Below are positions 1 through 64,000 of a stretch of 64,000 nucleotides of DNA, in pieces; the stretch's first letter is position 1; the number at the start of each line of letters is the position of its first letter. The DNA is from Chloroflexia bacterium (GTDB taxonomy: Bacteria > Chloroflexota > Chloroflexia > DTKN01), in the NCBI GenBank assembly GCA_034436115.1, contig DAOTVY010000045.1, positions 15,072 through 79,071 on the forward strand. The letters are read 5' to 3'. Both the position numbers and the translations under genes were made by a program. A model generated the notes under the pieces. The model saw only the letters and a program-made list of their open reading frames with translations, ran no database searches and was not told the origin of the DNA.

Positions 1-470
1 CGAAGAGCGGTACTAGGGTGATCACGCGCGCCCGGGGAAAGAAGAGGAAATAAGCGGCCAACACGCCGCTGATCGCCCCACTCGCGCCAACGGTGGGCAC
101 GTTGGACGAAGCGTTGAAGGCCACGTGTACCGCTGCCGCTCCGGTGCCGCACAAGAGGTAAAAGACCAGGTACCGCCCTGAACCCATCCGATCCTCGACG
201 TTGTCGCCAAAGATGTACAGCGCGAGCATATTGCTGATCAGATGCGCCCAACCGGCGTGCAGGAACATCGAGGTGAATAGGGTGGGCCAAAGGGTGAGCG
301 GATGGCGTAGCAGGCGGGCCGGCGCCAGGGCCAGGACATTGACCCAGGCTTTTTGTGCTCCCGGACCGAGGAAAAGCAATCCCAGAAAGACCGCCACATT
401 CGCCAGGATGAGAGTCCAGTTAACCACGGGGAAGGAACGGGAGCGGATTGTATCCTGTAACGGGATCATG
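1..470 (-). CDS. Rhomboid-family intramembrane serine protease; the 3' end runs off the window start, so it is not in the ORF track
   Basis: Own translation of the minus strand from the ATG at 470: MIPLQDTIRSRSFPVVNWTLILANVAVFLG...HAGWAHLISNMLALYIFGDNVEDRMG...GASGAISGVLAAYFLFFP. The GASGAISG (GxSG) serine motif and multiple TM helices are typical of rhomboid proteases. Confidence 0.6.
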
Positions 471-831
471 GCTATATCCTGTTCTCACGCTTTGCACACC
501 TGACCGGATCGACCCCGGGCCAACGCCATTGTAGCCCGGTGCGCAGGCTCCGTCAAGAGCCCCGCGAGGATCGGGAACGCATACCGGGTTTTGACCTCAG
601 GGTAATCCATCGAAAGGCCGAGGCCTTGGAGGGCCGCGTTGCACGGCAACCGGTTGCTCTAGCCGGACGGTGTGCGCGTGGCCGGCTCTACCGCCTCCCG
701 CTCTGTGTTGGGGAAAACCGGCTATCTAAGGTGACGATCTCTTGCTCCATCGCACGGTTGCGCCCCAGCCCGCCGTCGGGTATAATGGGCCCGCCCTGGG
801 GGCTGGATGCCCCAGGCAGGAGGCTTTCGCG

Positions 832-1944
832 ATGACGAAATCCCGTGTAGCCGTCCTCCGTACCCGCCCCGAAACCGTGCTGGACGACTATGTACGGTTG
901 TTCGAACTGGCCGGCGGGCGTGAGGCGCTCGCTCCCGGAGTAACGACCATCCTCAAGGACAACATCTCCTGGCACTTCCCCATGCCGAGCGCGAACACCA
1001 CCCCCTGGCAATTGGAGGGAGCCATCCTCGCTCTGCGTCGGGCCGGCTTCAGCGACCTGGTCGCGGTGCAGAACGACACGCCGGTCATCAACGCCTTTAA
1101 GGGACAGGACCTGAACGGGTATGTCCCGATCTTTCGCCATTACGGGATCCGCGTCCTCTTTAACTTCCGCAGTGAGGACATGCAATGGATCCCTTACCAG
1201 CCGCGCTCGCCCATGCTGGCTTTGGACCACATTTTCCCCGAGGGGATCCGCATCCCCGACTATTTCTTGGGTAAGAACATTGTCCATCTTCCTACCTGCA
1301 AGACGCACATCTACACCACCACCACCGGGGCGATGAAGAACGCCTTCGGAGGCTTGCTGGCCAGGCATCGTCACTATACCCATACCTGGATCCACGAGAC
1401 CCTGGTGGACCTCCTGACCATCCAGAAAGAGATCCACCCAGGGATCTTTGCCTTTATGGACGGCACCACCGCCGGGAACGGCCAGGGCCCGCGCACCATG
1501 ATGCCTGTGGTGAAAAACGTAATCCTGGCCTCTGCTGACCAGGTCGCGATCGATGCGGTCGCCGCGCGCCTGATGGGTTTCGACCCGCTGCAGATCCGCT
1601 ACATCCGCCTGGCGCACGAACGGGGCCTGGGGATCGGGGATGTGCGGGAGATCGAGGTGGTCGGGGACGACATCTCCGGCGAGAACTGGGGGTTCCGCGT
1701 CGGATGGAACCTCCACCGCTTCCTGGCCTGGATGGGCTGGTACGGGCCGACGCGTTTCCTGCAAAAGTTGATCTTCCGCACGCGCTTTGTGGCGATCCCG
1801 GTCTTTATCTCCGAGTTCAACCACGATTGCATCCAATGGCCGCTGCGCTTCCGGCGCATCTACGAGCGCTGGCGCGCCGAAACGCCCTGGGGACAGCTCT
1901 TCCAGCGCTACCAGCGCGAGGGGCACCTGGGATCCGCTTCCTAG
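832..1944 (+). CDS. DUF362 domain-containing protein
   Basis: 371 aa from MTKSRVAVLRTRPE. The sequence resembles the DUF362 family by eye. The ORF-track ORF begins upstream at 742; the ATG at 832 is chosen as start. Confidence 0.55.
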   Translation: MTKSRVAVLRTRPETVLDDYVRLFELAGGREALAPGVTTILKDNISWHFPMPSANTTPWQLEGAILALRRAGFSDLVAVQNDTPVINAFKGQDLNGYVPIFRHYGIRVLFNFRSEDMQWIPYQPRSPMLALDHIFPEGIRIPDYFLGKNIVHLPTCKTHIYTTTTGAMKNAFGGLLARHRHYTHTWIHETLVDLLTIQKEIHPGIFAFMDGTTAGNGQGPRTMMPVVKNVILASADQVAIDAVAARLMGFDPLQIRYIRLAHERGLGIGDVREIEVVGDDISGENWGFRVGWNLHRFLAWMGWYGPTRFLQKLIFRTRFVAIPVFISEFNHDCIQWPLRFRRIYERWRAETPWGQLFQRYQREGHLGSAS

Positions 1945-1968
1945 CGTGCTGCGGCAAGGACAAACGGG

Positions 1969-2574
1969 ATGGACCTGGAAGCTTTGGTCGAGCGATCTTT
2001 CCGCGAAAGCACCGCCCTGAAGGCCCGGGTCGTGGAGGAACAGGCTGAGGCCATCGCGGCGATGGCGCGCGCGCTTGCGGAAGCCCTGGGCCGCGGCGGA
2101 AAGGTGCTTCTGTGCGGCAATGGCGGAAGCGCGGCGGATGCCCAGCACCTGGCGGCCGAGCTGGTGAACCGCTTCCAGCGCGAACGGCCGGCCCTGCCGG
2201 CGATCGCCTTGACCACCGATACCTCCGTGCTCACCGCCACCGCCAACGACCGCGCCTTCGACCAGGTCTTTTCCCGACAGGTGGAGGCGCTTGGCCGGCC
2301 GGGCGACGTCCTCCTCCTCCTGAGCACCTCGGGCCGTTCCCCCAACCTGCACCGCGCTGCACGGGCGGCGCGCGATCGCGGCCTGACCGTGCTGGGACTG
2401 TTGGGCGGAGATGGGGGCGGACTGGATGCCTGCTGCGACCTGGCCCTGGTCGTCCCTTCCAGTAACCCGCCCCGCGTCCAGGAAGTGCACATCCTGATCG
2501 GGCATATCCTCTGCGAGGCAGTAGAAGCGTCCCTTTTCGGCGATGGTAGCCCGGATTACGGCACCAGCACCTGA
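1969..2574 (+). CDS. gmhA: D-sedoheptulose-7-phosphate isomerase (phosphoheptose isomerase, SIS domain)
   Basis: 201 aa. GKVLLCGNGGSAADAQHLAAEL and LLLLSTSGRSPN motifs closely match GmhA. Confidence 0.75.
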   Translation: MDLEALVERSFRESTALKARVVEEQAEAIAAMARALAEALGRGGKVLLCGNGGSAADAQHLAAELVNRFQRERPALPAIALTTDTSVLTATANDRAFDQVFSRQVEALGRPGDVLLLLSTSGRSPNLHRAARAARDRGLTVLGLLGGDGGGLDACCDLALVVPSSNPPRVQEVHILIGHILCEAVEASLFGDGSPDYGTST

Positions 2575-2599
2575 AGTGTTCCAAAATGATCTCGGATCC

Positions 2600-2628
2600 T
2601 TGCCGCCCGGAAGGAATTGTGATAGAAT
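2600..2628 (+). promoter_or_regulatory. Sigma-70-like promoter TTGCCG-N17-TAGAAT upstream of the small ORF and CODH/ACS cluster
   Basis: Hexamers read directly with 17-nt spacing, about 50 nt upstream of the 2681 start. Confidence 0.35.
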
Positions 2629-2680
2629 GCACACCGCAACCGAACCGTCCAGCCACAGTTTGACCTAAGGAGGCTGCTCG

Positions 2681-3013
2681 ATGGAGAAGGTGTCCTTCCC
2701 CGTGCCGCGGATGTACGCAGACCATCATGTCCTGCGCGTCCGCGAGATCCTCTCCCAGATCCCAGGGATTGGCGAGATCTTTGCCAGTTCTGCCCTGAAA
2801 CGGGTCTTCCTCACCTACGACCCGGCCGCTACCTCGCTGGAAGCGATCCAGCAGGCGCTCAAGGCTGCCGGGTATGGACCGGACGATCCCCTCGAACTCC
2901 CGAACCTGACGCCGGCGAAAGATGACGGTTCCTTCTGGCACACGCTTCGCCCGCGGGTGACCCGCACGAACCGCCTGGACATCGAGATGTCGGGCGACTT
3001 CCGGAAGTACTGA
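2681..3013 (+). CDS. Hypothetical 110-aa protein leading the CODH/ACS gene cluster
   Basis: AGGAGG RBS 7 nt upstream of the ATG. The protein has no Cys. Family not recognised. Confidence 0.5.
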   Translation: MEKVSFPVPRMYADHHVLRVREILSQIPGIGEIFASSALKRVFLTYDPAATSLEAIQQALKAAGYGPDDPLELPNLTPAKDDGSFWHTLRPRVTRTNRLDIEMSGDFRKY

Positions 3014-3099
3014 TGCGTTGCCGGCCAGGAATCCTTTTCGGTGCACGGCCGCGCGAGTGGCCGGAACGGGCCGGCCGTTGAGCATGCTGAGGTGAGACG

Positions 3100-5088
3100 A
3101 TGGCAATCAAGAGTAGGGATCCTGCGGTAATGGCGATGCTGGAGCGTGCCGAGCAGGAAGGGCTCAGCACCGCTTTCAGCCGCGCGGAAGCGCTCAAGCC
3201 CTGCCCGATCGGGCACATCGGCCAGTGCTGCAAGGTGTGCCATATGGGCCCCTGCCGCCTGACCAAACCGGGACAGACCGGGATCTGTGGTGCCACCCTG
3301 GAGACGGTGACCGCGCGCAACCTGGCGCGCATCGTGGCCGGCGGGGCAGCTGCCCACTCCGACCACTGCCGGGATCTTGCCTTTACCTTGCTGGCCGTCG
3401 CCGAGGGCGAAGCCCCTGACTATTTTATCCGCGATACCGGCAAATTGCGCGAGGTGGCCACCTTCCTGGGCGTCCCGGTGGAAAAGCGGGAGACGCTGGA
3501 GATCGCCCACGACGTGGCTGTAAAGATGATCGGGGAATTCGGGAAACAGCGAGGCGAGCTGATTTACCTGCAGCGCGCGCCCCAGCCCCGCCAGGAGATC
3601 TGGCGCCGGCTCGACATCGCGCCCCGCGGGATCGACCGCGAGGTGGTGGACATCCTCCACCGCACCCACGTGGGGGACGATCAGGATTACGAGCACATCC
3701 TCCTGGCCACCCTGCGCTGTGCCCTTTCCGACGGCTGGGGCGGCTCCATGATGGCGACCGACCTGACCGATATCCTATTTGGGACCCCAACCCCGCTCGA
3801 AACTCAGGCAAACCTGGGCATCCTCAGCCCCGACAGCGTGAACATCGTCGTGCACGGGCACGAACCCACCCTCTCCGAGATGATCGCCTTCGTCTGCAAC
3901 GACCCGGAGATGATCGCCTACGCGCAGAGCAAGGGGGCCAAGGGGATCAACCTCGCCGGGATCTGCTGCACGGCCAACGAGGTGCTGATGCGCTTGGGTG
4001 TGGGGTCGGTCGGGAACTTCCTGAGCCAGGAACTGGCGATGATGACCGGCGCCGTAGAGCTGATGGTTGTGGACGTGCAGTGCATCATGGAGGCGCTTGC
4101 CCCGCTGTCCAAGCGCTACCACACCAAGCTGGTCACTACCTCCCCGAAGGTCAAGATCCACGGCGCGATCCATATCGAGTTCGACGAGCACCGTGCCCGA
4201 GAGATCGCCAAAGAGATCGTGCGCATGGCGATCGACAACTTTCCTAACCGGGGGCCGACCTACATCCCGGATTTCAAGAGCCGCCTGATTGCGGGCTTTT
4301 CCCACGAGTATGTGAACTATGCCCTGGGCGGCTATTACCGGGGCTCGTTCCGGCCGCTGAACGACGCCATCATGCAGGGGCGCCTCCGCGGCGTGGCCGG
4401 CGTGGTGGGCTGCAACAACCCGCGCACCTGCGAACAGGATGCCTACCACCAGTACCTGGTGCGCGAGTTCATCCGCAACGATGTCCTGGTGGTCCAGACG
4501 GGCTGCGGGGCCCTTTCCTCCGCCAAGTACGGCCTGCTCACCCCCGAAAAGGCGTTTGAGGAAGCCGGACCTGGGCTGCGTGAGATCTGCGAGGCGGTGG
4601 GAATCCCACCCGTCCTCCACCTCGGCTCGTGTGTGGACAACAGCCGCATCCTGACGATCCTCACCCAGATGGCGACCGAAGGAGGACTGGGCACCGACAT
4701 CAGCGACATCCCGGGCGTCGGGATCGCCCCAGAGTGGATGAGCGAGAAGGCCGTATCGATCGGTTGCTACTTCGTCGCCTCCGGCGTCTATACGATTTTT
4801 GGCGGCACCAGCCCGGTGGCGGGAAGCGAGGTGGTCAGCCGCCACATCAGCCAGGGCTGGGAAGAGCAGGTCGGCGGCAAGCTCGAGTTCATCGAGGATC
4901 CCGACGAGATCCTTGCCCGTTCTTTCGCCCATATCGACGCCAAGCGTCAGGCCCTGGGCCTGCCGGAGTATGACCCGAGCCGCTACGGCACAAGTGGCGA
5001 TGCCCTCATGATGCGCTATCTGAAGGCGCTCGAGATGGGCCTGCCCGTTAGCCCCTACAGCACCAAGGGGCTGGAGCAAGTCGGTTAG
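3100..5088 (+). CDS. cooS: Anaerobic Ni-dependent carbon-monoxide dehydrogenase catalytic subunit (CooS/AcsA)
   Basis: 662 aa. N-terminal CPIGHIGQCCKVCHMGPCRL cysteine cluster is characteristic of Ni-CODH. Sits immediately upstream of acsB. Confidence 0.9.
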   Translation: MAIKSRDPAVMAMLERAEQEGLSTAFSRAEALKPCPIGHIGQCCKVCHMGPCRLTKPGQTGICGATLETVTARNLARIVAGGAAAHSDHCRDLAFTLLAVAEGEAPDYFIRDTGKLREVATFLGVPVEKRETLEIAHDVAVKMIGEFGKQRGELIYLQRAPQPRQEIWRRLDIAPRGIDREVVDILHRTHVGDDQDYEHILLATLRCALSDGWGGSMMATDLTDILFGTPTPLETQANLGILSPDSVNIVVHGHEPTLSEMIAFVCNDPEMIAYAQSKGAKGINLAGICCTANEVLMRLGVGSVGNFLSQELAMMTGAVELMVVDVQCIMEALAPLSKRYHTKLVTTSPKVKIHGAIHIEFDEHRAREIAKEIVRMAIDNFPNRGPTYIPDFKSRLIAGFSHEYVNYALGGYYRGSFRPLNDAIMQGRLRGVAGVVGCNNPRTCEQDAYHQYLVREFIRNDVLVVQTGCGALSSAKYGLLTPEKAFEEAGPGLREICEAVGIPPVLHLGSCVDNSRILTILTQMATEGGLGTDISDIPGVGIAPEWMSEKAVSIGCYFVASGVYTIFGGTSPVAGSEVVSRHISQGWEEQVGGKLEFIEDPDEILARSFAHIDAKRQALGLPEYDPSRYGTSGDALMMRYLKALEMGLPVSPYSTKGLEQVG

Positions 5089-5103
5089 GAGAAGGAGGAC
5101 GCG

Positions 5104-7383
5104 ATGTCGCGGTATATCGCAACGGCTGCGATCCGGGGGGCCAACGCCATCGTCCAAGAGGCCGAGGACATGTTGGCCAAGGCGATTGCCGAACTGGGGC
5201 CGGAAACCCCGGTCGCTTTCACAAACACCGCCTACTACCTCCCCGTGATCTACGGGTTTACGGGCATCGAGGTCACCAAACTCGGCGATCTGGTCCCGGT
5301 GCTCCAGCACGCCCGCTCCCTGCTCCACCCCGTCCCGGCAGACGAAAACTGGCTCCCCTACCTGGGCGAGGCGCTGGACTGTGGGGTCGCGACCCTGCTG
5401 GCCGAAGAGGCGATCATGGGGATCCGCTTCGCCCGCGGGGAGCAGCCCGAGCGCATCCCGGGATTGGTACTCACGGGTACTTCCTTCACCAGCCCCGACG
5501 CCGAAACCGGGGAGGCTGGCGGCTACGCCAACGGGCCGATCGACGACATCCAGCTCCGTGCCTGGGGTATCCAGCTCGTGGACGGCCGTATGCCAGGGTT
5601 CGCCGCCATCGTCGGCGCCGCCAAATCCAACGAGGTGGCGGTAGAAATCGTGCGGCAACTCCAGCAGCGCAACATCCTGGTGTTCCTTTCCGGGAACGTC
5701 AACGGCCGCAGCATCATCCACCAGCTGATGGAAGAAGGGGTAGAGCTGGGCTACGACACCTATACCGTCCCCTTCGGCACGGATACGATCTCGGCGATCT
5801 ATGCCCTGGGCTTTGCCACCCGCTCGGCGCTCACGTTCGGCGGCAAGAAGGGTGGGCAGGCGCGCGAGATCCTGCTGTACAACAAGTACCGCGTCTTTGC
5901 CTTCGTCCTGGCCCTGGGAGAGGTGGATGACCTGAAGTACGCCACCGCCGCCGGCGCCATCTCCTACGGCTTTCCCACCATCGCTGACACGATTATCCCC
6001 CAGATCCTGCCCACGGGCGTCACCCAATACGAGCACGTGATCTCCATGCCCTTTGATGACATCCCCGGTGAAAACGACATCGAGCGCGCCAAGAAGCTCG
6101 TGCAAAAGTGCATCGAGGTGCGCGGCGTCAAGGTCAAGATCGCCGAGGTGCCTATCCCCGTCCCCTACGGCTCGGCCTTCGAGGGGGAGCGCGTACGGCG
6201 CGAGGACATGCGCATCGAGTTCGGTGGCAAGCATGCCCGCTGCTTCGAGTATCTGCGTATGGTCGACCTCAACGAGTGCGAAGACGGCAAGGTCACCGTC
6301 GTTGGGCCGGGGATCGAGAGCGTGCCCGAGGGCGGGGCGATGGATATGGGGATCGTCGTCGAAGTGGCCGGCCGCAAGATGCAGCTCGACTTCGAACCCG
6401 TGCTCGAGCGCCAGATCCACTACTTCATCAACGGCGCCTCCGGCATCCAGCATATCGGCCAGCGCGATATCGCCTGGATTCGCATCTCCAAGGCGGCCTT
6501 CGAGAAGGGCTTTCGCCTGGAGCATTTTGGCAAGATCCTCCACGCGCGCTTCCACGCCGACTTTGGCGCCATCGTGGACAAGGTCCAGGTCACGATCTAC
6601 ACCGACAAAGCCGAGATCGAGAAATGGCTCGCGCGGGCGCGCGAGGCCTACAACTACCGCAACCAGCGCCTGGCCGACCTGGTGGACGAGGCGGTGGAGG
6701 AATTCTACTCCTGCACGCTGTGCCAGTCGTTTGCCCCCAACCACGTGTGCATCGTCTCGCCAGAGCGCCTGGGGCTGTGCGGCGCCTACAACTGGCTCGA
6801 CTGCAAGGCCTCGTTCCAGATTAACCCCACGGGCCCCAACCAGCCGGTCCCCAAGGGGCGCTGCCTGGACCCGGTCAAGGGCTACTTCGACAAGGTGAAC
6901 GAGTTCGTCTACAAGACCTCCCACGGCACCGTGGAACAGGTCAGCATGTACTCGATCGTCGAGAACCCGATGACCGCCTGCGGCTGCTTCGAGTGCATCG
7001 CGATGGTGATCCCCGAGGCCAACGGCATCATGGTCGTCTCCCGCGAGGACCCCAGCATGACGCCAGCCGGCATGACCTTCTCCACCCTGGCCGGCATGGC
7101 GGGAGGCGGCCTGCAGACCCCCGGCGTCATGGGCGTGGGCAAGTACTACCTGCTCAGCAAAAAGTTCATCTCCGCGGATGGCGGCTTTAAGCGGGTCGTC
7201 TGGCTCTCATCCATCCTCAAGCAGACGATGGCCGAGGAGCTGAAGCAGGTGGCGATCCGCGAGGGGGACCCCGACCTGATCGACAAGATCGCCGACGAAC
7301 GGGTGGCGACCTCCGTGGACGAGCTCCTGGCCTACCTGGAGGAAAAGGGCCACCCGGCGCTGACGATGCCGCCGCTTTTCTAG
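5104..7383 (+). CDS. acsB: CO-methylating acetyl-CoA synthase (A-cluster subunit AcsB)
   Basis: 759 aa. ACGCFEC motif (Cys-Gly-Cys A-cluster bridging cysteines). GGAGG RBS. Confidence 0.9.
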   Translation: MSRYIATAAIRGANAIVQEAEDMLAKAIAELGPETPVAFTNTAYYLPVIYGFTGIEVTKLGDLVPVLQHARSLLHPVPADENWLPYLGEALDCGVATLLAEEAIMGIRFARGEQPERIPGLVLTGTSFTSPDAETGEAGGYANGPIDDIQLRAWGIQLVDGRMPGFAAIVGAAKSNEVAVEIVRQLQQRNILVFLSGNVNGRSIIHQLMEEGVELGYDTYTVPFGTDTISAIYALGFATRSALTFGGKKGGQAREILLYNKYRVFAFVLALGEVDDLKYATAAGAISYGFPTIADTIIPQILPTGVTQYEHVISMPFDDIPGENDIERAKKLVQKCIEVRGVKVKIAEVPIPVPYGSAFEGERVRREDMRIEFGGKHARCFEYLRMVDLNECEDGKVTVVGPGIESVPEGGAMDMGIVVEVAGRKMQLDFEPVLERQIHYFINGASGIQHIGQRDIAWIRISKAAFEKGFRLEHFGKILHARFHADFGAIVDKVQVTIYTDKAEIEKWLARAREAYNYRNQRLADLVDEAVEEFYSCTLCQSFAPNHVCIVSPERLGLCGAYNWLDCKASFQINPTGPNQPVPKGRCLDPVKGYFDKVNEFVYKTSHGTVEQVSMYSIVENPMTACGCFECIAMVIPEANGIMVVSREDPSMTPAGMTFSTLAGMAGGGLQTPGVMGVGKYYLLSKKFISADGGFKRVVWLSSILKQTMAEELKQVAIREGDPDLIDKIADERVATSVDELLAYLEEKGHPALTMPPLF

Positions 7384-7406
7384 CGGTGCTCGTGCAAGGC
7401 TCCGAT

Positions 7407-7439
7407 CGATGCCGCAGCCAGCCCTCGGCTGCGGCATCG
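7407..7439 (+). terminator. Perfect 13-bp GC-rich inverted repeat (CGATGCCGCAGCC / GGCTGCGGCATCG, 7-nt loop) just after the acsB stop
   Basis: Read directly. No U-tract follows, so it may be an intrinsic terminator or attenuator variant, or an RNA processing site. Confidence 0.3.
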
Positions 7440-7458
7440 CGCTGAACGGGAAAAGCAG

Positions 7459-7487
7459 TTGCGCGGCCCCAACCCCTGTAGTACAAT
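7459..7487 (+). promoter_or_regulatory. Candidate internal promoter TTGCGC-N17-TACAAT ahead of the CBS-acsD-acsC genes
   Basis: Hexamers with 17-nt spacing, 70 nt upstream of the GTG start at 7558. Confidence 0.3.
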
Positions 7488-7557
7488 ATGGGCCGGCCAG
7501 CTGGAGGCGCCCTGGCATAGAGGTGGTTTACGATCAGGACGGATCAGGAGGTAGGCC

Positions 7558-7983
7558 GTGCCGGACTATTTGCAAAAAACCGCGGTACGCGAGGTGATGC
7601 ATCGGGGCGTCATTACCTGCACCCCCGAAACTGCCTTGAAAGAGGTAGCTCGGATCATGAACGCTACCGACGTTCACGCCCTCATCGTGGTCAACGAGCG
7701 TAACGAGGTCCAGGGGATCGTCTCCCACATGGATATGCTCCGGGCTTTTGGCCAGGACCTCTACGCGCTCAAAGCCCAGGATGTGATGACGAAAGAGGTG
7801 CTGAGCATCGAACCCGATGCACCGCTCGCGGAAGCGGTCCGGATGATGCTCGACCACCGCGTACACCGCCTGCTCGTCGCCCGCATCGAGGGCGGGGCGA
7901 AGATCCCGGTCGGCGTGATCTCCACCACCGATGTGATCGACGCCATGTGGGGCCGGCCGTGGCTATGGGAGCGGCCAGCGTAA
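7558..7983 (+). CDS. Stand-alone CBS-pair domain protein
   Basis: 141 aa with two CBS motifs (VMHRGVITCTPETALKEVARIM...; VMTKEVLSIEPDAPLAEAV...HRLLV). GTG start with GGAGG RBS. Confidence 0.7.
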   Translation: MPDYLQKTAVREVMHRGVITCTPETALKEVARIMNATDVHALIVVNERNEVQGIVSHMDMLRAFGQDLYALKAQDVMTKEVLSIEPDAPLAEAVRMMLDHRVHRLLVARIEGGAKIPVGVISTTDVIDAMWGRPWLWERPA

Positions 7984-8026
7984 GGTCGCACGGGATCGAG
8001 GAAGAACCCCGAAAAAGGAGGACCCT

Positions 8027-8998
8027 ATGCCTGTCGAGATCCCCAAGGAGAACTGGACGAGCCAGGTGCTTGAGGTCACGCTTGGAGCAACGCCGGAACA
8101 GGGAGGGACCCGCGGCCGCACCGTCACCGTCGGGGGCGAAAGCACCCTGCCCTTCCTGCACTATGAGGGGGAAATGCCCCACCGTCCGGTCGTTGCGGTC
8201 GAGGTGCTCGACCGCTACCCCGACGACTGGTCCCCGCTTCTCCTCGAGGCGTGGGGCGAAGCCGCCCACGATCCGGTCGCCTGGGCGGCCCAGGGAGTGG
8301 CCAACGGTGCGGACCTCGTCTGCCTGCGCCTGGAAGGAGCCCATCCGGACCGCGACGGCCGCTCGCCGGCCGAGGCGGCACAAACCGTCAAAAGCGTCCT
8401 CAAGGGTGTTGAGGTTCCCCTGATCGTGTTGGGGCCTGGCCAGCCGGAAGCCGATAACGAGGTGCTCGTCGCGGTGGCCGAGGCGACCAGCGGGGAACGC
8501 CTCGCTTTGGGCCTCTGCGAGGACAAGAACTACCGTACCATCGTGGCGGCGGCGCTCGCCCATCAGCATCTGGTCATCGCCAGTTCTCCGATCGATGTGA
8601 ACCTGGCCAAGCAGCTGAACATCCTGATCAGCGATATGGGGCTGCCTCTGGAGCGCATCCTCATCGACCCGACGACCGGGGCCCTGGGCTATGGGCTAGA
8701 GTACACCTACTCGGTGATGGAGCGGCTCCGCATCGCCGCGCTGAGCGGAGACCGATTGACCCAGCTCCCCTTCTTCTGTACCGCGGGGCTGGAATCGTGG
8801 CGGCAGAAAGAGTCCAAGGTTGGAGAGGGTGTCCCGGCCTCCTGGGGCGATTTTCGGGAACGCGCCATCGCCTGGGAGGTGATGACGGCGACCGCGCTCC
8901 TCATGGCCGGCGCGGACATCCTCGTGCTCCGCCATCCGGAGAGCATTCGGCGAGTGGTGCGGATCATCGATCGCCTGATGGGGACCAAGGAGGCGTAA
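8027..8998 (+). CDS. acsD: Corrinoid iron-sulfur protein small subunit (AcsD/CdhD)
   Basis: 323 aa, similar to CFeSP delta subunits. AGGAGG RBS. Lies between acsB and acsC. Confidence 0.8.
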   Translation: MPVEIPKENWTSQVLEVTLGATPEQGGTRGRTVTVGGESTLPFLHYEGEMPHRPVVAVEVLDRYPDDWSPLLLEAWGEAAHDPVAWAAQGVANGADLVCLRLEGAHPDRDGRSPAEAAQTVKSVLKGVEVPLIVLGPGQPEADNEVLVAVAEATSGERLALGLCEDKNYRTIVAAALAHQHLVIASSPIDVNLAKQLNILISDMGLPLERILIDPTTGALGYGLEYTYSVMERLRIAALSGDRLTQLPFFCTAGLESWRQKESKVGEGVPASWGDFRERAIAWEVMTATALLMAGADILVLRHPESIRRVVRIIDRLMGTKEA

Positions 8999-9001
8999 AC
9001 C

Positions 9002-10351
9002 ATGGCGCTCAGCGGACTGGAAATGTACAAGCTGCTTCCCAAAACAAACTGCAAGGAATGCGGTTTCCCCACCTGCCTCGCTTTCGCCATGAAGCTGGCC
9101 GCCAAACAGGCCGAACTGAGCGCCTGCCCATACGTCTCCGAAGAGGCGCGTCAGGCGCTGGCCGCGGCTGCCGCACCCCCGATCCGCCTCGTCTCCATCG
9201 GGACCGACCCGCACAAGGTTGAGGTCGGCAACGAAACCGTGCTCTTCCGCCACGAGAAGACCTTTTACCACGAACCGGGCATCTTTTTGCGGGTTCGGGA
9301 CACCCAGGAGCCGGCAACGATAGAAACCGCCGTGCGGGAGGCGCTGAGCTACAGCGTGGAACGGGTCGGCCTGGCCCTCGGCCTGAACGGCGTGGCCATT
9401 GAGAATGCCTCCGGTGACCCCGAAGCCTTCGCCCGGACGGTCCAGCAGGTACGGGCGCTCACCCAGAAGCCGTTCATCCTGATGGCGGAGGATCCGGCTG
9501 CGCTCAAAGCCGCGCTGGCCGTCGAGGGGGGCAAGCGGCCGCTGCTCTACGCCGCAACGAGCGCGAACTGGCAGGGGATGGCCGCGCTGGCCAAGGAGGC
9601 CGGCCTTCCCCTCGCGGTGCGCGACGGCGACCTCTCGACTCTCGCCGACCTGACCGAGAAGATCAAGGCCGCGGGCGTGGAAGACCTGGTGCTCGATCCG
9701 GGCACGCGAGGCATCCTGGAGAGCCTGCACGCCCTGACCGCTCTCCGCCGGCTGGCGCTGAAGAAGAACTTCCGTCCCCTCGGCTACCCGATCATTACCT
9801 TCCCGGGGGAGGGGGCCGAGGATCCGCTGGACGAGGCGGTCATCGCCGCCGAGCACGTGGCCAAGTACGCCGGCCTGATCGTGCTCGACCACTTCTCCCC
9901 TGCCCTCGTTTACCCGCTGCTCACGCTGCGCCTGAACATCTACACCGACCCGCAGAAGCCGATCCAGGTCTCCCCGGGCCTCTATGAGATCGGCTCGCCT
10001 GGGCCGCAGTCGCCGCTCATGATCACGACCAACTTCTCCCTGACCTACTTTACCGTGGCCGGCGAGGTGGAGGGAAGCGGCGTTCCCAGCTGGTTGCTCA
10101 TCGCCGACTCGGAGGGCATGAGCGTGCTCACCGCCTGGGCAGCGGGCAAGTTCGACGCCGAAAAGATCGCCAAGACGGTCAAGCAGTTCGATGCCGCAAG
10201 CAAAATCTCCCACCGCAAGTTGATCCTGCCCGGTTATGTTTCCTCCCTTCTGGGCGAGGTGGAAGACGAGCTTCAGGGCTGGGAGATCCTGGTCGGGCCG
10301 CGCGAGGCAGTCGACATCCCGAACTACCTGAAGAACGTGTGGCGACCGTGA
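9002..10351 (+). CDS. acsC: Corrinoid iron-sulfur protein large subunit (AcsC/CdhE) with N-terminal 4Fe-4S motif
   Basis: 449 aa. N-terminal CKECGFPTCLAFAMKL...CPY cysteine cluster. Family resemblance to CFeSP gamma subunits. Confidence 0.85.
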   Translation: MALSGLEMYKLLPKTNCKECGFPTCLAFAMKLAAKQAELSACPYVSEEARQALAAAAAPPIRLVSIGTDPHKVEVGNETVLFRHEKTFYHEPGIFLRVRDTQEPATIETAVREALSYSVERVGLALGLNGVAIENASGDPEAFARTVQQVRALTQKPFILMAEDPAALKAALAVEGGKRPLLYAATSANWQGMAALAKEAGLPLAVRDGDLSTLADLTEKIKAAGVEDLVLDPGTRGILESLHALTALRRLALKKNFRPLGYPIITFPGEGAEDPLDEAVIAAEHVAKYAGLIVLDHFSPALVYPLLTLRLNIYTDPQKPIQVSPGLYEIGSPGPQSPLMITTNFSLTYFTVAGEVEGSGVPSWLLIADSEGMSVLTAWAAGKFDAEKIAKTVKQFDAASKISHRKLILPGYVSSLLGEVEDELQGWEILVGPREAVDIPNYLKNVWRP

Positions 10352-10415
10352 CGTTTTCCGGGCGCGATGCGGGCGGCCCTTGGCCGCCCGCATCGGCTAC
10401 CGGGGGAGGAAGACG

Positions 10416-10619
10416 ATGGAGACACGGAGGCTGTACCGGTCGCGGAACGACCGCATGATCGCCGGTGTGTGCGGTGGACTGGCGCGCTACCTGGGCACGG
10501 ATCCCACCCTGGTGCGCGTCGTCTTTGCCCTGGCCAGCCTCTTCTTCCTGGGCATCGGCGGTGTGCTGGCCTACCTGGTGCTGTGGGCGATCGTGCCCGA
10601 AGAGCCGGCCGGCTTTTGA
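10416..10619 (+). CDS. pspC: PspC-domain membrane protein
   Basis: METRRLYRSRNDRMIAGVCGGLARYLGTDPTLVRVVFAL... matches the PspC N-terminal consensus (RS..D.mi.GVCGGlA.Y). Confidence 0.6.
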   Translation: METRRLYRSRNDRMIAGVCGGLARYLGTDPTLVRVVFALASLFFLGIGGVLAYLVLWAIVPEEPAGF

Positions 10620-10635
10620 GCGGCCGGAGGGCCCC

Positions 10636-11646
10636 GTGCCCTGCTCTATCCCTTTGGACGACCCCGCAGAGCAGCAGCAGGCCGCCCCCGCGCTCGATGT
10701 GATCGTCGTGTCCTGGAACGTGCGCGACTGGCTGGCTCTCTGTCTCCGTTCCCTGCGTCAGGCGCTCGAGAACCTCCCGGTGCGCGCACGCCTGCTGGTG
10801 GTGGACAATGCTTCCACGGACGGGAGCGTCGAGCTAGTTCAGCGCGAGTTCCCAGAGGTCGGGCTCCTAGCCCTGCCCGAGAACCAGGGTTTTGCGACCG
10901 CTGTGAACCAGGGGTTGCGCGCACTGGGTATCGGGCGCGAGCCGGGTTCGGACGCCGGCCAGAAGTGGCTTCTGCTGCTGAACGCCGATACGGAGATCGT
11001 CGGCTCTGCCGTTGCCGATCTGCTGGCCTGCGGTGTTGCTCACCCCGAGGCGGGCGTGGTCGGCCCCCGCTTGATCTCACCTGACGGCACCGTCCAATCC
11101 TCGAGACGTCGTTTCCCGACCCCGGCCACCCTCTTTTGGGAAAGCACCGTCCTCGAGCAGTATTTTCCCCGCAACCGCTGGGCGCGCCGCTACCGTATGG
11201 AAGACCAGCCGGACGACATCTTGCAGGAGGTGGACTGGTTGGTCGGCGCCTGCCTGCTTGTCCGGGCAAGGGCGATCGCGGACGCCGGATGGCTCGATGA
11301 GGGGTATTTCCTCTACTTCGAGGAGCTCGAGTGGTGTCAACGGGTCCGTCGCGCGGGGTGGCGGGTGCTCTACCTTCCCACCGCTCGCGTGATCCACCAC
11401 GGGGGAAAGAGCAGCGAACAGGTCCCCCTGCAACAACACCTCCAGTTCCAGCGGAGCAAGGTGCGGTACACGCGCCACACGTTTGGCCCCGGCCTGGCCG
11501 AGTGCCTGCGCCTTTTCCTGCTCGCTATGTATGCGTGGAAATGGGCCACAGAAGCGGGCAAACTGGCGCTAGGGCACCGGCCCACGCTGCGGCGTGAGCG
11601 CATGGGCATCTACGCTGCGTTGCTGAAGGATGGGTTAAGGGCATAG
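10636..11646 (+). CDS. Family 2 glycosyltransferase
   Basis: VIVVSWNVRDWL...VVDNASTDGS...LLLNADTE motifs. The first in-frame start after pspC is the GTG at 10636, so the start is uncertain. Confidence 0.6.
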   Translation: MPCSIPLDDPAEQQQAAPALDVIVVSWNVRDWLALCLRSLRQALENLPVRARLLVVDNASTDGSVELVQREFPEVGLLALPENQGFATAVNQGLRALGIGREPGSDAGQKWLLLLNADTEIVGSAVADLLACGVAHPEAGVVGPRLISPDGTVQSSRRRFPTPATLFWESTVLEQYFPRNRWARRYRMEDQPDDILQEVDWLVGACLLVRARAIADAGWLDEGYFLYFEELEWCQRVRRAGWRVLYLPTARVIHHGGKSSEQVPLQQHLQFQRSKVRYTRHTFGPGLAECLRLFLLAMYAWKWATEAGKLALGHRPTLRRERMGIYAALLKDGLRA

Positions 11647-11656
11647 GGGCCGTGGC

Positions 11657-12439
11657 TCAGTCTGCGGAGACGGTGCGCTGCATCCGGATCAGGTGCCAAT
11701 AGGCGAGGCCGGTATAGTAGGCCATCGCCGCGCAGAGATACAGCCCCAACCAACCGTCCCGATAACCCTTCAGGCCCACATAGCGCCGCCAGAACTCGCG
11801 CACCGGTTGCCCCAGGAGGCTGCGCGGGCGGGCGCGGACGCCCTTGCCCAGGAGCGTCTCGGCCTCTAGACGCGCGTAGCGGCGTTGCTTGGCCCAGAAC
11901 TCCGCCAACCGGTCGACATTGTAGTGGAGCAGATGCGCCGAGAGACACCCGGCCCGGCCTCGGAGGTGCACCACCTCGTGCACGCGCTGCACCTCCGGGT
12001 AATGGGCCCTTGCCTTCCAGAGCAGGCGCAACTGGTAGTCGGGATACCATCCGGCGTGGCGCACCGGCCGGCCGAAGAAAAAGTTTTGCCGCGGAATCCA
12101 GTAGCCCACCACGGCATCCGGGTCTTCCTGAGAAGGTTCCTCCTGTACAGCACGGGCGATTTCGCCGCATAGCTCCGGCGTGGCACGCTCGTCCGCATCC
12201 AGGAAAAAGACCCATGGGTACTGGCAGAGCGAAAGCGCCTGGTTGCGCAGATGCGCGAAGGACACGAACGGGACCTCGATCAGCCGGGCCCCCAGGCTAC
12301 GGGCGATTTCCGCCGTACGATCCTGGCTCTGCGGATCGAGGATGACCAGGAGCTCGTCGGCCACTCCCTGGACGCTTTCCAGACACCCGCCCAGGTAGCG
12401 TTCTTCGTCGCGGGCCGGGACGGCCACCGATAGCGGCAT
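11657..12439 (-). CDS. Family 2 glycosyltransferase
   Basis: MPLSVAVPARDEERYL...FFLDADE. GGAGG RBS upstream of the ATG at 12439. The ORF-track ORF extends further upstream. Confidence 0.6.
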   Translation of the reverse strand: MPLSVAVPARDEERYLGGCLESVQGVADELLVILDPQSQDRTAEIARSLGARLIEVPFVSFAHLRNQALSLCQYPWVFFLDADERATPELCGEIARAVQEEPSQEDPDAVVGYWIPRQNFFFGRPVRHAGWYPDYQLRLLWKARAHYPEVQRVHEVVHLRGRAGCLSAHLLHYNVDRLAEFWAKQRRYARLEAETLLGKGVRARPRSLLGQPVREFWRRYVGLKGYRDGWLGLYLCAAMAYYTGLAYWHLIRMQRTVSAD

Positions 12440-12461
12440 CGGACTCCTCCGAAAACGGCGG

Positions 12462-13427
12462 CTAGCGCAACGCCGCCACCTCCGCGTATGCCTCCAGGCG
12501 ACGTTGCAGCTGCTCGGCCGTGAGTTCCCCCCTGCGGTATGCGCGGCGGTCGCGCCGCGCCCTCCACCACAGCCCCAGGCGGGTGATCCCGCGATGTGCC
12601 CAAAGGAAAACGGGCGGGTAGTAGCGGTGGAAGAAGCGGTAGCGGCTCCGGTGCAGTTCCACAAACATCCGCTCGGGCATCTGGCGCGTGCTCTGCCCGC
12701 CCAGGTGGACAACGCGCGCCGCAGGGACATGCCACACCTCCCAGCCGGCGCGCTTCAGACGGTAGCACAGGTCGACTTCCTCCACGTACATGAAATACCC
12801 CTCGTCCAGCAGCCCGACCTGGGCCAGCGCCTCTCCCCGCACCAGCAGGCAGGCACCGAGCGGGTGGTCGATCGGGAACGGCTGGTCGCCATACATCTGG
12901 GGGTAGCGGCCGTTCAGGCGCGAACGGTAGATGCGGCCGTGAAGCGGGAAAAAGTCCAGGAACGACATCGCCAACGTGGGGAAGGTGAACGCGTTCTCTT
13001 GGAGCGAGCCATCGGGGTTGAGGAGCCGCGGGCCGGCCGCCCCGGCGCGAGGATGCGCTTCCAGGAAGGACACCAGCGCTTCCACGGCACCGGGCTGCAC
13101 CACGGTATCCGCGTTGAGCAGAAGGAACAAGCCCTCCACACGCCCAGGCGCTCCCCCAAGAGGTGGGCAGAGGGCCTTGAGCCCGGCGTTGCAGGCCGCG
13201 GCAAAGCCCCGGTTGGCCGGACAGCGGATCAGCTGCACCTCGGGGAAGTCGTGCTCCACCACCGCGACCCCTTCCGGGGAAGGGGAAGCATTGTCGACCA
13301 CCACAACGGTGGAAGGAAGCGTACAGGACCGCAGGGAAGCCAGACACCCGCGCAGAAGGTCGGGCGTGTTGTAGTGCACCACGACGATGCCCAGCGCGCC
13401 AGCCATCCGTCCGGCTCCAGAAAGCAT
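12462..13427 (-). CDS. Family 2 glycosyltransferase
   Basis: IVVVHYNTPDLL...VVVDNASP...LLLNADTVV. Alternative start at 13406 (MAGALG). Confidence 0.6.
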   Translation of the reverse strand: MLSGAGRMAGALGIVVVHYNTPDLLRGCLASLRSCTLPSTVVVVDNASPSPEGVAVVEHDFPEVQLIRCPANRGFAAACNAGLKALCPPLGGAPGRVEGLFLLLNADTVVQPGAVEALVSFLEAHPRAGAAGPRLLNPDGSLQENAFTFPTLAMSFLDFFPLHGRIYRSRLNGRYPQMYGDQPFPIDHPLGACLLVRGEALAQVGLLDEGYFMYVEEVDLCYRLKRAGWEVWHVPAARVVHLGGQSTRQMPERMFVELHRSRYRFFHRYYPPVFLWAHRGITRLGLWWRARRDRRAYRRGELTAEQLQRRLEAYAEVAALR

Positions 13428-13798
13428 TTTCGCCTATAATAGCACAAGAGCACGTCCTTCGCACGCACGAGCCCGGGCCAAGGGGCGTTCCTTCTACGGA
13501 GGTCGACCGGGGCTGGCCCGGACAATGGCCTCCTACATCGGATCTGGGAGCCTTGCCAAACGACCGACAAGCAACGGCACGGTTCGATCCCGCTGACCTC
13601 AACCCATCCATAGGAAGACCCGGGACCGCAAGAAGGCACCCCAAGAACCCCGTACACCCAGCTTCCTCCGCCGTCTAGGGTAAGAGATGCTCCTATCGGC
13701 GCCGATCGCGCCGCCCATTTCTCCCCGCAATGCCGGGAAGAAACGCCTACCTCAGGAGGGAGCGGGTGGGTCGCTCCGAACATCGGATGCCGTACCGC

Positions 13799-14593
13799 TC
13801 ATCGGTGTGCCGCAAGGTACCGATCGAACAGACTCTCCTCCACGGTGCCCAAGGAATTGGCGAGGAGGCTTCGATCGGCGATATCAACCACAGAAGGGAG
13901 ATCTGCGGTAAGCATACCAGGGTGAGCGTCCTCAAAAGGGCCCGGCGCCCTTGTCACGGTGCTACAAGAACCCGAGAGAAAGAAGCAGGCTGTCCGATAG
14001 ACGGAGCGGTTGATTTCATAGGCCGGGGTCAGGGCACCCAGACACAGACAAACGATGAGAAACGCCCGAAGCCACCGGGAGGTCCCGAGGCACGATATGG
14101 CTTCACCCACCCAAACCATCAGATGGATCAGCGCAGGGATTGAAGCGCGCATCATAAAATCGAACCCCCGGCCAATCCGAATGAAAGGAAAGGCAAACAA
14201 AGCCAGGCCCGCGAGATACCAGGCCGGGTCCTTGCGCTGACGTCCGCCGAGGCACGCCCAGACCACGCCGCCCTCCAGCAAGATGACCGAAAGGGCCAGA
14301 ATCGGGTTCAGGCAGTGCCAACCTCGCACCTGGGCGCCGCGGTTCGCCGAGAAGAAAACAAGTGCGATCACTCCGACCAGGCCTCCCACGACGTGGAGCG
14401 GGCTTAAGGCGCGGGTGAAAGCCTTGCCAAGCGATCTTTCCTGCTCTCGCTGCCTCCACGTCTGCTTCGCAAACTCCAGCGCTACGAAAGGCAGCAAGCC
14501 GACTCCCGGAAGCGGGGCAAGAAAGAAGCACAACCCCCAAAGGAAAACGAGGTGGCTTCTCGGTGGCCGGTTGACCAACAGTGCGGTGCACAC
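13799..14593 (-). CDS. Polytopic membrane protein, C-terminal portion (Wzy/O-antigen-ligase-like?); this frame opens with GTG directly after a TGA
   Basis: Highly hydrophobic translation. It is continuous in sense, but not in frame, with the ORF immediately upstream. See the linked finding. Confidence 0.4.
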   Translation of the reverse strand: MCTALLVNRPPRSHLVFLWGLCFFLAPLPGVGLLPFVALEFAKQTWRQREQERSLGKAFTRALSPLHVVGGLVGVIALVFFSANRGAQVRGWHCLNPILALSVILLEGGVVWACLGGRQRKDPAWYLAGLALFAFPFIRIGRGFDFMMRASIPALIHLMVWVGEAISCLGTSRWLRAFLIVCLCLGALTPAYEINRSVYRTACFFLSGSCSTVTRAPGPFEDAHPGMLTADLPSVVDIADRSLLANSLGTVEESLFDRYLAAHR

Positions 14594-15276
14594 TCAGGCC
14601 GGGACCGCCTGATTGTATACCCAGAAGAGCTGCGTCGTGAACGAGGAATACCGCGGCCCCATGGCCCACGCCTCCAAATGCTGGACCGGTGGCCAAAGCG
14701 AGGGGTACCTGCCCCGAACAAACAACAGGATTGCCAGGGATCCATGCTACTAAAGAAGATCCACAGCAAGGCTGCGTTCCATAGCGGCCAGCGCAGCCTC
14801 TGCCCCAGGAGCAACCCGGCCAGCACCACCCCCGCCCACGTCCACACAAAGAGGGCTGCGTTCGCAGCTTCCCACCCCAGCCATTTCCCCACCAGTGCCG
14901 CAGGCAGCCAGTGCCCGAAATAGTACACCAGCATCTGAGGTGAGCCGCCCACCGTTTCGCGGTACACCACGGGCCAGGAATAGTTCACCAGGTCCCGGAG
15001 CACCGCGTTGCGGCAATAGTGGTCGGAGTTCTGGAATGCGTAGCCCCCCACGCCGGAAAGCCAGGCCCAAAGGGCGAGAAGCAAGAGCCCGCCCAGGATC
15101 CCCCGGCGCTCTAACCGCGAGTCGCCTTGCCGCTCCCGCCACACCTGGATCAGCGCCAGGACGACCACCAGGGCGCAAATCAGCCCGAGCCAGAGACGCA
15201 GCCAGGTCAGGAGGAAAATCAGCACCGGAAGAGCCAGATACAGGAAACTCACCCGGTACAGCAAGCGGGAAGACAT
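14482..15276 (-). CDS. Polytopic membrane protein, N-terminal portion (Wzy/O-antigen-ligase-like?)
   Basis: ATG at 15276 with GGAGGG RBS. The first ~180 residues form about 6 TM helices. The remaining ~85 codons of this frame read as Arg/Gly/Ser-rich nonsense. Confidence 0.45.
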   Translation of the reverse strand: MSSRLLYRVSFLYLALPVLIFLLTWLRLWLGLICALVVVLALIQVWRERQGDSRLERRGILGGLLLLALWAWLSGVGGYAFQNSDHYCRNAVLRDLVNYSWPVVYRETVGGSPQMLVYYFGHWLPAALVGKWLGWEAANAALFVWTWAGVVLAGLLLGQRLRWPLWNAALLWIFFSSMDPWQSCCLFGAGTPRFGHRSSIWRRGPWGRGIPRSRRSSSGYTIRRSRPECAPHCWSTGHREATSFSFGGCASFLPRFRESACCLS

Positions 15277-15410
15277 GGTACCCTCCACCACGACAGGCCG
15301 GCTTGGCGAAGCACAGCCGTCCCACACCCGATCCCCAAAAGCGCTGGCCCTGTGCCCGACGTTCTGATAACTTCTGGCCCGGCGCTTGTCAATGGCACGA
15401 GCATTCCGGT

Positions 15411-15439
15411 TTGACAACCTCCCCTTTTTCCCCTATAAT
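15411..15439 (+). promoter_or_regulatory. Consensus sigma-70 promoter TTGACA-N17-TATAAT driving tRNA-Glu
   Basis: Perfect -35 and -10 hexamers with 17-nt spacer. The -10 ends 12 nt before tRNA position 1. Confidence 0.55.
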
Positions 15440-15451
15440 GCATTGCCAGAC

Positions 15452-15525
15452 GGCCCCATCGTCTAGTGGCCTAGGACGCAGCCCTCTCAAGGCTGAGATC
15501 GGGGGTTCGAATCCCCCTGGGGCTA
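15452..15525 (+). tRNA. tRNA-Glu (anticodon CUC)
   Basis: Cloverleaf folded by hand. Acceptor GGCCCCA/UGGGGCU with discriminator A. D-arm GTCT...; anticodon stem CAGCC/GGCTG with loop CUCUCAA (U33, anticodon CUC, A37). T-arm GGGGG-TTCGAAT-CCCCC. No encoded CCA. Followed by a short GC stem and a T-rich run. Confidence 0.85.
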
Positions 15526-15605
15526 CTTTCGCCGGGTGGGAAGCTGCCCGGTTTGCTATTCTCGTTGCCTCCCTACACCAGGGGCCGGAACGCCCTGAAG
15601 GAAAG

Positions 15606-15716
15606 AGGCCCCGCCACGTCCTGTTGAGCTTCTGTGCGGGATGTTATATAGTGCGCAGAACTCCGTGGCATGTAGGCGAGGCCCAGCCACGCCCTGTTGA
15701 GCTTCTGTGCGGGATG
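15606..15716 (+). repeat. Two copies of a 38-bp direct repeat (AGGCCCNGCCACGYCCTGTTGAGCTTCTGTGCGGGATG; 36 of 38 identical) separated by 35 bp, between tRNA-Glu and tal
   Basis: Copies at 15606-15643 and 15679-15716, read directly. The flanks diverge immediately outside the repeat. Confidence 0.6.
15624..15652 (+). promoter_or_regulatory. Promoter TTGAGC-N17-TATAGT whose -35 lies inside repeat copy 1; likely tal-glpX promoter
   Basis: Hexamers with 17-nt spacing. Copy 2 carries the same TTGAGC but no -10. Confidence 0.35.
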
Positions 15717-15819
15717 GGAAGCGACCGGCCCGGAACAGGTTGCGTTCACCCGTCGCCTCGTGTACAATGCAGGCCACCTTGCTAGGAAGTCGACCGCAGA
15801 GCGAAGTGGAGGTCGGCCG

Positions 15820-16563
15820 ATGGAGATCTACCTCGATACCGCAAACGTGGAGCAGATCCGGCATGCCGCCCGCCTGGGGATCATCAGCGGGGTGACCACC
15901 AACCCCTCGCTGATGGCCCGGGAGAAAGGGGCCGACTACCAGGCGACGGTCCAGGAGATCTGCCGCATCGTCCAGGGCCCGATCAGCGCCGAGGTGCTCA
16001 GCCTGGAGCCGGACGCCATCGTGGAAGAGGCGTTACACATCGCTACCTGGTCTCCCTACGTGGTGATCAAAGTCCCTATCCTTCCCCAGGGACTGGAGGC
16101 GATCTATCGGCTGAGCCAGACCTATGCGGATGCCAATCGCGTCTGCACCGGTTGCCCCCACCAGAAAGATTGCCCTACCGGCGTGGAGGCGGCGCGCGAA
16201 ATGGTGAGCAGCACGCCGATCAGCACCAACGCCACCCTCTGCTTTTCCACGAACCAGGGGTTGCTCGCCGCTACCGCTGGCGCAACCTACGTTTCCCCCT
16301 TTGTTGGGCGCCTGGACGACATCGGGCACAACGGCATGGAACTGGTGGCCAGCCTGGCCGAGATCTTTGACCGCTACGAGATCGCCACGCGGATCATCGC
16401 CGCCAGCATCCGCCACCCCTTGCACATCACCCAGGCGGCCCGTGCGGGAGCCCACATCGCCACGGTTCCCTATGACGTGCTCATGAAAGCCATCCACCAC
16501 CCGCTGACCGATATCGGAGTGGAACGCTTCCTGGCGGACTGGCAAAAGGCCAGAGGCGGCTAG
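15820..16563 (+). CDS. tal: Transaldolase / fructose-6-phosphate aldolase family enzyme with a ~33-aa Cys-containing insertion
   Basis: MEIYLDTANVEQIRHAARLGIISGVTTNPSL closely matches Fsa/TalC-type transaldolases. The insert TYADANRVCTGCPHQKDCPTGVEAAREMVSSTP is absent from canonical ~215-aa members. Confidence 0.8.
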   Translation: MEIYLDTANVEQIRHAARLGIISGVTTNPSLMAREKGADYQATVQEICRIVQGPISAEVLSLEPDAIVEEALHIATWSPYVVIKVPILPQGLEAIYRLSQTYADANRVCTGCPHQKDCPTGVEAAREMVSSTPISTNATLCFSTNQGLLAATAGATYVSPFVGRLDDIGHNGMELVASLAEIFDRYEIATRIIAASIRHPLHITQAARAGAHIATVPYDVLMKAIHHPLTDIGVERFLADWQKARGG

Positions 16564-16574
16564 CGGAGGATCCG

Positions 16575-17567
16575 ATGGCCCACATGGAGCGCAACCTGGG
16601 CTTCGAGCTCGTTCGGGCGACCGAGGCCGCGGCGCTGCAGGCCGCACGCTGGATGGGACGAGGCGATCGCGATGCCTGCGACCGGGCAGCGGTCAACGCG
16701 ATGCGCTTTGTGCTCAGCAGCATCGCCATGGACGGTACCGTGATCATCGGCGAAGGGGAAAAGGATCGGGCCCCGATGCTCTACTTTGGGGAGCGGCTGG
16801 GCACCGGCTCGCCCCCGGAAGTCGATATCGCCGTCGATCCGGTGGAAGGGACCTCGTTACTCGCACACGGTCTGCCCGGGGCGATCTCGGTGGTCGCAGT
16901 GGCGGACCGGGGCTCCCTTTTTGGCTGCCGGGAAATTGTCTATGCCGACAAGATCGCCGCGAGCGAGGAAGTTCGGGGGAAGGTCGACCTGAACGCATCC
17001 GTCGCCGAGAACATCCGCGCGGTGGCGAAAGCCAAAGGGATGGACATGGACGACCTGACGGTCGTCGTGCTGGATCGGCCGCGCCACGCGGAACTGATCC
17101 GCGAAATCCGGGCCACCGGTGCGCGGATCCGCCTGATTCCCCACGGAGATGTCGCCGCGGCAATCCAGGCCATGCTCCCAGATAGCGGTATCGACCTCCT
17201 GATGGGCATCGGAGGTGCACCGGAGGCGGTGCTGGCCGCCTGTGCCGCCCGCTGCCTGAACGGCGAGTTCCTGTGCCGCCTCTGGCCCCGGGACGAAAAG
17301 GAACGAGCGGCGGCCTGTGCGGCCGGTTTGGACCTGGAACGCGTGCTGACCGTGGACGACCTGGTACGGAGCGACGATGTGTTCTTCGCCGCAACCGGTA
17401 TCACGAGCGGAGAACTGCTGCAAGGGGTGCGCTTCTCGGGACGAGGCGCAACCACCCACTCGCTCGTGATGCGCTCCGCTTCGGGGACGATCCGCTATGT
17501 CCAGGCGACCCACCGTTGGGACAAGCTGATGCGCATCTCGGATCTCCCCTTCGACCGGAGCGTCTAG
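16575..17567 (+). CDS. glpX: Fructose-1,6-bisphosphatase class II
   Basis: 330 aa. VTEAAALAARWMGRGD...TVIIGEGEKDRAPMLYFGERLGTG matches GlpX closely. Confidence 0.85.
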   Translation: MAHMERNLGFELVRATEAAALQAARWMGRGDRDACDRAAVNAMRFVLSSIAMDGTVIIGEGEKDRAPMLYFGERLGTGSPPEVDIAVDPVEGTSLLAHGLPGAISVVAVADRGSLFGCREIVYADKIAASEEVRGKVDLNASVAENIRAVAKAKGMDMDDLTVVVLDRPRHAELIREIRATGARIRLIPHGDVAAAIQAMLPDSGIDLLMGIGGAPEAVLAACAARCLNGEFLCRLWPRDEKERAAACAAGLDLERVLTVDDLVRSDDVFFAATGITSGELLQGVRFSGRGATTHSLVMRSASGTIRYVQATHRWDKLMRISDLPFDRSV

Positions 17568-17579
17568 CGCGGTAAGGCT

Positions 17580-18401
17580 ATGGAGCGTTCGGGGATCATC
17601 ACCTTGACCACCGACTTTGGCCTCGCCGACGGGTACGCCGCGGTGCTACACGGCGTCATCTGGAGCATCTTCCCGCAGGCGCGCATCGTCGACCTCAGCC
17701 ATGAGGTTCGACCGCAACAGGTGCTCCAGGGCGCTTACCTTCTCGCCAGCGCCTGGCGCTACTTCCCCCAGGGGACCGTACATCTGGCGGTGGTGGACCC
17801 GGGCGTGGGGACGGCACGGGCCGCAGTGGCGGTAGAGACGCCTCACGCCTTGTTTGTCGCTCCCGATAACGGCCTGCTGAGCGGGGTCTGGGAGGAGCTC
17901 GATGCGGCCGAACGGGCCGCGAGTCGCGTGGTGGAGTTGAGCGAACCCCGTTACTGGCTGCCTCATCCTAGCTCCACGTTTCATGGTCGCGATATCTTCG
18001 CTCCGGTCGCTGCCCATCTGGCGGCCGGCCTGCCTGTAGAAGCCCTCGGGCGGCCACGCGAGGGGCTGTTCATTCTGCCGGAGATCCGGCCACAAATCCT
18101 CGAGGACGGCACGCTCCTCGGGCGCGTTGTGCATATCGACCGATTCGGCAACGTGGTCAGCAACATCGGCGCGGAGATGCTGATCCAGTTCTTCCCCGGA
18201 GGACGCGTCCGCTGCCAGCTGGCCGGCCGCGAACTTTCCGGTCCGGTGCGCACGTACGCGGAAGGCCCGTTCGACGAGCCGTTCTTCCTGATCGGGAGCC
18301 ACAACCGGGTGGAAATCGCCATCCGCGATGGGAACGCAGCGCGGGTGCTCAACGTTTCCATCGGGGACCCCATCCGGTTGTACCCTCGGGGACGTTTGTG
18401 A
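17580..18401 (+). CDS. SAM hydroxide adenosyltransferase / SAM hydrolase family protein (DUF62)
   Basis: 273 aa. IITLTTDFGLADGYAAVLHGVI...HLAVVDPGVGT...FHGRDIFAPVAA motifs typical of the SalL/fluorinase-like DUF62 family. Confidence 0.65.
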   Translation: MERSGIITLTTDFGLADGYAAVLHGVIWSIFPQARIVDLSHEVRPQQVLQGAYLLASAWRYFPQGTVHLAVVDPGVGTARAAVAVETPHALFVAPDNGLLSGVWEELDAAERAASRVVELSEPRYWLPHPSSTFHGRDIFAPVAAHLAAGLPVEALGRPREGLFILPEIRPQILEDGTLLGRVVHIDRFGNVVSNIGAEMLIQFFPGGRVRCQLAGRELSGPVRTYAEGPFDEPFFLIGSHNRVEIAIRDGNAARVLNVSIGDPIRLYPRGRL

Positions 18402-18415
18402 AGAAAGGGGCGAAC

Positions 18416-18444
18416 TTGCGAAAAGCGCGGGAAGACGTTATAAT
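18416..18444 (+). promoter_or_regulatory. Promoter TTGCGA-N17-TATAAT upstream of the FmdB-like zinc-ribbon gene
   Basis: Hexamers with 17-nt spacing, about 50 nt upstream of the 18497 start. Confidence 0.4.
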
Positions 18445-18496
18445 TAGGGGTTGCGCCGGCCGGGACCGGTAGAACGTTGGTGGGAGAGTTGAAGCG

Positions 18497-18748
18497 ATGC
18501 CGACCTATGTGTATCGTTGCCAGGAATGCCAACAACAGATCGAAGCGGTGCAGCGCTTCAGCGACCTGCCTTTGAGCGTGTGTCCGCACTGCGGGGGGAG
18601 CCTGCAGCGGATGCTCTTCCCGCCTGCCATCATCTTTAAAGGATCCGGTTGGTATTGCACCGACTACGGCAGATCCTCACCGGGCAACGGCTCTTCCGCC
18701 GAGGCGGTGACCAGTAAGCAGAGCGAGAAGAAGGAGAAGGAGGACTAG
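18497..18748 (+). CDS. FmdB-family zinc-ribbon protein
   Basis: MPTYVYRCQECQQ...CPHCGG; two CxxC pairs and the N-terminal YxYRC signature of the FmdB family. Confidence 0.6.
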   Translation: MPTYVYRCQECQQQIEAVQRFSDLPLSVCPHCGGSLQRMLFPPAIIFKGSGWYCTDYGRSSPGNGSSAEAVTSKQSEKKEKED

Positions 18749-18981
18749 GGGGACGCTTCTCCCGGACCTCCTGCGGCTCAAGAGGGTTGGTATGGACCTC
18801 GGGGAGCACCCCGTGGGTCGTCGGTGGGGACCGTCTCTTCCACGGGGACCTAGCCGATCGGGGTCGCAAGTCGCCGCCTGTGTGTGTCCGGGGGGACATC
18901 GGGCCTGAAGCAGGTATCTTCTGGCCTGGTGTCCCCTTCCTGTCGTGAGCTTCTTTCCTCAACCGGACACAGGAGGTATCC

Positions 18982-20457
18982 ATGCCCTTACGAATCTACA
19001 ATAGCCTGACCCGTCGCCTGGAGGAGTTTGTCCCCCTGCACGAAGGGATGGTCGGCATCTACGTATGCGGGCCGACGGTGTACGATGATCCACACATCGG
19101 ACACGCGAAAAGCTACATCTCCTTCGATGTCGTCGTACGGTACCTGCGCTACCTGGGATATCGTGTGCGTTACGTTCAGAACATCACGGATGTCGGTCAC
19201 CTGACCGACAACGCCGATGCGGGCGAGGACAAGATCCTGCGCAAGGCCGCGCTCACCCGCCTGGAGCCGATGGAGATCGTGGAAACGTACACCCGCAGCT
19301 ACTTCGAAGATATGGATGCGCTAAGGGTGGTGCGCCCGAGTATCTCTCCCCGCGCAAGTGGGCACATCATCGAGCAGATCGAGCTGACCCGCACGCTGCT
19401 GGAAAAAGGCCACGCGTACGAGGTGAACGGCTCGGTGTACTTCTCCGTGGAGACCTATCCCGAGTACGGGAAGCTCTCCGGGCGCCGGGTGGAGGAGCTC
19501 CTGGAGGCGGTGCGCATCGAACCCAACCCGGAGAAGCGGCATCCGGCGGACTTTGCCTTGTGGAAACGGGCCGAGCCAGGACACATCCTGCGCTGGCCGA
19601 GCCCGTGGGGATGGGGATTCCCCGGTTGGCATACCGAGTGCTCGGCCATGGCTATGAAGTACATCGGGGAAACGCTGGACATCCACGGCGGTGGTCTGGA
19701 GAACCAGTTCCCACACCACGAGAGCGAGATCGCCCAGTCGGAAGCCGCCACCGGCAAGCCGTTTGTGCGCTACTTCATGCACAACAACATGGTCACGGTC
19801 GACGGTGTCAAGATGGGCAAGTCGCTGGGGAACTTTATCACCCTCAAGCAGGCCTTCCGGGGAGAGCATCCGCGCCTCTCCCGCCCTTATTCTCCCCTGG
19901 CGATCCGCTTTTTTGTGCTCAGCAGCCATTACCGCAGCCCGCTGGATTTCAGCGATGCAGCGCTTCAGGCGGCCGAACGCGGCCTGGCACGGCTCCACGA
20001 CGCCGTGCGCCGGGTGCGGGAGCGGCTGCCCGGGGCCGAGGACGGAGCAGCGGATCCCGATGTCGAACAACGGCTCGCGGGCTACCGGGCCCGCTTCCTC
20101 GAGGCAATGGACGACGATTTCAACACCCCGGTTGCCCTTTCTGTTCTCTTTGACGTGGTCCGCGACAGCAACGCTTGCCTGGAGGCGGGTGCAGCCACGC
20201 AGGGGACGCTTCTGGCCTACGATGCGCTTTACCGGGAATTGGGGGATGGGATCCTGGGCCTGATCCCCGAGGACCTGGGAGGATCCGGGCCGGCCGGGCT
20301 GGCCGAAGAGCTGCTGCGCATCCTGATCGAGCTACGCGCTTCGTACCGGGCCCAGAAGGATTGGGAGCGCGCGGATGCCATCCGCAGCCGGCTGGCCCAG
20401 ATCGGCATCGCCCTGGAGGACGGCCCCGAGGGGACCCGATGGCGCCTGGCACGCTAG
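18982..20457 (+). CDS. cysS: Cysteinyl-tRNA synthetase
   Basis: 491 aa. Class I HIGH (PHIGHAKS) and KMSKS-like (KMGKSLGN) motifs. Overall CysS-like sequence with an AGGAGG RBS. Confidence 0.9.
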
Positions 20458-21251
20458 GGCAAACGCTCTATGGCCGCAATGCGGTACGCGAGGCGCTCCG
20501 CGCTGGCCGCCGTACCCTATACCGGCTACTCCTTGCGGAGGGGATTGGACGGGAGACGGTGATCCAGGAGCTTTGCCGATTGGCCCGCGAGCGTGGTTGC
20601 CCGGTGGAGGAACTTCCCCGTGAAACCGTTGCCCGAATGGCCCGCTCGCGCGAGCATCAGGGCGTAGCTCTGGAGGTTGGGCCTTATCCCTACGTGGAAT
20701 TCGAGGAAATCCTGGCCCGCGCGCAAAAGGCCGGAAACCAGGCGGTCGTGCTCGTCCTGGATCGGGTCCAGGATCCCCAGAACCTGGGGACGCTCCTTCG
20801 CACCGCTGAGGCGGTGGCCGTGCAGGGGGTGCTCCTCCCGGAACACGGGGCGGCTCAGGTCACGCCCGCTGTGGTCAAGGCTTCGGCCGGGGCCGTCGAG
20901 CACTTGGCCATCGCTCGCGTGACGAACCTGGCACGCGCCCTGGCGGCACTGCAGGAAGCTGGCCTTTGGGCGATCGGCCTGGAAGCGGATGCCGCTGCGC
21001 CCCTCTACACGGAACTAGATTGGGACCGCCCGGTCGCTTTGGTGGTGGGGAGCGAAGGGTTCGGCCTGCGCCGCCTCCTGCGCGGACGGTGCGACAGTCT
21101 GGCCCGGCTTCCGATGCGCGGGCGGCTCTCTTCCCTGAACGCTGCCGTGGCGGGCTCGGTGGTCCTTTACGAAATCTGGCGCTCCCGGGAGGCCGCATAC
21201 CGGTCCGGACAGGCGGCCGCGATGGAGCGAGCTCCTTGGAGGAACGATTGA
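20439..21251 (+). CDS. rlmB: SpoU/TrmH-family RNA 2'-O-methyltransferase (RlmB-like)
   Basis: [20 protein letters not shown]... N-terminal substrate-binding domain, then LDRVQDPQNLGTLLRTAEA and SLNAAVAGSVVLYE SPOUT motifs. The start overlaps the cysS stop by 19 nt. Confidence 0.7.
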   Translation: MAPGTLGQTLYGRNAVREALRAGRRTLYRLLLAEGIGRETVIQELCRLARERGCPVEELPRETVARMARSREHQGVALEVGPYPYVEFEEILARAQKAGNQAVVLVLDRVQDPQNLGTLLRTAEAVAVQGVLLPEHGAAQVTPAVVKASAGAVEHLAIARVTNLARALAALQEAGLWAIGLEADAAAPLYTELDWDRPVALVVGSEGFGLRRLLRGRCDSLARLPMRGRLSSLNAAVAGSVVLYEIWRSREAAYRSGQAAAMERAPWRND

Positions 21252-22330
21252 CGGTTCAGGGACGGAAACAGCGGTTTTCCCCCCTCCCCTGGCTACGCCG
21301 CACGAGCGAGACGGAGGAGGCGGAACGCGAATTGCTCAGGGAGCTCATCCTTTCCTCCCCTTGGGGGATCGCTCACGAAACGCTCATCCACTACTACATT
21401 TCTGCCAAAAGCTGGCCGGTCACCCTGCTGGTGGGAGCGCAGGCAGTGGACTGCCGCCGCTGTTTTGACTTCCTCGCCCGCGCCATCGCCGGCTGTTGCG
21501 AGGGACAGGTATGCGTGCTCTCCGCTCGCCCCTCCGGCGATGGCCGAATACGAAGCCTTCCCCCGGATGGAATCCGGGAGCGCTACTACCGCATGGGGCT
21601 GCTGGACCTATGGGCGGAGGCCAACACGCCCGGGAACGAGGGGCGTGCCTATCTGGTGTGTCTGGACGATGTCACCACGCCCGAGCTCCTGGCCTACCTG
21701 CACGCTTGGGGCCTCTTGCGCACGGAGGACTATGGGCCGCCGTGGCCGCCCAACCTCCTGTTGAGCGCGATCGTGCCCTCTGTGGAGCTGCCACAGGATA
21801 TCGCCCCCGGCTTGCTTGCGCGGTTGGGCGTCGTGGAAATCCCCGTTTCGCCCGGGCCGGCTGAGGACACCCGCTCCCCTCGCTGCCCTCCAGTAGGGTG
21901 GCAGCGCGCGATGCTGCGCACCATGGTGCGGGAGCCGGCGGCCGCCGCCCAGCGACTGGACAGCTTGCGCCTCCTTCCCGCCCTGAGGCGCCTGCTGAGC
22001 AGCACCCGCCCACTCTACTCCCTCGCAGAGGGGGACATCCTAGAAGCCGGGATCGTTGTTTACGCGGCGAATAGCTTTGCCGTCGACGGGCAGGGCCTGC
22101 TCGACCTTTCGCCCGAGGGGAACCTGCGCGAAGCGATCGACCTGCAGTTGGCTCAGCGTGTGCTGCCCTACCTGAAGATGCGGTGCCCGGGGGCGCTGGA
22201 TTGGGCGGAATGGGCAGAGCGCCTCGCCGGCCTCTTCCCGCGCGCTCGCACCCGGGCGTACCGGTTCCATCTCGAAGCCCTGCGAGCCGAACGCAGCGAG
22301 GCGTACGGGCCACCATCTGCCCACACGTAA
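21248..22330 (+). CDS. Hypothetical protein (~360 aa), family not recognised
   Basis: Long ORF in a gene-dense region. Candidate TTG start overlaps the rlmB stop (TTGA). No recognisable motifs. Confidence 0.35.
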   Translation: MTVQGRKQRFSPLPWLRRTSETEEAERELLRELILSSPWGIAHETLIHYYISAKSWPVTLLVGAQAVDCRRCFDFLARAIAGCCEGQVCVLSARPSGDGRIRSLPPDGIRERYYRMGLLDLWAEANTPGNEGRAYLVCLDDVTTPELLAYLHAWGLLRTEDYGPPWPPNLLLSAIVPSVELPQDIAPGLLARLGVVEIPVSPGPAEDTRSPRCPPVGWQRAMLRTMVREPAAAAQRLDSLRLLPALRRLLSSTRPLYSLAEGDILEAGIVVYAANSFAVDGQGLLDLSPEGNLREAIDLQLAQRVLPYLKMRCPGALDWAEWAERLAGLFPRARTRAYRFHLEALRAERSEAYGPPSAHT

Positions 22331-22341
22331 AGGAGAAGGCT

Positions 22342-23412
22342 ATGAAAGCGATCATCCTTTGTGCTGGACGCGGGACCCGATTGCGGCCGCTGACGTTCAG
22401 TAACGCCAAGCACCTGATCCCGATCGCGAACAAGCCGGTGATGCTCTACGGCCTGGAAGCGATCGTGGAGGCTGGAATCACGGAGATCGGCGTCATCGTT
22501 GGGGAAAACCGAAGCGATTTCGTCCGCGAACTAGGGGACGGCGAAAAGTGGGGGGTCCAGATCACCTACATCCTGCAGGAAGAACCCCGCGGCCTGGCCC
22601 ACGCAGCCAAGGTGGCCCAGCCCTTTGTACTGGACGAGCCGTTCCTCATGTACCTGGGGGACAACCTGTTCCAGCACGGCCTGAAGGAAGCGGTCAAGCT
22701 GTTCCAGCTCCACCGGCCCCAGGCCATGACGTTCCTGTGCGAAGTAGCCGACCCGCGCGCCTATGGAGTGGCGGAACTGGATGGGGACCGGGTTGTGCGT
22801 GTGGTGGAAAAACCGGAAGTCCCGCGAAGCCGGTGGGCGCTGGCCGGCGTCTACCTCTTTGAGCCGGTCGTGTTCGAGGTGATCGATCAGCTGAAGCCTT
22901 CCCGGCGCGGTGAGTACGAGATCACGGACGCCATCCAGGGGCTGATCGAGCGTGGCGCGAAAGTGCTCCCCTACTTCGTCCAGGGCTGGTGGGTGGATGC
23001 TGGGAACGCCGCGGATATGCTCCGCGCAAATCGGCTGATCCTCCGCGACATCGAGACGCGCATCGGAGAGCATACCTCCGTGGACTCGCGTTCGGAGATC
23101 GTGGGAGATGTGATCCTCGAGGACGGCGTGCACATTGTCAACAGCACCGTGCGCGGGCCGGCCATCATCGGGGCCAATAGCCAAATCTCCGACTCCTTCA
23201 TCGGCCCCTTTACCTCCGTTGGGCGCGATGTGCGGATCGAGCGCAGCGAGATCGAACACAGCATCATCATGGACGGGTGCACGATCTGCAACATCGAAGG
23301 CCGGATCGACGATAGCATCTTCGGGCGAAACATCACCCTCCTGCGGGCCGATAGCCATCCCAAGGTGCACAAGTTCCTCCTCGCCGACAACAGCCAGGTG
23401 CGCCTCGTCTAG
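22342..23412 (+). CDS. Sugar-phosphate nucleotidyltransferase, long-form glucose-1-phosphate thymidylyltransferase-like, with C-terminal left-handed beta-helix
   Basis: MKAIILCAGRGTRLRPLTFSNAKHLIPIANKPVMLY (G-x-G-x-R-L signature). C-terminal hexapeptide repeats. AAGGAGAAGG RBS. Confidence 0.75.
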   Translation: MKAIILCAGRGTRLRPLTFSNAKHLIPIANKPVMLYGLEAIVEAGITEIGVIVGENRSDFVRELGDGEKWGVQITYILQEEPRGLAHAAKVAQPFVLDEPFLMYLGDNLFQHGLKEAVKLFQLHRPQAMTFLCEVADPRAYGVAELDGDRVVRVVEKPEVPRSRWALAGVYLFEPVVFEVIDQLKPSRRGEYEITDAIQGLIERGAKVLPYFVQGWWVDAGNAADMLRANRLILRDIETRIGEHTSVDSRSEIVGDVILEDGVHIVNSTVRGPAIIGANSQISDSFIGPFTSVGRDVRIERSEIEHSIIMDGCTICNIEGRIDDSIFGRNITLLRADSHPKVHKFLLADNSQVRLV

Positions 23413-23426
23413 CGCCTGCCGGTGCC

Positions 23427-23456
23427 CTCCGGCCGCGCGCCCGTGCGCGGCCGGAG
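23427..23456 (+). terminator. Intrinsic terminator-like hairpin (12-bp perfect stem CTCCGGCCGCGC / GCGCGGCCGGAG, 6-nt loop) followed by a T-rich tract
   Basis: Read directly, 15 nt after the stop of the nucleotidyltransferase gene. Confidence 0.45.
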
Positions 23457-23576
23457 CGGCTGTTGTCTTCCCACATCCGAGCGTACTTTGTGACCTGCCT
23501 CACTTGACGGAAGGCCGCCCCAGGCCTAAAATAGCAACTTGCGTTGATATAAGCAGCCGTGACAGGAGGCCTATCC

Positions 23577-25043
23577 ATGCCGATCGTATCCATAGCGCTT
23601 CGTCTGCTGCAGGGCGGGCTGGGGAACCTGGCCGCTTACCTGGCTGCCCATGTCCTGCTCTGCCTGGTGCCAGCCTTCTTCATTGCCGGCGGACTAGCGG
23701 CGCTGATCCCACGGGAGGCGATCACCCGTTTCCTGGGCAAGGACGCGCCCAAGTACATCTCTTACCCGGCGGCGGCGCTGGCTGGCTCGGTGCTCGCCGT
23801 CTGCTCGTGTACGATCGTTCCCCTCTTCGCGGGCATCCGCAAGAAGGGCGCCGGGCTAGGGCCGGCGATCACCTTCCTCTTCTTTGCCCCGGCCTCCAAT
23901 GTCCTGGCCCTGGCCTACACTGGGGTGGTGATCGGGCTGGATCTGGCCATCGCGCGCCTCGTTCTCTCCCTGGCCTTTGGAATCGGCATCGGGATGATCA
24001 TGGCGCTCATCTTCTGGCGCTCGGAACGGCTGGAGGCAAATGGGAACAACGGTGGTTTCCTGGCCCAGGGGGCCAAAGTACCGCGGGCCCGGGTCGCTTT
24101 CCTGCTCCTGCTGGTCGCCCTGCTGCTTTCCGGAACTTTCAAGATTGGCCTGCTCACGAACCGCTATCTCGTGGTGGACCTGCCCATCGCCGGGCTGGAC
24201 CGCTTCCAGGCCTTCCTCGACCGCCTGGTGCCCTACGACCCCAGCAAGGGGGAGGAAGGCGTTACAGTACAGGGAGCGATGTTGATCGGACTGCTCGTGC
24301 TGATCGGGCTTGCGGCCTGGCCTGGACTGAACCAGGTGTACCTGGGGCGCAACCGGTGGACGGGAGTTACACTGGCCCTGGTTGTGCTCACTCTCCTCTT
24401 CGCCGCGCTCGGGTGGACCGTGCACCCCAACGGCGTACAACTCGCTCTGACGGGCAGGTTCTTTGGCGTAGTGCTCTTCACCGGGGCACTGACTTATGTT
24501 GGGCGCCGTTTCCTGAGCGGTGAAGAAATCGAGGAGTGGCTCTGGGAATCTTGGCGCTTTGTCAAGCAGATCTTCCCGCTGCTTCTCGTGGGTGTCTTCG
24601 TGGTCGGGGTCATCCGCGGCCTGATCCGCCCGGAGTGGATCGAGTACCTGGCCGGGAAAAACACCCTCCTGGGCAACCTGGCCGGTGTGGCTTTCGGCGT
24701 CTTCATGTACTTCCCCACGCTGGTGGAAGTCCCGATCGCGAATATGTTCCTGGGCCTGGGGATGCACCGCGGGCCGCTGCTCGCCTACCTGATGGCCGAT
24801 CCGGAGCTCAGTTTGCAGAGCATCCTGGTCGTTTCGCGGATCATCGGCCGGCTGAAGGCCTGGGTCTACGTGGGCTGGGTCGCCCTCTTTAGCACGCTTG
24901 CCGGGCTGCTCTACGGAGCCTGGATCGACGGCACGCCGATCGGTCTGATCGTGCTCTACCTGGCCGCGTTCTTGGCTTTGCTCGCTTTCGGGTTGTGGCG
25001 GGTGGACCGGCGCAAACAGCGGATCCTGGCAGGCACCCGCTGA
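23577..25043 (+). CDS. Predicted permease (COG0701/DUF318-type, YraQ-like)
   Basis: About 488 aa, polytopic membrane protein. Family call by resemblance only. AGGAGG RBS before MPIVSIAL. Confidence 0.55.
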   Translation: MPIVSIALRLLQGGLGNLAAYLAAHVLLCLVPAFFIAGGLAALIPREAITRFLGKDAPKYISYPAAALAGSVLAVCSCTIVPLFAGIRKKGAGLGPAITFLFFAPASNVLALAYTGVVIGLDLAIARLVLSLAFGIGIGMIMALIFWRSERLEANGNNGGFLAQGAKVPRARVAFLLLLVALLLSGTFKIGLLTNRYLVVDLPIAGLDRFQAFLDRLVPYDPSKGEEGVTVQGAMLIGLLVLIGLAAWPGLNQVYLGRNRWTGVTLALVVLTLLFAALGWTVHPNGVQLALTGRFFGVVLFTGALTYVGRRFLSGEEIEEWLWESWRFVKQIFPLLLVGVFVVGVIRGLIRPEWIEYLAGKNTLLGNLAGVAFGVFMYFPTLVEVPIANMFLGLGMHRGPLLAYLMADPELSLQSILVVSRIIGRLKAWVYVGWVALFSTLAGLLYGAWIDGTPIGLIVLYLAAFLALLAFGLWRVDRRKQRILAGTR

Positions 25044-25059
25044 CCGGGCTCCGCGCGTC

Positions 25060-25088
25060 TTGACGCTCACGCGCGCGGATGGTATATT
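25060..25088 (+). promoter_or_regulatory. Promoter TTGACG-N17-TATATT upstream of nadD, flanked by a GC-rich inverted repeat (CCGCGCG...CGCGCGG)
   Basis: Hexamers with 17-nt spacing. Inverted repeat arms at 25048-25054 and 25072-25078. Confidence 0.35.
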
Positions 25089-25141
25089 GGCTTCCGCGCG
25101 CGTGGGCTTTTCCGGCAATCGAGCGACGGAGCATCGCTGCC

Positions 25142-25753
25142 ATGGGAGCGCAGGTCGGCGTCCTGGGAGGTACCTTCGACCCCGTCCACTACGGGCACCT
25201 GGCCATCGCCGAAGAGGCGCGGGCCTGCGTCCCGCTGGACATCGTGCTCTTCGTACCGGCACGTGTCCAACCGCTTCGCCAGGGGGAGCGGATCTCAGCA
25301 CCTGAACACCGGGCCGCGATGCTGGAACGGGCGATCTTGGGAAATCCGGCCTTTCGTCTCAGCCGCGTCGAATTCGAACGCCCCGGTCCCTCCTATACCG
25401 TCGATACGATCGCCCGGCTCCGCGAGCAGTATCCCCGGGGCACCGAGTTTTACTTCATCGCCGGCAGCGATGCGTTCGCCGAGCTGCCCCGCTGGAAAGA
25501 CCCGGAAAGGCTCATCACCCTTTGCCGCTTCGTCGTGTTTCCTCGCCCCGGAGACCCACACGACGTCCGCGAGCTCTTCCTCCAATTCCCCGGGCTGCGG
25601 GAGCGCACGATCTTCCTGGAGGGCCCGCGCCTGGACATCTCTGGAAGCGACCTGCGCCGCCGCGTGCGCCAGGGACGCCCGATCCGCTACCAGCTCCCGG
25701 ATGCCGTGGAGGAGTATATCCGCTCCCACCGGCTCTACACCGGTTCCGACTGA
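25142..25753 (+). CDS. nadD: Nicotinate-nucleotide adenylyltransferase
   Basis: VGVLGGTFDPVHYGH (HxGH nucleotidyltransferase motif). About 203 aa. Confidence 0.8.
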   Translation: MGAQVGVLGGTFDPVHYGHLAIAEEARACVPLDIVLFVPARVQPLRQGERISAPEHRAAMLERAILGNPAFRLSRVEFERPGPSYTVDTIARLREQYPRGTEFYFIAGSDAFAELPRWKDPERLITLCRFVVFPRPGDPHDVRELFLQFPGLRERTIFLEGPRLDISGSDLRRRVRQGRPIRYQLPDAVEEYIRSHRLYTGSD

Positions 25754-26946
25754 GCGGCTGACTCCCGAATGCGTTCTCCGAACGCGCGGCCGAATGCCAC
25801 CGCACGGGCACGTTCCTCCATCGAAGGCCGCCAGGCAAAAGCCAGCCCTTCCTGTACCACCTCGATGCCCGCTTCCTGCAGCGCTTTCTCGATCAGCGGC
25901 ACCGCCCCACCTCCCCAACCATGCGAGCCAAAGGCCGCCCCGATCTTGCGCACTGGCTTGAGGCCGATCAGATCCTCCAGGAGCGCGCTCACGTTCAGCA
26001 GCGGACGACGGTTGTGCGTCGCTGAGCCGATCGCAATTCCCCGCGCCTCGAGCAGGTGGCCAACCACCGTTGTGTGGTCCGTCTGCGGCACGGCAAAGAG
26101 CTGCACCTCCACCCCGCTTTGCTGAATTCCCTCCGCGATGGCGTGGGCCATTCGGGCCGTGCTTCCCCACATCGTCTCGTAGACGACGATCGCCCGCGCG
26201 GGTGCCTCTCCCCGTGCCCAGCGCAGGTACTGCTCTACAATCTGCCCGGCTTCTTTCCGCCAAATCACCCCGTGGCTGGGAGCGATCGTCTCGATGGTCA
26301 ACCCGAGCCGTTGCACCTCCTCGATCTTGCGCACGATCAGCGCGCTGAAAGGCGTGAGGATGTTCGCGAAATAGTTCCGGGCTTCTTCCCAAAGGACGGC
26401 AGGTTCGACCTCGTCGGCGAACCGGCAGCTCGAGGCCAGGTGCTGTCCAAAGGCGTCGTTGGGGAGAAGCAACCGGTCTTCCGGGATGTAGGTGAACATG
26501 GAATCCGGCCAATGGAGCATCGGAGCCTCAAGAAAGGTCAGCGTCTTATGGCCCAGAGGGATCGTATCCCCGGTGCCCACCACGCGGTGCGGCCACCCGT
26601 CGCCCAGGTATTTTCCGAGCGATTCGCTCGCCCGCTTGCTGTGCACCAAGACGGCGTTCGGTGCACGAGCCAGCACCGCCGGAATCGCTCCGGAGTGGTC
26701 CAGTTCGCTGTGGTTCGCCACCACATAGTCGATGCGCGATGGATCCACTACCTCTGAGATCCGCGCGAACATTTCCTCCTCAAACCCCGGCAGCACGGTG
26801 TCCACGAGCGCCACCCGCTCGTCGACGATCAGGTAAGCGTTGTACGAGGTCCCCCGGTGCGTGTGGTAGGTGTAGCCGTGAAAGTGGCGCACCTCCCAGT
26901 CCACCGCGCCCACCCAATAGACGCCCTCAGCAATCGTTACCGCCAT
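25735..26946 (-). CDS. Flavodiiron protein (FprA-type; metallo-beta-lactamase-like domain plus flavodoxin domain)
   Basis: 404 aa from MAVTIAEGVYWVGAVDWEVRHFHGYTYHTHRGTSYNAYLI. HSELDHSG di-iron ligand motif. C-terminal flavodoxin-like domain. AAGGAGG RBS. Confidence 0.8.
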   Translation of the reverse strand: MAVTIAEGVYWVGAVDWEVRHFHGYTYHTHRGTSYNAYLIVDERVALVDTVLPGFEEEMFARISEVVDPSRIDYVVANHSELDHSGAIPAVLARAPNAVLVHSKRASESLGKYLGDGWPHRVVGTGDTIPLGHKTLTFLEAPMLHWPDSMFTYIPEDRLLLPNDAFGQHLASSCRFADEVEPAVLWEEARNYFANILTPFSALIVRKIEEVQRLGLTIETIAPSHGVIWRKEAGQIVEQYLRWARGEAPARAIVVYETMWGSTARMAHAIAEGIQQSGVEVQLFAVPQTDHTTVVGHLLEARGIAIGSATHNRRPLLNVSALLEDLIGLKPVRKIGAAFGSHGWGGGAVPLIEKALQEAGIEVVQEGLAFAWRPSMEERARAVAFGRAFGERIRESAAQSEPV

Positions 26947-27168
26947 GACAAGCCTCCTTTGGCGTGACAGCCCGATCCAAGGCCAACGCTCCCCCAGAGG
27001 TGGCCAAGTCCTCTCCTCCATCCCGGGCCTTTTCTGCCCTGAACGGACAACAGGGATTGCAGTTCGGCTAGCAAAGCTGCCGACAATCCCCATTCCGTGG
27101 CCTGAAGGCCCGGCACGCGAACGGTGTCCCCGCGGATCGGTTTCCCGGGCAGAAAGGGGGCCGGCCGT

Positions 27169-28467
27169 TTACTGGAGGTAGTCGAGCGGGTTGGTGTAGG
27201 CACCCTGGTAGAGGACTTCGAAGTGAAGGTGGGGGCCGGTGCACTTGCCGGTGCAACCGATGTAGCCGAGAAGCTGGCCCCGCTCCACCCACTGTCCCGC
27301 GCTGACATCGGGCTGCTGAGCCAGGTGCCCGTAACGGGTAACCCAGCCTTCCCCGTGGTCGATCTCGACCATGTAGCCCAACGTCCCCCGCCATCCCGCG
27401 TAGACGACCGTGCCAGCAGCCGCCGAGTAGATCGGCGTCCCCCACGATGTCGCGATGTCTACACCCGTGTGCCAACGGGAACCGGTCCAACCGAACCGCT
27501 CCGTGATCCGACCCACGACCGGCCAGGAAAAGCGCTCGCCGCCCGGGAGCGCGGCATAAGCAGGCGCGGTCAAACGCACGTAGGACGGTCGGCTTCGGGA
27601 AACGACCACGGGACGAGGGATCGGCTTAGAAGCTCCCGGGACAAAGATTTTCTGGCCGACTTCGAGGGTGTACGGCTCGCGCAGGTTGTTCGGCGCATAG
27701 GCGATCATGTTGCCCTTGCGCACGCCGTACTTCTCGGCGATGCTCTCCAACGTTTCCCCTTCCTTGACCTCGTGGATCAACCCATCTACGGGGGGAATCT
27801 TCAGCTCCTGACCTACTGTCAGCAGATCCGCGCTCTTCAGTTGGTTGAACCAATACAGCGTTTCCACGCTCAGGCCGAAACGGTCCGCGATCGCGCTCAG
27901 GCTGTCCCCTGACTGCACCTGGTAAACGATCACTTCCTGACGCGCGGAAGCAACCACCTGTTCATCGATGGTGATCGCTTGGCTTTCCGGTCGCACGCGC
28001 TGGATCAGCACGGGGACCGCCGGGACGCTCGCATAAGCGCTGGCCAATCCCTGGTCCTCTCCCCCTCGAATCTGCTGCCAGGCCAGGGCAATCCCCCCCT
28101 GGTTGTTCTCCACCGGTTGCGCGAAGGCCCCCCGGAACCCTCCCCCCACGAGCAACAGCAAGAGGAGCCCCAACAGGCCAAGATGTGCCGGAAAACGACG
28201 CCAGGAAGACAACCAACGGTTTGGAGGAACCGACCGGCGAAGCCAGATTCCCGTGAGGCGTAGGCCTGAAACGGTACGCCCAAGTCGCTCCGCAGCCGCC
28301 GCAAGCGTTGCCGGCCAACGGCGAGGGCGAATGGGCGCGCGTAGACCGCTGACTTGCTCGAGCGAAGACCGGGCTTCCCAGACAGCTTCTCGGAAACGAG
28401 CCCGGGCAGAAAAACGGAAAAGCACCCCTCTTTGGGAGCCGCTTTTCCACGGTAAAGGAGGCGACAT
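27169..28467 (-). CDS. LysM-domain M23 family metallopeptidase
   Basis: Two LysM repeats (YQVQSGDSLSAIADRFGLSVETL; HEVKEGETLESIAEKYGV) and an M23 catalytic domain (HTGVDIA...HLHFEV). Confidence 0.75.
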   Translation of the reverse strand: MSPPLPWKSGSQRGVLFRFSARARFREAVWEARSSLEQVSGLRAPIRPRRWPATLAAAAERLGRTVSGLRLTGIWLRRSVPPNRWLSSWRRFPAHLGLLGLLLLLLVGGGFRGAFAQPVENNQGGIALAWQQIRGGEDQGLASAYASVPAVPVLIQRVRPESQAITIDEQVVASARQEVIVYQVQSGDSLSAIADRFGLSVETLYWFNQLKSADLLTVGQELKIPPVDGLIHEVKEGETLESIAEKYGVRKGNMIAYAPNNLREPYTLEVGQKIFVPGASKPIPRPVVVSRSRPSYVRLTAPAYAALPGGERFSWPVVGRITERFGWTGSRWHTGVDIATSWGTPIYSAAAGTVVYAGWRGTLGYMVEIDHGEGWVTRYGHLAQQPDVSAGQWVERGQLLGYIGCTGKCTGPHLHFEVLYQGAYTNPLDYLQ

Positions 28468-28595
28468 CCACAGGCTCCTTACAGGGCCTTTGTTAATTCC
28501 AAGATACTACACTCGAACCCCTTTGTCAAGTCAGGCGGGGCTCCGCTTTACGGCAGCGGAACCCCGCCGAATCCCGGATATGCCCCTGACCGGAG

Positions 28596-30629
28596 CTAAG
28601 CAGAGGGAAGCGAAGCGGCCAGGATCTCGGACAGATCGTAGACGCAGACCTTTTCCTCCAGCCCCTTTACCTTTACCGCGTCGTCCAGCATACTCAGGCA
28701 ATAGGGGCAGGCGACGGCAACCGCACTGGCCTCAGCGGCCTCGAACTCGCGCAGCCGCACCTGGTTCACGCGCTTGTCCGGCTCTTCCTCCATCCACATC
28801 TTGCCCCCGCCTCCCCCGCAGCAGAGCGCTCGGCGACCGCGGTGAACCGCCTCCACCGGCACAAGGCCCGGAACACGCTCCAGCAGCTGCCTGGGCTCGG
28901 CCACCACGCCGTTGTAACGGGCCAGATAGCATGGGTCGTGGTATACCGTAGGCCCCTTGGTCCACGCTTCTTGGGGCTGCAGCCGGCCCGCCTCCACCAG
29001 ACGCAGCAGATACGTGCTGTGGTGCTCGACGGAGAAGGTGCCGCCAAACTGGGGGTACTCGTTTTTCAGCGTATTGTATCCGTGGGGGCAGGCAGTCACA
29101 ATCGTCCGGAAACGGTACGACTTCAATGTCTGGACGTTCGTCTGGGCCAGCGTCTGAAAGAGGTATTCCTCACCCGCGCGGCGCGCCCAGTCCCCACAAC
29201 ATTGCTCCTCGTCGCCCAGGGCGGCAAAGGTCACCCCCGCGCGCTGCAGCAGCTGGGCCACCGTCCGTACCACCTTCTGGTTCCGGGGGTCGTAAGCGCC
29301 CGCGCACCCGACCCACAGGAGCACCTCCGCCTCGCCCACGTCGGCCATGAGCGGCACACCCAGCCCCTCAGCCCACTGCATCCGCCCGCCGCGCTGGCCG
29401 TAAGGGTTCCCCGCGCGCTGCGTCCTGTCCAGCGCCGCGCGGAGCGATCCAGGGATCTGTCCGCTACAAAGCGACAGGTATCGGCGTAGCTCGACGATCG
29501 TGCCGATATGGTCGATCAGCACCGGGCAGCGTTCCATGCAGGCCATACACGTCGTGCAGGACCAGAGGCTTTCCTCAGCCACAACGCCGCCGGCAAGCTC
29601 CAGGTCCTCGCGTTCGAACTTCCTCCCGCGAGCGCCCACGAGGGGTACACGCCCGCGCTGGAGCATGAAGGCATCCAGATCCAGGATCACCTGGCGCGGG
29701 GAAAGCGGCTGACCGGCCAGGAAGGCCGGACAGACGTCCTGGCAACGCCCGCAACGGGTGCACGATTCATAGTCGAGCAGCCGCTTTCTGGGGAGGTGCG
29801 CCAGCTCCGCCGCGCCCAACACCTCGGCCTCCTCGAGGTTCGGGATCATCGGAAGCGCCGCCTGCGTCTCCAACGGCGCAAAAAAGGCGTTCAATGGGTT
29901 CGTCACTAGGTGGAAGAGGCGCGTATAGGGGATGAGGGCGATGAAGCCGAGCGCCATCACGGCGTGCACCCACCATAGGACACGGTGGGCGACCAGGGCG
30001 CCCGGGCCCGTTGCGCCAAGGGCGGAAATCAAGCTGGCCAAGGCATATCCGACGAAGGACGAGCTCCCCCAAGGCGGTTGCTGGACCGCAAGCCGCAGCC
30101 CCTCGAGCAGATAGCCACCGACCCCCAGGAAGAGGAGCAGCAGCAGGACCAGGAGGTCATCCGGGCGGTTCTCCAGGCGCGCCGGCCGGAGGAGGTAGCG
30201 CCGCACGATCGCCAGCACCACGCCCAGAAGGAAAACCAGGCCCATCAAGTCCAGGACGGCTTCCGTCCCCAGGTAGAACGAGCCCCGCATGTAGTGCAGA
30301 CGGAAGAGCGGCCCCACGACGTCGTCGTTGAAAAAGATGAGCACGGTGCCCACGAAAAGCAGCAGGAAACCGAAGAAAAGCGTCAGGTGCATCAGGCCAG
30401 GGAAAACCTCGTTGGCCACCTTGACCTGCCCCAGGGCATAGACCAGCAGGTTCCACAGCCGTCGACCGAAGCGGTCGCACCGCAGGTCGGGTTGTCCCTG
30501 TCTCCAAAGGGAGATCCGCCGGTACAAGCCGTAGCCGAAGAACCCCAGGGCCACGGCCAACCCGACATAGAGCAAGATCTGGGTCCAGGGCTGGGGCATG
30601 TTCCAAAACGATTCACGCACGGGTTCCAT
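28596..30629 (-). CDS. Membrane-bound FeS oxidoreductase (N-terminal NarI/HdrE-like TM domain, 2x[4Fe-4S] ferredoxin, 2xCCG domains), ETF-linked
   Basis: 677 aa. About 6 N-terminal TM helices. CTRCGRCQDVCP and CTTCMACMERCP ferredoxin motifs. CCG-type Cys clusters. Located directly downstream of etfA. Confidence 0.7.
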   Translation of the reverse strand: MEPVRESFWNMPQPWTQILLYVGLAVALGFFGYGLYRRISLWRQGQPDLRCDRFGRRLWNLLVYALGQVKVANEVFPGLMHLTLFFGFLLLFVGTVLIFFNDDVVGPLFRLHYMRGSFYLGTEAVLDLMGLVFLLGVVLAIVRRYLLRPARLENRPDDLLVLLLLLFLGVGGYLLEGLRLAVQQPPWGSSSFVGYALASLISALGATGPGALVAHRVLWWVHAVMALGFIALIPYTRLFHLVTNPLNAFFAPLETQAALPMIPNLEEAEVLGAAELAHLPRKRLLDYESCTRCGRCQDVCPAFLAGQPLSPRQVILDLDAFMLQRGRVPLVGARGRKFEREDLELAGGVVAEESLWSCTTCMACMERCPVLIDHIGTIVELRRYLSLCSGQIPGSLRAALDRTQRAGNPYGQRGGRMQWAEGLGVPLMADVGEAEVLLWVGCAGAYDPRNQKVVRTVAQLLQRAGVTFAALGDEEQCCGDWARRAGEEYLFQTLAQTNVQTLKSYRFRTIVTACPHGYNTLKNEYPQFGGTFSVEHHSTYLLRLVEAGRLQPQEAWTKGPTVYHDPCYLARYNGVVAEPRQLLERVPGLVPVEAVHRGRRALCCGGGGGKMWMEEEPDKRVNQVRLREFEAAEASAVAVACPYCLSMLDDAVKVKGLEEKVCVYDLSEILAASLPSA

Positions 30630-30660
30630 CGGGGTGTCCTCCTCGAAGCCCCAGCGGCCC

Positions 30661-31680
30661 CTACTTGCCCAACCTCTCCTTGAGCGCCTTGGTCAGCGCG
30701 GGGACAATCACCTTGAGGTCGCCCACGATCCCATAGTCGGCGAGCTGAAAGATCGGCGCCTCCGGGTCCTTGTTGATGGCCACGATGTAGCGCGAACCGC
30801 GCATGCCGGCCACATGCTGGATGGCCCCGGAAACGCCGCAGGCGATGTAGAGGTCCGGGCGCACGGTGACCCCGGTCTGCCCCACCTGATGTGGATATGA
30901 GATCCACCCCTGGTCGACAGCCGAGCGGGATGCCCCTACCGCGCCGCCGAGCAGATCAGCGAGTTCCTGTAGCGGGCGGAACCCCTCCGCGCTGCCCACG
31001 CCACGGCCCCCGGCGACGATCACCTTCGCCTCGGTCAAGTTGACACCCCCCTCCTCGCGCAGCACCTCCAACACGCGGGTGGGGATCGCCTCCTCGGGAA
31101 GGGCCGGCGGGACCGCGATCACCTCGCCCGTGCGCGAGGGGTCGGGCACTGCCGCTTCGTAAACGCGCGGCCGGACGGTCACGATCTGGGGCCTTTGGGT
31201 CGGGATGGCCACCGTCGCCAAGACGTTTCCGCCCATAGCCGGCCGCGTGGCCCGAAGCAGCCGGCCTTCTACGTCGAGCTCGAGCGAAGTGCAGTCCGCC
31301 GCCACGCCGGTCTCAAGCTCTGCAGCTGCCATCGCGGCCAAGTCCCGTCCGCGGGTGGTGGCGCCCAGGAGGACGATCTCCGGGCAGTGTTCCCGGATCA
31401 GGCGTACGAGGAGCGCTGCCGCCGCTTCCGCGCGGAAGGAAGCAAACGTCGGGTCATCGGCCACGTAGGCCACGTCTGCGCCGCGCGCCACGGCTTCCCG
31501 GGCGAGCGCTTCCACCCCGTCGCCCGCGACCACGGCGGCGAGCGGTACACCCAGGGCATCCGCAAAGCGCCGTCCCTGTCCCAGGAGCTCCCAGGAAACG
31601 GTGTGGGCCACGCCGCCTTCCTGCTCGACCCAGACCCAAACGCCACGCCAGTTCGTCGGATCGTGCGGTTGAAGGACCAT
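30661..31680 (-). CDS. etfA: Electron transfer flavoprotein alpha subunit
   Basis: 339 aa. C-terminal FAD-binding region (YIACGVSGAIQHVAGM...) typical of EtfA. Confidence 0.85.
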   Translation of the reverse strand: MVLQPHDPTNWRGVWVWVEQEGGVAHTVSWELLGQGRRFADALGVPLAAVVAGDGVEALAREAVARGADVAYVADDPTFASFRAEAAAALLVRLIREHCPEIVLLGATTRGRDLAAMAAAELETGVAADCTSLELDVEGRLLRATRPAMGGNVLATVAIPTQRPQIVTVRPRVYEAAVPDPSRTGEVIAVPPALPEEAIPTRVLEVLREEGGVNLTEAKVIVAGGRGVGSAEGFRPLQELADLLGGAVGASRSAVDQGWISYPHQVGQTGVTVRPDLYIACGVSGAIQHVAGMRGSRYIVAINKDPEAPIFQLADYGIVGDLKVIVPALTKALKERLGK

Positions 31681-31692
31681 GGGAGCCTCCTC

Positions 31693-32502
31693 TCAGAGGA
31701 TCTTGAGACCGAGCAGCCGATCGGCCAGAGCGGCCGCCTGTTCCTCGGGGGTTGCGCCGCCGATCAGCTCCACTTTCCCGGCGCGTGCCGGTGGGTACTC
31801 CACCCGAAGCACGCGGCTCGGGGAACCTTGCAGGCCGAATCCCGCCGGGTTCGCTCCCGCCGCGACCAGATCGGCCGCCGTCCAAACCGGAACCGGCATC
31901 TTGGACGCCTTTCGGATCCCTAGAAGCGTGGGATAGCGCGGCTGGTTGATGTCTTTGACCACGCTCACCGCCGCTGGGAGCGAGCTTTCCACCACCTCGC
32001 GCCGGCCCTCGAGCAGTCGCTCCACCACGATCTTGCGGCCCACGGGGTCGAGCGAGCGCACCTTGAAGACGAAGGTTAGCGCCGGAATCCCAAGGAAGCG
32101 GGCCACGGCCGGTGCCACCAGCCCGGTCGTCCCGTCCGTAGACTGCTTGCCGAAGAAGACCAGGTCAAAGTCGCCGATCTTGCGGATCGCCTGAGCCAGG
32201 GTATAGGCGGTAGACCAGGCATCCGCACCTTCGAACTGGGGATCGGACAAGAGGATGGCCTCGTCGACCCCCATGGCGAGCGCCTTCTTCAGCGCCTCGG
32301 TCGCTTCCGCGGGGCCCATGGACAGGGCGGTCACCTTGCCACCGAACTTTTCCCGCGCGAGCAGCGCCTCCTCGATGGCGTACTCGTCAAAGACATTCAC
32401 CATCGTCGGCATTCCGGCCAGCAAAAGCTCCCCGCGCGCTGTGTCGACCTTGACCGGGGCCTCCGTGTCCGGCACCTGCTTGATGCAGACGATCGCGTGC
32501 AA
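31693..32502 (-). CDS. etfB: Electron transfer flavoprotein beta subunit
   Basis: 269 aa. MHAIVCIKQVPDTE N-terminus typical of EtfB. Confidence 0.85.
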   Translation of the reverse strand: MHAIVCIKQVPDTEAPVKVDTARGELLLAGMPTMVNVFDEYAIEEALLAREKFGGKVTALSMGPAEATEALKKALAMGVDEAILLSDPQFEGADAWSTAYTLAQAIRKIGDFDLVFFGKQSTDGTTGLVAPAVARFLGIPALTFVFKVRSLDPVGRKIVVERLLEGRREVVESSLPAAVSVVKDINQPRYPTLLGIRKASKMPVPVWTAADLVAAGANPAGFGLQGSPSRVLRVEYPPARAGKVELIGGATPEEQAAALADRLLGLKIL

Positions 32503-32563
32503 TGGGACCTCCTTTCGGGGATCCCCTTCCCTCCCGCTTGCGGGGAGGGAAGGGGGAAAAGCC

Positions 32564-33787
32564 TTATAGTTGCTGAGCTCCCCAGCGGTAGGGGAGGTAA
32601 TCGTTGCCCAGGATCTCGCGGGCGATGATCAGCCGCATGATGTTCGTCGTGCCCTCCGCGCCGATGGAGTAGGAGCGCACGCCCCGGATGCCCATTTCGA
32701 TCGGGAACTCCTTGGAATAGCCGGCGGCCCCGAACCAATCCGCGACCTCGTTCATGGCCTGCCAGGCATAGATCGGCGCGCGCAGCTTGGCCATGGCGGC
32801 CGCCCGGGCGACGTCGAACGCCGTAGCCGATTTGTCCTGCCACATTTTGTCCATCAGCCAGGCGGCCTTGTAGGTGAGCAGCCGGGCCTCCTCGATGTTC
32901 GTGGCGTGCTCCGCCAGCGGGAACTGCACCCCTTCGAAGGCCGCGATCGGCCGGCCGAAGGCATAGCGCTGCTTGATGTAGTCGATGCCCATCTCCAGCA
33001 CCGCTTCGGCTGCGCCGACACAGGTGGCGCCGATGAGCACGCGCGCGGCGGAAAAGCCCTCCATCGCGTAGTAGAAGCCCCGACCCTCTTCGCCGATGCG
33101 GTTCTTGTCGGGCAGGAAAACGTCTTCCAGGGTAAAGCCCCCGGTCGAGATCCCAGCCCGACCCATGTCCTCGATGAGGGTGGTGGAGATTCCGGGGGTG
33201 TCCTTCAGCGGCACAGCAAAGAAGGTGAACCCACGGTGGCCGGCCTTCGGATCCGTGCGACAGAGCGTCATGTGGATGCCACCGAGCCGCTTCGACTCGG
33301 CGACGCCCGAGATGTACATCTTTTCCCCGTTGAGCACCCACCCGTCGCCCTTGCGCTCGGCCTTGGTCCGCGTAGCCCCCAGGATGTCCGAGCCGCCCGA
33401 GGGCTCGGTGGTGGCGATGCCCAGGAAAGCCTCCCCCCTGGTCACGCGCGGGAGGATCTCCTGCTTCAGTTCGGGGCTGGCGTAGTGGTCAAAGACGGAG
33501 CCCCAGGAAGCCATCACCAGGAAGAGGACCGGGATCGCCACGCTGATGTCCGCCCGGCCGAGTTCCTCGGCCGCGATGGCCGCCTCCATCCAGGAAGCGC
33601 CCATCCCGCCGTACTCCTCCGAGACGGTGCAGGCCAGCAGGCCCAGGTCCGCCATTCCCTTGATGACCTCATCTGGGATCTTGCCCTCTTCGTCCATCTT
33701 GCGCACGATCGGTTTGATCACGCTCTGGGCGAAATCCCGCACCGAGGCGCGCCACATCTCCTGTTCTTTGGTAAACGCGAAGTCCAT
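32564..33787 (-). CDS. Acyl-CoA dehydrogenase
   Basis: MDFAFTKEQEMWRASVRDFA... with overall ACAD similarity (GLL/GATEP-like motifs). AAGGAGAAGG RBS. The ORF-track ORF extends to 33838. Confidence 0.85.
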   Translation of the reverse strand: MDFAFTKEQEMWRASVRDFAQSVIKPIVRKMDEEGKIPDEVIKGMADLGLLACTVSEEYGGMGASWMEAAIAAEELGRADISVAIPVLFLVMASWGSVFDHYASPELKQEILPRVTRGEAFLGIATTEPSGGSDILGATRTKAERKGDGWVLNGEKMYISGVAESKRLGGIHMTLCRTDPKAGHRGFTFFAVPLKDTPGISTTLIEDMGRAGISTGGFTLEDVFLPDKNRIGEEGRGFYYAMEGFSAARVLIGATCVGAAEAVLEMGIDYIKQRYAFGRPIAAFEGVQFPLAEHATNIEEARLLTYKAAWLMDKMWQDKSATAFDVARAAAMAKLRAPIYAWQAMNEVADWFGAAGYSKEFPIEMGIRGVRSYSIGAEGTTNIMRLIIAREILGNDYLPYRWGAQQL

Positions 33788-33857
33788 GGCCTTCTCCTTT
33801 CTGGACTGCCAGCGTCCCCCCTCGGGGACTTCGAACACCTTCTTGCCAGGGCCCAGG

Positions 33858-35219
33858 TCACGTCGCGGAAACCGGCCCCACCGTGGCCTGGCCCAGTAGG
33901 GCCACGCCCGCCTCGAGGGCAGCCAGGTTTTCCCGGGCGACCTCGGCCTTTTGTCCCACTGTGATCGCTTCGCGCAGCGCCTCCAGCGGAAGCAGCCCGG
34001 TATCGCCTACCAGCGCCGCCAGCGCCATCATCGCCTGGTCCTTCTTCCCCACCGACGCCAGCGCAAGCGGCACCAGCTGTGCTTCGGTCTCCACCGGAAG
34101 GAGGTCGCTGCGGATGTAGAGGCGCGCCTGCGGCCCAAGGCGTTCGAGCGTCCGCCGCGCCACCTTCAGCCCCTCAGGCGCCAGCACGAGCATGAGATCG
34201 GGGGAGGGAATCCCCGTGTAATGGATCTCCTCGAGGCTGAGGATCACCTCGGAGACCGAATGGCCCGTTTGCACGGTCACCGGGTAGTCGTCCCGCTGGG
34301 TCGCCCAAAGTCCCGCGAGCACGGCCGCTCGACCCAGGATCGTTGCTGTCGAGCGGATCTTCTGGCCGGCCGCCCCGGCGATGACGATATGCGTCTTCTT
34401 GCGAACGCCGCTTTCGTACCGCGTCGGGAGAGGCTGAGGGGATAGCACGCGTTGGCCCGCCTGCGCGGCCACGAGCTCGCGATACGCGCGGCTATACTCA
34501 GCACGCTCCTCGCGGTGGACAATCCCTCGGCTCAAGCCACGTTCCGCCATCGCGGCCTCCAGGCCACGGCGCGTCAGCCGGTTGCTGGGGACAAAGTAAG
34601 CGGTGCACAGTTCCCAGATGTCAAAGAAAGCGAACCCTTCTCCCGCGATCGCCTCCGCGATCCAGTCGCTCAGCTCGGGGTCGAAGGCGGTCGCGCGAAC
34701 CACCAACCGGCCGCCGCTGGCGGCGACGATGCCGCATAGATCGAGCGGGTACTCGAGGTTGCCCAGGCGGGTAGTCGCCGTTGTGGCCCCATGCGGCGTG
34801 GTCACCGAGTGCTGGCCGCCGGTCATGCCAAAGTTAAAGTTGTTCAACAGGAGGACCGTGATCCCGATATTGCGGCGGGCCGCGTTGATCAAGTGATGGC
34901 CACCGATCCCTGCCCCGCCATCCCCCATGATGACCACCACTTTGAGGTCGGGGTTGGCCAGCTTGATCCCACTGGCGTAAGTGACGGAACGCCCGTGGAG
35001 CCCGTGGAAGGCATTGGTGATAAAGTACTGGTCGGACAACCCCGAACAGCCGATGTCGGAGACGATCACCACCTTGCGCGGATCGAGCTGGAGGCGCACT
35101 AGGGCTGCGTTCAGCCGGTCCAACACCAGGCCGTGGCTACAGCCCGGGCAAAACGGGTAGGGCAGGCGGGTGGGATCGAGGTAGGTCGGCCACCGGAGTT
35201 CGCTTTCCACAGCTTCCAT
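33858..35219 (-). CDS. 2-oxoacid:ferredoxin oxidoreductase TPP-binding beta subunit fused to a gamma-like C-terminal domain
   Basis: CPGCSHG...GDGG TPP-binding motifs, with a C-terminal domain resembling KOR/POR gamma. GGAGGAGG RBS before the ATG at 35219; a TTG at 35231 is an alternative start. Confidence 0.7.
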   Translation of the reverse strand: MEAVESELRWPTYLDPTRLPYPFCPGCSHGLVLDRLNAALVRLQLDPRKVVIVSDIGCSGLSDQYFITNAFHGLHGRSVTYASGIKLANPDLKVVVIMGDGGAGIGGHHLINAARRNIGITVLLLNNFNFGMTGGQHSVTTPHGATTATTRLGNLEYPLDLCGIVAASGGRLVVRATAFDPELSDWIAEAIAGEGFAFFDIWELCTAYFVPSNRLTRRGLEAAMAERGLSRGIVHREERAEYSRAYRELVAAQAGQRVLSPQPLPTRYESGVRKKTHIVIAGAAGQKIRSTATILGRAAVLAGLWATQRDDYPVTVQTGHSVSEVILSLEEIHYTGIPSPDLMLVLAPEGLKVARRTLERLGPQARLYIRSDLLPVETEAQLVPLALASVGKKDQAMMALAALVGDTGLLPLEALREAITVGQKAEVARENLAALEAGVALLGQATVGPVSAT

Positions 35220-35237
35220 CGCCTCCTCCAACGCCTC

Positions 35238-36356
35238 TCAGCGCAGGTGGGCCAGGATCTCCTGGGGCGTGATCAGCTCGCCATCCACCCGGTGCACCCC
35301 CACCACTTCGATCCCACGTGCGGCCGCCAACCGCTCGACCTCCAGGCGGTACTGGCCGAGGTTGAGCTCCGCTACGACGACTCGCTCGATCCCTTCGCAC
35401 GCCTCGAGGATGGCGCGCTCGGGTACCGGCCAAAGCGTCAGGACGGTAAGCGCCGAGACCTTTTGCCCATCCTTACGCGCCAGGGCGACCGCCTCGGCCA
35501 TCGCCCGAGCGGTGGTGCCGTAGCTCAGCAACAGTGTCCGTGCGCCCGGCTCCAGATCTGCCTTGACCATCGCGATCTCGTCGCGATAGGCATCGATCTT
35601 GGCGGCCAGGTGTCGGTTCAGCCGCTCTACCTTCGCGGGATCCTTGGTCAGATAGCCAAACTCGTCGTGGGTGGACGTGGTAAAGCGGACGATGTGTGGG
35701 CCCCCGATGGGAGAAAAGAGCGGCACATCCTCGAGGGCCGCGATCCGATAGGGGACAAACGCTGCATCGGGCGGAGCATACCGGCGCGAGGTCACCGGAA
35801 CTGGTTCGTAGGCCGCGACATCGACCGTCGCCCGGGTGAGCACCATTTCCTTATCGGTCGCCAAGAAGACCGGAGTGCGAAACCGCTCCGCAAGGTTAAA
35901 GGCGTGGATGGTGAGGCTGTAGCATTCGGGGATTGTGCTGGGGGCGAGGGCAATGATCGGGTAGCCTCCTGAGGTGCCCCAGCGGAGGAACTGCACGTCG
36001 CCCTGGGCCACTGTGGTGGCGCCCCCGGTGGCCGGCCCCATCCGCTGGCAATCGACGATCACCAGGGGGACCTCGCCCATGACCGCCAGACCGATGTTCT
36101 CGCTATAAAGGCTGATGCCTGGGCCAGAAGTCGCTGTCATCGCCTTGCGACCAGCCATCGCCGCCCCGATGCACAGCCCCAGGGAAGCGATCTCGTCCTC
36201 GGCCTGGATCGCGACCCCCCCAACCTTCGGGAGTTCCCGTAACATATGCACCAGGATACCGGAAGCAGGCGTGATCGGGTAGCCGGCGAAAAAGTCGCAA
36301 CCTGCCGCCAGCGCTCCCCGAGCAATCGCCTCGCTACCGTCGATAAACTCGCGCAT
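35238..36356 (-). CDS. 2-oxoacid:ferredoxin oxidoreductase alpha subunit
   Basis: MREFIDGSEAIARGALAAGCDFFAGYPITPAS is the typical KorA/PorA N-terminus. 373 aa. Confidence 0.75.
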   Translation of the reverse strand: MREFIDGSEAIARGALAAGCDFFAGYPITPASGILVHMLRELPKVGGVAIQAEDEIASLGLCIGAAMAGRKAMTATSGPGISLYSENIGLAVMGEVPLVIVDCQRMGPATGGATTVAQGDVQFLRWGTSGGYPIIALAPSTIPECYSLTIHAFNLAERFRTPVFLATDKEMVLTRATVDVAAYEPVPVTSRRYAPPDAAFVPYRIAALEDVPLFSPIGGPHIVRFTTSTHDEFGYLTKDPAKVERLNRHLAAKIDAYRDEIAMVKADLEPGARTLLLSYGTTARAMAEAVALARKDGQKVSALTVLTLWPVPERAILEACEGIERVVVAELNLGQYRLEVERLAAARGIEVVGVHRVDGELITPQEILAHLR

Positions 36357-36410
36357 GTTCCTCTCCGCTCCGGGATACACGCACCGGAACGCATTCGACG
36401 CAACCGTGGG

Positions 36411-37352
36411 CTAGCGACGCTGGAAGCGTGCTTCCCGCTTTTCCAGGAAAGCGGAGGTGCCCTCGTTCTTGTCCTCGGTGGCACAGATCAGGCCGAACTG
36501 CGCTGCTTCGAAGGCACAGGCTTTTTCGAGCGTGGTTTCCGCCCCGGTGCGTAGGCAACGCTTGGCCACCTCCACGGCGATGGGGCCGTTTCTGAGGATC
36601 TGTTCGGCCATCTCGCGTGCCGCGCTCAGCGCCGTGTTTGGGGCACCGGGGTTGCAGGTGTGGCAGTATCCCCATCGATCGAGCGGAGCGCCGCACTGCG
36701 CACAAACGGTCACCGGCTGTCCACAATTGGGACAGTGCGCACCGTGCTCGCAGGGCGTCCCCCGACAGGGGTTGCCCGGCATCTCCTGGCCGCACCGGTG
36801 GCACACGACCCGGTCGACAAGCCCGATGGACTTTGCCTCCAGGGCGGAGATTTGCTCCCCGGTGAGCACCAATCGCATGGCTTGGCCCATCCCCACGAGC
36901 CGGGGCAGGCGCTGTGACCCACCAAAGCCGGGGATCAGCCCGAGCTTGACCTCCGGCTGCCCCAGACGGGCGTTGTCCGAGGCGATGCGGATGTCGCCCG
37001 CCATAGCGAGCTCACACCCCCCACCCAGAGCGAAACCGTTCACCGCCATGAGCACCACGAGCCGCGAGTTCTCCATCTCGAAGAACAGCTGCTCCGCACG
37101 CCGGCACATCCATTCCCCCGTTTCGGGGGTGAGCAGCCTTAGCTCGTTGATGTCCGCACCGGCGACGAACGACTTGGGACCTGCTCCAGTCAGGATCAAT
37201 ACCCGAACCGACTCCTGGGCCTGGACCTCGTGGAAAGCCGAGATCAGCTCGCCGACCGTGGCGTGGTTGAGGGCATTGAGCACTTTGGGGCGATTGATCG
37301 TGATGACGGCCACCTCGCCGTCGACCTCGAGCGCGATGTTCTCGTAGACCAT
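36411..37352 (-). CDS. Enoyl-CoA hydratase/isomerase (crotonase) carrying a ~55-aa zinc-ribbon-like insertion with multiple CxxC pairs
   Basis: ITINRPKVLNALN...GGGCELAMAGD crotonase core. Insertion VCHRCGQEMPGNPCRGTPCEHGAHCPNCGQPVTVCAQCGAPLDRWGYCHTCNPGAP lies between the catalytic core and the C-terminal helices (approximately nt 36639-36803). Confidence 0.75.
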   Translation of the reverse strand: MVYENIALEVDGEVAVITINRPKVLNALNHATVGELISAFHEVQAQESVRVLILTGAGPKSFVAGADINELRLLTPETGEWMCRRAEQLFFEMENSRLVVLMAVNGFALGGGCELAMAGDIRIASDNARLGQPEVKLGLIPGFGGSQRLPRLVGMGQAMRLVLTGEQISALEAKSIGLVDRVVCHRCGQEMPGNPCRGTPCEHGAHCPNCGQPVTVCAQCGAPLDRWGYCHTCNPGAPNTALSAAREMAEQILRNGPIAVEVAKRCLRTGAETTLEKACAFEAAQFGLICATEDKNEGTSAFLEKREARFQRR

Positions 37353-37459
37353 CGCTTCCTCCTCCGTTGGCTGGGAGCACCTGCGCACCTGGCGGCCATT
37401 ATACCCGATTTCCGCCGTTTGGCAACTCTCTACGGCAGAACGTGAAGGATCACACAATA

Positions 37460-37488
37460 TTGACAGCGCCGCCCAAACGCGCTATAAT
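37460..37488 (+). promoter_or_regulatory. Consensus promoter TTGACA-N17-TATAAT for the gntR operon
   Basis: Perfect hexamers with a 17-nt spacer, read directly. Lies in the divergent intergenic region between the crotonase operon and gntR. Confidence 0.55.
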
Positions 37489-37494
37489 GTAAAT

Positions 37495-37520
37495 ATGATA
37501 TATCGTATACAGTATATCAT
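37495..37520 (+). promoter_or_regulatory. AT-rich palindromic operator candidate ATGATATA-tcGTATACag-TATATCAT at about +1 of the gntR promoter
   Basis: 8-bp perfect inverted-repeat arms flank a GTATAC core, matching the GntR/FadR-type GT-N-AC operator logic. A 26-bp AT-rich island in a 67% GC genome. Confidence 0.5.
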
Positions 37521-37547
37521 ATCTGAGCCCTCCGGAGGCGTCTCTCC

Positions 37548-38216
37548 ATGGCCGATGGGTTGCCCCGTCTCGAACAACCGCCCTCGCTGAAGGACCGTGC
37601 CTACGACACCATCAAGCAAGCCATCCTGACCTTGCAACTGAAACCGGGCCAGCCCCTGGTGGAACACGAGCTCGCCCGTCAGCTCGGAATCAGCAAGACC
37701 CCAGTGCGCGATGCCCTACAGGAACTGGAGCGCGAAGGGTTCGTCACCCGCGTCCTGTTCAAAGGGACCTATGTCACCGAAGTGACGATGAAGGACTTGC
37801 GGGAGATCTTTCAGCTGCGTGCCGTCCTGGAAGGGCTCGCCGCCCGGCTCGCTGCTCCCCGCTTTACCCCACAGGAGCTGGACGAACTGGAACATCACCT
37901 CGCCCTCTCCGAAGAGGCTCTGGCCGCGGGCGACCGCGCTCGCTGCTCCCGCTTGGGCCAGACCCTCCACAACGCGATCATCGAAAAGGCGGACAACACC
38001 CGCCTGACCTTGATCATCCGCAACCTGGATGACCACGTCCAGCGCTTCCGCGCCCTCTCGGACCAGATCAGCGGCCGACTGAACAAATCGGTGCGCGAGC
38101 ACCGCCGCATCCTGCAGGCGCTACGGCGTTGCGACCCGGATGCGGCTGAGCAGGCGGTCCGGGATCACCTGTTCAGCGTGTTGGACGACCTGAGCGCTTC
38201 TTCGGAGGAGGAGTAG
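37548..38216 (+). CDS. GntR-family transcriptional regulator, FadR subfamily (winged HTH plus FCD domain)
   Basis: LKPGQPLVEHELARQLGISKTPVRDALQELEREGFV is the GntR HTH; the C-terminal FCD domain is all-helical. Confidence 0.8.
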   Translation: MADGLPRLEQPPSLKDRAYDTIKQAILTLQLKPGQPLVEHELARQLGISKTPVRDALQELEREGFVTRVLFKGTYVTEVTMKDLREIFQLRAVLEGLAARLAAPRFTPQELDELEHHLALSEEALAAGDRARCSRLGQTLHNAIIEKADNTRLTLIIRNLDDHVQRFRALSDQISGRLNKSVREHRRILQALRRCDPDAAEQAVRDHLFSVLDDLSASSEEE

Positions 38217-38217
38217 C

Positions 38218-39945
38218 ATGCGACTGACGGGAGGGCAGGTGGTCGTCGAGATGCTGCGCGCCCACCAGGTGCGTTACCTTTTCGGCGTGCCCGGGGAGAC
38301 CAGCCTGGCCTTCTACGATGCCCTCTGTACGGGCCAGGATGCCCCGAAACATATCCTGGCTCGGGACGAACGCAGCGCCGCCTATATGGCCGATGTCTAC
38401 GCTCGTATCTCCTATCGTCCAGGGGTATGCGAAGCACCGAGCGGTGCTGGAGCAACCTACCTGGCCTCTGGCCTGGCCGAACCGCACGCCTCCTCGATCC
38501 CGGTGGTTGCCCTGACTTCCGATACCCCATTGGCGCAGGAAGAGCGCAACGTGCTGACCGCGTTGGATCAGCCAGGCCTCTTTGGGTCCATCAGCAAGTG
38601 GCGGGCGCTGGTCAAGGAGGCGAGCCGTATCCCGGATGCCATGCGCACGGCCTTTCGCCTGGCGACGAGCGGCCGGCCCGGCGCCACCGTGGTCATCCTG
38701 CCCTCGGATGTGCTGGCGGCCTCCTGCGAAGACCCGGGGCTGACCGGCGATACGCGCTGCGCCGTATATCCTGCCTACCCCGTGCGGCCCGATCCCGAGG
38801 CTGTGGAACAGGCTGCCCAGCAGCTCGTGCGTGCCGAGCGGCCGGTCATCGTGGCCGGAGGCGGCGCGGTGAGCGCGCGCGCCTGGGCGCAGCTCACCGC
38901 CCTGGCAGAAGCGCTCCAGGCACCTGTGGGGACTTCCATCTGCGGCAAAGGGGCCATCGCGGAGGATCACCCCCTCGCCCTGGGGGTCGTGGGCGGAAAC
39001 GGGGCTCGCCCCTACGCGAACAACTTGCTCCGGCAAGCCGACCTGATCCTTTTCGTCGGGTGCAAGACCGACTCGGTGACGACCCTGGGATGGACCCTTC
39101 CTGCACGGGGCTCTCCCCCCTCCCTGATCCACCTGGATGTCGATCCAGCCGAGATCGGGCGGAACTACCCGACCACGGTTGGCCTGGTGGGCGACGCCCG
39201 GTTGGGGCTGGCCGACCTCCTCGCGGCGTTACCGCGCCGCTTTCGCGGCCGGCGGGAGTGGCTGGCCGGCCTGGAGCAAGAACGGCAGCGCTTCTGGGCT
39301 GACTTTGCCGCCCGGGCAGCTTCCACGGAGCGGCCGATCCGGCCCCAGCGCGTCATCGAATGCCTGACCCGCCTGCTTCCCCGGGACGCCATCCTGGTTG
39401 CCGATGCCGGAACGCCCACCCCGTTCAGCGCGGCGTATTACCCCTCGCCGGCCGGCCGGCATGTCGTGATTCCCCGCGGCTATGGCGGCCTGGGCTACGC
39501 GATCCCCGGCGTGGTGGGAGCCAAACTCGCCCGCCCCGAAGCCACCGTGGTGGGGCTGATGGGGGACGGCAGCTTCGGCATGAGCGCCGGGGAGCTGGAG
39601 ACCGTAGCCCGCCTCGGGCTCCCCGTGCTCATCGTCCAGTTCAACAACGCCTGCTTCGGTTGGATCAAGATCTCGCAATGCCTGGAATACGGCGGGCGAG
39701 CCTTCGGGGTCGACTTTTCCGCCGAAACAGACTATGCGGCGATCGCTCGCGGATTCGGATTGGCCGGGTTCCGGGTGGAAGACCCGGAGGAACTAGAGAA
39801 GGCACTGCGCGAAGCCTTGACTTGCGGCCGGCCGGCGTTCGTGGACGTCGTGACCGCGTGCGAGACCGTCGAGGTGCCGCCGGTAGAAAAGTGGCAGCGT
39901 GCCTGGGCCGGGCAAGAACCGGCCGAGCGTCTGCAGGAGGGATGA
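38218..39945 (+). CDS. Thiamine-pyrophosphate-dependent enzyme (acetolactate-synthase-like fold; substrate unknown)
   Basis: 575 aa. N-terminal Pyr domain (YLFGVPGE) and C-terminal TPP-binding motif (GDGSFGM...N). Starts 2 nt after the gntR stop. Confidence 0.75.
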   Translation: MRLTGGQVVVEMLRAHQVRYLFGVPGETSLAFYDALCTGQDAPKHILARDERSAAYMADVYARISYRPGVCEAPSGAGATYLASGLAEPHASSIPVVALTSDTPLAQEERNVLTALDQPGLFGSISKWRALVKEASRIPDAMRTAFRLATSGRPGATVVILPSDVLAASCEDPGLTGDTRCAVYPAYPVRPDPEAVEQAAQQLVRAERPVIVAGGGAVSARAWAQLTALAEALQAPVGTSICGKGAIAEDHPLALGVVGGNGARPYANNLLRQADLILFVGCKTDSVTTLGWTLPARGSPPSLIHLDVDPAEIGRNYPTTVGLVGDARLGLADLLAALPRRFRGRREWLAGLEQERQRFWADFAARAASTERPIRPQRVIECLTRLLPRDAILVADAGTPTPFSAAYYPSPAGRHVVIPRGYGGLGYAIPGVVGAKLARPEATVVGLMGDGSFGMSAGELETVARLGLPVLIVQFNNACFGWIKISQCLEYGGRAFGVDFSAETDYAAIARGFGLAGFRVEDPEELEKALREALTCGRPAFVDVVTACETVEVPPVEKWQRAWAGQEPAERLQEG

Positions 39946-39946
39946 A

Positions 39947-41227
39947 ATGCCCAGGGTCGTTGTCGTTGGAGGCGGGTGGGCTGGCTGCGCTGCGGCATTG
40001 GCCGCCCGTAAAGCGGGCGCCGAGGTGATCCTGATCGAGCGTACCGATTGCCTGCTCGGCACAGGATTGGTCGGTGGGATCATGCGCAACAACGGCCGCT
40101 TCACGGCCGCGGAGGAGATGATCGCCATGGGCGGAGGCGATCTTTTCCTCCTGGCAGACCATGTGGCCCGACACACGAACGTCGAGTTCCCCGGCCATAA
40201 GCACGCCACGCTGTACGATGTTGCCCTCATGGAGCCTACTGTCCGTCGCTACCTGATCGAGCAGGGCGTGCAGCTATGGATGATGGCGCGCGCCACCAAC
40301 GTGGAAAAGGCCGATGGGCGGCTCCAAGCCGTGGTGCTGGAATCCGGCGAACGGGTAGAAGGCGACGTCTTTGTCGAGGCGACGGGGACCGCGGGGCCGC
40401 AGGGAAACTGCCGCCGCTACGGGAACGGCTGCGCCATGTGCATCCTGCGCTGTCCGAGCTGGGGAGGCCGCGTCAGCATCGCCGCCTGCGCGGGCGTCCA
40501 GGAGATGATGGGCCGCCGCGCCGATGGTTCGATCGGCTCGATGAGCGGCTCGTGCAAGCTGCACAAGGACTCTGTCCACCCCGATCTGGTGGCCGAACTG
40601 AACCGTACCGGGGTTGCTATCGTTCCCATCCCCAAGGAGCTGGTACACGCGGAAAAACTGTCCATCAAGGCTTGCCAACAGTATGCCTTGCCCGAGTTCG
40701 CCGAAAACCTGGTACTCCTGGACACCGGACACGTGAAACTGATGACCTCTTTTTACCCCCTGGAGGAGTTGCGCCGCATCCCCGGCATGGAAAACGCGCG
40801 CTACGAGGATCCTTATGCCGGAGGCAAGGGCAACTCGATCCGCTACCTTGCGCTTTCGCCCCGCGACGACACGTTGCGCGTACAGGGGCTGGAAAACCTC
40901 TTCTGCGCTGGGGAAAAGGCCGGCCTGCTGGTGGGGCATACGGAAGCGATTGGCACCGGCACGCTGGCCGGACACAACGCGGTGCGCTACGCTCTGGGCC
41001 TTCCCTTGCTCACCCTGCCCCGGAGCACCGCGGTCGGAGATGCCATCGCTTTCGTCCGCGAGGAGATGCAGACGCCCGAAGGGATGACACGCAAGTATAC
41101 CTTCTCCGGCGCGGTCTACTTCGAGCGCATGAAACAACTCGGGTTGTATACCACGGACGTCGCCGCAATCCGCCAGCGGGTCGAGGCCGCTGGCTGCGCC
41201 GGGATCTTCGCCCGCCGGTTGCCCTGA
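39947..41227 (+). CDS. FAD-dependent oxidoreductase with Cys-rich motif
   Basis: MPRVVVVGGGWAGCAAAL (GxGxxG dinucleotide-binding fold). Cys cluster CRRYGNGCAMCILRC. AGGAGGG RBS. Starts 2 nt after the TPP-enzyme stop. Confidence 0.6.
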   Translation: MPRVVVVGGGWAGCAAALAARKAGAEVILIERTDCLLGTGLVGGIMRNNGRFTAAEEMIAMGGGDLFLLADHVARHTNVEFPGHKHATLYDVALMEPTVRRYLIEQGVQLWMMARATNVEKADGRLQAVVLESGERVEGDVFVEATGTAGPQGNCRRYGNGCAMCILRCPSWGGRVSIAACAGVQEMMGRRADGSIGSMSGSCKLHKDSVHPDLVAELNRTGVAIVPIPKELVHAEKLSIKACQQYALPEFAENLVLLDTGHVKLMTSFYPLEELRRIPGMENARYEDPYAGGKGNSIRYLALSPRDDTLRVQGLENLFCAGEKAGLLVGHTEAIGTGTLAGHNAVRYALGLPLLTLPRSTAVGDAIAFVREEMQTPEGMTRKYTFSGAVYFERMKQLGLYTTDVAAIRQRVEAAGCAGIFARRLP

Positions 41228-41365
41228 GCGGCCGGCGGGCGTGGTCGTTTTGGGGTCCGGACTGCCCATCTGGGCGCTCAGAGAAGGAGGTGCCTATCGA
41301 GGTCGGGCGACAAGAGATCTACCCCATAGGATGGCCGCGCTGAAACCGACAAGGAGGAGAATCCC

Positions 41366-42757
41366 ATGGGTGAAGCCGTACAGCTGACTGCTGCCCACTG
41401 GGTCTATGCGGCTTTCGTGATCCTGATCTTTGTCACGCTGGCCTTGCGGCGTGACACGGCGCTCGTCTGCGTCATCGGGGCCTTCATCCTCGGATGGATC
41501 ATCATGGGCAGTCCCATCGGAGGGCTCCAGGCCATCTTTAACGGCATGGTGCAGGCCGGCTCGGTGCTCCTCCCGGTGGTCTTTATCATCTCCATCGTCG
41601 TCGCCCTGGCCAAGGGATTGGAGCCGATGGGGACCCTCTACCTGATGGTGCGCCCCGCGGCCAAGCTGATGCGCACCCCGGCTCTGGCATTCTGGATCAC
41701 CGGGATCGTCATGTACGTCGCGGCCCTGTTCATCTGGCCTTCCCCCGCAACTGCCCTCGTGGGCGCGCTGCTCTTCCCTGCAGGCCTCGCGGTCGGCCTG
41801 CCTGCGATCTCGAGCGCGATGGCAATGAACCTCTTCGGCCACGGCGCTTGCCTCTCCACCGACCTGGTCATCCAAGGAGCCCCCCGTCTGACGGCGGAGG
41901 CATCCGGCCTTTCGGTGGCCGAGGTGATCCAGGCCAGCATCCCACTGAATATCGTTGCCAGCGTCGTCGCGCTGGCCCTGGCCTGGTTCCTGACCGTACG
42001 CAAGGATATCAAGGCCCATACCGTGACCGAGACCGAGTACCTGAAGTTCGAAAAGGAGCGCTCCAAGGCCGAGCAGCGCGTCTACTCCACGCCGGCCCGC
42101 GTAGCCGCCTGGGTGGTCCCTCTGGTCTTCTTGGTTGAGGTGATCATCCTGATCGTGCTCAAGATCCGCGGCGGAGATGCCACGGCCGTGCTGGGCGGTA
42201 CCTGCCTGGTGCTCCTCTCGATCTTTTCCCTGTGGGAGTACAAGCAGGAGGGGCTCGGGAAGATCACCGATAGCCTGCGCGAGGGCTTCATGTTCGGGAT
42301 GAAGGTCTTCTCCCCTGTGTTCATCGTTGCCGGCTTCTACCTGATGGGGGTCCCCGAGCACTGCACCGCGATCTTTGGCGATAAGGGCCGGCCGCTGATC
42401 ATCGAACTGATCAAGGCGCTCTCGAACGTGATCCCGATGAGCAAGGTGGTCGTCGCCCCGATGCACACCATCCTCTCGGGCATCACCGGACTGGACGGCT
42501 CCGGCTTTAACGATCTGCCGCTCATGGGAGCCCTGGCCGCCTCCTGGGGCCAGGCCCTGAAGATCAAGACTGCCTACCTGGCAGCCTTGGGCCAGATCTC
42601 GATGATCTGGGTGGGCGGCGGCGTGATCATCCCGTGGGCAGTCCTGCCGGTCTCGGCCATCACCGGAGTTCCGGCTATTGAACTCTGCCGCAAGAACTTC
42701 TGGCCATGCATCGCCGGCCTGGCCGCAGCGACCATCCTGGCCATCCTGCTGATGTAG
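41366..42757 (+). CDS. Polytopic membrane transporter (putative ion/organic anion permease; family uncertain)
   Basis: 463 aa, 10 or more predicted TM helices. GGAGAA RBS. Confidence 0.5.
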   Translation: MGEAVQLTAAHWVYAAFVILIFVTLALRRDTALVCVIGAFILGWIIMGSPIGGLQAIFNGMVQAGSVLLPVVFIISIVVALAKGLEPMGTLYLMVRPAAKLMRTPALAFWITGIVMYVAALFIWPSPATALVGALLFPAGLAVGLPAISSAMAMNLFGHGACLSTDLVIQGAPRLTAEASGLSVAEVIQASIPLNIVASVVALALAWFLTVRKDIKAHTVTETEYLKFEKERSKAEQRVYSTPARVAAWVVPLVFLVEVIILIVLKIRGGDATAVLGGTCLVLLSIFSLWEYKQEGLGKITDSLREGFMFGMKVFSPVFIVAGFYLMGVPEHCTAIFGDKGRPLIIELIKALSNVIPMSKVVVAPMHTILSGITGLDGSGFNDLPLMGALAASWGQALKIKTAYLAALGQISMIWVGGGVIIPWAVLPVSAITGVPAIELCRKNFWPCIAGLAAATILAILLM

Positions 42758-42825
42758 CGAGAAGAGGGTGGCCTGGCCCCTGGTTCAGGGGCCAGGCCAC
42801 CCTCAGATGGAGACGGGAGGGCACC

Positions 42826-43008
42826 ATGCCCCTGTTTGGGAAAAAGCGCAAAGAGCCCGAAAAGCCCCCCTCCGAAGAAGAGGCCTATGTGATCTGCCCT
42901 CACTGCTACCTCGACTTTACCGTGCGCCAGGTGCAGGAGGCCGGAGGCCAGTGCCCCTCCTGCAAGGGCAAGATCGACCTGGAGCGCGCGCCCAGGGCCA
43001 GGCTGTGA
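42826..43008 (+). CDS. Small zinc-ribbon protein (60 aa)
   Basis: CPHC...CPSC pairs. GGAGGG RBS. Its stop overlaps the GTG start of the downstream MFS gene (GTGA). Confidence 0.4.
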   Translation: MPLFGKKRKEPEKPPSEEEAYVICPHCYLDFTVRQVQEAGGQCPSCKGKIDLERAPRARL

Positions 43009-44429
43009 GGCGCATTCGGTTGCCCATACCGCACCCGAATCCCCCTGCGCCGGCATCGGGGCCGGTCCGCTCCGTTCACTGGGCCCCGCTGGCCGCAGTG
43101 CTGCTAGGAACGTTCCTGGGAACCGTTGCCAACAGCTCTTCGAACGTAGCCTTGCCGTCCGTGGCGGCACAGCTGGGAGAACCGCTCGAGCGGAGCGTTT
43201 GGGTGGTCTCCCTGTACCCGCTCACCTTTGCTGTCCTCCTCCCACTGGGCGGTTATCTGGTGGATCGGGTCGGCATCCGTTGCACGTACCTCCTGAGCGT
43301 GGGGCTGCTCACGCTGGGAGCTCTGGGCTGTTCCCTGGCCCCCTCGCTTCCCTGGCTACTCGCCTTCCGCATCCTTCAGGGAATCGGCGCCGCCCCGATC
43401 GTGCCTGTGGTCATGGCCGTGGCCGGGCGGTACATCCCGCGGGACTACCGCGGCCGCGCGACCGGCTACTGGGCGCTGGCCAACAGCGTGGGACACGCGG
43501 CCGGGCCACCCCTGAGCGGCGTCCTTACCCAATATGCGGGCTGGCGCGCCGTTTTCTTCCTGGGCGTCCCGTTGGGGATAGTGAGCATCTTCCTGGCGTG
43601 GCGCAAGCTTCCTCACGATGCTCCCGGACATCCCCGGCCTTTCGACCCGGCTGGATCCCTGGCCCTGATGGTCCTGGCGCTGGCGGGCCTGCTCGCCCTG
43701 CAGACGGGCGTGCGCGCCGGCGGCACGTCACCCGATACGCTCACCTACCTCGCCCTGGCAGCCACGGCTGCGGTCGTACTGGCGCTCGCCGAGCGGCGGG
43801 CCGCCTCGCCCGTCTTGGGCCGACATCTCCTTTCGAACATCCCCTTCGTGGCCTCGATGGCGGTGCTGGCCGCCCAATTCTTCTGCCTCTTCGGGCTTCA
43901 ATTGACGCTCCCTGTCTACCTCATCCAGGGAAGGGGCTGGGCAGCAAGCACCGCTGGCGCCTTGATCCTGCTCCTGCCACTGGCTACCGCGGTGGTTTCC
44001 CCGGCCGCCGGCCGCCTGGCCGACCGCTGGGGCGTCCGGCCGGTGTGTACTTGCGGCGTACTGCTTGCCAGCGCGTCCGTCTGCCTGTTCTTGTTCTGGC
44101 AAGGGTCTACCGCTTGGTGGACGTTCGGACTGGGGCTGATCGCTTTGGGTGCCGGTATGGGCCTGGCCCAGTCGCCCGCGGCCTCTAGTGTGGCCCTACT
44201 TGTCCCTCCCGAGGAACTGGGAGTCGCTACCGCCATCTTTCACATGGCGCGTTTCTTGAGCGGGAGCATCGGCAGCACTCTCTTCGGCCTCTGGATGGCC
44301 CGGGCCCCGACCCCTTCCACCGGCCTCCACCGCAGCGCCCTGGCCGCCCTCATCGTCTTCGGCGCCGCTTTCCTGGCTGCCCTCCAGACGCCCCGTCGGC
44401 CCCGAGGAAGCATAGACCCGCCGGTGTGA
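43005..44429 (+). CDS. MFS transporter
   Basis: 12-TM topology. LGGYLVDRVGIR and GRLADRWGVRP MFS loop motifs. The GTG start is inferred. Confidence 0.7.
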   Translation: MRRIRLPIPHPNPPAPASGPVRSVHWAPLAAVLLGTFLGTVANSSSNVALPSVAAQLGEPLERSVWVVSLYPLTFAVLLPLGGYLVDRVGIRCTYLLSVGLLTLGALGCSLAPSLPWLLAFRILQGIGAAPIVPVVMAVAGRYIPRDYRGRATGYWALANSVGHAAGPPLSGVLTQYAGWRAVFFLGVPLGIVSIFLAWRKLPHDAPGHPRPFDPAGSLALMVLALAGLLALQTGVRAGGTSPDTLTYLALAATAAVVLALAERRAASPVLGRHLLSNIPFVASMAVLAAQFFCLFGLQLTLPVYLIQGRGWAASTAGALILLLPLATAVVSPAAGRLADRWGVRPVCTCGVLLASASVCLFLFWQGSTAWWTFGLGLIALGAGMGLAQSPAASSVALLVPPEELGVATAIFHMARFLSGSIGSTLFGLWMARAPTPSTGLHRSALAALIVFGAAFLAALQTPRRPRGSIDPPV

Positions 44430-44526
44430 TATAATGGTTTTGTCTTCCGCCGGCGTGCGCCCTCAGCACTTGCGGACGCGTCACAACATCATCTTCCGGT
44501 CCGGTACCACACCAGGAGGTAAACGG

Positions 44527-45657
44527 ATGACTTCCCCAGGACGAAAGGACCAGGCAACCGCTCCGCCACCGCCCGCGCTGCCTCCCGACCCGGCCCACTG
44601 GTCGCTCGGTGACGAAGCGCAACGGGAAGCTCTCCTGCCCCTGCTGCTCCAGGAACTTGCTTCTTCCGTTCCCTCGCGTCGCGCCCGAGCAGCGGAACTC
44701 CTCGCCGAGGCCGGAGCGGATGAGGCCGTCCCGGCGCTGTACGAACTGCTGCGACGCGAGCGCGACCTGAGCGTCCGCTGCCAGGCACTCCGGGCGTTGC
44801 ACCATCTGGCTGGAACAGCGGAGGCGATCGAGGGCCCCTCTGCCGAGGAACTCGCTGCCTGGAAAGACGAGCTGCTTGCGGGCCTGGTGGAGCAACTGCA
44901 GAGCATCGCTCCGGCCCAGCGTTGGAGCGCGGCCGAAGGGCTTGGCCGCCTGGGCGACCCGCGCGCGGTCCCTGCCCTCGTGGGAGCCCTGCGTGATCCC
45001 CACGCCTTCGTGCGTTGGACGGCTATCCAGGCCCTGGGGGAAATTGGCGCCCCCGAGACGGTGGCCCTCCTCCTGCCGTTGCTGGAGGAACCAGACCCGC
45101 TCATCCGTCGAAGCGCGGTCGATGCGTTGGGCCGCTTCGATACGCCGGAATCCCGGGAGGCATTGCGCCGTGCTCTGCGCGACCCCGATCCCACAGTACG
45201 CCGCAACGCGATCGACGCCGTCGCCCGCCTCCAGGATACCGCGGCGGTCGATGCCCTCGTCCTGGCCCTCGACCCGCGAAACGGACTGTGGCTTCGCTAC
45301 AGCGCGGCGGAGGCCCTGGGCGTTGTGGGCAATCACCGGGCCGTCGCTCCGCTGATCGAGGCCGCCCAGGACCCCCAGGTGCTCATCCGCCGCGTCGCCG
45401 TGCGCTCTCTGGGCCTCCTGCACGACAGCCGGGCCATCCCAACCCTTGTCCGCGCACTCCGGGATCCCGATCCTCAGGTGCGCCTGCACGCGGCGGAGGG
45501 GTTGGGCCACATTGGGCACGAGGGGGTCGTCCCGCAGCTCAAGCAGCGGACAAACGACCGGAGCACTGTGTTCGGCCGGCGGGTCGGTGACGCCGCGCGC
45601 GAGGCCATCCTGTCCATCCGCGCACGCACCGCTTCCCAGAGCGAACCTGGGACCTGA
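44527..45657 (+). CDS. HEAT/PBS-lyase-type repeat protein
   Basis: About 10 tandem 31-aa repeats of the pattern R..A..ALG.IG...AVPALI..L.D.D..VR. AGGAGG RBS. Confidence 0.65.
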   Translation: MTSPGRKDQATAPPPPALPPDPAHWSLGDEAQREALLPLLLQELASSVPSRRARAAELLAEAGADEAVPALYELLRRERDLSVRCQALRALHHLAGTAEAIEGPSAEELAAWKDELLAGLVEQLQSIAPAQRWSAAEGLGRLGDPRAVPALVGALRDPHAFVRWTAIQALGEIGAPETVALLLPLLEEPDPLIRRSAVDALGRFDTPESREALRRALRDPDPTVRRNAIDAVARLQDTAAVDALVLALDPRNGLWLRYSAAEALGVVGNHRAVAPLIEAAQDPQVLIRRVAVRSLGLLHDSRAIPTLVRALRDPDPQVRLHAAEGLGHIGHEGVVPQLKQRTNDRSTVFGRRVGDAAREAILSIRARTASQSEPGT

Positions 45658-45768
45658 GGACACCGCTTCAGGTCGGAAGCCCTTCCCCCAAAAAGGCACC
45701 CAAGAAGGGGATACCGCTTGACAGCCCTTCCCCCAGGCCTGGGAAGGTGGCCCCAACCGCACACGCGC

Positions 45769-47460
45769 CTAGGGTTGCTCCCCCGGACGATAAGGCTCAA
45801 TCGGCCGGCTTCGCCCCAAGATGACCTTCTGGGTCTTGATGTACCAGAAAGCGATCGTGCGGAAGCGGTCCCCCAGGTCGTTGAGCGGGGTCAATTCGAT
45901 CCCCCGCACCCGAGAACTGACCAGATAGACGAACTCGGGGTAGTAGAGCGGAATCGCCGGCACCTCACGTTGGAACAGTTCTTGGAACTCCCAATAGGCC
46001 CGCGTGCGCTCGTCCCGGTCCAGGACCGTCCGTCCCTCTTCCAGCAGCCGGTCCGCCTCAGCGTTCTGAAAGCCCGATACGTTGAATCCTCCGGGGCCTG
46101 CCTGACTGGAATGCCACAGGGCAAAGCCATCCGGATCCCGGCCCAGCTGGCCCCAGCCATACAGCAGGAGGTCATAGTCGCGTGCTTCCAGCCGTTCCCG
46201 GAAAACAGTGGGGTCCTCTTCGATGACGACGCGGACCGCGATACCCAGCATCGCGAGCTGTTCCTTGATCCGGCGCGCGACCACCTGCCGCTCGGGAGGG
46301 ATGTCCCGGGTCAGCAGGGTCAACTCCAGCGATCGCACGTCCCGATCCCGGACGCCGTCCCCGTTCTGATCGTGCCAGCCGCTCTCCTCGAGCAGCCGGC
46401 TGGCAGCGTCCACGTCGTGCTGAAGAGGAGGCAGGTCCGTTTTGTAGGCCCAGGAAATGGGAGAGATCGGCCCATTCGCCGGGAAGACCGGCTCCCCCAG
46501 CTCGTTCAACAGAGCCGGCAGGTCGAGGCCATAAGAAATCGCCTGCCGAACGCGGCGGTCGGCCAGCAGCGGCGACTGCGTGTTCAGAAAGAGGATCGTG
46601 CAGGCCTGCACATAAGTACGATAGAGCACCAGGTCGGAGCGGCTGCCCGCCCGCGATAGCGCGACACTGGAAAGGCCAAAGGCGCCGTCCACCTCCTGCC
46701 CCAGCAGGGCTTCGACCAATTCCTCCTCGCTGGGATAGAAACGGAAACGCACCGTCTCCAGATAGGGTAGGCGCCCATAGAAGTAGGGGTTCGCCTCTAG
46801 GTCCAGGACGGATAGGCCCTTGCTTCCTTCTTGCATCCCGGCCACGCGAAACGGCCCCGTCCCTACCGGATGCCGGTTGAAATCGCTCTGGAGAAGCGCG
46901 GCGGGCTCCACGTCGCGCAGCAAGTGGGACGGGAGGATCGCCAGGGTGGTATAACTCAGGAACGGGGCATAAGGCCGTTCGAGCACAAAACGCACCCGTC
47001 GGTCGTCCAGGGCCTCCACCTCTACTCGCTTCCAAAGTTCGGCCAGCCCGTTCGGATCCGGGAAATCGGGGGAACGCACCAGAGCCACCGTGTAGAGGAT
47101 ATCCGCACTGGTTAGCGGCGCGCCGTCGTGCCAGCGGACCCCGCTGCGCAAGGTGCAGGTATACACCGTGCCCGCAGGGGAGACCTCCCATCGCTCCGCG
47201 AGCGCCGGGGTGACGGAACCGTCAGGTTCTAGCCGAGAGAGCCCCTCAAAAAGCAGCCGTACGATTGCCCGTTCGGCATCGTTGCTCGCCAGAAGCGGAT
47301 TGAGCGTCTGCACCGTCCCCACTATGCCTTCGACGTAACTCCCGCCGCGTACGGGCAGCACCACCGCCTGACGGGTCAGCGAGAGCTGCGCAAGCAAGCC
47401 CCCCACGGCAAGGATGCCGAGGACCGCGAGCAACGCCTGCCATCGCACCAAGCGGGCCAT
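45769..47460 (-). CDS. ABC transporter substrate-binding protein, family 5 (peptide/nickel type), solo
   Basis: 563 aa with signal peptide; resembles DppA/OppA-type SBPs. No permease or ATPase genes adjacent. Confidence 0.7.
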   Translation of the reverse strand: MARLVRWQALLAVLGILAVGGLLAQLSLTRQAVVLPVRGGSYVEGIVGTVQTLNPLLASNDAERAIVRLLFEGLSRLEPDGSVTPALAERWEVSPAGTVYTCTLRSGVRWHDGAPLTSADILYTVALVRSPDFPDPNGLAELWKRVEVEALDDRRVRFVLERPYAPFLSYTTLAILPSHLLRDVEPAALLQSDFNRHPVGTGPFRVAGMQEGSKGLSVLDLEANPYFYGRLPYLETVRFRFYPSEEELVEALLGQEVDGAFGLSSVALSRAGSRSDLVLYRTYVQACTILFLNTQSPLLADRRVRQAISYGLDLPALLNELGEPVFPANGPISPISWAYKTDLPPLQHDVDAASRLLEESGWHDQNGDGVRDRDVRSLELTLLTRDIPPERQVVARRIKEQLAMLGIAVRVVIEEDPTVFRERLEARDYDLLLYGWGQLGRDPDGFALWHSSQAGPGGFNVSGFQNAEADRLLEEGRTVLDRDERTRAYWEFQELFQREVPAIPLYYPEFVYLVSSRVRGIELTPLNDLGDRFRTIAFWYIKTQKVILGRSRPIEPYRPGEQP

Positions 47461-47467
47461 CGCAGGA

Positions 47468-47695
47468 TCAAGGGAGCAGGCTGCTGATCAGGGAGAGGAG
47501 GAGAAAGACGACTACCAGCCCAATGGTCATCTGGAAAAGTGTTTTCTCCAGGCCCCGACGGGTGTGCAAGGGGGAGAGCATATCTCGCCCACCGAAGATT
47601 CCGCCAAAGCCGGAACCCTTCGACTGCAGAATAATCACCGTTACCAGGGTGGCGCTAATCAGGATCTCGATCAGGTTCAGGGCGTTCCGCAACAC
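47468..47695 (-). CDS. secG: Preprotein translocase subunit SecG
   Basis: 75 aa, two TM helices. ILISATLVTVIILQSKGSGFGGIFGG matches the SecG consensus. Confidence 0.75.
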   Translation of the reverse strand: MLRNALNLIEILISATLVTVIILQSKGSGFGGIFGGRDMLSPLHTRRGLEKTLFQMTIGLVVVFLLLSLISSLLP

Positions 47696-47757
47696 CGGTC
47701 ACGACCTCCAGAAGGCATCCATATCCGCCGCTTCGACAACGGCAAACAACGTTTGAT

Positions 47758-47786
47758 ATTATAGCACCGCTTGTCCCATTTGACAA
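47758..47786 (-). promoter_or_regulatory. Minus-strand promoter TTGTCA-N17-TATAAT for secG
   Basis: Reverse-complement hexamers with 17-nt spacing, about 60 nt upstream of secG. Confidence 0.4.
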
Positions 47787-47804
47787 ACACCCCCAAGAAA
47801 GTGC

Positions 47805-47833
47805 TTGACAGGCGATGGGCTCTGTGCTATGGT
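47805..47833 (+). promoter_or_regulatory. Promoter TTGACA-N17-TATGGT for the FAH-family gene
   Basis: Hexamers with 17-nt spacing, 60 nt upstream of the ATG at 47893. Confidence 0.35.
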
Positions 47834-47892
47834 CGGCCTGGACCGAAGGCACCGTTTTTCCACTGTCCAAGCCGTTACTGGAGGAGTATGAG

Positions 47893-48663
47893 ATGCGGCT
47901 CATTCGCTGCTTCTACCGCGGAACCGTGTGGAGCGGCATCCTCCACGAGGACACGATCTACCGCTTGAGGGGCACCGTCGAAAACCCCGAGCTCGGGGAA
48001 CCGGTTGCCTCGTTGGACCAAGTACAGCTGCTGCCTCCCTGCGTGCCGACCAAAGTGCTTGCCGTCGGACGGAATTACGCGGCCCACGCCGCCGAATTCG
48101 ACAACCCTCTTCCCAGCGAACCTCTCCTCTTCCTCAAGCCACCCAGCTCGGTCATCGGGCCGGGGGAAGCGATCGTGCGGCCGCGCCTCTCCGCACGGGT
48201 GGATCACGAAGCCGAACTGGCCGTGGTCATCGCACATCGTTGCCGACGCGTACCGCCCGAACGCGCGCTCGAGTACGTCTTGGGCTATACCTGCGCCAAC
48301 GACGTCACCGCGCGGGACCTCCAGGAACGAGACGGGCAGTGGGCCCGCGCCAAGGGCTTCGACACCTTCTGTCCCCTGGGCCCCTGGATCGTGCCCGGGC
48401 TCGATCCTGGGGCTCTCGAGGTCGTCGGACGGGTGAACGGGCAGGTGCGACAGTACGGGAACACCCGCGACCTCATCTTCCCGGTACCCAAGCTGATCGC
48501 TTACATCTCCGCGGTCATGACGCTCGAGCCCGGCGACGTCATCCTGACCGGGACCCCCGCAGGGGTCGGCCCACTGCAACCGGGCGACCTGGTGGAAGTC
48601 GAGATCTCGGGCATCGGGACGCTCGCGAACCCGGTGGTGGACGAACAGCCAACCTCACGGTAG
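47893..48663 (+). CDS. Fumarylacetoacetate hydrolase (FAH) family protein
   Basis: 256 aa. Matches the FAH-fold family by resemblance. GGAGGAG RBS. Confidence 0.75.
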   Translation: MRLIRCFYRGTVWSGILHEDTIYRLRGTVENPELGEPVASLDQVQLLPPCVPTKVLAVGRNYAAHAAEFDNPLPSEPLLFLKPPSSVIGPGEAIVRPRLSARVDHEAELAVVIAHRCRRVPPERALEYVLGYTCANDVTARDLQERDGQWARAKGFDTFCPLGPWIVPGLDPGALEVVGRVNGQVRQYGNTRDLIFPVPKLIAYISAVMTLEPGDVILTGTPAGVGPLQPGDLVEVEISGIGTLANPVVDEQPTSR

Positions 48664-49872
48664 CGTCCGCGCGGGCCGTTTGCCCGTACGAGGACGCCGA
48701 CGAGGCTGCGCGGGGACAGGAAGGATCGCTTCCTCTTCTGCCCCCGCCTTCAGCTCTGGGAAGGGCGCCCGATCCAGGATCTTGTTGTAGGCATACAAGG
48801 CGAGCACCTTGAGCGAGGCCAGGATCGGCCCGGAAAGATACGCCCCCACCAGGCCGGCCGACGTCACCCCGACAACTACCCCCACCAACACCACCAGCGG
48901 CGGCAGGTCGATGCTCCCTCCAACGATCCGGGGACAAAGGAAGTTGTTCTCCACCTGCTGAAGGAGCACGTACGCACCCACAACGATCACTGCCACCCAG
49001 AAGTTCGGCAACGGGATCCACATCGATCCCTGCACGAGGGCCACCAGTACCGCCGGCACAAGTGCCAGGAACGGCCCCAGGTTCGGGACGACCTCCATCA
49101 GGCCCGCCAGGAGCGCGAGCGGGATCGCCCCGGGGATCCCCAAAGCGACCAACAAGACAAAGGTGATCGCCGCCATCACCAGGCACAGCACAAGCTGTCC
49201 CCGGAAGAAAGCACTCCACACCAGGGCCAGACGCCGCCGCAGCTCACGAAACTCTTCCCGGTATGCTTCCGGAACAAGGGGGTCCAGCGCAGCTTGCCAA
49301 CGTGGGGCATCTTTCACCATATAGAACGAGTAGAGTATCGTTAGGAAGAAAGCCACCAAGGCCGAGGTCACCGTCGAGGCAAACCCGCTCAGCCACTTGC
49401 TCAGCTTCGGAAGCCAGGTCCCGGGCGGCGGGATCACGGGGGCTGACCCGGCTTCCCCCAGGGCGTCCAGTGCCGGATCGATCACCGGCCTCAGGTCCAC
49501 CTTCGCCCCCGCGATCGAGGCCGTGCGCCAGCGCTCCAGCAGCGTGCGGAGCCACTCCCGCGCTCTTTCCCCCAGTTCCACAAAGTTCAGATCCAACGAG
49601 CGCACCTGGTGCAGGAGGTACGGACCCAGAAGCACCGGGATCGCGGCCAGTGCCAGCAAAAGGAGCAGGTACACGGTCACCGTGGCCAGCGTATGGGGGA
49701 ACCGCAAACGACGGTGTAGAAAGGTGACGATCGGGTACAGCGCATACGCCACCACCGCAGCCATCAGCACCATGGGCAGCACGGGACGGGCCAGGTAAAG
49801 GAGCACGAATCCCACGACCACGCCCACCACCGCCACGATCCGCTTCGTCGTCTCTGTCCAATGGGCTTCCAC
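48655..49872 (-). CDS. AI-2E family transporter (PerM/YhhT, UPF0118)
   Basis: 405 aa, about 8 TM helices. Family call by resemblance only. Confidence 0.7.
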   Translation of the reverse strand: MEAHWTETTKRIVAVVGVVVGFVLLYLARPVLPMVLMAAVVAYALYPIVTFLHRRLRFPHTLATVTVYLLLLLALAAIPVLLGPYLLHQVRSLDLNFVELGERAREWLRTLLERWRTASIAGAKVDLRPVIDPALDALGEAGSAPVIPPPGTWLPKLSKWLSGFASTVTSALVAFFLTILYSFYMVKDAPRWQAALDPLVPEAYREEFRELRRRLALVWSAFFRGQLVLCLVMAAITFVLLVALGIPGAIPLALLAGLMEVVPNLGPFLALVPAVLVALVQGSMWIPLPNFWVAVIVVGAYVLLQQVENNFLCPRIVGGSIDLPPLVVLVGVVVGVTSAGLVGAYLSGPILASLKVLALYAYNKILDRAPFPELKAGAEEEAILPVPAQPRRRPRTGKRPARTLP

Positions 49873-50236
49873 TGAACCCCCTCCGCATGGGCATTGCCTT
49901 TTTCTATTCTACAACACCGAGCCCGCCTGGGCAACCGGTTCCCACTGGGGTTCGGACAAAAAGAACCGATCGCCCCTTGTCCCAACTCCTGTTGAACTTC
50001 AGGTTCCCAAACTTTGGCTGCCCTTCTGCCAACTCAGGATGCGCGAAACATCCCCTCCCTTCAGGACGTCTTGCTACTGATGCGTGCGCCTCGCGACGGG
50101 TTCCCACCGGATTTGTAGGGAAACAGTGGGCAAGCCGCCTTGACGGGTCCCCCTCCGGCCGCTATCATGAAAATCGCCCGTCGGGCAACTTGCGCGGGGC
50201 CGATCGGTGCGCGGGCAAAGAAAGGAGGAGAAAACG

Positions 50237-53200
50237 ATGCGCGTGCCGAAAGCCGTTTCCATCCTTTCCCTCCTCGTATTCCTGGCAACGCTGATCCCGG
50301 GCGTGACTTCTGCCCGCACCCCCCCACCGCCCGAGACACCCATCCCAACTTCCCCCGGTCCCCCTCCAGAAGTTGACCCGCAGATCCTCACGGAGATGGA
50401 CCTTTCTGCGAACGGCACCACCGGATTCTTCGTCCGATTCCGGGGTCGCGCAGACCTCTCTGCTGCCGCCCAGATCCCCGATTGGAAGCTCCGGGGCCGT
50501 TCCGTCTATGAAGCGCTGCGCGCGGTCGCCGAGCGCTCCCAGAAGCGCGTGCGTGCCTTCCTGGACGCCCGGGGCATCCCCTACCGCGTGTTTCTCACGA
50601 CGAACTCGATCTTCGTGACCGGGGACAAGGAACTGCTCCGCGAACTGGCGGCTTTCCCCGAGGTCGAAGCTTTCCGCGCCAACTATACCCACCCGCTGGA
50701 ACCGATCGAGCGCGGGGCTGAAGTCAACGCGCCCGTCGGCCCCTCCTGGAACATCGTGCTGGTCGGCGCGGACCGCGTTTGGAGGGACTTTGGCGTCCGT
50801 GGCGACGGCATCACCGTGGCCAACATCGATACCGGCGTCGAGTATACCCACCCGGCGCTCTTCCCGAACTACAAATGCGGCAGCGGCCCCCACGACGATT
50901 GCTGGTACGATCCCTCCGCGATCTGTCCTCCGGGGCAGCCGTGCGACAACGTCGGGCACGGGACACATACGATGGGCACGATGGTGGGCGACGACGACCC
51001 GACCCTTTCCTATAACGTCGGAATGGCCCCCAACGCGCAGTGGATTGCATGCAAGGGATGCGAAGACTGGTCCTGTTCCGACTTCGCCCTGAACGCCTGC
51101 GCCGATTGGATCCTTGCCCCCAACGGCAACCCCGATCATCGCCCTAACGTCGTGAACAACTCCTGGGGTGGAGGTGGATGTCAGGACTGGTACCGCACCG
51201 CGGTCGAGGCCTGGCGGGCTGCGGGCATCTTTCCCGCTTTTTCCGCCGGAAACAGTGGTCCAGGGTGCGGAAGCCTTGGTTCCCCTGGGGATTACCCGGA
51301 ATCTTTTGCCTCGGGAGCAAGCGACGCGGATGACCAAATCGCCGGCTTTTCCAGCCGTGGCCCCTCCTGCTGGGGCGAGATCAAGCCTGAGGTGGCCGCG
51401 CCCGGCGTGGACGTCTGCTCGACCGTCCCTGGAGGAGGCTTCGAGTGCACCGGCTGGTCGGGCACCTCCATGGCTAGCCCGCACTCGGCTGGCCTGGTGG
51501 CGCTTCTGTGGAGCGCGAACCTCTCCTTGATCGGGAACATCGAAACCACCGAGCGCCTGATCACCTCCACCGCCGTCTGCCGAACGGACCTTTCCTGCGG
51601 CGGCGAGGAGTGCCACAACAATGTCTACGGCTGGGGACGCATCGACGCTTATGCCGCAGTCCAACTGGTCGTCTCTCAGGGATATCTCGAGGGATACGTC
51701 CGCGATGAAAGCGGAACCCCCTTGGGCGGTGCCACCATCCTCGCCCGGCGCCGGACCACCACGATCACCGGCTATACCGATCCCACGGGCTACTATACGA
51801 TGTCCCTGCCGGCCGGCACGTATACCGTTACCGCCGCGCTCTACGGCTACGCCCCACAGACCGTGACCGGAGTCGAGATCATCACCGATACAACGACGAC
51901 CCAGAACTTTACGCTGACCGCCGTTCCCTTCTACCAGGTATCGGGTACAGTCATAGACGCCGGGGGCGGCTGGCCGCTCTACGCCCAGATCGCCATCCAG
52001 GGCGACCCCATCTCTCCCCCGCCCCCCTACGATGCGATATGGACCAACCCTCTGGATGGCTCCTACAGCATTACCTTGGCCGCAGGCATCACCTACACGT
52101 TCCACGTGCGGCCCTGGTCCAAGGGCTACCTGGAGGAAAGGCGACCAGTCGGCCCGTTGACCGGCAACGAAGTCCAGAACTTTGCCCTCCAGGTCGATGC
52201 CGAAGCCTGCATTGCACCGGGCTATCGCCCCAATTTTGCCTACTACGAGGATTTCGAGGCGAGTGACGGGGACTTTAAAACGCTCGGCTCGACCTCCTGG
52301 GCCTGGGGGACACCGACGAGCGGTCCCGGAAGCGCCCACTCTGGCCTGAACGCCTGGGGAACGAACCTGAGCGGGAATTACAACAACGCCGAGGACGGCT
52401 ACCTGGTTTCCCCACCTATCGACCTGAGCGCCTATGCCGGCCAGGGGTTGTATCTATCCTGGTGGCAATGGTTGCAGACCGAGTGGTGCTGCGACTTTGC
52501 TTCCGTCGAGGTGAGCAACGACGGGGGACAGACCTGGCGGCTCATCTATGGCCAGGCCGCCGGCAACGTTGATTTGGTCTGGACGAGACACTGGGCCTTC
52601 CTCGACCCCTCGTATGCGGTCGCAGACTTTCGACTGCGCTTCCGCCTCTATACGGACTGGTCCGTCACCTACCCGGGGTTCTACATCGACGATGTCGGCA
52701 TCCTTCCACTGCCCCTCACGACCGTCTACAGCGAGGACTTTGAAGCAAGCAACGGCGGCTACACCACCCGTGGGAATACTTCGTGGGAATGGGGCACCCC
52801 GACCAGCGGCCCAGGCAGCGCTCACTCCGGCAGCAACGTCTGGGCGACCAACCTGGAGGGCAATTACGGGCCAAACGAGAACGGCTATTTGGAGTCGCCC
52901 GAAATCGACCTGAGCGCCTACGCCGGCCAGGACCTCTACCTCCTATGGTGGCAATGGCTCCAGACGGAGTACCTCTTCGACTACGGGAGTGTCGAGGTGA
53001 GCGCGGACGGCGGCGCGACCTGGCAGCGCGTGTACGGCGAAACAAGTGGCAACGTCGACCTGGCCTGGAGGCAGCGCGGCGCCGTGCTCGACCCCTGGTT
53101 CGCCACGGAACATTTCCGGCTGCGCTTCCGGCTGCGCTCCGATCGCTCGGTCCACTTCCCGGGCTACTACGTAGATGACGTAGCCATCGCCGTTTCCCCA

Positions 53201-56200
53201 CCGGTGGTGCTCGCCTGCAACGCGCAGCAGGGAGGCCTAGTGCTCGGCAACGTCTACGACCTGAACAACGGGACACCGCTGGCGGGTGCCTGGGTGGTGA
53301 ACGACAGCCGACAGATGGACCTCGCACGCTACACCCCCGACCCGGCCGAAGACGATGCCTTCTATCTCCTCTTCTCGCCTTCCGGGTTCCACTTCTTTAC
53401 CGCCACCATGGCTGGCGGGTATCGTCCCGATGTCGAGCTGGTCGAGGTCCCCTTGGGCGGTGTGGTGCGACAGGACTTTCAGTTGGCCGCCGGGCGGCTG
53501 GAGGCTTCTCCCCACGGGCTTGCCGTCACGCTCGATATGGGACTCTCCACCACCCTCCCCTTGACGCTCCACAACACCGGCTCGGCGGCGGCCCAGTTCG
53601 CCGCGCGCGAAAGCGACCGGGGCTTTGTCCCGGCCATCACGAGCCTCCCACCGAGCGGAGAGCCGTTCAGCGCTCCGGCACCGGTCGGGCCGCTTTCTGT
53701 GCGGAGCGCCGAAGGACGTGCGGCCCTCTCCGGGATGGCCCACCCACTCGCCTGGAACGGCGCCAGCCCGGTGCCCGGTGGGGTGGTCCGCTACGCGCAT
53801 GCTCAATGCCCGGGCGAGAAGGATTCCTTCTACGTGATCTCGGGAGTGGACGGTTCCTTTCGCGTGACGGCCAACACGTGGCGTTATGATGCCCAGACGG
53901 ACACCTGGACGCCGCTCGCTCCCCTCCCCGCTCCCCAGGAGGGGCCGATCGCGGTTTGCGACGAGGGCCGCATCTACGTCATGGGCGGAGGCGGAACGAA
54001 CCAGTTCTACATCTACGATATCGCCTCCGATACCTGGAGCGCCGGCCCCGCCCTACCACGCAATGTCTGGGGCGCTGCCGCCGGCGTATGGAACGGCCGC
54101 ATCTACCTGATCGGCGGGGACGACGACTTCTGGTTCGGTGGCACTTCAGACCGGGTGGACATTTACGACATCGCCTCCGGACAGTGGATCGGCACCGGAC
54201 CATCGATGCCCTATCCCGCGTTCGCCATGGGCTTTGTCCAGGCCGGCCCTTACCTCTACATCGTCGGCGGCTGGAACGACAACTACCCGCAGAACTTGGA
54301 CAAGACCCAACGGTTCAACATGGAAAACGGCACCTGGGAAATCGGCCCTACCTTCACCAGCGCGCGCGCGGACATGGCCCTGGCCATCACGAGCCAGTAC
54401 CTCTACGCCATCGGAGGCGATGCCAACGGGGGCAGCCCCTTCGACCCCTCGGCCACCGTGGAGCGGCTCGATTGGACCGCCTGGCCAGGGGGGACCTGGA
54501 GCGAAGTGGGTGAACCTCTGCCTCGCGCCTATACCTCCAACAACGCGGGCTATTGCACGGAGGCTCGGAGCGGGGGCGAGGTATGGAGCGTCGGCGGCTA
54601 CGACGGAGGCGCCATCGTCGGGGACACCTGGTACCGGCCGTCCGAACCCTGCTTCAGCCTGGATGTACCCTGGCTTTCCGTTGTGCCGATCTCCGGTACT
54701 GTGGATGTGGCCGGAAGCCTGGTGCTGACGGTCACGTTCGACGCCGGCGTGCCCGAGGTCGATCAGCCCGGGAACTACTACGCCACTCTCTCCTTCGCCA
54801 ACGATACCCCGTACGGCTCGGTCGCTGTCCCGGTGACCCTCACTGTGCCGGCGCCGGCTTCCTGGGGAAGGCTCTCGGGCACCGTCTATAGCCTGGGCTA
54901 CTGCGATGCCCATACGGCTACCCTGGCCGCTCAGATCCTGATCGAGAGCTCGTCCGGTCAGACTTGGACCGTGCGGACGCGCCAGGATGGGACCTACGTT
55001 CGCTGGCTGGAAGCCGGGACGTACACGGTGACCGTGTCTGCCCCGGGGCACCTGCCCCAGACGGATGTGCTCGCTCTGGAGGCCGGGCAGTCGGTGGTCC
55101 ATGACGTCTCCCTGCGCCTGAACCAGCCCTGCGCGATCCTCGAACCGGCCGCGATCGAGATCTCCCTCCCATACGGCACCGGGACCTACACCCACCCGAC
55201 CGGCCTGACGCTCTTCAACCGAGGGGCCCAGGAGCTGACCTTCGCCTTCCGCGAGTTCAGCGGTTCCCTGGGCCTCGCCGGGGGGACCGTCGAGTACCTC
55301 CCCGAGCCCCACGCCGGTAATCCCACCGCGCTGCTGCATAACGGTCCCATCCAGGGATCCCTCTCCCGCCGGCCGTACGTCTACCATGTGCCCGGGGTCC
55401 AGCAGTTCAACATCATCGCCTACGCCGACGACGACCAGCACGTTCCCACCGCGGTCGAGCTCGCCCTGCAGGGCCTCGGACTTCCCTATACCTTCTACGG
55501 CTATGACCCTTACGGAGACAACCTTGGGCGCTTCCGCGATGCAGTGGAACAGGGCGGCTGGGACCTGGTCATCCTGGCGGCGGAGACCTGGTCGTTCGTC
55601 GATGCGAGCGAGTACACAGCAGTGCAGCACCATCTGGAGTTGGGTGGGCTGGCCATCGTCCAGTCCTGGGCGGTGGGTGTAGATCCGGCCCACCAGGACC
55701 ACCCGCTCTGGGCGCTCTTGGGCGGGCAGTATGCGGGCTGGCTGAACACGCCTGCCCCCCTCTACTGGTGGGATGACGGCCATCCGCTATTCAACGTCCC
55801 GGAGCAGGTGCCCGAATTCACCGATCTGAACGACTTGGGGTACTGGGCCTACGGCGCACGGATGACCCTGCTCGGTGGACCGGAAACCGGGTTGGGCGGC
55901 TTCACCGAACAGCCTGCAGAGGGCCAGGCCGGCGTCATCCTGCGCGAGGACTGGACGGCGATCTACAAGGGCCTGACAGACAACCTGAACTCGGCCGACC
56001 GGGACGCCGATGGCAAGTGGGATGCGAGCGAATGGTGGACGAACGCCGTGCAGTTTCTCCTCTATCCACCGAGCGAGGTACCCTGGCTGTGGGTTGACCC
56101 GATCAGCGGCACCGTACAGGCCGATAGCAGCGTTCATGTGGACCTCTATGTCACCGGTGTCCTGACCGAGCCTCTGCCCGTTGGCACTTACACGGCAACG

Positions 56201-56314
56201 CTGCTCCTTTCCTCTAACGACCGCATGGCCGGCTCCATCCGTGTCCCCGTCGTCCTGCGCATCTATCGCTATCGGATCTACCTCCCGCTCATCTACCGGG
56301 GACAGGCGCCCTAG
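50237..56314 (+). CDS. Secreted multidomain subtilase (peptidase S8), 2025 aa: signal peptide, I9-like propeptide, S8 catalytic domain, CarboxypepD_reg-like domains, two tandem MAM-like (choice-of-anchor J-like) domains, a 6-blade Kelch propeller, Ig-like domains, an unknown ~450-aa region, and a C-terminal RIYLPLIYR tail
   Basis: Catalytic triad motifs IDTGVEYTHP (Asp), HGTHTMGT (His), GTSMASPHSAG (Ser). Signal peptide MRVPKAVSILSLLVFLATLIPGVTSA. Kelch repeats (YVMGGGG, YLIGGDDD, YIVGGWN, YAIGGDAN, WSVGGYDG). AAAGGAGGAG RBS. Confidence 0.85.
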   Translation: MRVPKAVSILSLLVFLATLIPGVTSARTPPPPETPIPTSPGPPPEVDPQILTEMDLSANGTTGFFVRFRGRADLSAAAQIPDWKLRGRSVYEALRAVAERSQKRVRAFLDARGIPYRVFLTTNSIFVTGDKELLRELAAFPEVEAFRANYTHPLEPIERGAEVNAPVGPSWNIVLVGADRVWRDFGVRGDGITVANIDTGVEYTHPALFPNYKCGSGPHDDCWYDPSAICPPGQPCDNVGHGTHTMGTMVGDDDPTLSYNVGMAPNAQWIACKGCEDWSCSDFALNACADWILAPNGNPDHRPNVVNNSWGGGGCQDWYRTAVEAWRAAGIFPAFSAGNSGPGCGSLGSPGDYPESFASGASDADDQIAGFSSRGPSCWGEIKPEVAAPGVDVCSTVPGGGFECTGWSGTSMASPHSAGLVALLWSANLSLIGNIETTERLITSTAVCRTDLSCGGEECHNNVYGWGRIDAYAAVQLVVSQGYLEGYVRDESGTPLGGATILARRRTTTITGYTDPTGYYTMSLPAGTYTVTAALYGYAPQTVTGVEIITDTTTTQNFTLTAVPFYQVSGTVIDAGGGWPLYAQIAIQGDPISPPPPYDAIWTNPLDGSYSITLAAGITYTFHVRPWSKGYLEERRPVGPLTGNEVQNFALQVDAEACIAPGYRPNFAYYEDFEASDGDFKTLGSTSWAWGTPTSGPGSAHSGLNAWGTNLSGNYNNAEDGYLVSPPIDLSAYAGQGLYLSWWQWLQTEWCCDFASVEVSNDGGQTWRLIYGQAAGNVDLVWTRHWAFLDPSYAVADFRLRFRLYTDWSVTYPGFYIDDVGILPLPLTTVYSEDFEASNGGYTTRGNTSWEWGTPTSGPGSAHSGSNVWATNLEGNYGPNENGYLESPEIDLSAYAGQDLYLLWWQWLQTEYLFDYGSVEVSADGGATWQRVYGETSGNVDLAWRQRGAVLDPWFATEHFRLRFRLRSDRSVHFPGYYVDDVAIAVSPPVVLACNAQQGGLVLGNVYDLNNGTPLAGAWVVNDSRQMDLARYTPDPAEDDAFYLLFSPSGFHFFTATMAGGYRPDVELVEVPLGGVVRQDFQLAAGRLEASPHGLAVTLDMGLSTTLPLTLHNTGSAAAQFAARESDRGFVPAITSLPPSGEPFSAPAPVGPLSVRSAEGRAALSGMAHPLAWNGASPVPGGVVRYAHAQCPGEKDSFYVISGVDGSFRVTANTWRYDAQTDTWTPLAPLPAPQEGPIAVCDEGRIYVMGGGGTNQFYIYDIASDTWSAGPALPRNVWGAAAGVWNGRIYLIGGDDDFWFGGTSDRVDIYDIASGQWIGTGPSMPYPAFAMGFVQAGPYLYIVGGWNDNYPQNLDKTQRFNMENGTWEIGPTFTSARADMALAITSQYLYAIGGDANGGSPFDPSATVERLDWTAWPGGTWSEVGEPLPRAYTSNNAGYCTEARSGGEVWSVGGYDGGAIVGDTWYRPSEPCFSLDVPWLSVVPISGTVDVAGSLVLTVTFDAGVPEVDQPGNYYATLSFANDTPYGSVAVPVTLTVPAPASWGRLSGTVYSLGYCDAHTATLAAQILIESSSGQTWTVRTRQDGTYVRWLEAGTYTVTVSAPGHLPQTDVLALEAGQSVVHDVSLRLNQPCAILEPAAIEISLPYGTGTYTHPTGLTLFNRGAQELTFAFREFSGSLGLAGGTVEYLPEPHAGNPTALLHNGPIQGSLSRRPYVYHVPGVQQFNIIAYADDDQHVPTAVELALQGLGLPYTFYGYDPYGDNLGRFRDAVEQGGWDLVILAAETWSFVDASEYTAVQHHLELGGLAIVQSWAVGVDPAHQDHPLWALLGGQYAGWLNTPAPLYWWDDGHPLFNVPEQVPEFTDLNDLGYWAYGARMTLLGGPETGLGGFTEQPAEGQAGVILREDWTAIYKGLTDNLNSADRDADGKWDASEWWTNAVQFLLYPPSEVPWLWVDPISGTVQADSSVHVDLYVTGVLTEPLPVGTYTATLLLSSNDRMAGSIRVPVVLRIYRYRIYLPLIYRGQAP

Positions 56315-56472
56315 CGGGTGAGCAACAGACGGGAAAGCGCGCGGGGGTGGGCAACGCTCACCCCCGCGCACCCTTCCCGGGGTTGACCCTCCCGCCCGGG
56401 TGTAGTAGAATGTTCGGGCGAGAACAGCGCGTGCTTACGGGAGGGACCCCGCTTTCAGGGTCGGGCAACCAG

Positions 56473-57255
56473 ATGGATGCACCGGTAAGTGGATACCAGG
56501 TCGATCTGGGCATCTTCCAGGGCCCGCTAGACCTCCTCCTGCGCCTGATCGAGAAGGAGGAACTGGACATTACCCGGATTGCCCTGGCACGGGTGACCGA
56601 TCAATACCTGGCCTATGTGGCCCGGATGGCGCGCCGCGACCCTGCCGAGCTTTCCGCCTTTATCGTCGTGGCCGTCAAGCTGCTTTGGATCAAAGCCCAG
56701 GCACTTCTACCACAGCCCCCCCGTAGCGTGCCCGAAGAGGAAGACGAAGGGGAAATGCTCATCCGGCAGCTCCAGGAATACCGCCGCTACAAGGAAGCCG
56801 CGCGGCAGTTGCACGTCTGGCTGGAGGAAGGCCGGCAGGAGTTCGGCCGGCTCGCTCCGCCCCTCGTTCCCCCGCAGCCGGTTGTCATAGACGGTGCCAC
56901 CCAGGAAGCATTGATCCAGGCGCTGCGTCGACGCCTCGAGGAGTTGGGCGAGCAGGATCGGGCGCTGCCCCTGCCAGTCGTGCGCCAGGTCACCCTTGCC
57001 GAGCAGGCACGGCGCATCCACGCGCTCCTTCGCGAACAGGAGCGTGTGCCGTTCCAGGCATTGCTTCAGGCTGCACCGACACGGGAAGAAGTTGTGGTCA
57101 CGCTCTGGGCCGTGCTGGAGCTGTTCAAACGAGGCTGGGTCCTATTCGAACAGGAGGAACTCTTTGGACCGATCTTCCTCTCGCGTCGAAGCGACACCGC
57201 CCCCGAGTGGGACCAGAGAGACGCCTGGTGGGCCGAGCTGGAAGAACTGGGTTGA
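56473..57255 (+). CDS. scpA: Segregation and condensation protein A
   Basis: YQVDLGIFQGPLDLLLRLIEKEELDITRIALARVTDQYL is the ScpA signature. An alternative ATG lies at 56410. Confidence 0.75.
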   Translation: MDAPVSGYQVDLGIFQGPLDLLLRLIEKEELDITRIALARVTDQYLAYVARMARRDPAELSAFIVVAVKLLWIKAQALLPQPPRSVPEEEDEGEMLIRQLQEYRRYKEAARQLHVWLEEGRQEFGRLAPPLVPPQPVVIDGATQEALIQALRRRLEELGEQDRALPLPVVRQVTLAEQARRIHALLREQERVPFQALLQAAPTREEVVVTLWAVLELFKRGWVLFEQEELFGPIFLSRRSDTAPEWDQRDAWWAELEELG

Positions 57256-57757
57256 GGCGCTGCTCTTCGTCGCTCCCGGCCCGGTCACCGTGCGCGACCT
57301 GGCGCGTGCGCTGGAGCGGGAGGAGGAGGAGGTCGAAGCGGCCCTTGCGGAGTGGGCAGCGGCCCACGCCGAAGCAGGGGTGCGCTTGTTACGCCTGGAC
57401 GACCGAGTGCAGCTGGTGACGGCGCCCGAGGCGGCGCCCTATATCCGGCGTTTCCTGGGCCTGGAGCGCACCACACGCCTTTCTCCAGCCGCGCTGGAAA
57501 CGCTCGCCATCGTAGCCTATCGCCAGCCGATCACCCGCCCGGCGATCGAGGCGCTCCGGGGGGTAGATTGCGGAGGCGTGTTACAAACCCTGCTCCACCT
57601 GGGGCTGATCGAGGAACGGGGGCGGGCTTCGAGCCCCGGCCGGCCCATCCTGTATGGGACAACCCCGGACTTTCTGCGGCATTTTGGCTTGCGGAGCCTG
57701 GAAGAGCTTCCGCCTCTGGAGCTTCCAGAGAGCACGTCGGAGGCAAGACCGGGATGA
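57164..57757 (+). CDS. scpB: Segregation and condensation protein B
   Basis: VEALLFVAPGPVTVRDLARAL...LETLAIVAYRQPITRPAIEALRGV matches the ScpB winged-helix repeats. No ATG or GTG near the ScpA stop; inferred TTG at 57164 with AGGAGGA RBS, giving a 92-nt overlap. Confidence 0.6.
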   Translation: MDRSSSRVEATPPPSGTRETPGGPSWKNWVEALLFVAPGPVTVRDLARALEREEEEVEAALAEWAAAHAEAGVRLLRLDDRVQLVTAPEAAPYIRRFLGLERTTRLSPAALETLAIVAYRQPITRPAIEALRGVDCGGVLQTLLHLGLIEERGRASSPGRPILYGTTPDFLRHFGLRSLEELPPLELPESTSEARPG

Positions 57758-58094
57758 GCCGTGCGGCCACACCCCGGGTCCCTTCCGCAAGGCCGATACG
57801 GCCACCGGGACGGACGCACGGTCGTCCCAGGCAGGGATGCGCTTGCCTGGAGGACGAGGAGGGGCAGTCCCATGGGGCCTTCCTCAGGGAACAGCTCCGA
57901 TCACGGACACGTACGACCCAGGTGGCCTGGCTTGCGCCCGCTCGTTCGTCCAGTCACGCCGGGGGTAGCCGCCTACCAGGCAGCTTCCTTGCCCAGGGCC
58001 CCGAGGGATGCTATACTACACGGCGCCGGACAGAGCTGGCCAGCCAGAGGGACCAGGCCTGGATGAAGCGGCCAGGGCCAGAAGGAGGCCTACC

Positions 58095-58550
58095 TTGATC
58101 CACGGTGTGGAAGTGAAACCGCTGATCAAGCGCGCAGACGACCGCGGTTACCTGATGGAAATCCTTCGTGCGGACGAGCCGATCTTCCAGCAGTTCGGGC
58201 AGGTTTACGTCGCGCTGAATTACCCAGGAGTCATCCGCGCCTGGCATTGGCACGAGCACCAGGACGACTATTTCTGCGCGATCCAGGGGATGATCCAGGT
58301 ACCCCTTTACGACCTCCGAGAAGACTCGCCTACCTACGGCGAGCTGAACGAGTTCTTCTTGGGTGAGCACAACCCGATCCTGCTCAAGATCCCTGCTGGA
58401 GTTGCCCACGGGTACAAGACGCTGGGCGTCACGCCCTCCCTGTTGCTGAACTTCCCCACGCGCCCCTACAACCGCGAGCACCCGGACGAACAGCGCCTGC
58501 CCTGGAATACCGAGCGTATCCCCTACTCCTGGGAGACGCGCTTTCGCTAA
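58095..58550 (+). CDS. dTDP-4-dehydrorhamnose 3,5-epimerase-like cupin
   Basis: KPLIKRADDRGYLMEIL...IRAWHWHEHQDDYFCAIQGMIQVPLYDLR matches RmlC-family cupins. TTG start 7 nt after a GGAGG. Confidence 0.6.
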   Translation: MIHGVEVKPLIKRADDRGYLMEILRADEPIFQQFGQVYVALNYPGVIRAWHWHEHQDDYFCAIQGMIQVPLYDLREDSPTYGELNEFFLGEHNPILLKIPAGVAHGYKTLGVTPSLLLNFPTRPYNREHPDEQRLPWNTERIPYSWETRFR

Positions 58551-58575
58551 GCGGCCCGCGGCTACGCACCGCAGG

Positions 58576-60441
58576 ATGGGCACGATGGCCTCCAGAGAGG
58601 ATCTGCCATACCGACGGTCGATCTCGGGGGACCTCGCGGCCGCAACGGAAAAGCGGACCGCGCGCAGGCGCCTGCGGCGCACCACTCGCCGGGGGCACGG
58701 TTGGGTCTTTGCGCTCATCCCGCTGCTCCTGGCACTGGCGGTGTGGCTGGGCCTGCTGGGTGCGGAACGCCACTACCGTGGACGGATCCTGCCCAATGTC
58801 TATGTGGCCGGGGTGCCCTTGGGCGGCATGACCCCCGCGGAAGCCGAAGCCGCTCTGCGCCAGCGTTTCCAATCCTTCCAGGAGCGACCCCTGACTCTGA
58901 CCTTCGAGGGACGGGCCTGGTACCCAAGGGGGGATCAATTGGGCATCCAGGTGGCCTGGGACCAAGCGATCCAGGATGCTATGGCCGCGGGTCGGGAAGG
59001 GTCGCTCCTCGCACGCTGGTGGCAGCGCCGAAACCCCAACGCGCGATACGATCTCCTGCTGCCGGTTGTTTTCGACAGGAACGTGCTTTCGAGTTATCTG
59101 CAGGAGATGGCCCAGGAGCTCGACCTCCCCCCGCTGAACGCAGCGCTGACCGTGGAGGGCACAGAGGTGCGGGTCCGCCCCAGCCATCCCGGCCGCTCGC
59201 TACGGGTCGTTCCCACGATGGAGGCCATCGAGGTTGCGCTCCGGCAGCTCTCTTCGGAGCCGGTACCTCTGGTCGTGGAGAGCTTGCCCCCGGAAATCGA
59301 TGAACGGGCGGTCCAGGACGCGGTGGAGACTGCCCACAGGATGCTCGCCGGCCCCCTCCAGATCCGCGTGCGTGACAGGGAATGGCAACTCACGCCGGAG
59401 GAGATCGGACGCATGCTCCGCGTAGAGGCGCGCCAGGAAGGGTCGCGGAGGACGCTTGCGGTGGTGCTCGATCAGGAAGCCCTGCGCACCTATATGGCCC
59501 AGATCGCCGGGCAAGTGCTCGTATATCCCCGGAATGCGCATTTCCGCTTTGTGAACGACCATCTGGAGGTCGTCGACCCGGGCGCCTCGGGCTGGATGCT
59601 TCCCCTGGATGCGGCGATCGATCAGGTGAACGCCGCGGTTGTCTCTCCGAATCGGGAGGTTCGCCTCGAGCTCGTGGAAGTGCTCCCGGAAATCCGCCCC
59701 GAGGTGCTCGACCAGCTGGGCATTCGGGAACTGGTTGCTGTGGGGGAAAGCCACTTCGCTGGGTCGCGGCCCTACCGGGAACACAACATCGTCATCGGGG
59801 CGCGCATCCTGGATGGCACGCTCATCCCTCCTGGCGGGACGTTCTCCTTCCTTCAGGCGATCGGCCCGATCGACGAGAGCCAGGGCTTTGTCGAAGGCTA
59901 CTCGATCATCGCTGAGCGCACCGTGCGCAACGTCGGCGGGGGGATCTGCCAGGTCTCGACGACGGTGTTTCGCGCCGCGCTGCTGGCAGGCCTCCCGATC
60001 CTGGAGCGCCACCCGCATGCCTACCGCATCGGCTTTTACGAGCAGGGGTCCATCGCCGGCCTGGATGCGACGATTTTTGTGGGCACCGGGACCGACCTGA
60101 AGTTCGTGAACGACACGCCCGGCTACCTCCTGATGCAGTTCGAGGTGTACACGGACACCGATACGCTGTTGGTCTACCTCTACGGCACCAAACCCAACCG
60201 CGAGGTGCGCATCGAGGGCCCGGAGATGTCCAACTGGACTCCAGCCCCGACCACACCGGTGTGCGTGGAGAATCCCAACCTGGAGGAGGGAGTGGTGCGC
60301 CAGACGGACTGGGCCGTCGATGGGGTCGACGTGCGTGTTTACCGCACCATCCTGGTTAATGGAGAAGTGGTGTCACGCGAGGTCTTCTTCAGCCCCTACG
60401 CGGCCTGGCCGAACATCTACGAGAAGCGCAGTTGCCCATGA
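58576..60441 (+). CDS. VanW-family protein
   Basis: N-terminal TM anchor. C-terminal VanW domain (GICQVSTTVFRAALLAGL...YEQG...DATIF). Confidence 0.7.
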   Translation: MGTMASREDLPYRRSISGDLAAATEKRTARRRLRRTTRRGHGWVFALIPLLLALAVWLGLLGAERHYRGRILPNVYVAGVPLGGMTPAEAEAALRQRFQSFQERPLTLTFEGRAWYPRGDQLGIQVAWDQAIQDAMAAGREGSLLARWWQRRNPNARYDLLLPVVFDRNVLSSYLQEMAQELDLPPLNAALTVEGTEVRVRPSHPGRSLRVVPTMEAIEVALRQLSSEPVPLVVESLPPEIDERAVQDAVETAHRMLAGPLQIRVRDREWQLTPEEIGRMLRVEARQEGSRRTLAVVLDQEALRTYMAQIAGQVLVYPRNAHFRFVNDHLEVVDPGASGWMLPLDAAIDQVNAAVVSPNREVRLELVEVLPEIRPEVLDQLGIRELVAVGESHFAGSRPYREHNIVIGARILDGTLIPPGGTFSFLQAIGPIDESQGFVEGYSIIAERTVRNVGGGICQVSTTVFRAALLAGLPILERHPHAYRIGFYEQGSIAGLDATIFVGTGTDLKFVNDTPGYLLMQFEVYTDTDTLLVYLYGTKPNREVRIEGPEMSNWTPAPTTPVCVENPNLEEGVVRQTDWAVDGVDVRVYRTILVNGEVVSREVFFSPYAAWPNIYEKRSCP

Positions 60442-60531
60442 GTTGACGAAAGTCTGCCCTTATGCTATCATTCTCTGCGTAGGGTCGATCCCTACGCGGG
60501 TTGCGGCAGAGCATGGCACAAGGAGGAAACG

Positions 60532-61044
60532 ATCAGCGAGAGGCTGCGCATTAACACACGGATCAGGGCGCGGGAGGTACTGCTCATCGGAGCAGACGGC
60601 CGGCGCATCGGGGTCAAGCCGCTGCAGGAAGCCCTGAGCATCGCCGCCGCAGAAGGGATGGACCTGGTGGAGGTAGATCCCGTCGCCGAACCGCCGGTTT
60701 GCCGCCTGCTGGACTATGGAAAGTTCCGCTACGAGCAGGCCAAGAAAGAGCGGGCGGCGCGGAAGCGACAGCGAACGGTCGACATCAAAGAGGTGCGGCT
60801 CCGTCCCAAGATCGGCGAGCACGACCTGCAGATCAAAGTCCGGGCAGCGCGCCGCTTCTTGGAAGAAGGCAACCGGGTTAAGGTGACGCTGCGCTTCCGG
60901 GGGCGCGAATCGGCCCATACCGATATCGCAGAAGAGCTGCTCAAGCAGGTCGCCACGATGTTGGAGGACATCGCCGAGATCGAGGAGAGCCCTGCTTCCA
61001 CCGGGCGGGACATGACGATCCTCTTGACGCCGCGCAAGAAGTAG
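60532..61044 (+). CDS. infC: Translation initiation factor IF-3 with inferred non-canonical AUC start
   Basis: RINTRIRAREVLLIGADGRRIGVKPLQEALSIAAAEGMDLVEV...CRLLDYGKF...RFRGRE matches IF3 closely. The reading frame is open upstream of the first ATG, and AAGGAGG precedes an in-frame ATC by 5 nt. Confidence 0.8.
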   Translation: MSERLRINTRIRAREVLLIGADGRRIGVKPLQEALSIAAAEGMDLVEVDPVAEPPVCRLLDYGKFRYEQAKKERAARKRQRTVDIKEVRLRPKIGEHDLQIKVRAARRFLEEGNRVKVTLRFRGRESAHTDIAEELLKQVATMLEDIAEIEESPASTGRDMTILLTPRKK

Positions 61045-61148
61045 CACAGTCTCTCTGCACCGTCGCAAAGCACCGGACGATCCCGCTCCGCCGAGCCCCC
61101 GGAGCGGGCCAGGTCCGGCGAATTGGTGTGTGTTGAAGGAGGTTTCGG

Positions 61149-61508
61149 TTGCCAAGGGTCAAGCGGGGAATGATGGTCCGCCGGCGCCATGACAAGGTCC
61201 GCGAACAGGCGAAAGGCTTTCGCGGAGGCCGGCATCGTACCTTCAAGACGGCGCACGAAGCGGTGATGCGCTCGCATGCGCACGCCTATCGGGACCGCCG
61301 GAGGCGGAAAAGGGATCTGCGCCGCCTCTGGATCCTGCGGATCAACGCGGCAGCACGCCAGTTGGGCCTGACTTACGGTCGCCTGATCCACGGCCTGCGC
61401 CTGGCGGGGATCGATCTGGACCGAAAGGTCCTAGCCGACCTGGCAGTGAAGGATCCGGCAGCCTTTGCCCAGATCGCGGAGAAGGCCCAGGCCGCCGTCT
61501 CGGGTTAG
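61149..61508 (+). CDS. rplT: 50S ribosomal protein L20
   Basis: (M)[16 protein letters not shown]...[23 protein letters not shown] is unmistakable L20. TTG start with GGAGG RBS. Confidence 0.9.
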
Positions 61509-61510
61509 GG

Positions 61511-62326
61511 ATGCCTGCCGCGATCACCAGTCTGGAAAACCCAAAGGTGCGCCTTCTCCGCTCGCTGCACCGCCGACGCAGGCGGTACAGCGAGCGGCTT
61601 TTTCTCCTGGAGGGGGTACGCCTGGTGGAAGAGGCGTTCCGGGCCGGGGTCGTTCCGACGCTTGCCCTGTACCTGCCGGAACGGCTCGAACAGACCCCAC
61701 GGGGTCGAGCGCTCCTGGAACGCCTTTCCGCGTTGGAGATGGCCTTTCCCACCACCCCGGCAATCCTGGACGCGATTGCCGACACCGTTACGCCCCAAGG
61801 AGTGGTTGCGGCCGCACCGCTTCCCGAGCCGCCCCCTCGCCCTGACGGGTTGATCCTGATCCTCGACCAGGTGCGGGACCCCGGAAACTGCGGGACGATC
61901 CTGCGCACTGCCGAAGCCGCCGGGGCGCAGCGGGTTCTTTGCGCTCCCGGAACCGTCGACCCGTTCGAGCCCAAGGCGGTACGAGCGGGCATGGGTGCCC
62001 ACTTCCACCTCCCCATTCGCCTGGCGTCCTGGGACGAGATCGTGGCCGCCTGCCAGGGCCTCCAGGTACTGCTGGCCGAGGTGCAAGGGGGTTGCCCCTA
62101 CGACCAGGTCGACTGGCGCCTTCCGACGGCCCTGATCGTCGGCGGAGAAGCCGAAGGGGCAAGCCATGAGGCAAAGCGTCTGGCGAGCGCCCTTGTATCC
62201 ATCCCGATGGCCGGTTCTGCCGACTCACTGAACGTCACTGTGGCTACCGGGATCCTCCTCTTCGAGGCGCTACGCCAGCGCCGCGCTGCATATCCACAAG
62301 TGCCCGGAACAACCCGGGACGGCTAG
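61511..62326 (+). CDS. TrmH/SpoU-family RNA methyltransferase
   Basis: LILDQVRDPGNCGTILRTAEAAG and SLNVTVATGILLFE SPOUT motifs. Starts 2 nt after the rplT stop. Confidence 0.7.
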   Translation: MPAAITSLENPKVRLLRSLHRRRRRYSERLFLLEGVRLVEEAFRAGVVPTLALYLPERLEQTPRGRALLERLSALEMAFPTTPAILDAIADTVTPQGVVAAAPLPEPPPRPDGLILILDQVRDPGNCGTILRTAEAAGAQRVLCAPGTVDPFEPKAVRAGMGAHFHLPIRLASWDEIVAACQGLQVLLAEVQGGCPYDQVDWRLPTALIVGGEAEGASHEAKRLASALVSIPMAGSADSLNVTVATGILLFEALRQRRAAYPQVPGTTRDG

Positions 62327-62515
62327 GCTTCCCCAGCCCTGGCGCCTACCCCGCATCGATCCCTCGGCCTTATGCCAAGCGGCTCGAGGCAAGCCCGCTG
62401 CCGGAAGTACGCCATTTTTCCCGCGTTTCGAGCGGGGAAAACCAGCGACACGCCGAATGGTCCGGAGCTCTCCCGGCGGTGCGAGAGCGCTTTCGCACCA
62501 GCCCCTCATCCAGGG

Positions 62516-64000
62516 TCAAGGACTCGTCCGTCGGATCAGCGGCAGGTAGACGCGGTGCGGGACGGAGCACCAGACGCTCACGCTGCCCGAGAAGGTGTCC
62601 TGCTGAGCGGGTACGCAGTTGCTCACCGTTAGGGTGAAGGGATAATTGCCGGGCCAGCCAAACTCGACCGTCGGGGTCGGCTCCGTCCGGACCCCGAGAG
62701 GCCCCAGATCCCACGTATAGGAAAAAGGCGGCGTTCCCGACAGTCGCGCGGTAAAGGTGACCGTGCACCCGCTGGTGGCCGTCACCACATCGAGGATCTG
62801 CACCGGCTCACACCCCGCGATGTGGAAAAAGACCGCCGTGAAGGGACCCCAGTAGCCATCCTGGGAGCGGCCATGCACCAACAAGTAGTGGACCCCTGGT
62901 GTGAGCCCCTCGGTATCCACCGTGGCCTGGACCGGTTCTACGATCTCGTCAAAGGCGCCGTCCAGCGGGGCCAGCGGCAGGCCCGTTCCATCCGCTCCCG
63001 GGGCATCGATAAAGTATTCCGCCGCGGCCACGGGTCGCTCGGGCACCGAGCAGTCGGAGTTCTGGATGCGATGGTCCTCCAGGGTAGCGGAAAGCAGGAA
63101 CGGCTCGCCTGCGGGCACCGGGTCCGGGGAAACAGAGAGGGTATGGGCATCCGGCCCGTAGACGGTGGTATAGGGGTCCGGAGCAACGATCTTGGCGGCG
63201 TGCACGAAGGCAGGCAGGTTCTCCTCCCAGATATCCCAGGGGAATTCGTTCCCCCAGCAGGCCTGGAAGAAATCTTCCCCCATCTCGAAGGTGAACGAGG
63301 CCACGCCCCGATCGCCGTAGAACCAGTCGTCGGTCGTGCCGTTGGGGTTGTACCAAAGCACCTCCCCTGGCCGGCCGACCTCGTAGCCATTGTAGGTCGC
63401 CCATTTGCACCCGATCGCGCGCAGTGCCGCATCGTCCGGTGCCGGTTCTGGGGCATTGTAACTCCAGGGGATCAGGATCGCGTTCCAGTAACTGTGCAAC
63501 GTCAGCATCATCCCCGTCGTGTCCGCCGGCTCCGGGAACAGCTGTGTTCCGAGCGACTGGATGGCCTGCGTTTCGGGCTCGGATGCCGCAGCGACGCCGC
63601 GATACCCCTGAGCGCAGGGGTCCGAGGTGGAGCCACTGTTGTCGTAGGCCCACATGTAGGCATAGTTGCGGTTGATGTCCACCCCGTAGTGGTTGTACGC
63701 CGTTGGCGGCCAGGCACAGCCGGGGTTCACGCTATCGTTGGTGTTCTTCCGCCACCACCAGCCTGAAGGCTCCACCATCTTCCGGCCGTCGGGGTTGACC
63801 AGGGGAACCACCCATACCTCGCGGTGATCGACCAGCCAAGTCACATCTGGGTCGACGCCATACCCACCGGCACCCCGGAAACCACCGGTGAGGTAATCGA
63901 TGAAAAAGTCGGCCACCTCGGGCACGACCATTTCCCGGGCATGGTGCTCCGAGACGATCAGTAGGGTGGGTTTGGGCCCGGGAATCGCTTCGTTGGTGAT
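62516..64000 (-). CDS. M14-family zinc carboxypeptidase (partial; the N-terminus lies beyond the window end) with C-terminal PKD-like domain and RVYLPLIRR tail
   Basis: SEHHAREMV (HxxE zinc motif) at the window edge; M14 core; C-terminal beta-rich domain; ends ...VPHRVYLPLIRRTSP. Confidence 0.75.
   Translation of the reverse strand: MTNEAIPGPKPTLLIVSEHHAREMVVPEVADFFIDYLTGGFRGAGGYGVDPDVTWLVDHREVWVVPLVNPDGRKMVEPSGWWWRKNTNDSVNPGCAWPPTAYNHYGVDINRNYAYMWAYDNSGSTSDPCAQGYRGVAAASEPETQAIQSLGTQLFPEPADTTGMMLTLHSYWNAILIPWSYNAPEPAPDDAALRAIGCKWATYNGYEVGRPGEVLWYNPNGTTDDWFYGDRGVASFTFEMGEDFFQACWGNEFPWDIWEENLPAFVHAAKIVAPDPYTTVYGPDAHTLSVSPDPVPAGEPFLLSATLEDHRIQNSDCSVPERPVAAAEYFIDAPGADGTGLPLAPLDGAFDEIVEPVQATVDTEGLTPGVHYLLVHGRSQDGYWGPFTAVFFHIAGCEPVQILDVVTATSGCTVTFTARLSGTPPFSYTWDLGPLGVRTEPTPTVEFGWPGNYPFTLTVSNCVPAQQDTFSGSVSVWCSVPHRVYLPLIRRTSP

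Follow-up and report, generated by a model that had tools for sequence, protein, structure and literature searches.

Very large proteins annotated by NCBI PGAP and JGI as 'S8 family serine peptidase' are encoded in Chloroflexota (Anaerolineae, Ardenticatenaceae and Ca. Amarolinea) and in Actinomycetota, and share an S8 catalytic domain with CarboxypepD_reg, InhA-like MAM and Kelch modules. The InhA-like MAM jelly roll (PF20773) is also found in immune inhibitor A (InhA, an M6 metallopeptidase) and in secreted proteases of the bacillopeptidase F type. Human site-1 protease (S1P/SKI-1/MBTPS1), a eukaryotic, membrane-anchored and highly specific processing protease, provides a precedent for an S8 protease that carries a beta-sandwich and a GIFT domain (PMC11231238).

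The window that we analyzed, a stretch of 64,000 nucleotides from a Chloroflexia bacterium (GCA_034436115.1 DAOTVY010000045.1:15072-79071), encodes a protein belonging to the same family as these giant peptidases. Its relatives P0002-5 are 61-64% identical to it across 97% of its length and keep its module order, differing in two extra C-terminal PKD domains and in a diverged last cassette (36-47% identity). Other family members place Kelch and GIFT-like units in the reverse order, possess three Kelch units, include another S8 domain or contain DUF4394/DUF6923 inserts, and the actinobacterial members lack the C-terminal YLP tail. InhA differs from the window protein in that its catalytic domain is that of a metallopeptidase and its MAM-like domain occurs only once; it is also devoid of Kelch and GIFT-like modules and of a YLP tail. 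S1P lacks MAM, Kelch and CarboxypepD_reg modules, and its GIFT domain comes after the sandwich, whereas that of the window protein is nested in an Ig domain. Outside of S8, sequence similarity between the two is undetectable, and the resemblance may therefore be a convergent recruitment of domains. The features of the locus are as follows.

50237-56314, plus strand: protease gene, 2025 aa; single unbroken ORF 50207..56314 with start ATG at 50237
50222..50231, plus strand: Shine-Dalgarno sequence AAAGGAGGAG, preceding the start codon (seen in the sequence itself)
50237..50314, plus strand: putative Sec-type signal peptide, aa 1-26 (MRVPKAVSILSLLVFLATLIPGVTSA, then R), read by eye
50315..50767, plus strand: Pro-rich linker and propeptide-like region, aa 27-177 (position, size, orthologue conservation)
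50768..51670, plus strand: peptidase S8 (subtilisin, S8A-type) catalytic domain, aa 178-478 (Pfam PF00082, PDB sequence matches)
51680..52222, plus strand: CarboxypepD_reg spacers c1 (aa 482-562) and c2 (aa 575-662) (Pfam PF13620, self-BLAST, jackhmmer map)
52238..52723, plus strand: InhA-like MAM copy 1, aa 668-829 (Pfam PF20773)
52724..53206, plus strand: InhA-like MAM copy 2, aa 830-990 (Pfam PF20773)
53234..53491, plus strand: CarboxypepD_reg spacer c3, aa 1000-1085, start of supermodule 1 (self-BLAST against c1, jackhmmer map)
53492..53686, plus strand: Ig-like (BACON/HYDIN-type) domain a, N-terminal half, aa 1086-1150 (splice test)
53759..54646, plus strand: six-bladed Kelch beta-propeller, aa 1175-1470, within Ig domain a (Pfam Kelch families, blade motifs)
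54656..54856, plus strand: Ig domain a, C-terminal half, aa 1474-1540, 'DVPWLSVVPISGTV...' (partial BACON_2 match, self-BLAST)
54866..55120, plus strand: CarboxypepD_reg spacer c4, aa 1544-1628, start of supermodule 2 (self-BLAST against c1, jackhmmer map)
55124..55312, plus strand: Ig domain b, N-terminal half, aa 1630-1692, then a low-confidence linker (splice match, AF2 strands)
55379..56071, plus strand: GIFT/ThuA-like domain of the class-I glutamine-amidotransferase superfold, aa 1715-1945, within Ig domain b
55997-56032, plus strand: EF-hand-type loop DRDADGKWDASE, aa 1921-1932
56072..56266, plus strand: Ig domain b, C-terminal half, aa 1946-2010, 'EVPWLWVDPISGTV...' (self-BLAST, AF2, Foldseek)
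56267..56314, plus strand: 'YLP-box' ultrashort putative sorting tag (RYRIYLPLIYRGQAP) and stop codon (NCBIfam NF053834, NF050076)
62516..63931, minus strand: M14 carboxypeptidase with PKD domain and YLP tail HRVYLPLIRRTSP, cut by the window end (Pfam, NCBIfam)

A first-pass annotation of this DNA had proposed a giant secreted subtilase of 2025 aa, and this was borne out by the intact reading frame, its ribosome-binding site, the S8 domain and a signal peptide recognized by eye, with a basic n-region, a hydrophobic core of about 17 aa and the small-x-small cleavage motif TSA, after which cleavage is predicted following aa 26. The ribosome-binding site was graded strong. A frameshift or gene fusion is ruled out because an orthologue of 2023 aa in a Chloroflexota MAG (L002) aligns over the full length at 86.9% identity with only 2 gaps, and because P0002-5 are likewise full length. 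Between the signal peptide and the catalytic domain, aa 27-177 had no Pfam match at E<=0.01 and keep 55-82% identity in orthologues, and phmmer aligns pro-subtilisin E (3whi) from query residue 104 onward. The position and size of this region fit a subtilase N-terminal prodomain, which is its probable role. Judged from its sequence, the ORF is an intact secreted subtilisin-type protease of an uncultured Chloroflexota bacterium.

The catalytic domain itself was matched by PF00082 at aa 189-467 over the entire profile (positions 1-288 of 288, E 1.6e-43, 149.5 bits versus a cutoff of 21.8), and among PDB sequences phmmer recovered Vpr, Tk-subtilisin and subtilisin BPN' at E 1e-27 to 1e-22. The catalytic set is complete, with D198 (NIDTGV), H241 (GHGTHT) and S411 (GTSMASPH) in the Asp-His-Ser order of the S8A type, together with the oxyanion-hole Asn, N339 (SAGNSG). 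Proteolytic activity is predicted from the S8 match and these intact residues. S8 is the most conserved module of the protein, at 94% identity in L002 and 79-82% in P0002-5.

Behind it stand the two MAM-like domains, matched by PF20773 in two stretches (55.3 bits versus a cutoff of 26.9) and both recovered by a local HMM. The first-pass annotation had reported them as a tandem of roughly 160-aa domains, 60-70% identical, with accurate positions and peptides, and the pair is indeed 64% identical overall (BLAST segments 63-72%, E down to 4e-51). It had also taken this identity as the mark of a recent internal duplication, which the relatives contradict. Copy 1 is 70-72% identical to copy 1 of orthologues and copy 2 is 72-75% identical to their copy 2, so that each is closer to its same-position counterpart than to its sister. 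The nearest neighbor was the same-position copy in another protein for 101 of 104 MAM copies, the tandem pair is present in 52 of the 73 MAM-bearing relatives, and identity between the copies at third codon positions is just 48%. Therefore, the 64% reflects conservation rather than youth; the duplication is ancient, and a tandem pair is the common state across the family.

The remaining modules are strung on beta-sandwich spacers of the CarboxypepD_reg type (PF13620, E 6.8e-31, two stretches), of which c3 is 32% identical to c1 in self-BLAST (E 1.7e-6). Kelch profiles matched aa 1184-1408 in four stretches each (Kelch_6 at E 1.8e-23, 82.1 bits; Kelch_1 at E 8e-22, 76.9 bits), and six blades could be read from the sequence, five from Y-x-x-G-G motifs at 1199, 1247, 1290, 1341 and 1390 and the sixth from VWSVGG, in agreement with the six-bladed propeller named earlier. 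Further Kelch and propeller families of Pfam also match this region. A duplicated Ig-like module of about 60 aa had been said to bracket a region of no assigned family. The repeat held up, with 41% identity between aa 1466-1537 and 1943-2009 (self-BLAST, E 1.4e-7); the bracketing by free-standing domains did not, as the repeats are C-terminal halves of split Ig domains. When aa 1086-1150 and 1476-1542 were spliced together, they matched BACON_2 in one stretch over positions 2-84 of 94 (32.1 bits, cutoff 25), whereas the C-terminal half alone covered only positions 42-84 (19.1 bits). For Ig domain b the corresponding splice gave a weak HYDIN_VesB_CFA65-like_Ig match across the junction (16.2 bits). 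In the AF2 model the N-terminal half of this domain forms beta strands at model residues 8-50 and the C-terminal half at 326-385, the latter matched by Foldseek to the HYDIN PapD-like domain 2e6j with probability 1.0. Among 124 pairs of Ig halves in the family, seven are contiguous, making normal Ig domains of about 105 aa, and 117 are split by 148-345 aa; a natural unbroken homologue was found in P0074 (2686-2791, 29.2 bits). From profile matches and model together, each Ig-like repeat is thus assigned as the C-terminal half of a split BACON/HYDIN-type Ig whose loop holds an insert, Kelch in a and a GIFT-like domain in b.

This second insert lies in a C-terminal region of about 450 aa that the first-pass annotation had placed in no family. 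That description stood for aa 1700-1948, where a Pfam search returned no significant match, and failed for the first ~150 aa, which consist of a CarboxypepD_reg spacer (1544-1628) and an Ig half-domain. Foldseek on the model of the unit recovered both PapD/HYDIN-type and GATase folds. The modeled domain has the alpha/beta fold of GATase1, and the structures that match it best are those of non-catalytic GATase1-like, ThuA-like and GIFT proteins. Pfam families of the GIFT/ThuA/DUF4159 type gave no significant profile match, only faint single-member matches (DUF4159 at E 0.082, ThuA at E 0.12, DUF2194 at E 0.0036), and the suggested relation to these domains is one of fold. In a 15-sequence alignment of the domain no column held Cys or Ser at 80% or more, and the nucleophile-elbow position at the end of a strand varied among S, I, Y, G, V, A and T. 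A catalytic class-I GATase, which would carry a Cys-His-Glu triad, is ruled out by the lack of a conserved Cys nucleophile; therefore, what is shared is the fold and not the activity. Compared with GATase1-like, ThuA-like, DUF4159 and GIFT domains (GldG, IFT52, OST48), the subfamily has a signature of its own, made up of YADD, GG, YWWxxxHPxF and, ahead of the final helix, a DxDxDGxxDxxE loop of EF-hand type. It was found mostly within very large secreted multidomain proteins.

The extreme C-terminus, RIYLPLIYRGQAP, corresponds to the 'YLP-box putative sorting motif' of NCBIfam. NF053834 (ultrashort_CTERM) matched residues 25-34 of the 38-aa tail at 13.6 bits (cutoff 10), and NF050076 (sort_motif_YLP) scored 14.9 bits, 0.1 bit under its cutoff of 15. 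In classical C-terminal sorting signals (LPXTG, PEP-CTERM, GlyGly-CTERM, PGF-CTERM), the motif is followed by a transmembrane helix and a basic tail; the YLP-box lacks both. In 530 kb of related loci the motif was observed at 22 ORF ends versus about 0.09 expected, with the consensus hydrophobic-[YF]-L-P-[LI]-[IVL]-x-[KR] and an end 4-9 residues past the Pro, the same motif as that of NCBIfam. The tail is present in 62 of 120 relatives. Its carriers include FG-GAP, M14-PKD and Ig-like proteins, and in this lineage it is predicted on many unrelated exported proteins. For example, the M14 carboxypeptidase of the window, which has 654 aa at full length in L001, has a tail above both cutoffs (NF050076 19.2 bits, NF053834 17.6 bits), and L002 has the same neighbor with the same tail. 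Our literature search found no paper describing the motif, and we know of no dedicated sorting enzyme for it.

Besides this carboxypeptidase, the window encodes an SBP_bac_5 peptide-binding protein and a cluster for 2-oxoacid:ferredoxin oxidoreductase, acyl-CoA dehydrogenase and ETF. The genes flanking the protease, for an AI-2E transporter and ScpA/ScpB, are functionally unrelated to it, so operon-level support is absent. The explanation that we consider probable is that of a modular, YLP-tagged, cell-associated S8A endopeptidase for scavenging. After Sec export from an uncultured anaerobic Chloroflexota host, and probably activation by removal of its prodomain, the enzyme would present its catalytic head in front of a long series of CarboxypepD_reg and Ig-like beta-sandwich spacers. 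These carry four non-catalytic globular modules, namely two MAM-like jelly rolls, the Kelch propeller and the GIFT/ThuA-like alpha/beta domain with its EF-hand-type calcium loop. Kelch and the GIFT-like domain, each set in the loop of its Ig domain and preceded by a spacer, make up a repeated supermodule, CarboxypepD_reg-Ig[X], that the family seems to have multiplied and swapped between paralogues. Most likely, the tag serves to keep the protein on the cell envelope or to attach it there. The MAM, Kelch and GIFT-like modules may bind a polymeric (glyco)protein or matrix and keep it near the active site; this capture is suggested by architecture, as ligands of these modules are not assignable from sequence. 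The peptides released could then feed the tagged carboxypeptidase, the peptide-binding protein and the acyl-CoA/2-oxoacid catabolic genes of the window.

Since its C-terminus carries a catalogued putative sorting motif, the protein could plausibly be displayed at the cell surface. The tag is labeled just 'putative', no sorting enzyme is known or was recognized in the window, and the tail, which lacks a hydrophobic stretch able to span the membrane and stops 4-9 residues past the Pro, cannot anchor the protein by itself; the motif is therefore equally compatible with release into the medium. A soluble, freely released protease is a minority reading of some weight; its C-terminal modules and tail would serve only in export and folding or be removed by autoprocessing, as C-terminal extensions are in many secreted subtilases, and the mature enzyme would be absent from the cell surface. 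Nevertheless, the ~1,500 aa of appended modules retain 79-92% identity in the 87% orthologue and are maintained family-wide, which favors a role for them once the protein is mature, and the presence of the tag on non-enzymatic repeat proteins, an FG-GAP protein among them, suits a localization signal better than a protease-specific processing site.

Unlikely is a surface protein with a primarily structural or adhesive role (for example, an adhesin associated with an S-layer or sheath), in which S8 serves mainly in self-maturation or envelope remodeling and not in nutrition. Beta-sandwich, propeller and jelly-roll modules typical of adhesins do make up the bulk of the mass, Vpr, the closest solved S8 by sequence, was solved in fibril form (8jmw), and aa 475-589 resemble the Kustd1514 S-layer glycoprotein family of NCBIfam (E 6e-15, far under the model cutoff). 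However, this last similarity is limited to generic CarboxypepD_reg repeats, the S8 domain is the best conserved module with its catalytic set intact, and the genomic surroundings and lineage suit a peptide-scavenging lifestyle. It is highly improbable that the GIFT/GATase1-like domain forms a second catalytic center (for example, a C26-, C56- or S51-type cysteine or serine peptidase or amidase) of a bifunctional hydrolase, given its variable elbow position and its non-catalytic structural neighbors.

For a member of this family, the architecture is not unusual. We counted 4,383 family matches among 8,000 candidates scored, many of them already annotated as 'S8 family serine peptidase' and one (P0071) labeled by JGI 'subtilisin family serine protease/bacillopeptidase F (M6 metalloprotease family)'. 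By these comparisons the window protein is an ordinary member of a large, annotated family of giant modular proteases, some of whose architecture is under-described. The jackhmmer map gives a common plan of S8-c-c-MAM(1-2)-{c-Ig[X]}n, with X interchangeable. The last unit of the window protein is 36-47% identical to that of P0002-5, whose other modules reach 53-82%, and 58-59% identical to that of P0018/P0024, whose S8 domain reaches only 55-56%, and it seems that this cassette was swapped between lineages of paralogues. A tentative reading would join these observations, with CarboxypepD_reg-Ig[X] as a display cassette and the YLP-box as the mark of an uncharacterised envelope-sorting pathway in Chloroflexota. 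The split BACON/HYDIN-type Ig might then be a universal socket for Kelch, GIFT-like, second S8, DUF4394/DUF6923 and other inserts, with paralogues recombining at the conserved Ig halves (for example, at the ...DVPWL... junction). If so, binding specificities of Chloroflexota surface proteases would be reshuffled, and an ultrashort C-terminal peptide would be recognized without a transmembrane segment. Among the relatives, Kelch and GIFT-like units occur in either order (5 versus 6 proteins), with up to three Kelch units in one protein.

The giant protease gene is a single plus-strand open reading frame (50207..56314) in which AAAGGAGGAG stands 5′ of the ATG at 50237, and its product is 2025 aa long. 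A Sec signal peptide is predicted at the N-terminus (MRVPKAVSILSLLVFLATLIPGVTSA, followed by R) from reading of the sequence. The first-pass annotation had described a secreted subtilase of this length carrying a duplicated MAM-like domain, a six-blade Kelch propeller and a second, Ig-like repeat. The subtilase, the two MAM-like domains and Kelch were all matched in a Pfam domain scan, and both repeats were recovered by windowed BLAST of the protein against a self-masked subject.

Domain and repeat map of the giant protease
aa 189-467, Peptidase_S8 (Pfam, E 1.6e-43), with the complete S8 catalytic set D198, H241, N339 and S411
aa 482-562, CarboxypepD_reg (Pfam; windowed self-comparison)
aa 575-662, CarboxypepD_reg, adding a fourth location to those from self-comparison (second Pfam stretch and jackhmmer map)
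aa 668-829 and 830-990, MAM-like repeat, segments 63-72% identical, E down to 4e-51 (windowed self-comparison; two InhA-like MAM stretches in Pfam)
aa 1000-1085, CarboxypepD_reg (windowed self-comparison)
aa 1184-1408, several Kelch families (Pfam), in a region with six blades
aa 1466-1537 and 1943-2009, Ig-like repeat, 41% identical, E 1.4e-7 (windowed self-comparison)
aa 1543-1629, CarboxypepD_reg (windowed self-comparison)

A frameshift or a fusion of two genes was ruled out, because the full-length architecture is common to orthologs: a related locus, L002 of a Chloroflexota MAG, carries the gene for a 2023-aa ortholog of 86.9% identity with two gaps, and four proteins of 61-64% identity span 97% of the length. 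A JGI metagenome contig (sample 3300027863) encodes P0001, which is the same protein with one substitution. The sole difference, D1847E (nt 55775-55777), lies within a conserved YWWxxxHPxF of the C-terminal domain discussed below. More broadly, a homology search returned 4,383 significant matches among 8,000 candidates scored. Of these, the top 120 are mostly 1,100-3,300 aa long and stem in large part from Anaerolineae, other Chloroflexota and Actinomycetota; where relatives are named by their source, they are called 'S8 family serine peptidase' or 'subtilisin family serine protease'. Therefore, the architecture is typical of a family and no one-off. Giant secreted S8 peptidases form a very large family that is already annotated, and this gene is an ordinary representative of it.

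When the modules of the protein were mapped onto the 120 relatives, a family plan emerged, S8-c-c-(MAM)1-2-{c-i-X-i}n, where c is CarboxypepD_reg, i is an Ig piece of 50-65 aa, and X is Kelch, a GIFT-like domain, a second S8 or another insert. Among i-i pairs lacking a recognised X (n=124), seven were contiguous, forming an ordinary Ig domain of ~105 aa, and 117 were separated by 148-345 aa. With Kelch spliced out, the protein gave a one-stretch match to BACON_2 (profile positions 2-84 of 94, 32.1 bits against a cutoff of 25). By comparison, the C-terminal Ig piece alone matched only positions 42-84 (19.1 bits), and the N-terminal piece alone matched no BACON- or HYDIN-type profile. When the halves of the second Ig domain were joined in the same way, a weaker, HYDIN-like match crossed the junction (16.2 bits). 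For this second, Ig[GIFT] unit as a whole, an AF2 model (pTM 0.74) searched with Foldseek recovered both PapD/HYDIN-type Ig folds and GATase folds. Pair spacing, splice test and modelled unit together indicate that each of the two modules, Kelch and GIFT-like, is nested within an Ig domain of BACON/HYDIN type. The repeated 'PWL...' module, which had been thought to bracket a region of unknown family, is instead the C-terminal half of each host Ig domain. Such nesting explains the 'half' Ig domains and unannotated gaps reported by domain scanners, and should be useful for annotating this protease family. In the relatives P0032, P0033, P0035 and P0043, an additional S8 catalytic domain, their second or third, occupies X of the c-Ig[X] cassette; thus, even the protease domain can be nested in a split Ig socket.

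The C-terminal region of ~450 aa had been assigned to no known family, a description that stands only for the lack of a Pfam match to its ~230-aa part (aa 1715-1945). The region begins with the fourth CarboxypepD_reg along the chain (aa 1544-1628), followed by a short Ig-like piece (aa 1630-1692), a linker and the ~230-aa domain. The latter matched no PDB sequence beyond a chance hit (E 1.4). An AF2 model built on 15 aligned copies from family members was confident (pTM 0.86, pLDDT 80.7) and showed a GIFT/ThuA-like fold.

Fold comparison of the ~230-aa domain (structure, description, score)
3rht, GATase1-like protein, 14.2
2gk3, STM3548, 13.7
4jqs, ThuA-like, 12.5
3tts, GH42 beta-galactosidase, a chain that also includes the catalytic domain, 12.4
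6s7o_G, OST48, 11.5
5fms, IFT52, 10.9
8uw8, human site-1 protease (S1P), 8.8

In the S1P structure paper (PMC11231238) the matching region is named as a GIFT subdomain of GldG/IFT52/OST type; an appendage with this fold thus has a precedent in a characterised subtilase. A role as a catalytic GATase or peptidase was rejected for want of a conserved nucleophile: in the 15-sequence alignment no column holds a conserved Cys or Ser. The family instead has its own signature, consisting of YADD, GG, YWWxxxHPxF and an EF-hand-type loop, and on these grounds we treat the domain as a non-catalytic module with a putative role in binding or interaction. The loop, DRDADGKWDASE (aa 1921-1932), is canonical and precedes the last helix; the domain is therewith predicted, and probably able, to bind Ca2+. 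An exhaustive profile search of 1.84 billion proteins identified 1,197 cluster representatives with the domain (269 at E<=1e-30), mostly within proteins of 1,000-4,500 aa and in up to six stretches per protein. This family of about 1,200 cluster representatives is without a Pfam model and could be given one.

The order of the inserts is not fixed. Of the relatives that contain both, five have Kelch ahead of the GIFT-like domain and six have it behind, and other relatives contain three Kelch units. Identities taken domain by domain form a mosaic. Against P0002-5, the protein is 53-82% identical from S8 through the fourth CarboxypepD_reg and 36-47% identical in the last Ig[GIFT] unit, whereas against P0018 and P0024 S8 is only 55-56% identical and the GIFT-like domain 58-59%. 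The mosaic is best read as an exchange of the last cassette among paralogue lineages.

The MAM-like pair had been attributed to a recent internal duplication, a reading that its high identity invites and that proved wrong. MAM-like domains occur in 73 of the best 120 relatives, as a tandem pair in 52 and in three copies in two. Within the protein, copies 1 and 2 are 64% identical, as compared to 70-72% between copy 1 and the orthologs' copy 1 and 72-75% between copy 2 and the orthologs' copy 2. The nearest neighbour was the same-position copy of another protein for 101 of 104 MAM copies. In nucleotide sequence, identity between copies 1 and 2 is 65% overall and 48% at third positions of codons. 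The position-specific neighbours and the low third-position identity rule out recent duplication or gene conversion, and argue that the duplication predates diversification of the family, with the high identity reflecting constraint rather than recency.

The genes flanking the protease are unrelated housekeeping genes. A family-5 peptide-binding protein gene lies elsewhere in the window.

Genomic context
3091-10351, plus strand, CODH/ACS (Wood-Ljungdahl) cluster: Prismane/CODH, ACS beta subunit, two CdhD-type corrinoid Fe-S protein subunits
20810-22330, plus strand, high-GC3 ORF, 506 aa, no Pfam match at E<=1e-5
25735-37481, minus strand, catabolic gene run: ETF alpha and beta, acyl-CoA dehydrogenase, 2-oxoacid:ferredoxin oxidoreductase subunits, enoyl-CoA hydratase, flavodiiron-like protein, M23 peptidase with LysM domains, CCG/Fe-S oxidoreductase
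44350-45768, minus strand, high-GC3 ORF, 472 aa, no Pfam match at E<=1e-5
Immediately upstream of the protease, SecG, FAA hydrolase, AI-2E transporter
Immediately downstream of the protease, ScpA/ScpB
62516-63931, minus strand, M14 zinc carboxypeptidase with PKD, truncated at the window end (complete at related locus L001, 22280-24244, minus strand)

The CODH/ACS cluster points to an anaerobic source organism, the catabolic run is consistent with amino-acid or acyl-CoA degradation, and the gene content suits a Chloroflexota bacterium that lives anaerobically by scavenging peptides. The best-supported reading of the protein is a Sec-exported subtilase, probably prodomain-activated, that would be held at the cell envelope, as the surface association proposed earlier, still probable, would have it. 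Its MAM, Kelch and GIFT-like modules would be offered to putative ligands on a stalk built of beta-sandwich spacers, presumably in a nutritional role. Giant S8 proteases are probably central to protein scavenging by filamentous Chloroflexota in biofilms, sludge and sediments.

Every Chloroflexota-type relative examined terminates in hydrophobic-[YF]-L-P-[LI]-[IVL]-x-[KR], with 4-9 residues following the Pro. A strict form of this pattern was matched by 62 of the 120 best relatives, and actinobacterial members lack the tail. Across 530 kb (the window plus related loci) the pattern occurred at 22 ORF ends, one of them probably a spurious ORF antisense to a real gene, as compared to ~0.09 expected from its internal frequency. 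Within the window, it also ends the M14 carboxypeptidase 6 kb downstream, and this neighbour is kept with its tail at L002. It likewise ends unrelated proteins in other Chloroflexota MAGs.

ORFs with the tail at related loci
L006, 6736-8364, plus strand
L009, 16052-17137, plus strand
L019, 21138-22490, minus strand
L022, 8246-17266, plus strand
L026, 4257-8483, minus strand

Among their products are an FG-GAP protein with seven repeats, Ig-like proteins and one multidomain protein of 3006 aa, and two have no Pfam match. Given unrelated carriers in several MAGs, the tail is therefore a lineage-wide C-terminal signal. It is not an undescribed motif, since NCBIfam already curates it as 'YLP-box putative sorting motif'. 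With NF053834 (cutoff 10) the protease tail reaches 13.6 bits, and with NF050076 (cutoff 15) it reaches 14.9 bits; the M14 tail, HRVYLPLIRRTSP, passes both. Literature searches on the motif found no relevant paper, and no sortase, rhombosortase or exosortase-like gene was found among the window ORFs. Classical sorting signals carry a transmembrane segment after the motif; unlike these, the YLP-box has none. Together with the nested Ig[X] cassette and the Pfam-less GIFT-like family, the YLP-box, here on two adjacent secreted hydrolases, is under-described and merits a note as an aid to annotation, although none of the three is a major surprise to specialists. In the relative P0010, the last ~35 aa hold two consecutive YLP-like boxes, ending in RLYYLPLVLNNSGGVIWTRIYLSMAFRNSGP. 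The terminal box is degenerate, with YLS in place of YLP, and the double box may represent a duplicated or decaying tag.

Follow-up and report, generated by a model that had tools for sequence, protein, structure and literature searches.

The C-terminal tails of two peptidases encoded in the window (the whole 64,000-nt stretch of DNA analyzed here), a 2025-aa S8 subtilase and an M14 carboxypeptidase, are, as judged from their sequences, both YLP-boxes, a motif already catalogued, with a putative role in sorting, in secreted proteins of Chloroflexota. The initial annotation had proposed a novel tag, and this part of it was overturned because NCBIfam already holds two entries that the tails match, NF050076 (sort_motif_YLP) and NF053834 (ultrashort_CTERM), which share the description "YLP-box putative sorting motif-containing protein". 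Since the motif is known and catalogued, the finding adds two ordinary members to it; the NCBIfam entry and the two tails represent the same motif, with no difference in kind. The YLP-box is a linear peptide of approximately 10 residues, [YHFW]-[RYQ]-[LIV]-[YF]-L-P-[LIV]-[VI]-x-[RK], usually followed by 0–5 residues and the stop codon. The relevant features of the window are as follows.

50237–56314, forward strand: gene of the S8 subtilase (2025 aa, ATG start; ORF and translation, Pfam)
50237–50314, forward strand: signal-peptide-like segment of the S8 subtilase, MRVPKAVSILSLLVFLATLIPGVTSA (from the translation, by inspection only)
56075–56263, forward strand: last folded module of the S8 subtilase, directly upstream of the tail, a repeat of an internal BACON_2-like segment
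56270–56299, forward strand: S8 YLP-box, Y-R-I-Y-L-P-L-I-Y-R (positions −5 to +4 relative to the Pro)
56300–56311, forward strand: residues GQAP after the S8 box, followed by the stop codon TAG (56312–56314)
62516–64000, reverse strand: 3′ part of the M14 carboxypeptidase gene, which continues past the window end (>64000; ORF, Pfam Peptidase_M14 and PKD)
62594–62776, reverse strand: PKD domain upstream of the M14 tail (Pfam PKD, residues 386–446 of the 471-residue window part)
62528–62557, reverse strand: M14 YLP-box, H-R-V-Y-L-P-L-I-R-R (sequence, NCBIfam, AlphaFold2)
62519–62527, reverse strand: residues TSP after the M14 box, followed by the stop codon (62516–62518)

The S8 product is composed, in order, of a signal peptide, Peptidase_S8, CarboxypepD_reg, two InhA-like MAM domains, a Kelch propeller, BACON-like repeats and the YLP-box tail, and the exact 2025-aa product was found in several assemblies. 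It ends in ...YRIYLPLIYRGQAP (in longer form, VVLRIYRYRIYLPLIYRGQAP), and the M14 product ends in ...HRVYLPLIRRTSP (in longer form, SVPHRVYLPLIRRTSP), in each case directly before the stop codon. Full-length M14, taken from locus L001 (14222-16186), comprises 654 aa with a signal peptide; its N terminus, MAFLRGMWRILLCAGLVLLLPLGAFAGA, was signal-peptide-like by inspection. The ends of both ORFs bore out the claim that the two peptidases share a tail, here of ten residues, and the synonymous codons differed as reported (tac ctc ccg ctc atc in the S8 core vs. tac ctg ccg ctg atc in M14). Because the Leu codons differ, the conservation lies at the peptide level and not in a DNA repeat, and a shared repeat or terminator was ruled out.

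A six-frame search of the window with Y[LIV]P[LIV][LIV] gave the S8 and M14 tails as the only terminal matches and one internal match, in a different ORF, at 5236. The window therefore holds two copies only (2 terminal boxes in 64 kb), the one observation that would favor chance similarity, or a DNA element shared by two gene ends, as the source of the likeness. This explanation is extremely improbable given that the motif shows a massive C-terminal excess, occurs in hundreds of proteins of many Chloroflexota genomes and has curated HMMs. Among M14 homologues, 61 instances of the strict form Y[LIVF]P[LIVF] fell within the final 16 residues vs. 3 in approximately 94,000 internal residues, a terminal excess far beyond chance. 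The motif is decidedly not confined to the two window proteins: it recurred in M14 homologues, in a genome scan and at other loci, and thus on unrelated secreted proteins of many Chloroflexota, mostly with signal peptides.

Both tails aligned across the whole 10–11 positions of the NCBIfam YLP-box models, for which the curated cut-offs are 15 bits (NF050076) and 10 bits (NF053834). The M14 tail scored above both cut-offs, with 15.2 bits (471-aa window part) and 17.5 bits (fragment) on NF050076 and 13.6 and 15.9 bits, respectively, on NF053834. The S8 tail exceeded the cut-off of NF053834 (13.3 bits on a 43-aa fragment) and fell just under that of NF050076 (14.6 or 12.8 bits); full-length S8 gave no reported match to either model. 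Canonical boxes from other genomes scored approximately 12–17.6 bits on NF050076, many of them under the cut-off, and the NCBIfam YLP models reported approximately one-third of the M14-family boxes recognized by eye at E ≤ 1, before curated cut-offs. The consensus [YF]-L-P-[LIV]-[VI]-x-[RK], ending no more than 5 residues before the stop, was present in S8 (YLPLIYR followed by GQAP) and in M14 (YLPLIRR followed by TSP). Both proteins also have the profile of exported Chloroflexota carriers, with signal-like N termini by eye and homologues from Anaerolineae and Chloroflexi MAGs. Literature searches on the YLP-box and its peptide core returned no relevant paper, and a general search on sortases and Chloroflexota was uninformative on the YLP-box.

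The motif logo was built from 91 M14 homologues. [YF]-L-P-[LIV]-[VI]-x-[RK]-x(0–5) ended 91 of 120 M14 homologues; in these, the Pro was 4–9 residues from the end and R/K occupied position +4 in 76 of 91. S8 orthologues with at least 90% identity had an invariant core, YRIYLPL[IV]YR, and variable flanks. This pattern showed the YLP-box to be under purifying selection. A DNA-word scan for the box covered 185,579 species genomes and gave 120 matches, 93 of which were in Chloroflexota-named records; 62 of these 93 were C-terminal, vs. 1 of 21 matches in other phyla. Chloroflexota loci (677 kb) contained a further 18 non-seed terminal boxes, and the other loci (163 kb) contained none. Phage contigs, scanned in case envelope-binding proteins of phages borrow the box, contained 2 matches; one of them belonged to the family of small secreted YLP-box proteins, beside a fibre-like protein, and was not clearly viral.

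The carriers are numerous and varied proteins that Chloroflexota export by Sec; they come from Chloroflexia and from Anaerolineae (including Thermoflexales, Caldilineales and Ardenticatenales). Of 38 complete carrier ORFs, 29 reached the threshold of 10 on a crude score for a signal-like hydrophobic N terminus, which serves as a heuristic only; one carrier scored 8 and nevertheless had a signal-like segment by eye (L007). Complete carrier ORFs ranged from 94 to approximately 1,570 aa, and end-truncated ORFs exceeded 2,600 aa. Carriers were often proteases (S8, M14, C25), but many were non-enzymes or proteins of 94–131 aa. Gingipain-like C25 peptidases of Thermoflexales, assigned by typical sequence features, carried boxes at two loci (L051 and L093); the C25 family includes PorU. 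One family of small YLP-box proteins matched the tip pilin PamT weakly (E = 1.6e-6, 27.7 bits vs. a 240-bit cut-off), and the match spans the signal peptide.

The tails were said to follow a beta-rich, Ig/PKD-like domain. This holds for M14, in which Pfam PKD coincided with a beta-sandwich (residues 378–453) in the AlphaFold2 model, with mean pLDDT > 90 for residues 381–450; for S8, an Ig-like module is plausible from sequence and not firm. The 63 residues before the S8 tail were 41% identical to the segment encoded at 54587–54916 (BLASTP, E = 3e-9), to which Pfam gives only a weak BACON_2 label, at 18 bits (cut-off, 25 bits); Pfam searches of the C-terminal 130 or 430 residues of S8 gave no significant domain. 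The tail might be the last beta-strand or a stabilizing extension of the upstream Ig-like domain, co-inherited with it, as the box usually lies within 5–10 residues of a beta-rich domain and its I/V/Y/L residues favor beta structure. This reading is very improbable on four counts. The M14 tail was modeled as a coil of 14–18 residues outside the confident PKD fold, with ten-residue pLDDT block means dropping from 80 to 53; the internal BACON-like copy in S8 has no box; the box follows differing last domains or none (PKD, CarboxypepD_reg, the choice-of-anchor Q beta-helix, beta-propeller repeats and a PT linker); and boxes also occur directly after signal peptides. The YLP-box was thus shown to lie outside the preceding domain and to be an independent module on unrelated folds. 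A wall-spanning "Pro/Thr stalk plus anchor" was also considered as a general architecture and was dropped, as a PT-rich 30-mer preceded only 1 of 129 boxes.

The extreme C-terminal position stood for most boxes but not for all, since boxes were also found after signal peptides and between domains in Chloroflexota. N-proximal boxes lay 9–25 residues past the signal peptide or TM segment (L017, L081, L107 and L119); interdomain boxes were found at L039, L051, L093 and others, with an internal and a terminal box together in L051 and L093. The N-proximal box of L107 is carried by a PLD/LTD protein. Nonterminal boxes were a minority, with approximately 14 credible cases vs. 62 terminal ones, and duplications or fusions may have left some of them behind. 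The N-proximal and interdomain boxes argue against a purely C-terminal mechanism of cleavage and transfer.

Sequence comparison showed that, in homologous proteins, the slot of the YLP-box is taken by a dockerin, a TM-helix sorting tail or a sorting signal of another kind. One M14 homologue (P0055) had Dockerin_1 in place of the box (30 bits), and another, probably P0107, had a TM-helix tail there. In two carriers the box came immediately after a domain of the choice-of-anchor Q type, which scored 81 and 44 bits against a cut-off of 25. This distribution fits the sorting or anchoring signal that the initial annotation had suggested.

The same alternation points to placement rather than activation, which speaks against the box as a proteolytic processing or maturation site at which an extracellular protease would separate pro-regions or domains. 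Such a site would suit the invariant basic residue at +4 (an Arg/Lys-specific protease), the frequency of proteases (S8, M14, C25) among carriers, the existence of interdomain boxes and the dual-box proteins of L051 and L093, which would yield two fragments, each ending in a box. Most boxes, however, have 0–5 residues downstream, so that cleavage would remove almost nothing, and the many non-enzymes and 94–131-aa proteins among the carriers also count against processing, which we consider improbable.

Somewhat less improbable, and still unlikely, is a covalent sorting signal, in which a putative dedicated transpeptidase (sortase-, PorU- or exosortase-like) would cleave in or after the box and link the protein to peptidoglycan or another polymer. 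The strong C-terminal bias and the short, variable residues after R/K, which resemble a leaving group, agree with such a signal, as do the substitution of the box for classical sorting tails, its position after choice-of-anchor Q domains, its presence on gingipain-like peptidases of PorU's family and the curators' own name, "sorting motif". The tails, however, lack both a TM helix and a basic cytoplasmic end that would keep the substrate at the membrane. Boxes ended exactly at R/K in 31 of 91 cases in the M14 set and approximately 16 of 67 in the scan set, and cleavage after R/K is therefore impossible in those proteins. Boxes beside signal peptides or between domains would make no sense for C-terminal transfer. 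Finally, no candidate enzyme was found in the neighborhoods of the window genes or at approximately 98 loci. The Pfam lists around the window genes contained housekeeping genes only, with no partner gene. When the 2,296 ORFs of the approximately 98 loci were clustered all against all, a search of low power, no non-carrier neighbor recurred, with two exceptions: a two-gene module that includes small YLP-box proteins, and synteny at a housekeeping protein unrelated to the box.

The YLP-box resembles the tags of the sortase/LPXTG, PEP-CTERM, GlyGly-CTERM and MYXO-CTERM systems in being a C-terminal tag on many unrelated families of Sec-exported surface proteins, and it shares with sortase-type tags the slot after choice-of-anchor domains. 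It differs from the LPXTG class in having no LPXTG, TM helix or cytoplasmic basic tail, and it may end the protein or sit near the N terminus. Only 3–4 residues follow the basic residue in the two tails, which therefore have no hydrophobic helix, as had been noted; their distinctness from LPXTG, PEP-CTERM and GlyGly-CTERM signals was likewise upheld, the combination of motif, helix and basic tail being absent. The LPXTG anchor model TIGR01167 did not match S8 or M14, with 3–4 residues after the box, and neither did the NCBIfam models of PEP-CTERM, GlyGly-CTERM and other exosortase- or rhombosortase-type signals, no TM segment being present. No LPXTG-type tails were seen in the 677 kb of Chloroflexota loci.

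Dockerin–cohesin pairs are similar in that the dockerin is a C-terminal, noncatalytic appendage that places exoenzymes noncovalently on a surface scaffold, and Dockerin_1 replaces the box in M14 homologues. Whereas a dockerin folds into a Ca-binding domain of approximately 60 aa, the YLP-box is a linear peptide of 10 aa, and we know of no cohesin-like receptor for it. Dockerin type I (Pfam PF00404) matched neither S8 nor M14, and was found in the homologue P0055. In Bacteroidota, the T9SS CTD is a beta-sandwich of approximately 80 aa that is needed for outer-membrane crossing. It likewise marks large secreted hydrolases, including proteases, for attachment at the surface, and C25 peptidases are involved in that system or bear its tag; the YLP tail, by contrast, is a coil of 10–14 aa. 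Por_Secre_tail matched neither S8 nor M14, and neither has a folded T9SS domain of 70–100 aa. The ultrashort eukaryotic signals KDEL, PTS1 (-SKL) and N-terminal PTS2 are analogous only in how they work, as very short terminal peptides read by soluble or membrane receptors, with N- and C-terminal versions; organisms, compartments and sequences are unrelated, and there is no homology to the YLP-box. Donor-strand peptides of chaperone-usher systems and CPR Pam pili (bioRxiv 10.64898/2026.03.03.709456) are also short, beta-prone terminal peptides. With the weak PamT match in view, we speculate that the YLP-box could complete a partner fold in the same way. Donor strands have an alternating pattern, whereas both faces of the box are hydrophobic and its center is a Pro.

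Taken on sequence evidence, the YLP-box is probably an envelope sorting or retention signal read in trans, with docking favored over transpeptidation. Sec export would leave the box exposed, a Chloroflexota-specific envelope component would recognize it in trans, and recognition would retain or place the exoprotein within the multilayered cell envelope. The favored mode would be noncovalent docking, with the short peptide held in a receptor groove. We prefer docking to sortase-like transfer because no TM helix holds the substrate for a membrane transpeptidase, because approximately one-quarter to one-third of boxes end exactly at R/K, and because boxes seem also to serve near the N terminus or between domains. 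The variable residues past R/K may be trimmed. Against docking, the tight C-terminal spacing of most boxes would also fit a need for a free C terminus or for cleavage. The more specific proposal, that the box is the ligand of a Chloroflexota-specific surface-docking system with an envelope receptor and no sortase-like enzyme, is tentative; a TM-less signal of approximately ten residues would then act C-terminally, after the signal peptide or between domains. If true, this would add a new class to the protein-placement signals of bacteria, one that governs on the order of 100 exoproteins in each genome.

The Chloroflexota envelope is unusual and poorly understood (PMC13319060, PMC7332563). Each genome of the filamentous Chloroflexota appears to encode on the order of a hundred exoproteins with a YLP-box, among them proteases, carboxypeptidases, beta-helix proteins and small secreted proteins. 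For these reasons the motif class merits attention. Three observations made here reduce the range of mechanisms to consider: not every box is C-terminal, dockerins or TM tails can stand in its place, and the box is no part of the fold before it. Identifying the partner would show how these bacteria, abundant in the environment and in wastewater, display their hydrolases, and the YLP-box could yield a minimal, ten-residue tag for surface display.

Translation confirmed the same C-terminal ending, a linear motif of approximately ten residues (the YLP-box, numbered relative to its Pro), on two peptidases of the window:

50207..56314 (likely start ATG 50237), + strand, S8 subtilase, 2025 aa
62516..63931 (extends past the window end), − strand, M14 carboxypeptidase

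The S8 product, recorded in exactly this 2025-aa form in several assemblies, begins with MRVPKAVSILSLLVFLATLIPGVTSA and ends in ...VVLRIYRYRIYLPLIYRGQAP. The M14 product ends in ...SVPHRVYLPLIRRTSP, and its full-length sequence (654 aa, recovered from fetched locus L001) begins with MAFLRGMWRILLCAGLVLLLPLGAFAGA. Both N-termini resemble Sec signal peptides by inspection. The likeness of the tails, pointed out in the initial annotation, is far beyond chance. In six frames of the 64-kb window, Y[LIV]P[LIV][LIV] gave only these two terminal matches and one internal match elsewhere. A DNA repeat was ruled out, since the core codons differ (tac-ctc-ccg-ctc-atc in S8 vs. tac-ctg-ccg-ctg-atc in M14); the similarity is at the peptide level, as had been claimed from the ctc/ctc and ctg/ctg codons. 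S8 orthologues with at least 90% identity showed an invariant core (YRIYLPL[IV]YR) and variable flanks on both sides, and S8-type relatives at other loci were box-terminated too.

A beta-rich domain had been proposed ahead of each tail. This held for M14, in which a PKD domain was found both by Pfam and in the AlphaFold2 (AF2) model; for S8, an Ig-like domain is plausible but short of proof, the module before the tail being a repeat of an internal segment (41% identity, E 3e-9) that matched BACON_2 in Pfam below threshold only. The S8 protein (50237-56314, +) is a mosaic of subtilase, CarboxypepD_reg, two InhA-like MAM domains, a Kelch beta-propeller and BACON-like repeats, with approximately 300 aa without Pfam matches ahead of the last repeat.

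The motif proved not to be novel. Release 20 of NCBIfam already has two models for it, NF050076 ("sort_motif_YLP"), with 11 positions and a cut-off of 15 bits, and NF053834 ("ultrashort_CTERM"), with 10 positions and a cut-off of 10 bits; they share the description "YLP-box putative sorting motif-containing protein". A literature search found no paper naming or describing the motif.

Scores of the two tails and of canonical boxes against the two NCBIfam models
M14 tail, 471-aa window part / 94-aa fragment: NF050076, 15.2 / 17.5 bits; NF053834, 13.6 / 15.9 bits
S8 tail, 99-aa fragment: NF050076, 12.8 bits; NF053834, no match reported
S8 tail, 43-aa fragment: NF050076, 14.6 bits; NF053834, 13.3 bits
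Canonical boxes, other genomes: NF050076, 12.9-17.6 bits; NF053834, 10.0-14.0 bits

By these scores M14 belongs clearly, and S8 at threshold, among the routine members of the family. With canonical boxes scoring in a similar range, S8 appears to be an ordinary member close to a cut-off that is set conservatively. With E ≤ 1, NF050076 matched 36 and NF053834 matched 32 of 120 M14-homologue tails, in 91 of which a box was seen by eye.

These 91 box-terminated proteins among the top 120 M14 homologues, which when named came from Anaerolineae and Chloroflexi MAGs, gave the logo [YHFW]-[RYQ]-[LIV]-[YF]-L-P-[LVI]-[VI]-x-[RK]. The Pro was located 4-9 residues before the C-terminus, and R/K was the final residue in 31 proteins. 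Of the strict Y[LIVF]P[LIVF] occurrences, 61 fell within the last 16 residues and 3 in approximately 94,000 internal residues. One homologue (P0117) had tandem boxes in its last 30 aa (...RLYLPIVGRAGPPGEGIRLYLPLVLNK).

We scanned 185,579 species genomes with one codon-restricted DNA word for R-[LIV]-Y-L-P-L-V-x-[KRHQNS] and obtained at least 119 stretches, called C-terminal when a stop lay no more than 16 codons from the Arg at −4. Among the matches listed, Chloroflexota-labelled records accounted for 93 (62 C-terminal), other phyla for 21 (1 C-terminal) and unnamed records for 6 (4 C-terminal). The single C-terminal match in other phyla, a 32-codon Planktothrix ORF (L097) with tandem boxes (KLFLPLYRLYLPLVLHQP*), is probably spurious. 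The lineages represented among the matches listed were Anaerolineales, Thermoflexales, Caldilineaceae, Ardenticatenaceae, Chloroflexaceae and Roseiflexus. Fetched Chloroflexota DNA (677 kb) contained 18 further non-seed terminal boxes, and the 163 kb fetched from other phyla contained none. The density in the window (2 per 64 kb) is in line with that of the fetched Chloroflexota DNA; together they suggest carriers on the order of 100 per genome, a possible overestimate should such genes be clustered. Asn at +5 followed approximately 21 of 67 C-terminal scan boxes among the matches listed, often as R-N-[YF] at or near the end (R-N-x, for example, in L015, L022, L029, L037, L056, L102, L105, L112 and L113), which hints at a slightly longer motif in some lineages. 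A contig labelled Hyphomicrobiaceae (L088) encoded two terminal YLP-box proteins, a typical Chloroflexota feature, and two labelled Steroidobacteraceae (L008 and L073) encoded the Limnocylindria-type housekeeping protein, another such feature, suggesting that these contigs in Proteobacteria-labelled MAGs are mis-binned.

Complete carrier ORFs ranged from 94 to approximately 1,570 aa, and end-truncated ones exceeded 2,600 aa. An N-terminal hydrophobic signal-like segment was present in 29 of 38 complete ORFs (crude score ≥10); in L007 (score 8), one was seen by eye. Carriers included S8, M14 and C25-like peptidases, beta-propeller, LamG-like and right-handed beta-helix proteins, and small secreted proteins of one family (94-131 aa). 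The box is a recurrent, selected and fold-independent linear motif on exported proteins, limited to part of one phylum and located in an anchor slot.

Members of the small family (L015, L067, L074, L099, L105, L112, L113 and L125:~1570-1950, − strand) consist of a signal peptide, a core of the type NYxLDWxT..GGGG...Y.L.GGFW.G and a C-terminal box, often ...RIYLPLVLRN[YF]. Two members weakly matched the CPR tip pilin PamT in NCBIfam (E 1.6e-6, 27.7 bits vs. a cut-off of 240, signal peptide included). Five of these loci (ORFs L067 p1_604, L099 m2_1332, L105 p1_1251 and L015 p0_2486, and L125 1920-3110, −, immediately upstream of the small gene) also encode a conserved secreted protein of approximately 400-630 aa, without a Pfam match, that ends in ...GAVIGKALE..G.G.I.LVTLQ and looks fibre-like. 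A homologue (L010 m1_1537) adjoins a 454-aa carrier. Large regulator genes cluster at some of these loci, and one copy of the module (L125) is on a contig called viral by IMG/VR.

Other C-terminal elements took the place of the box in M14 homologues. Dockerins were the commonest replacement: P0055 carried a Dockerin_1 domain (30 bits), P0014 matched the same Pfam model at 20.6 bits, and dockerin-like Ca-binding repeats were also observed in P0015, P0059, P0078, P0084, P0101, P0087, P0095, P0113 and P0057, the last with a DLDxDLDVD-type tail without a Pfam match. In another homologue (probably P0107), a TM-helix-plus-basic tail replaced the box, with weak GlyGly, PTPA and LPXTG-type matches. 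NCBIfam choice-of-anchor domains are so named because different sorting signals follow them in different lineages; choice-of-anchor Q ended directly before the box in two carriers (81 and 44 bits, cut-off 25). For the window part of M14, AF2 run on a 40-sequence alignment (mean pLDDT 80.8) predicted a confident PKD sandwich (residues 378-453) and a coil over the last 18 residues, where means of ten-residue pLDDT blocks dropped from 80 to 53. In the fetched Chloroflexota loci, LPXTG-type tails were absent and TM-helix tails numbered four at most. This interchangeability, the anchor slot, the predicted coil outside the fold and the scarcity of classical tails support the curators' reading of the box as a putative signal that places or anchors exported proteins, with which the sorting or processing tag without a TM helix proposed in the initial annotation agrees.

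The box is not strictly C-terminal. In four Chloroflexota loci (L107, L017, L081 and L119), it was located 9-25 residues past a signal peptide or TM segment, ahead of a functional domain. In L107 (SP-QDEPPAPP-RVYLPLVLRH; 652-codon ORF with the box at residue 42), a lamin-tail-like domain and a PLD-like enzyme followed (HKD-type motifs by sequence reading only); in L017, a long Pro/Thr linker followed, and L081 and L119 resemble these cases. Approximately ten loci had a box between domains. Two gingipain-like peptidases from different Thermoflexales MAGs (L051, 979-aa ORF, −; L093, 989-aa ORF, +; C25-like by sequence features alone) had a terminal box and a conserved internal one separating the N-terminal half from the catalytic domain, either a processing point or a fixed fusion. 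A conserved, cytoplasmic-looking protein of approximately 930-990 aa without a signal peptide, with syntenic neighbours and mainly from Limnocylindria-type genomes and MAGs, contained an internal ...DERRVYLPLV[IV]RAPxxALGxVDAxWYVR (11 matches among the matches listed: L006, L013, L016 [ORF p2_1563, 993 codons], L024, L025, L046, L072, L073, L106, L110 and L121), probably an unrelated short-word coincidence.

Pfam lists around the window loci included no sortase-, CPBP- or rhomboid-like gene; neighbours were ordinary chromosomal genes (AI-2E transporter, ScpA/B, VanW/PG_binding_4, IF3, L20, LysM, DegV, CysRS, CdhD and others). ORF clustering of approximately 98 loci found no recurrent carrier neighbour except the module at the small YLP-box proteins. 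Both negatives are of low power.

The box would be read in trans in the envelope. We tentatively favour non-covalent docking over covalent sortase-like transfer of the box-bearing protein, which seems unlikely because no TM segment would keep the substrate at a membrane enzyme, between one-quarter and one-third of boxes end at R/K and thus have no leaving group there, and transfer at the C-terminus cannot serve N-proximal and interdomain boxes; dockerins, the commonest replacement here, are also non-covalent. However, docking has no known receptor and leaves the tight C-terminal spacing in approximately 80% of cases unexplained, and wall-spanning PT stalks are nearly absent (1 of 129). Trimming or processing is also conceivable, speculatively, given the invariant basic +4, the preference for Asn at +5 and the occurrence of boxes on C25-like peptidases. 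Beyond the catalogue, the additions are modest: non-C-terminal boxes, alternation with dockerins and TM tails, a tail predicted as coil and the module of small and fibre-like proteins. Litorilinea-type Chloroflexota have a multilayered envelope, the outermost layer of which encloses the whole filament (PMC13319060); it is therefore plausible that the box is a signal placing proteins within these layers.
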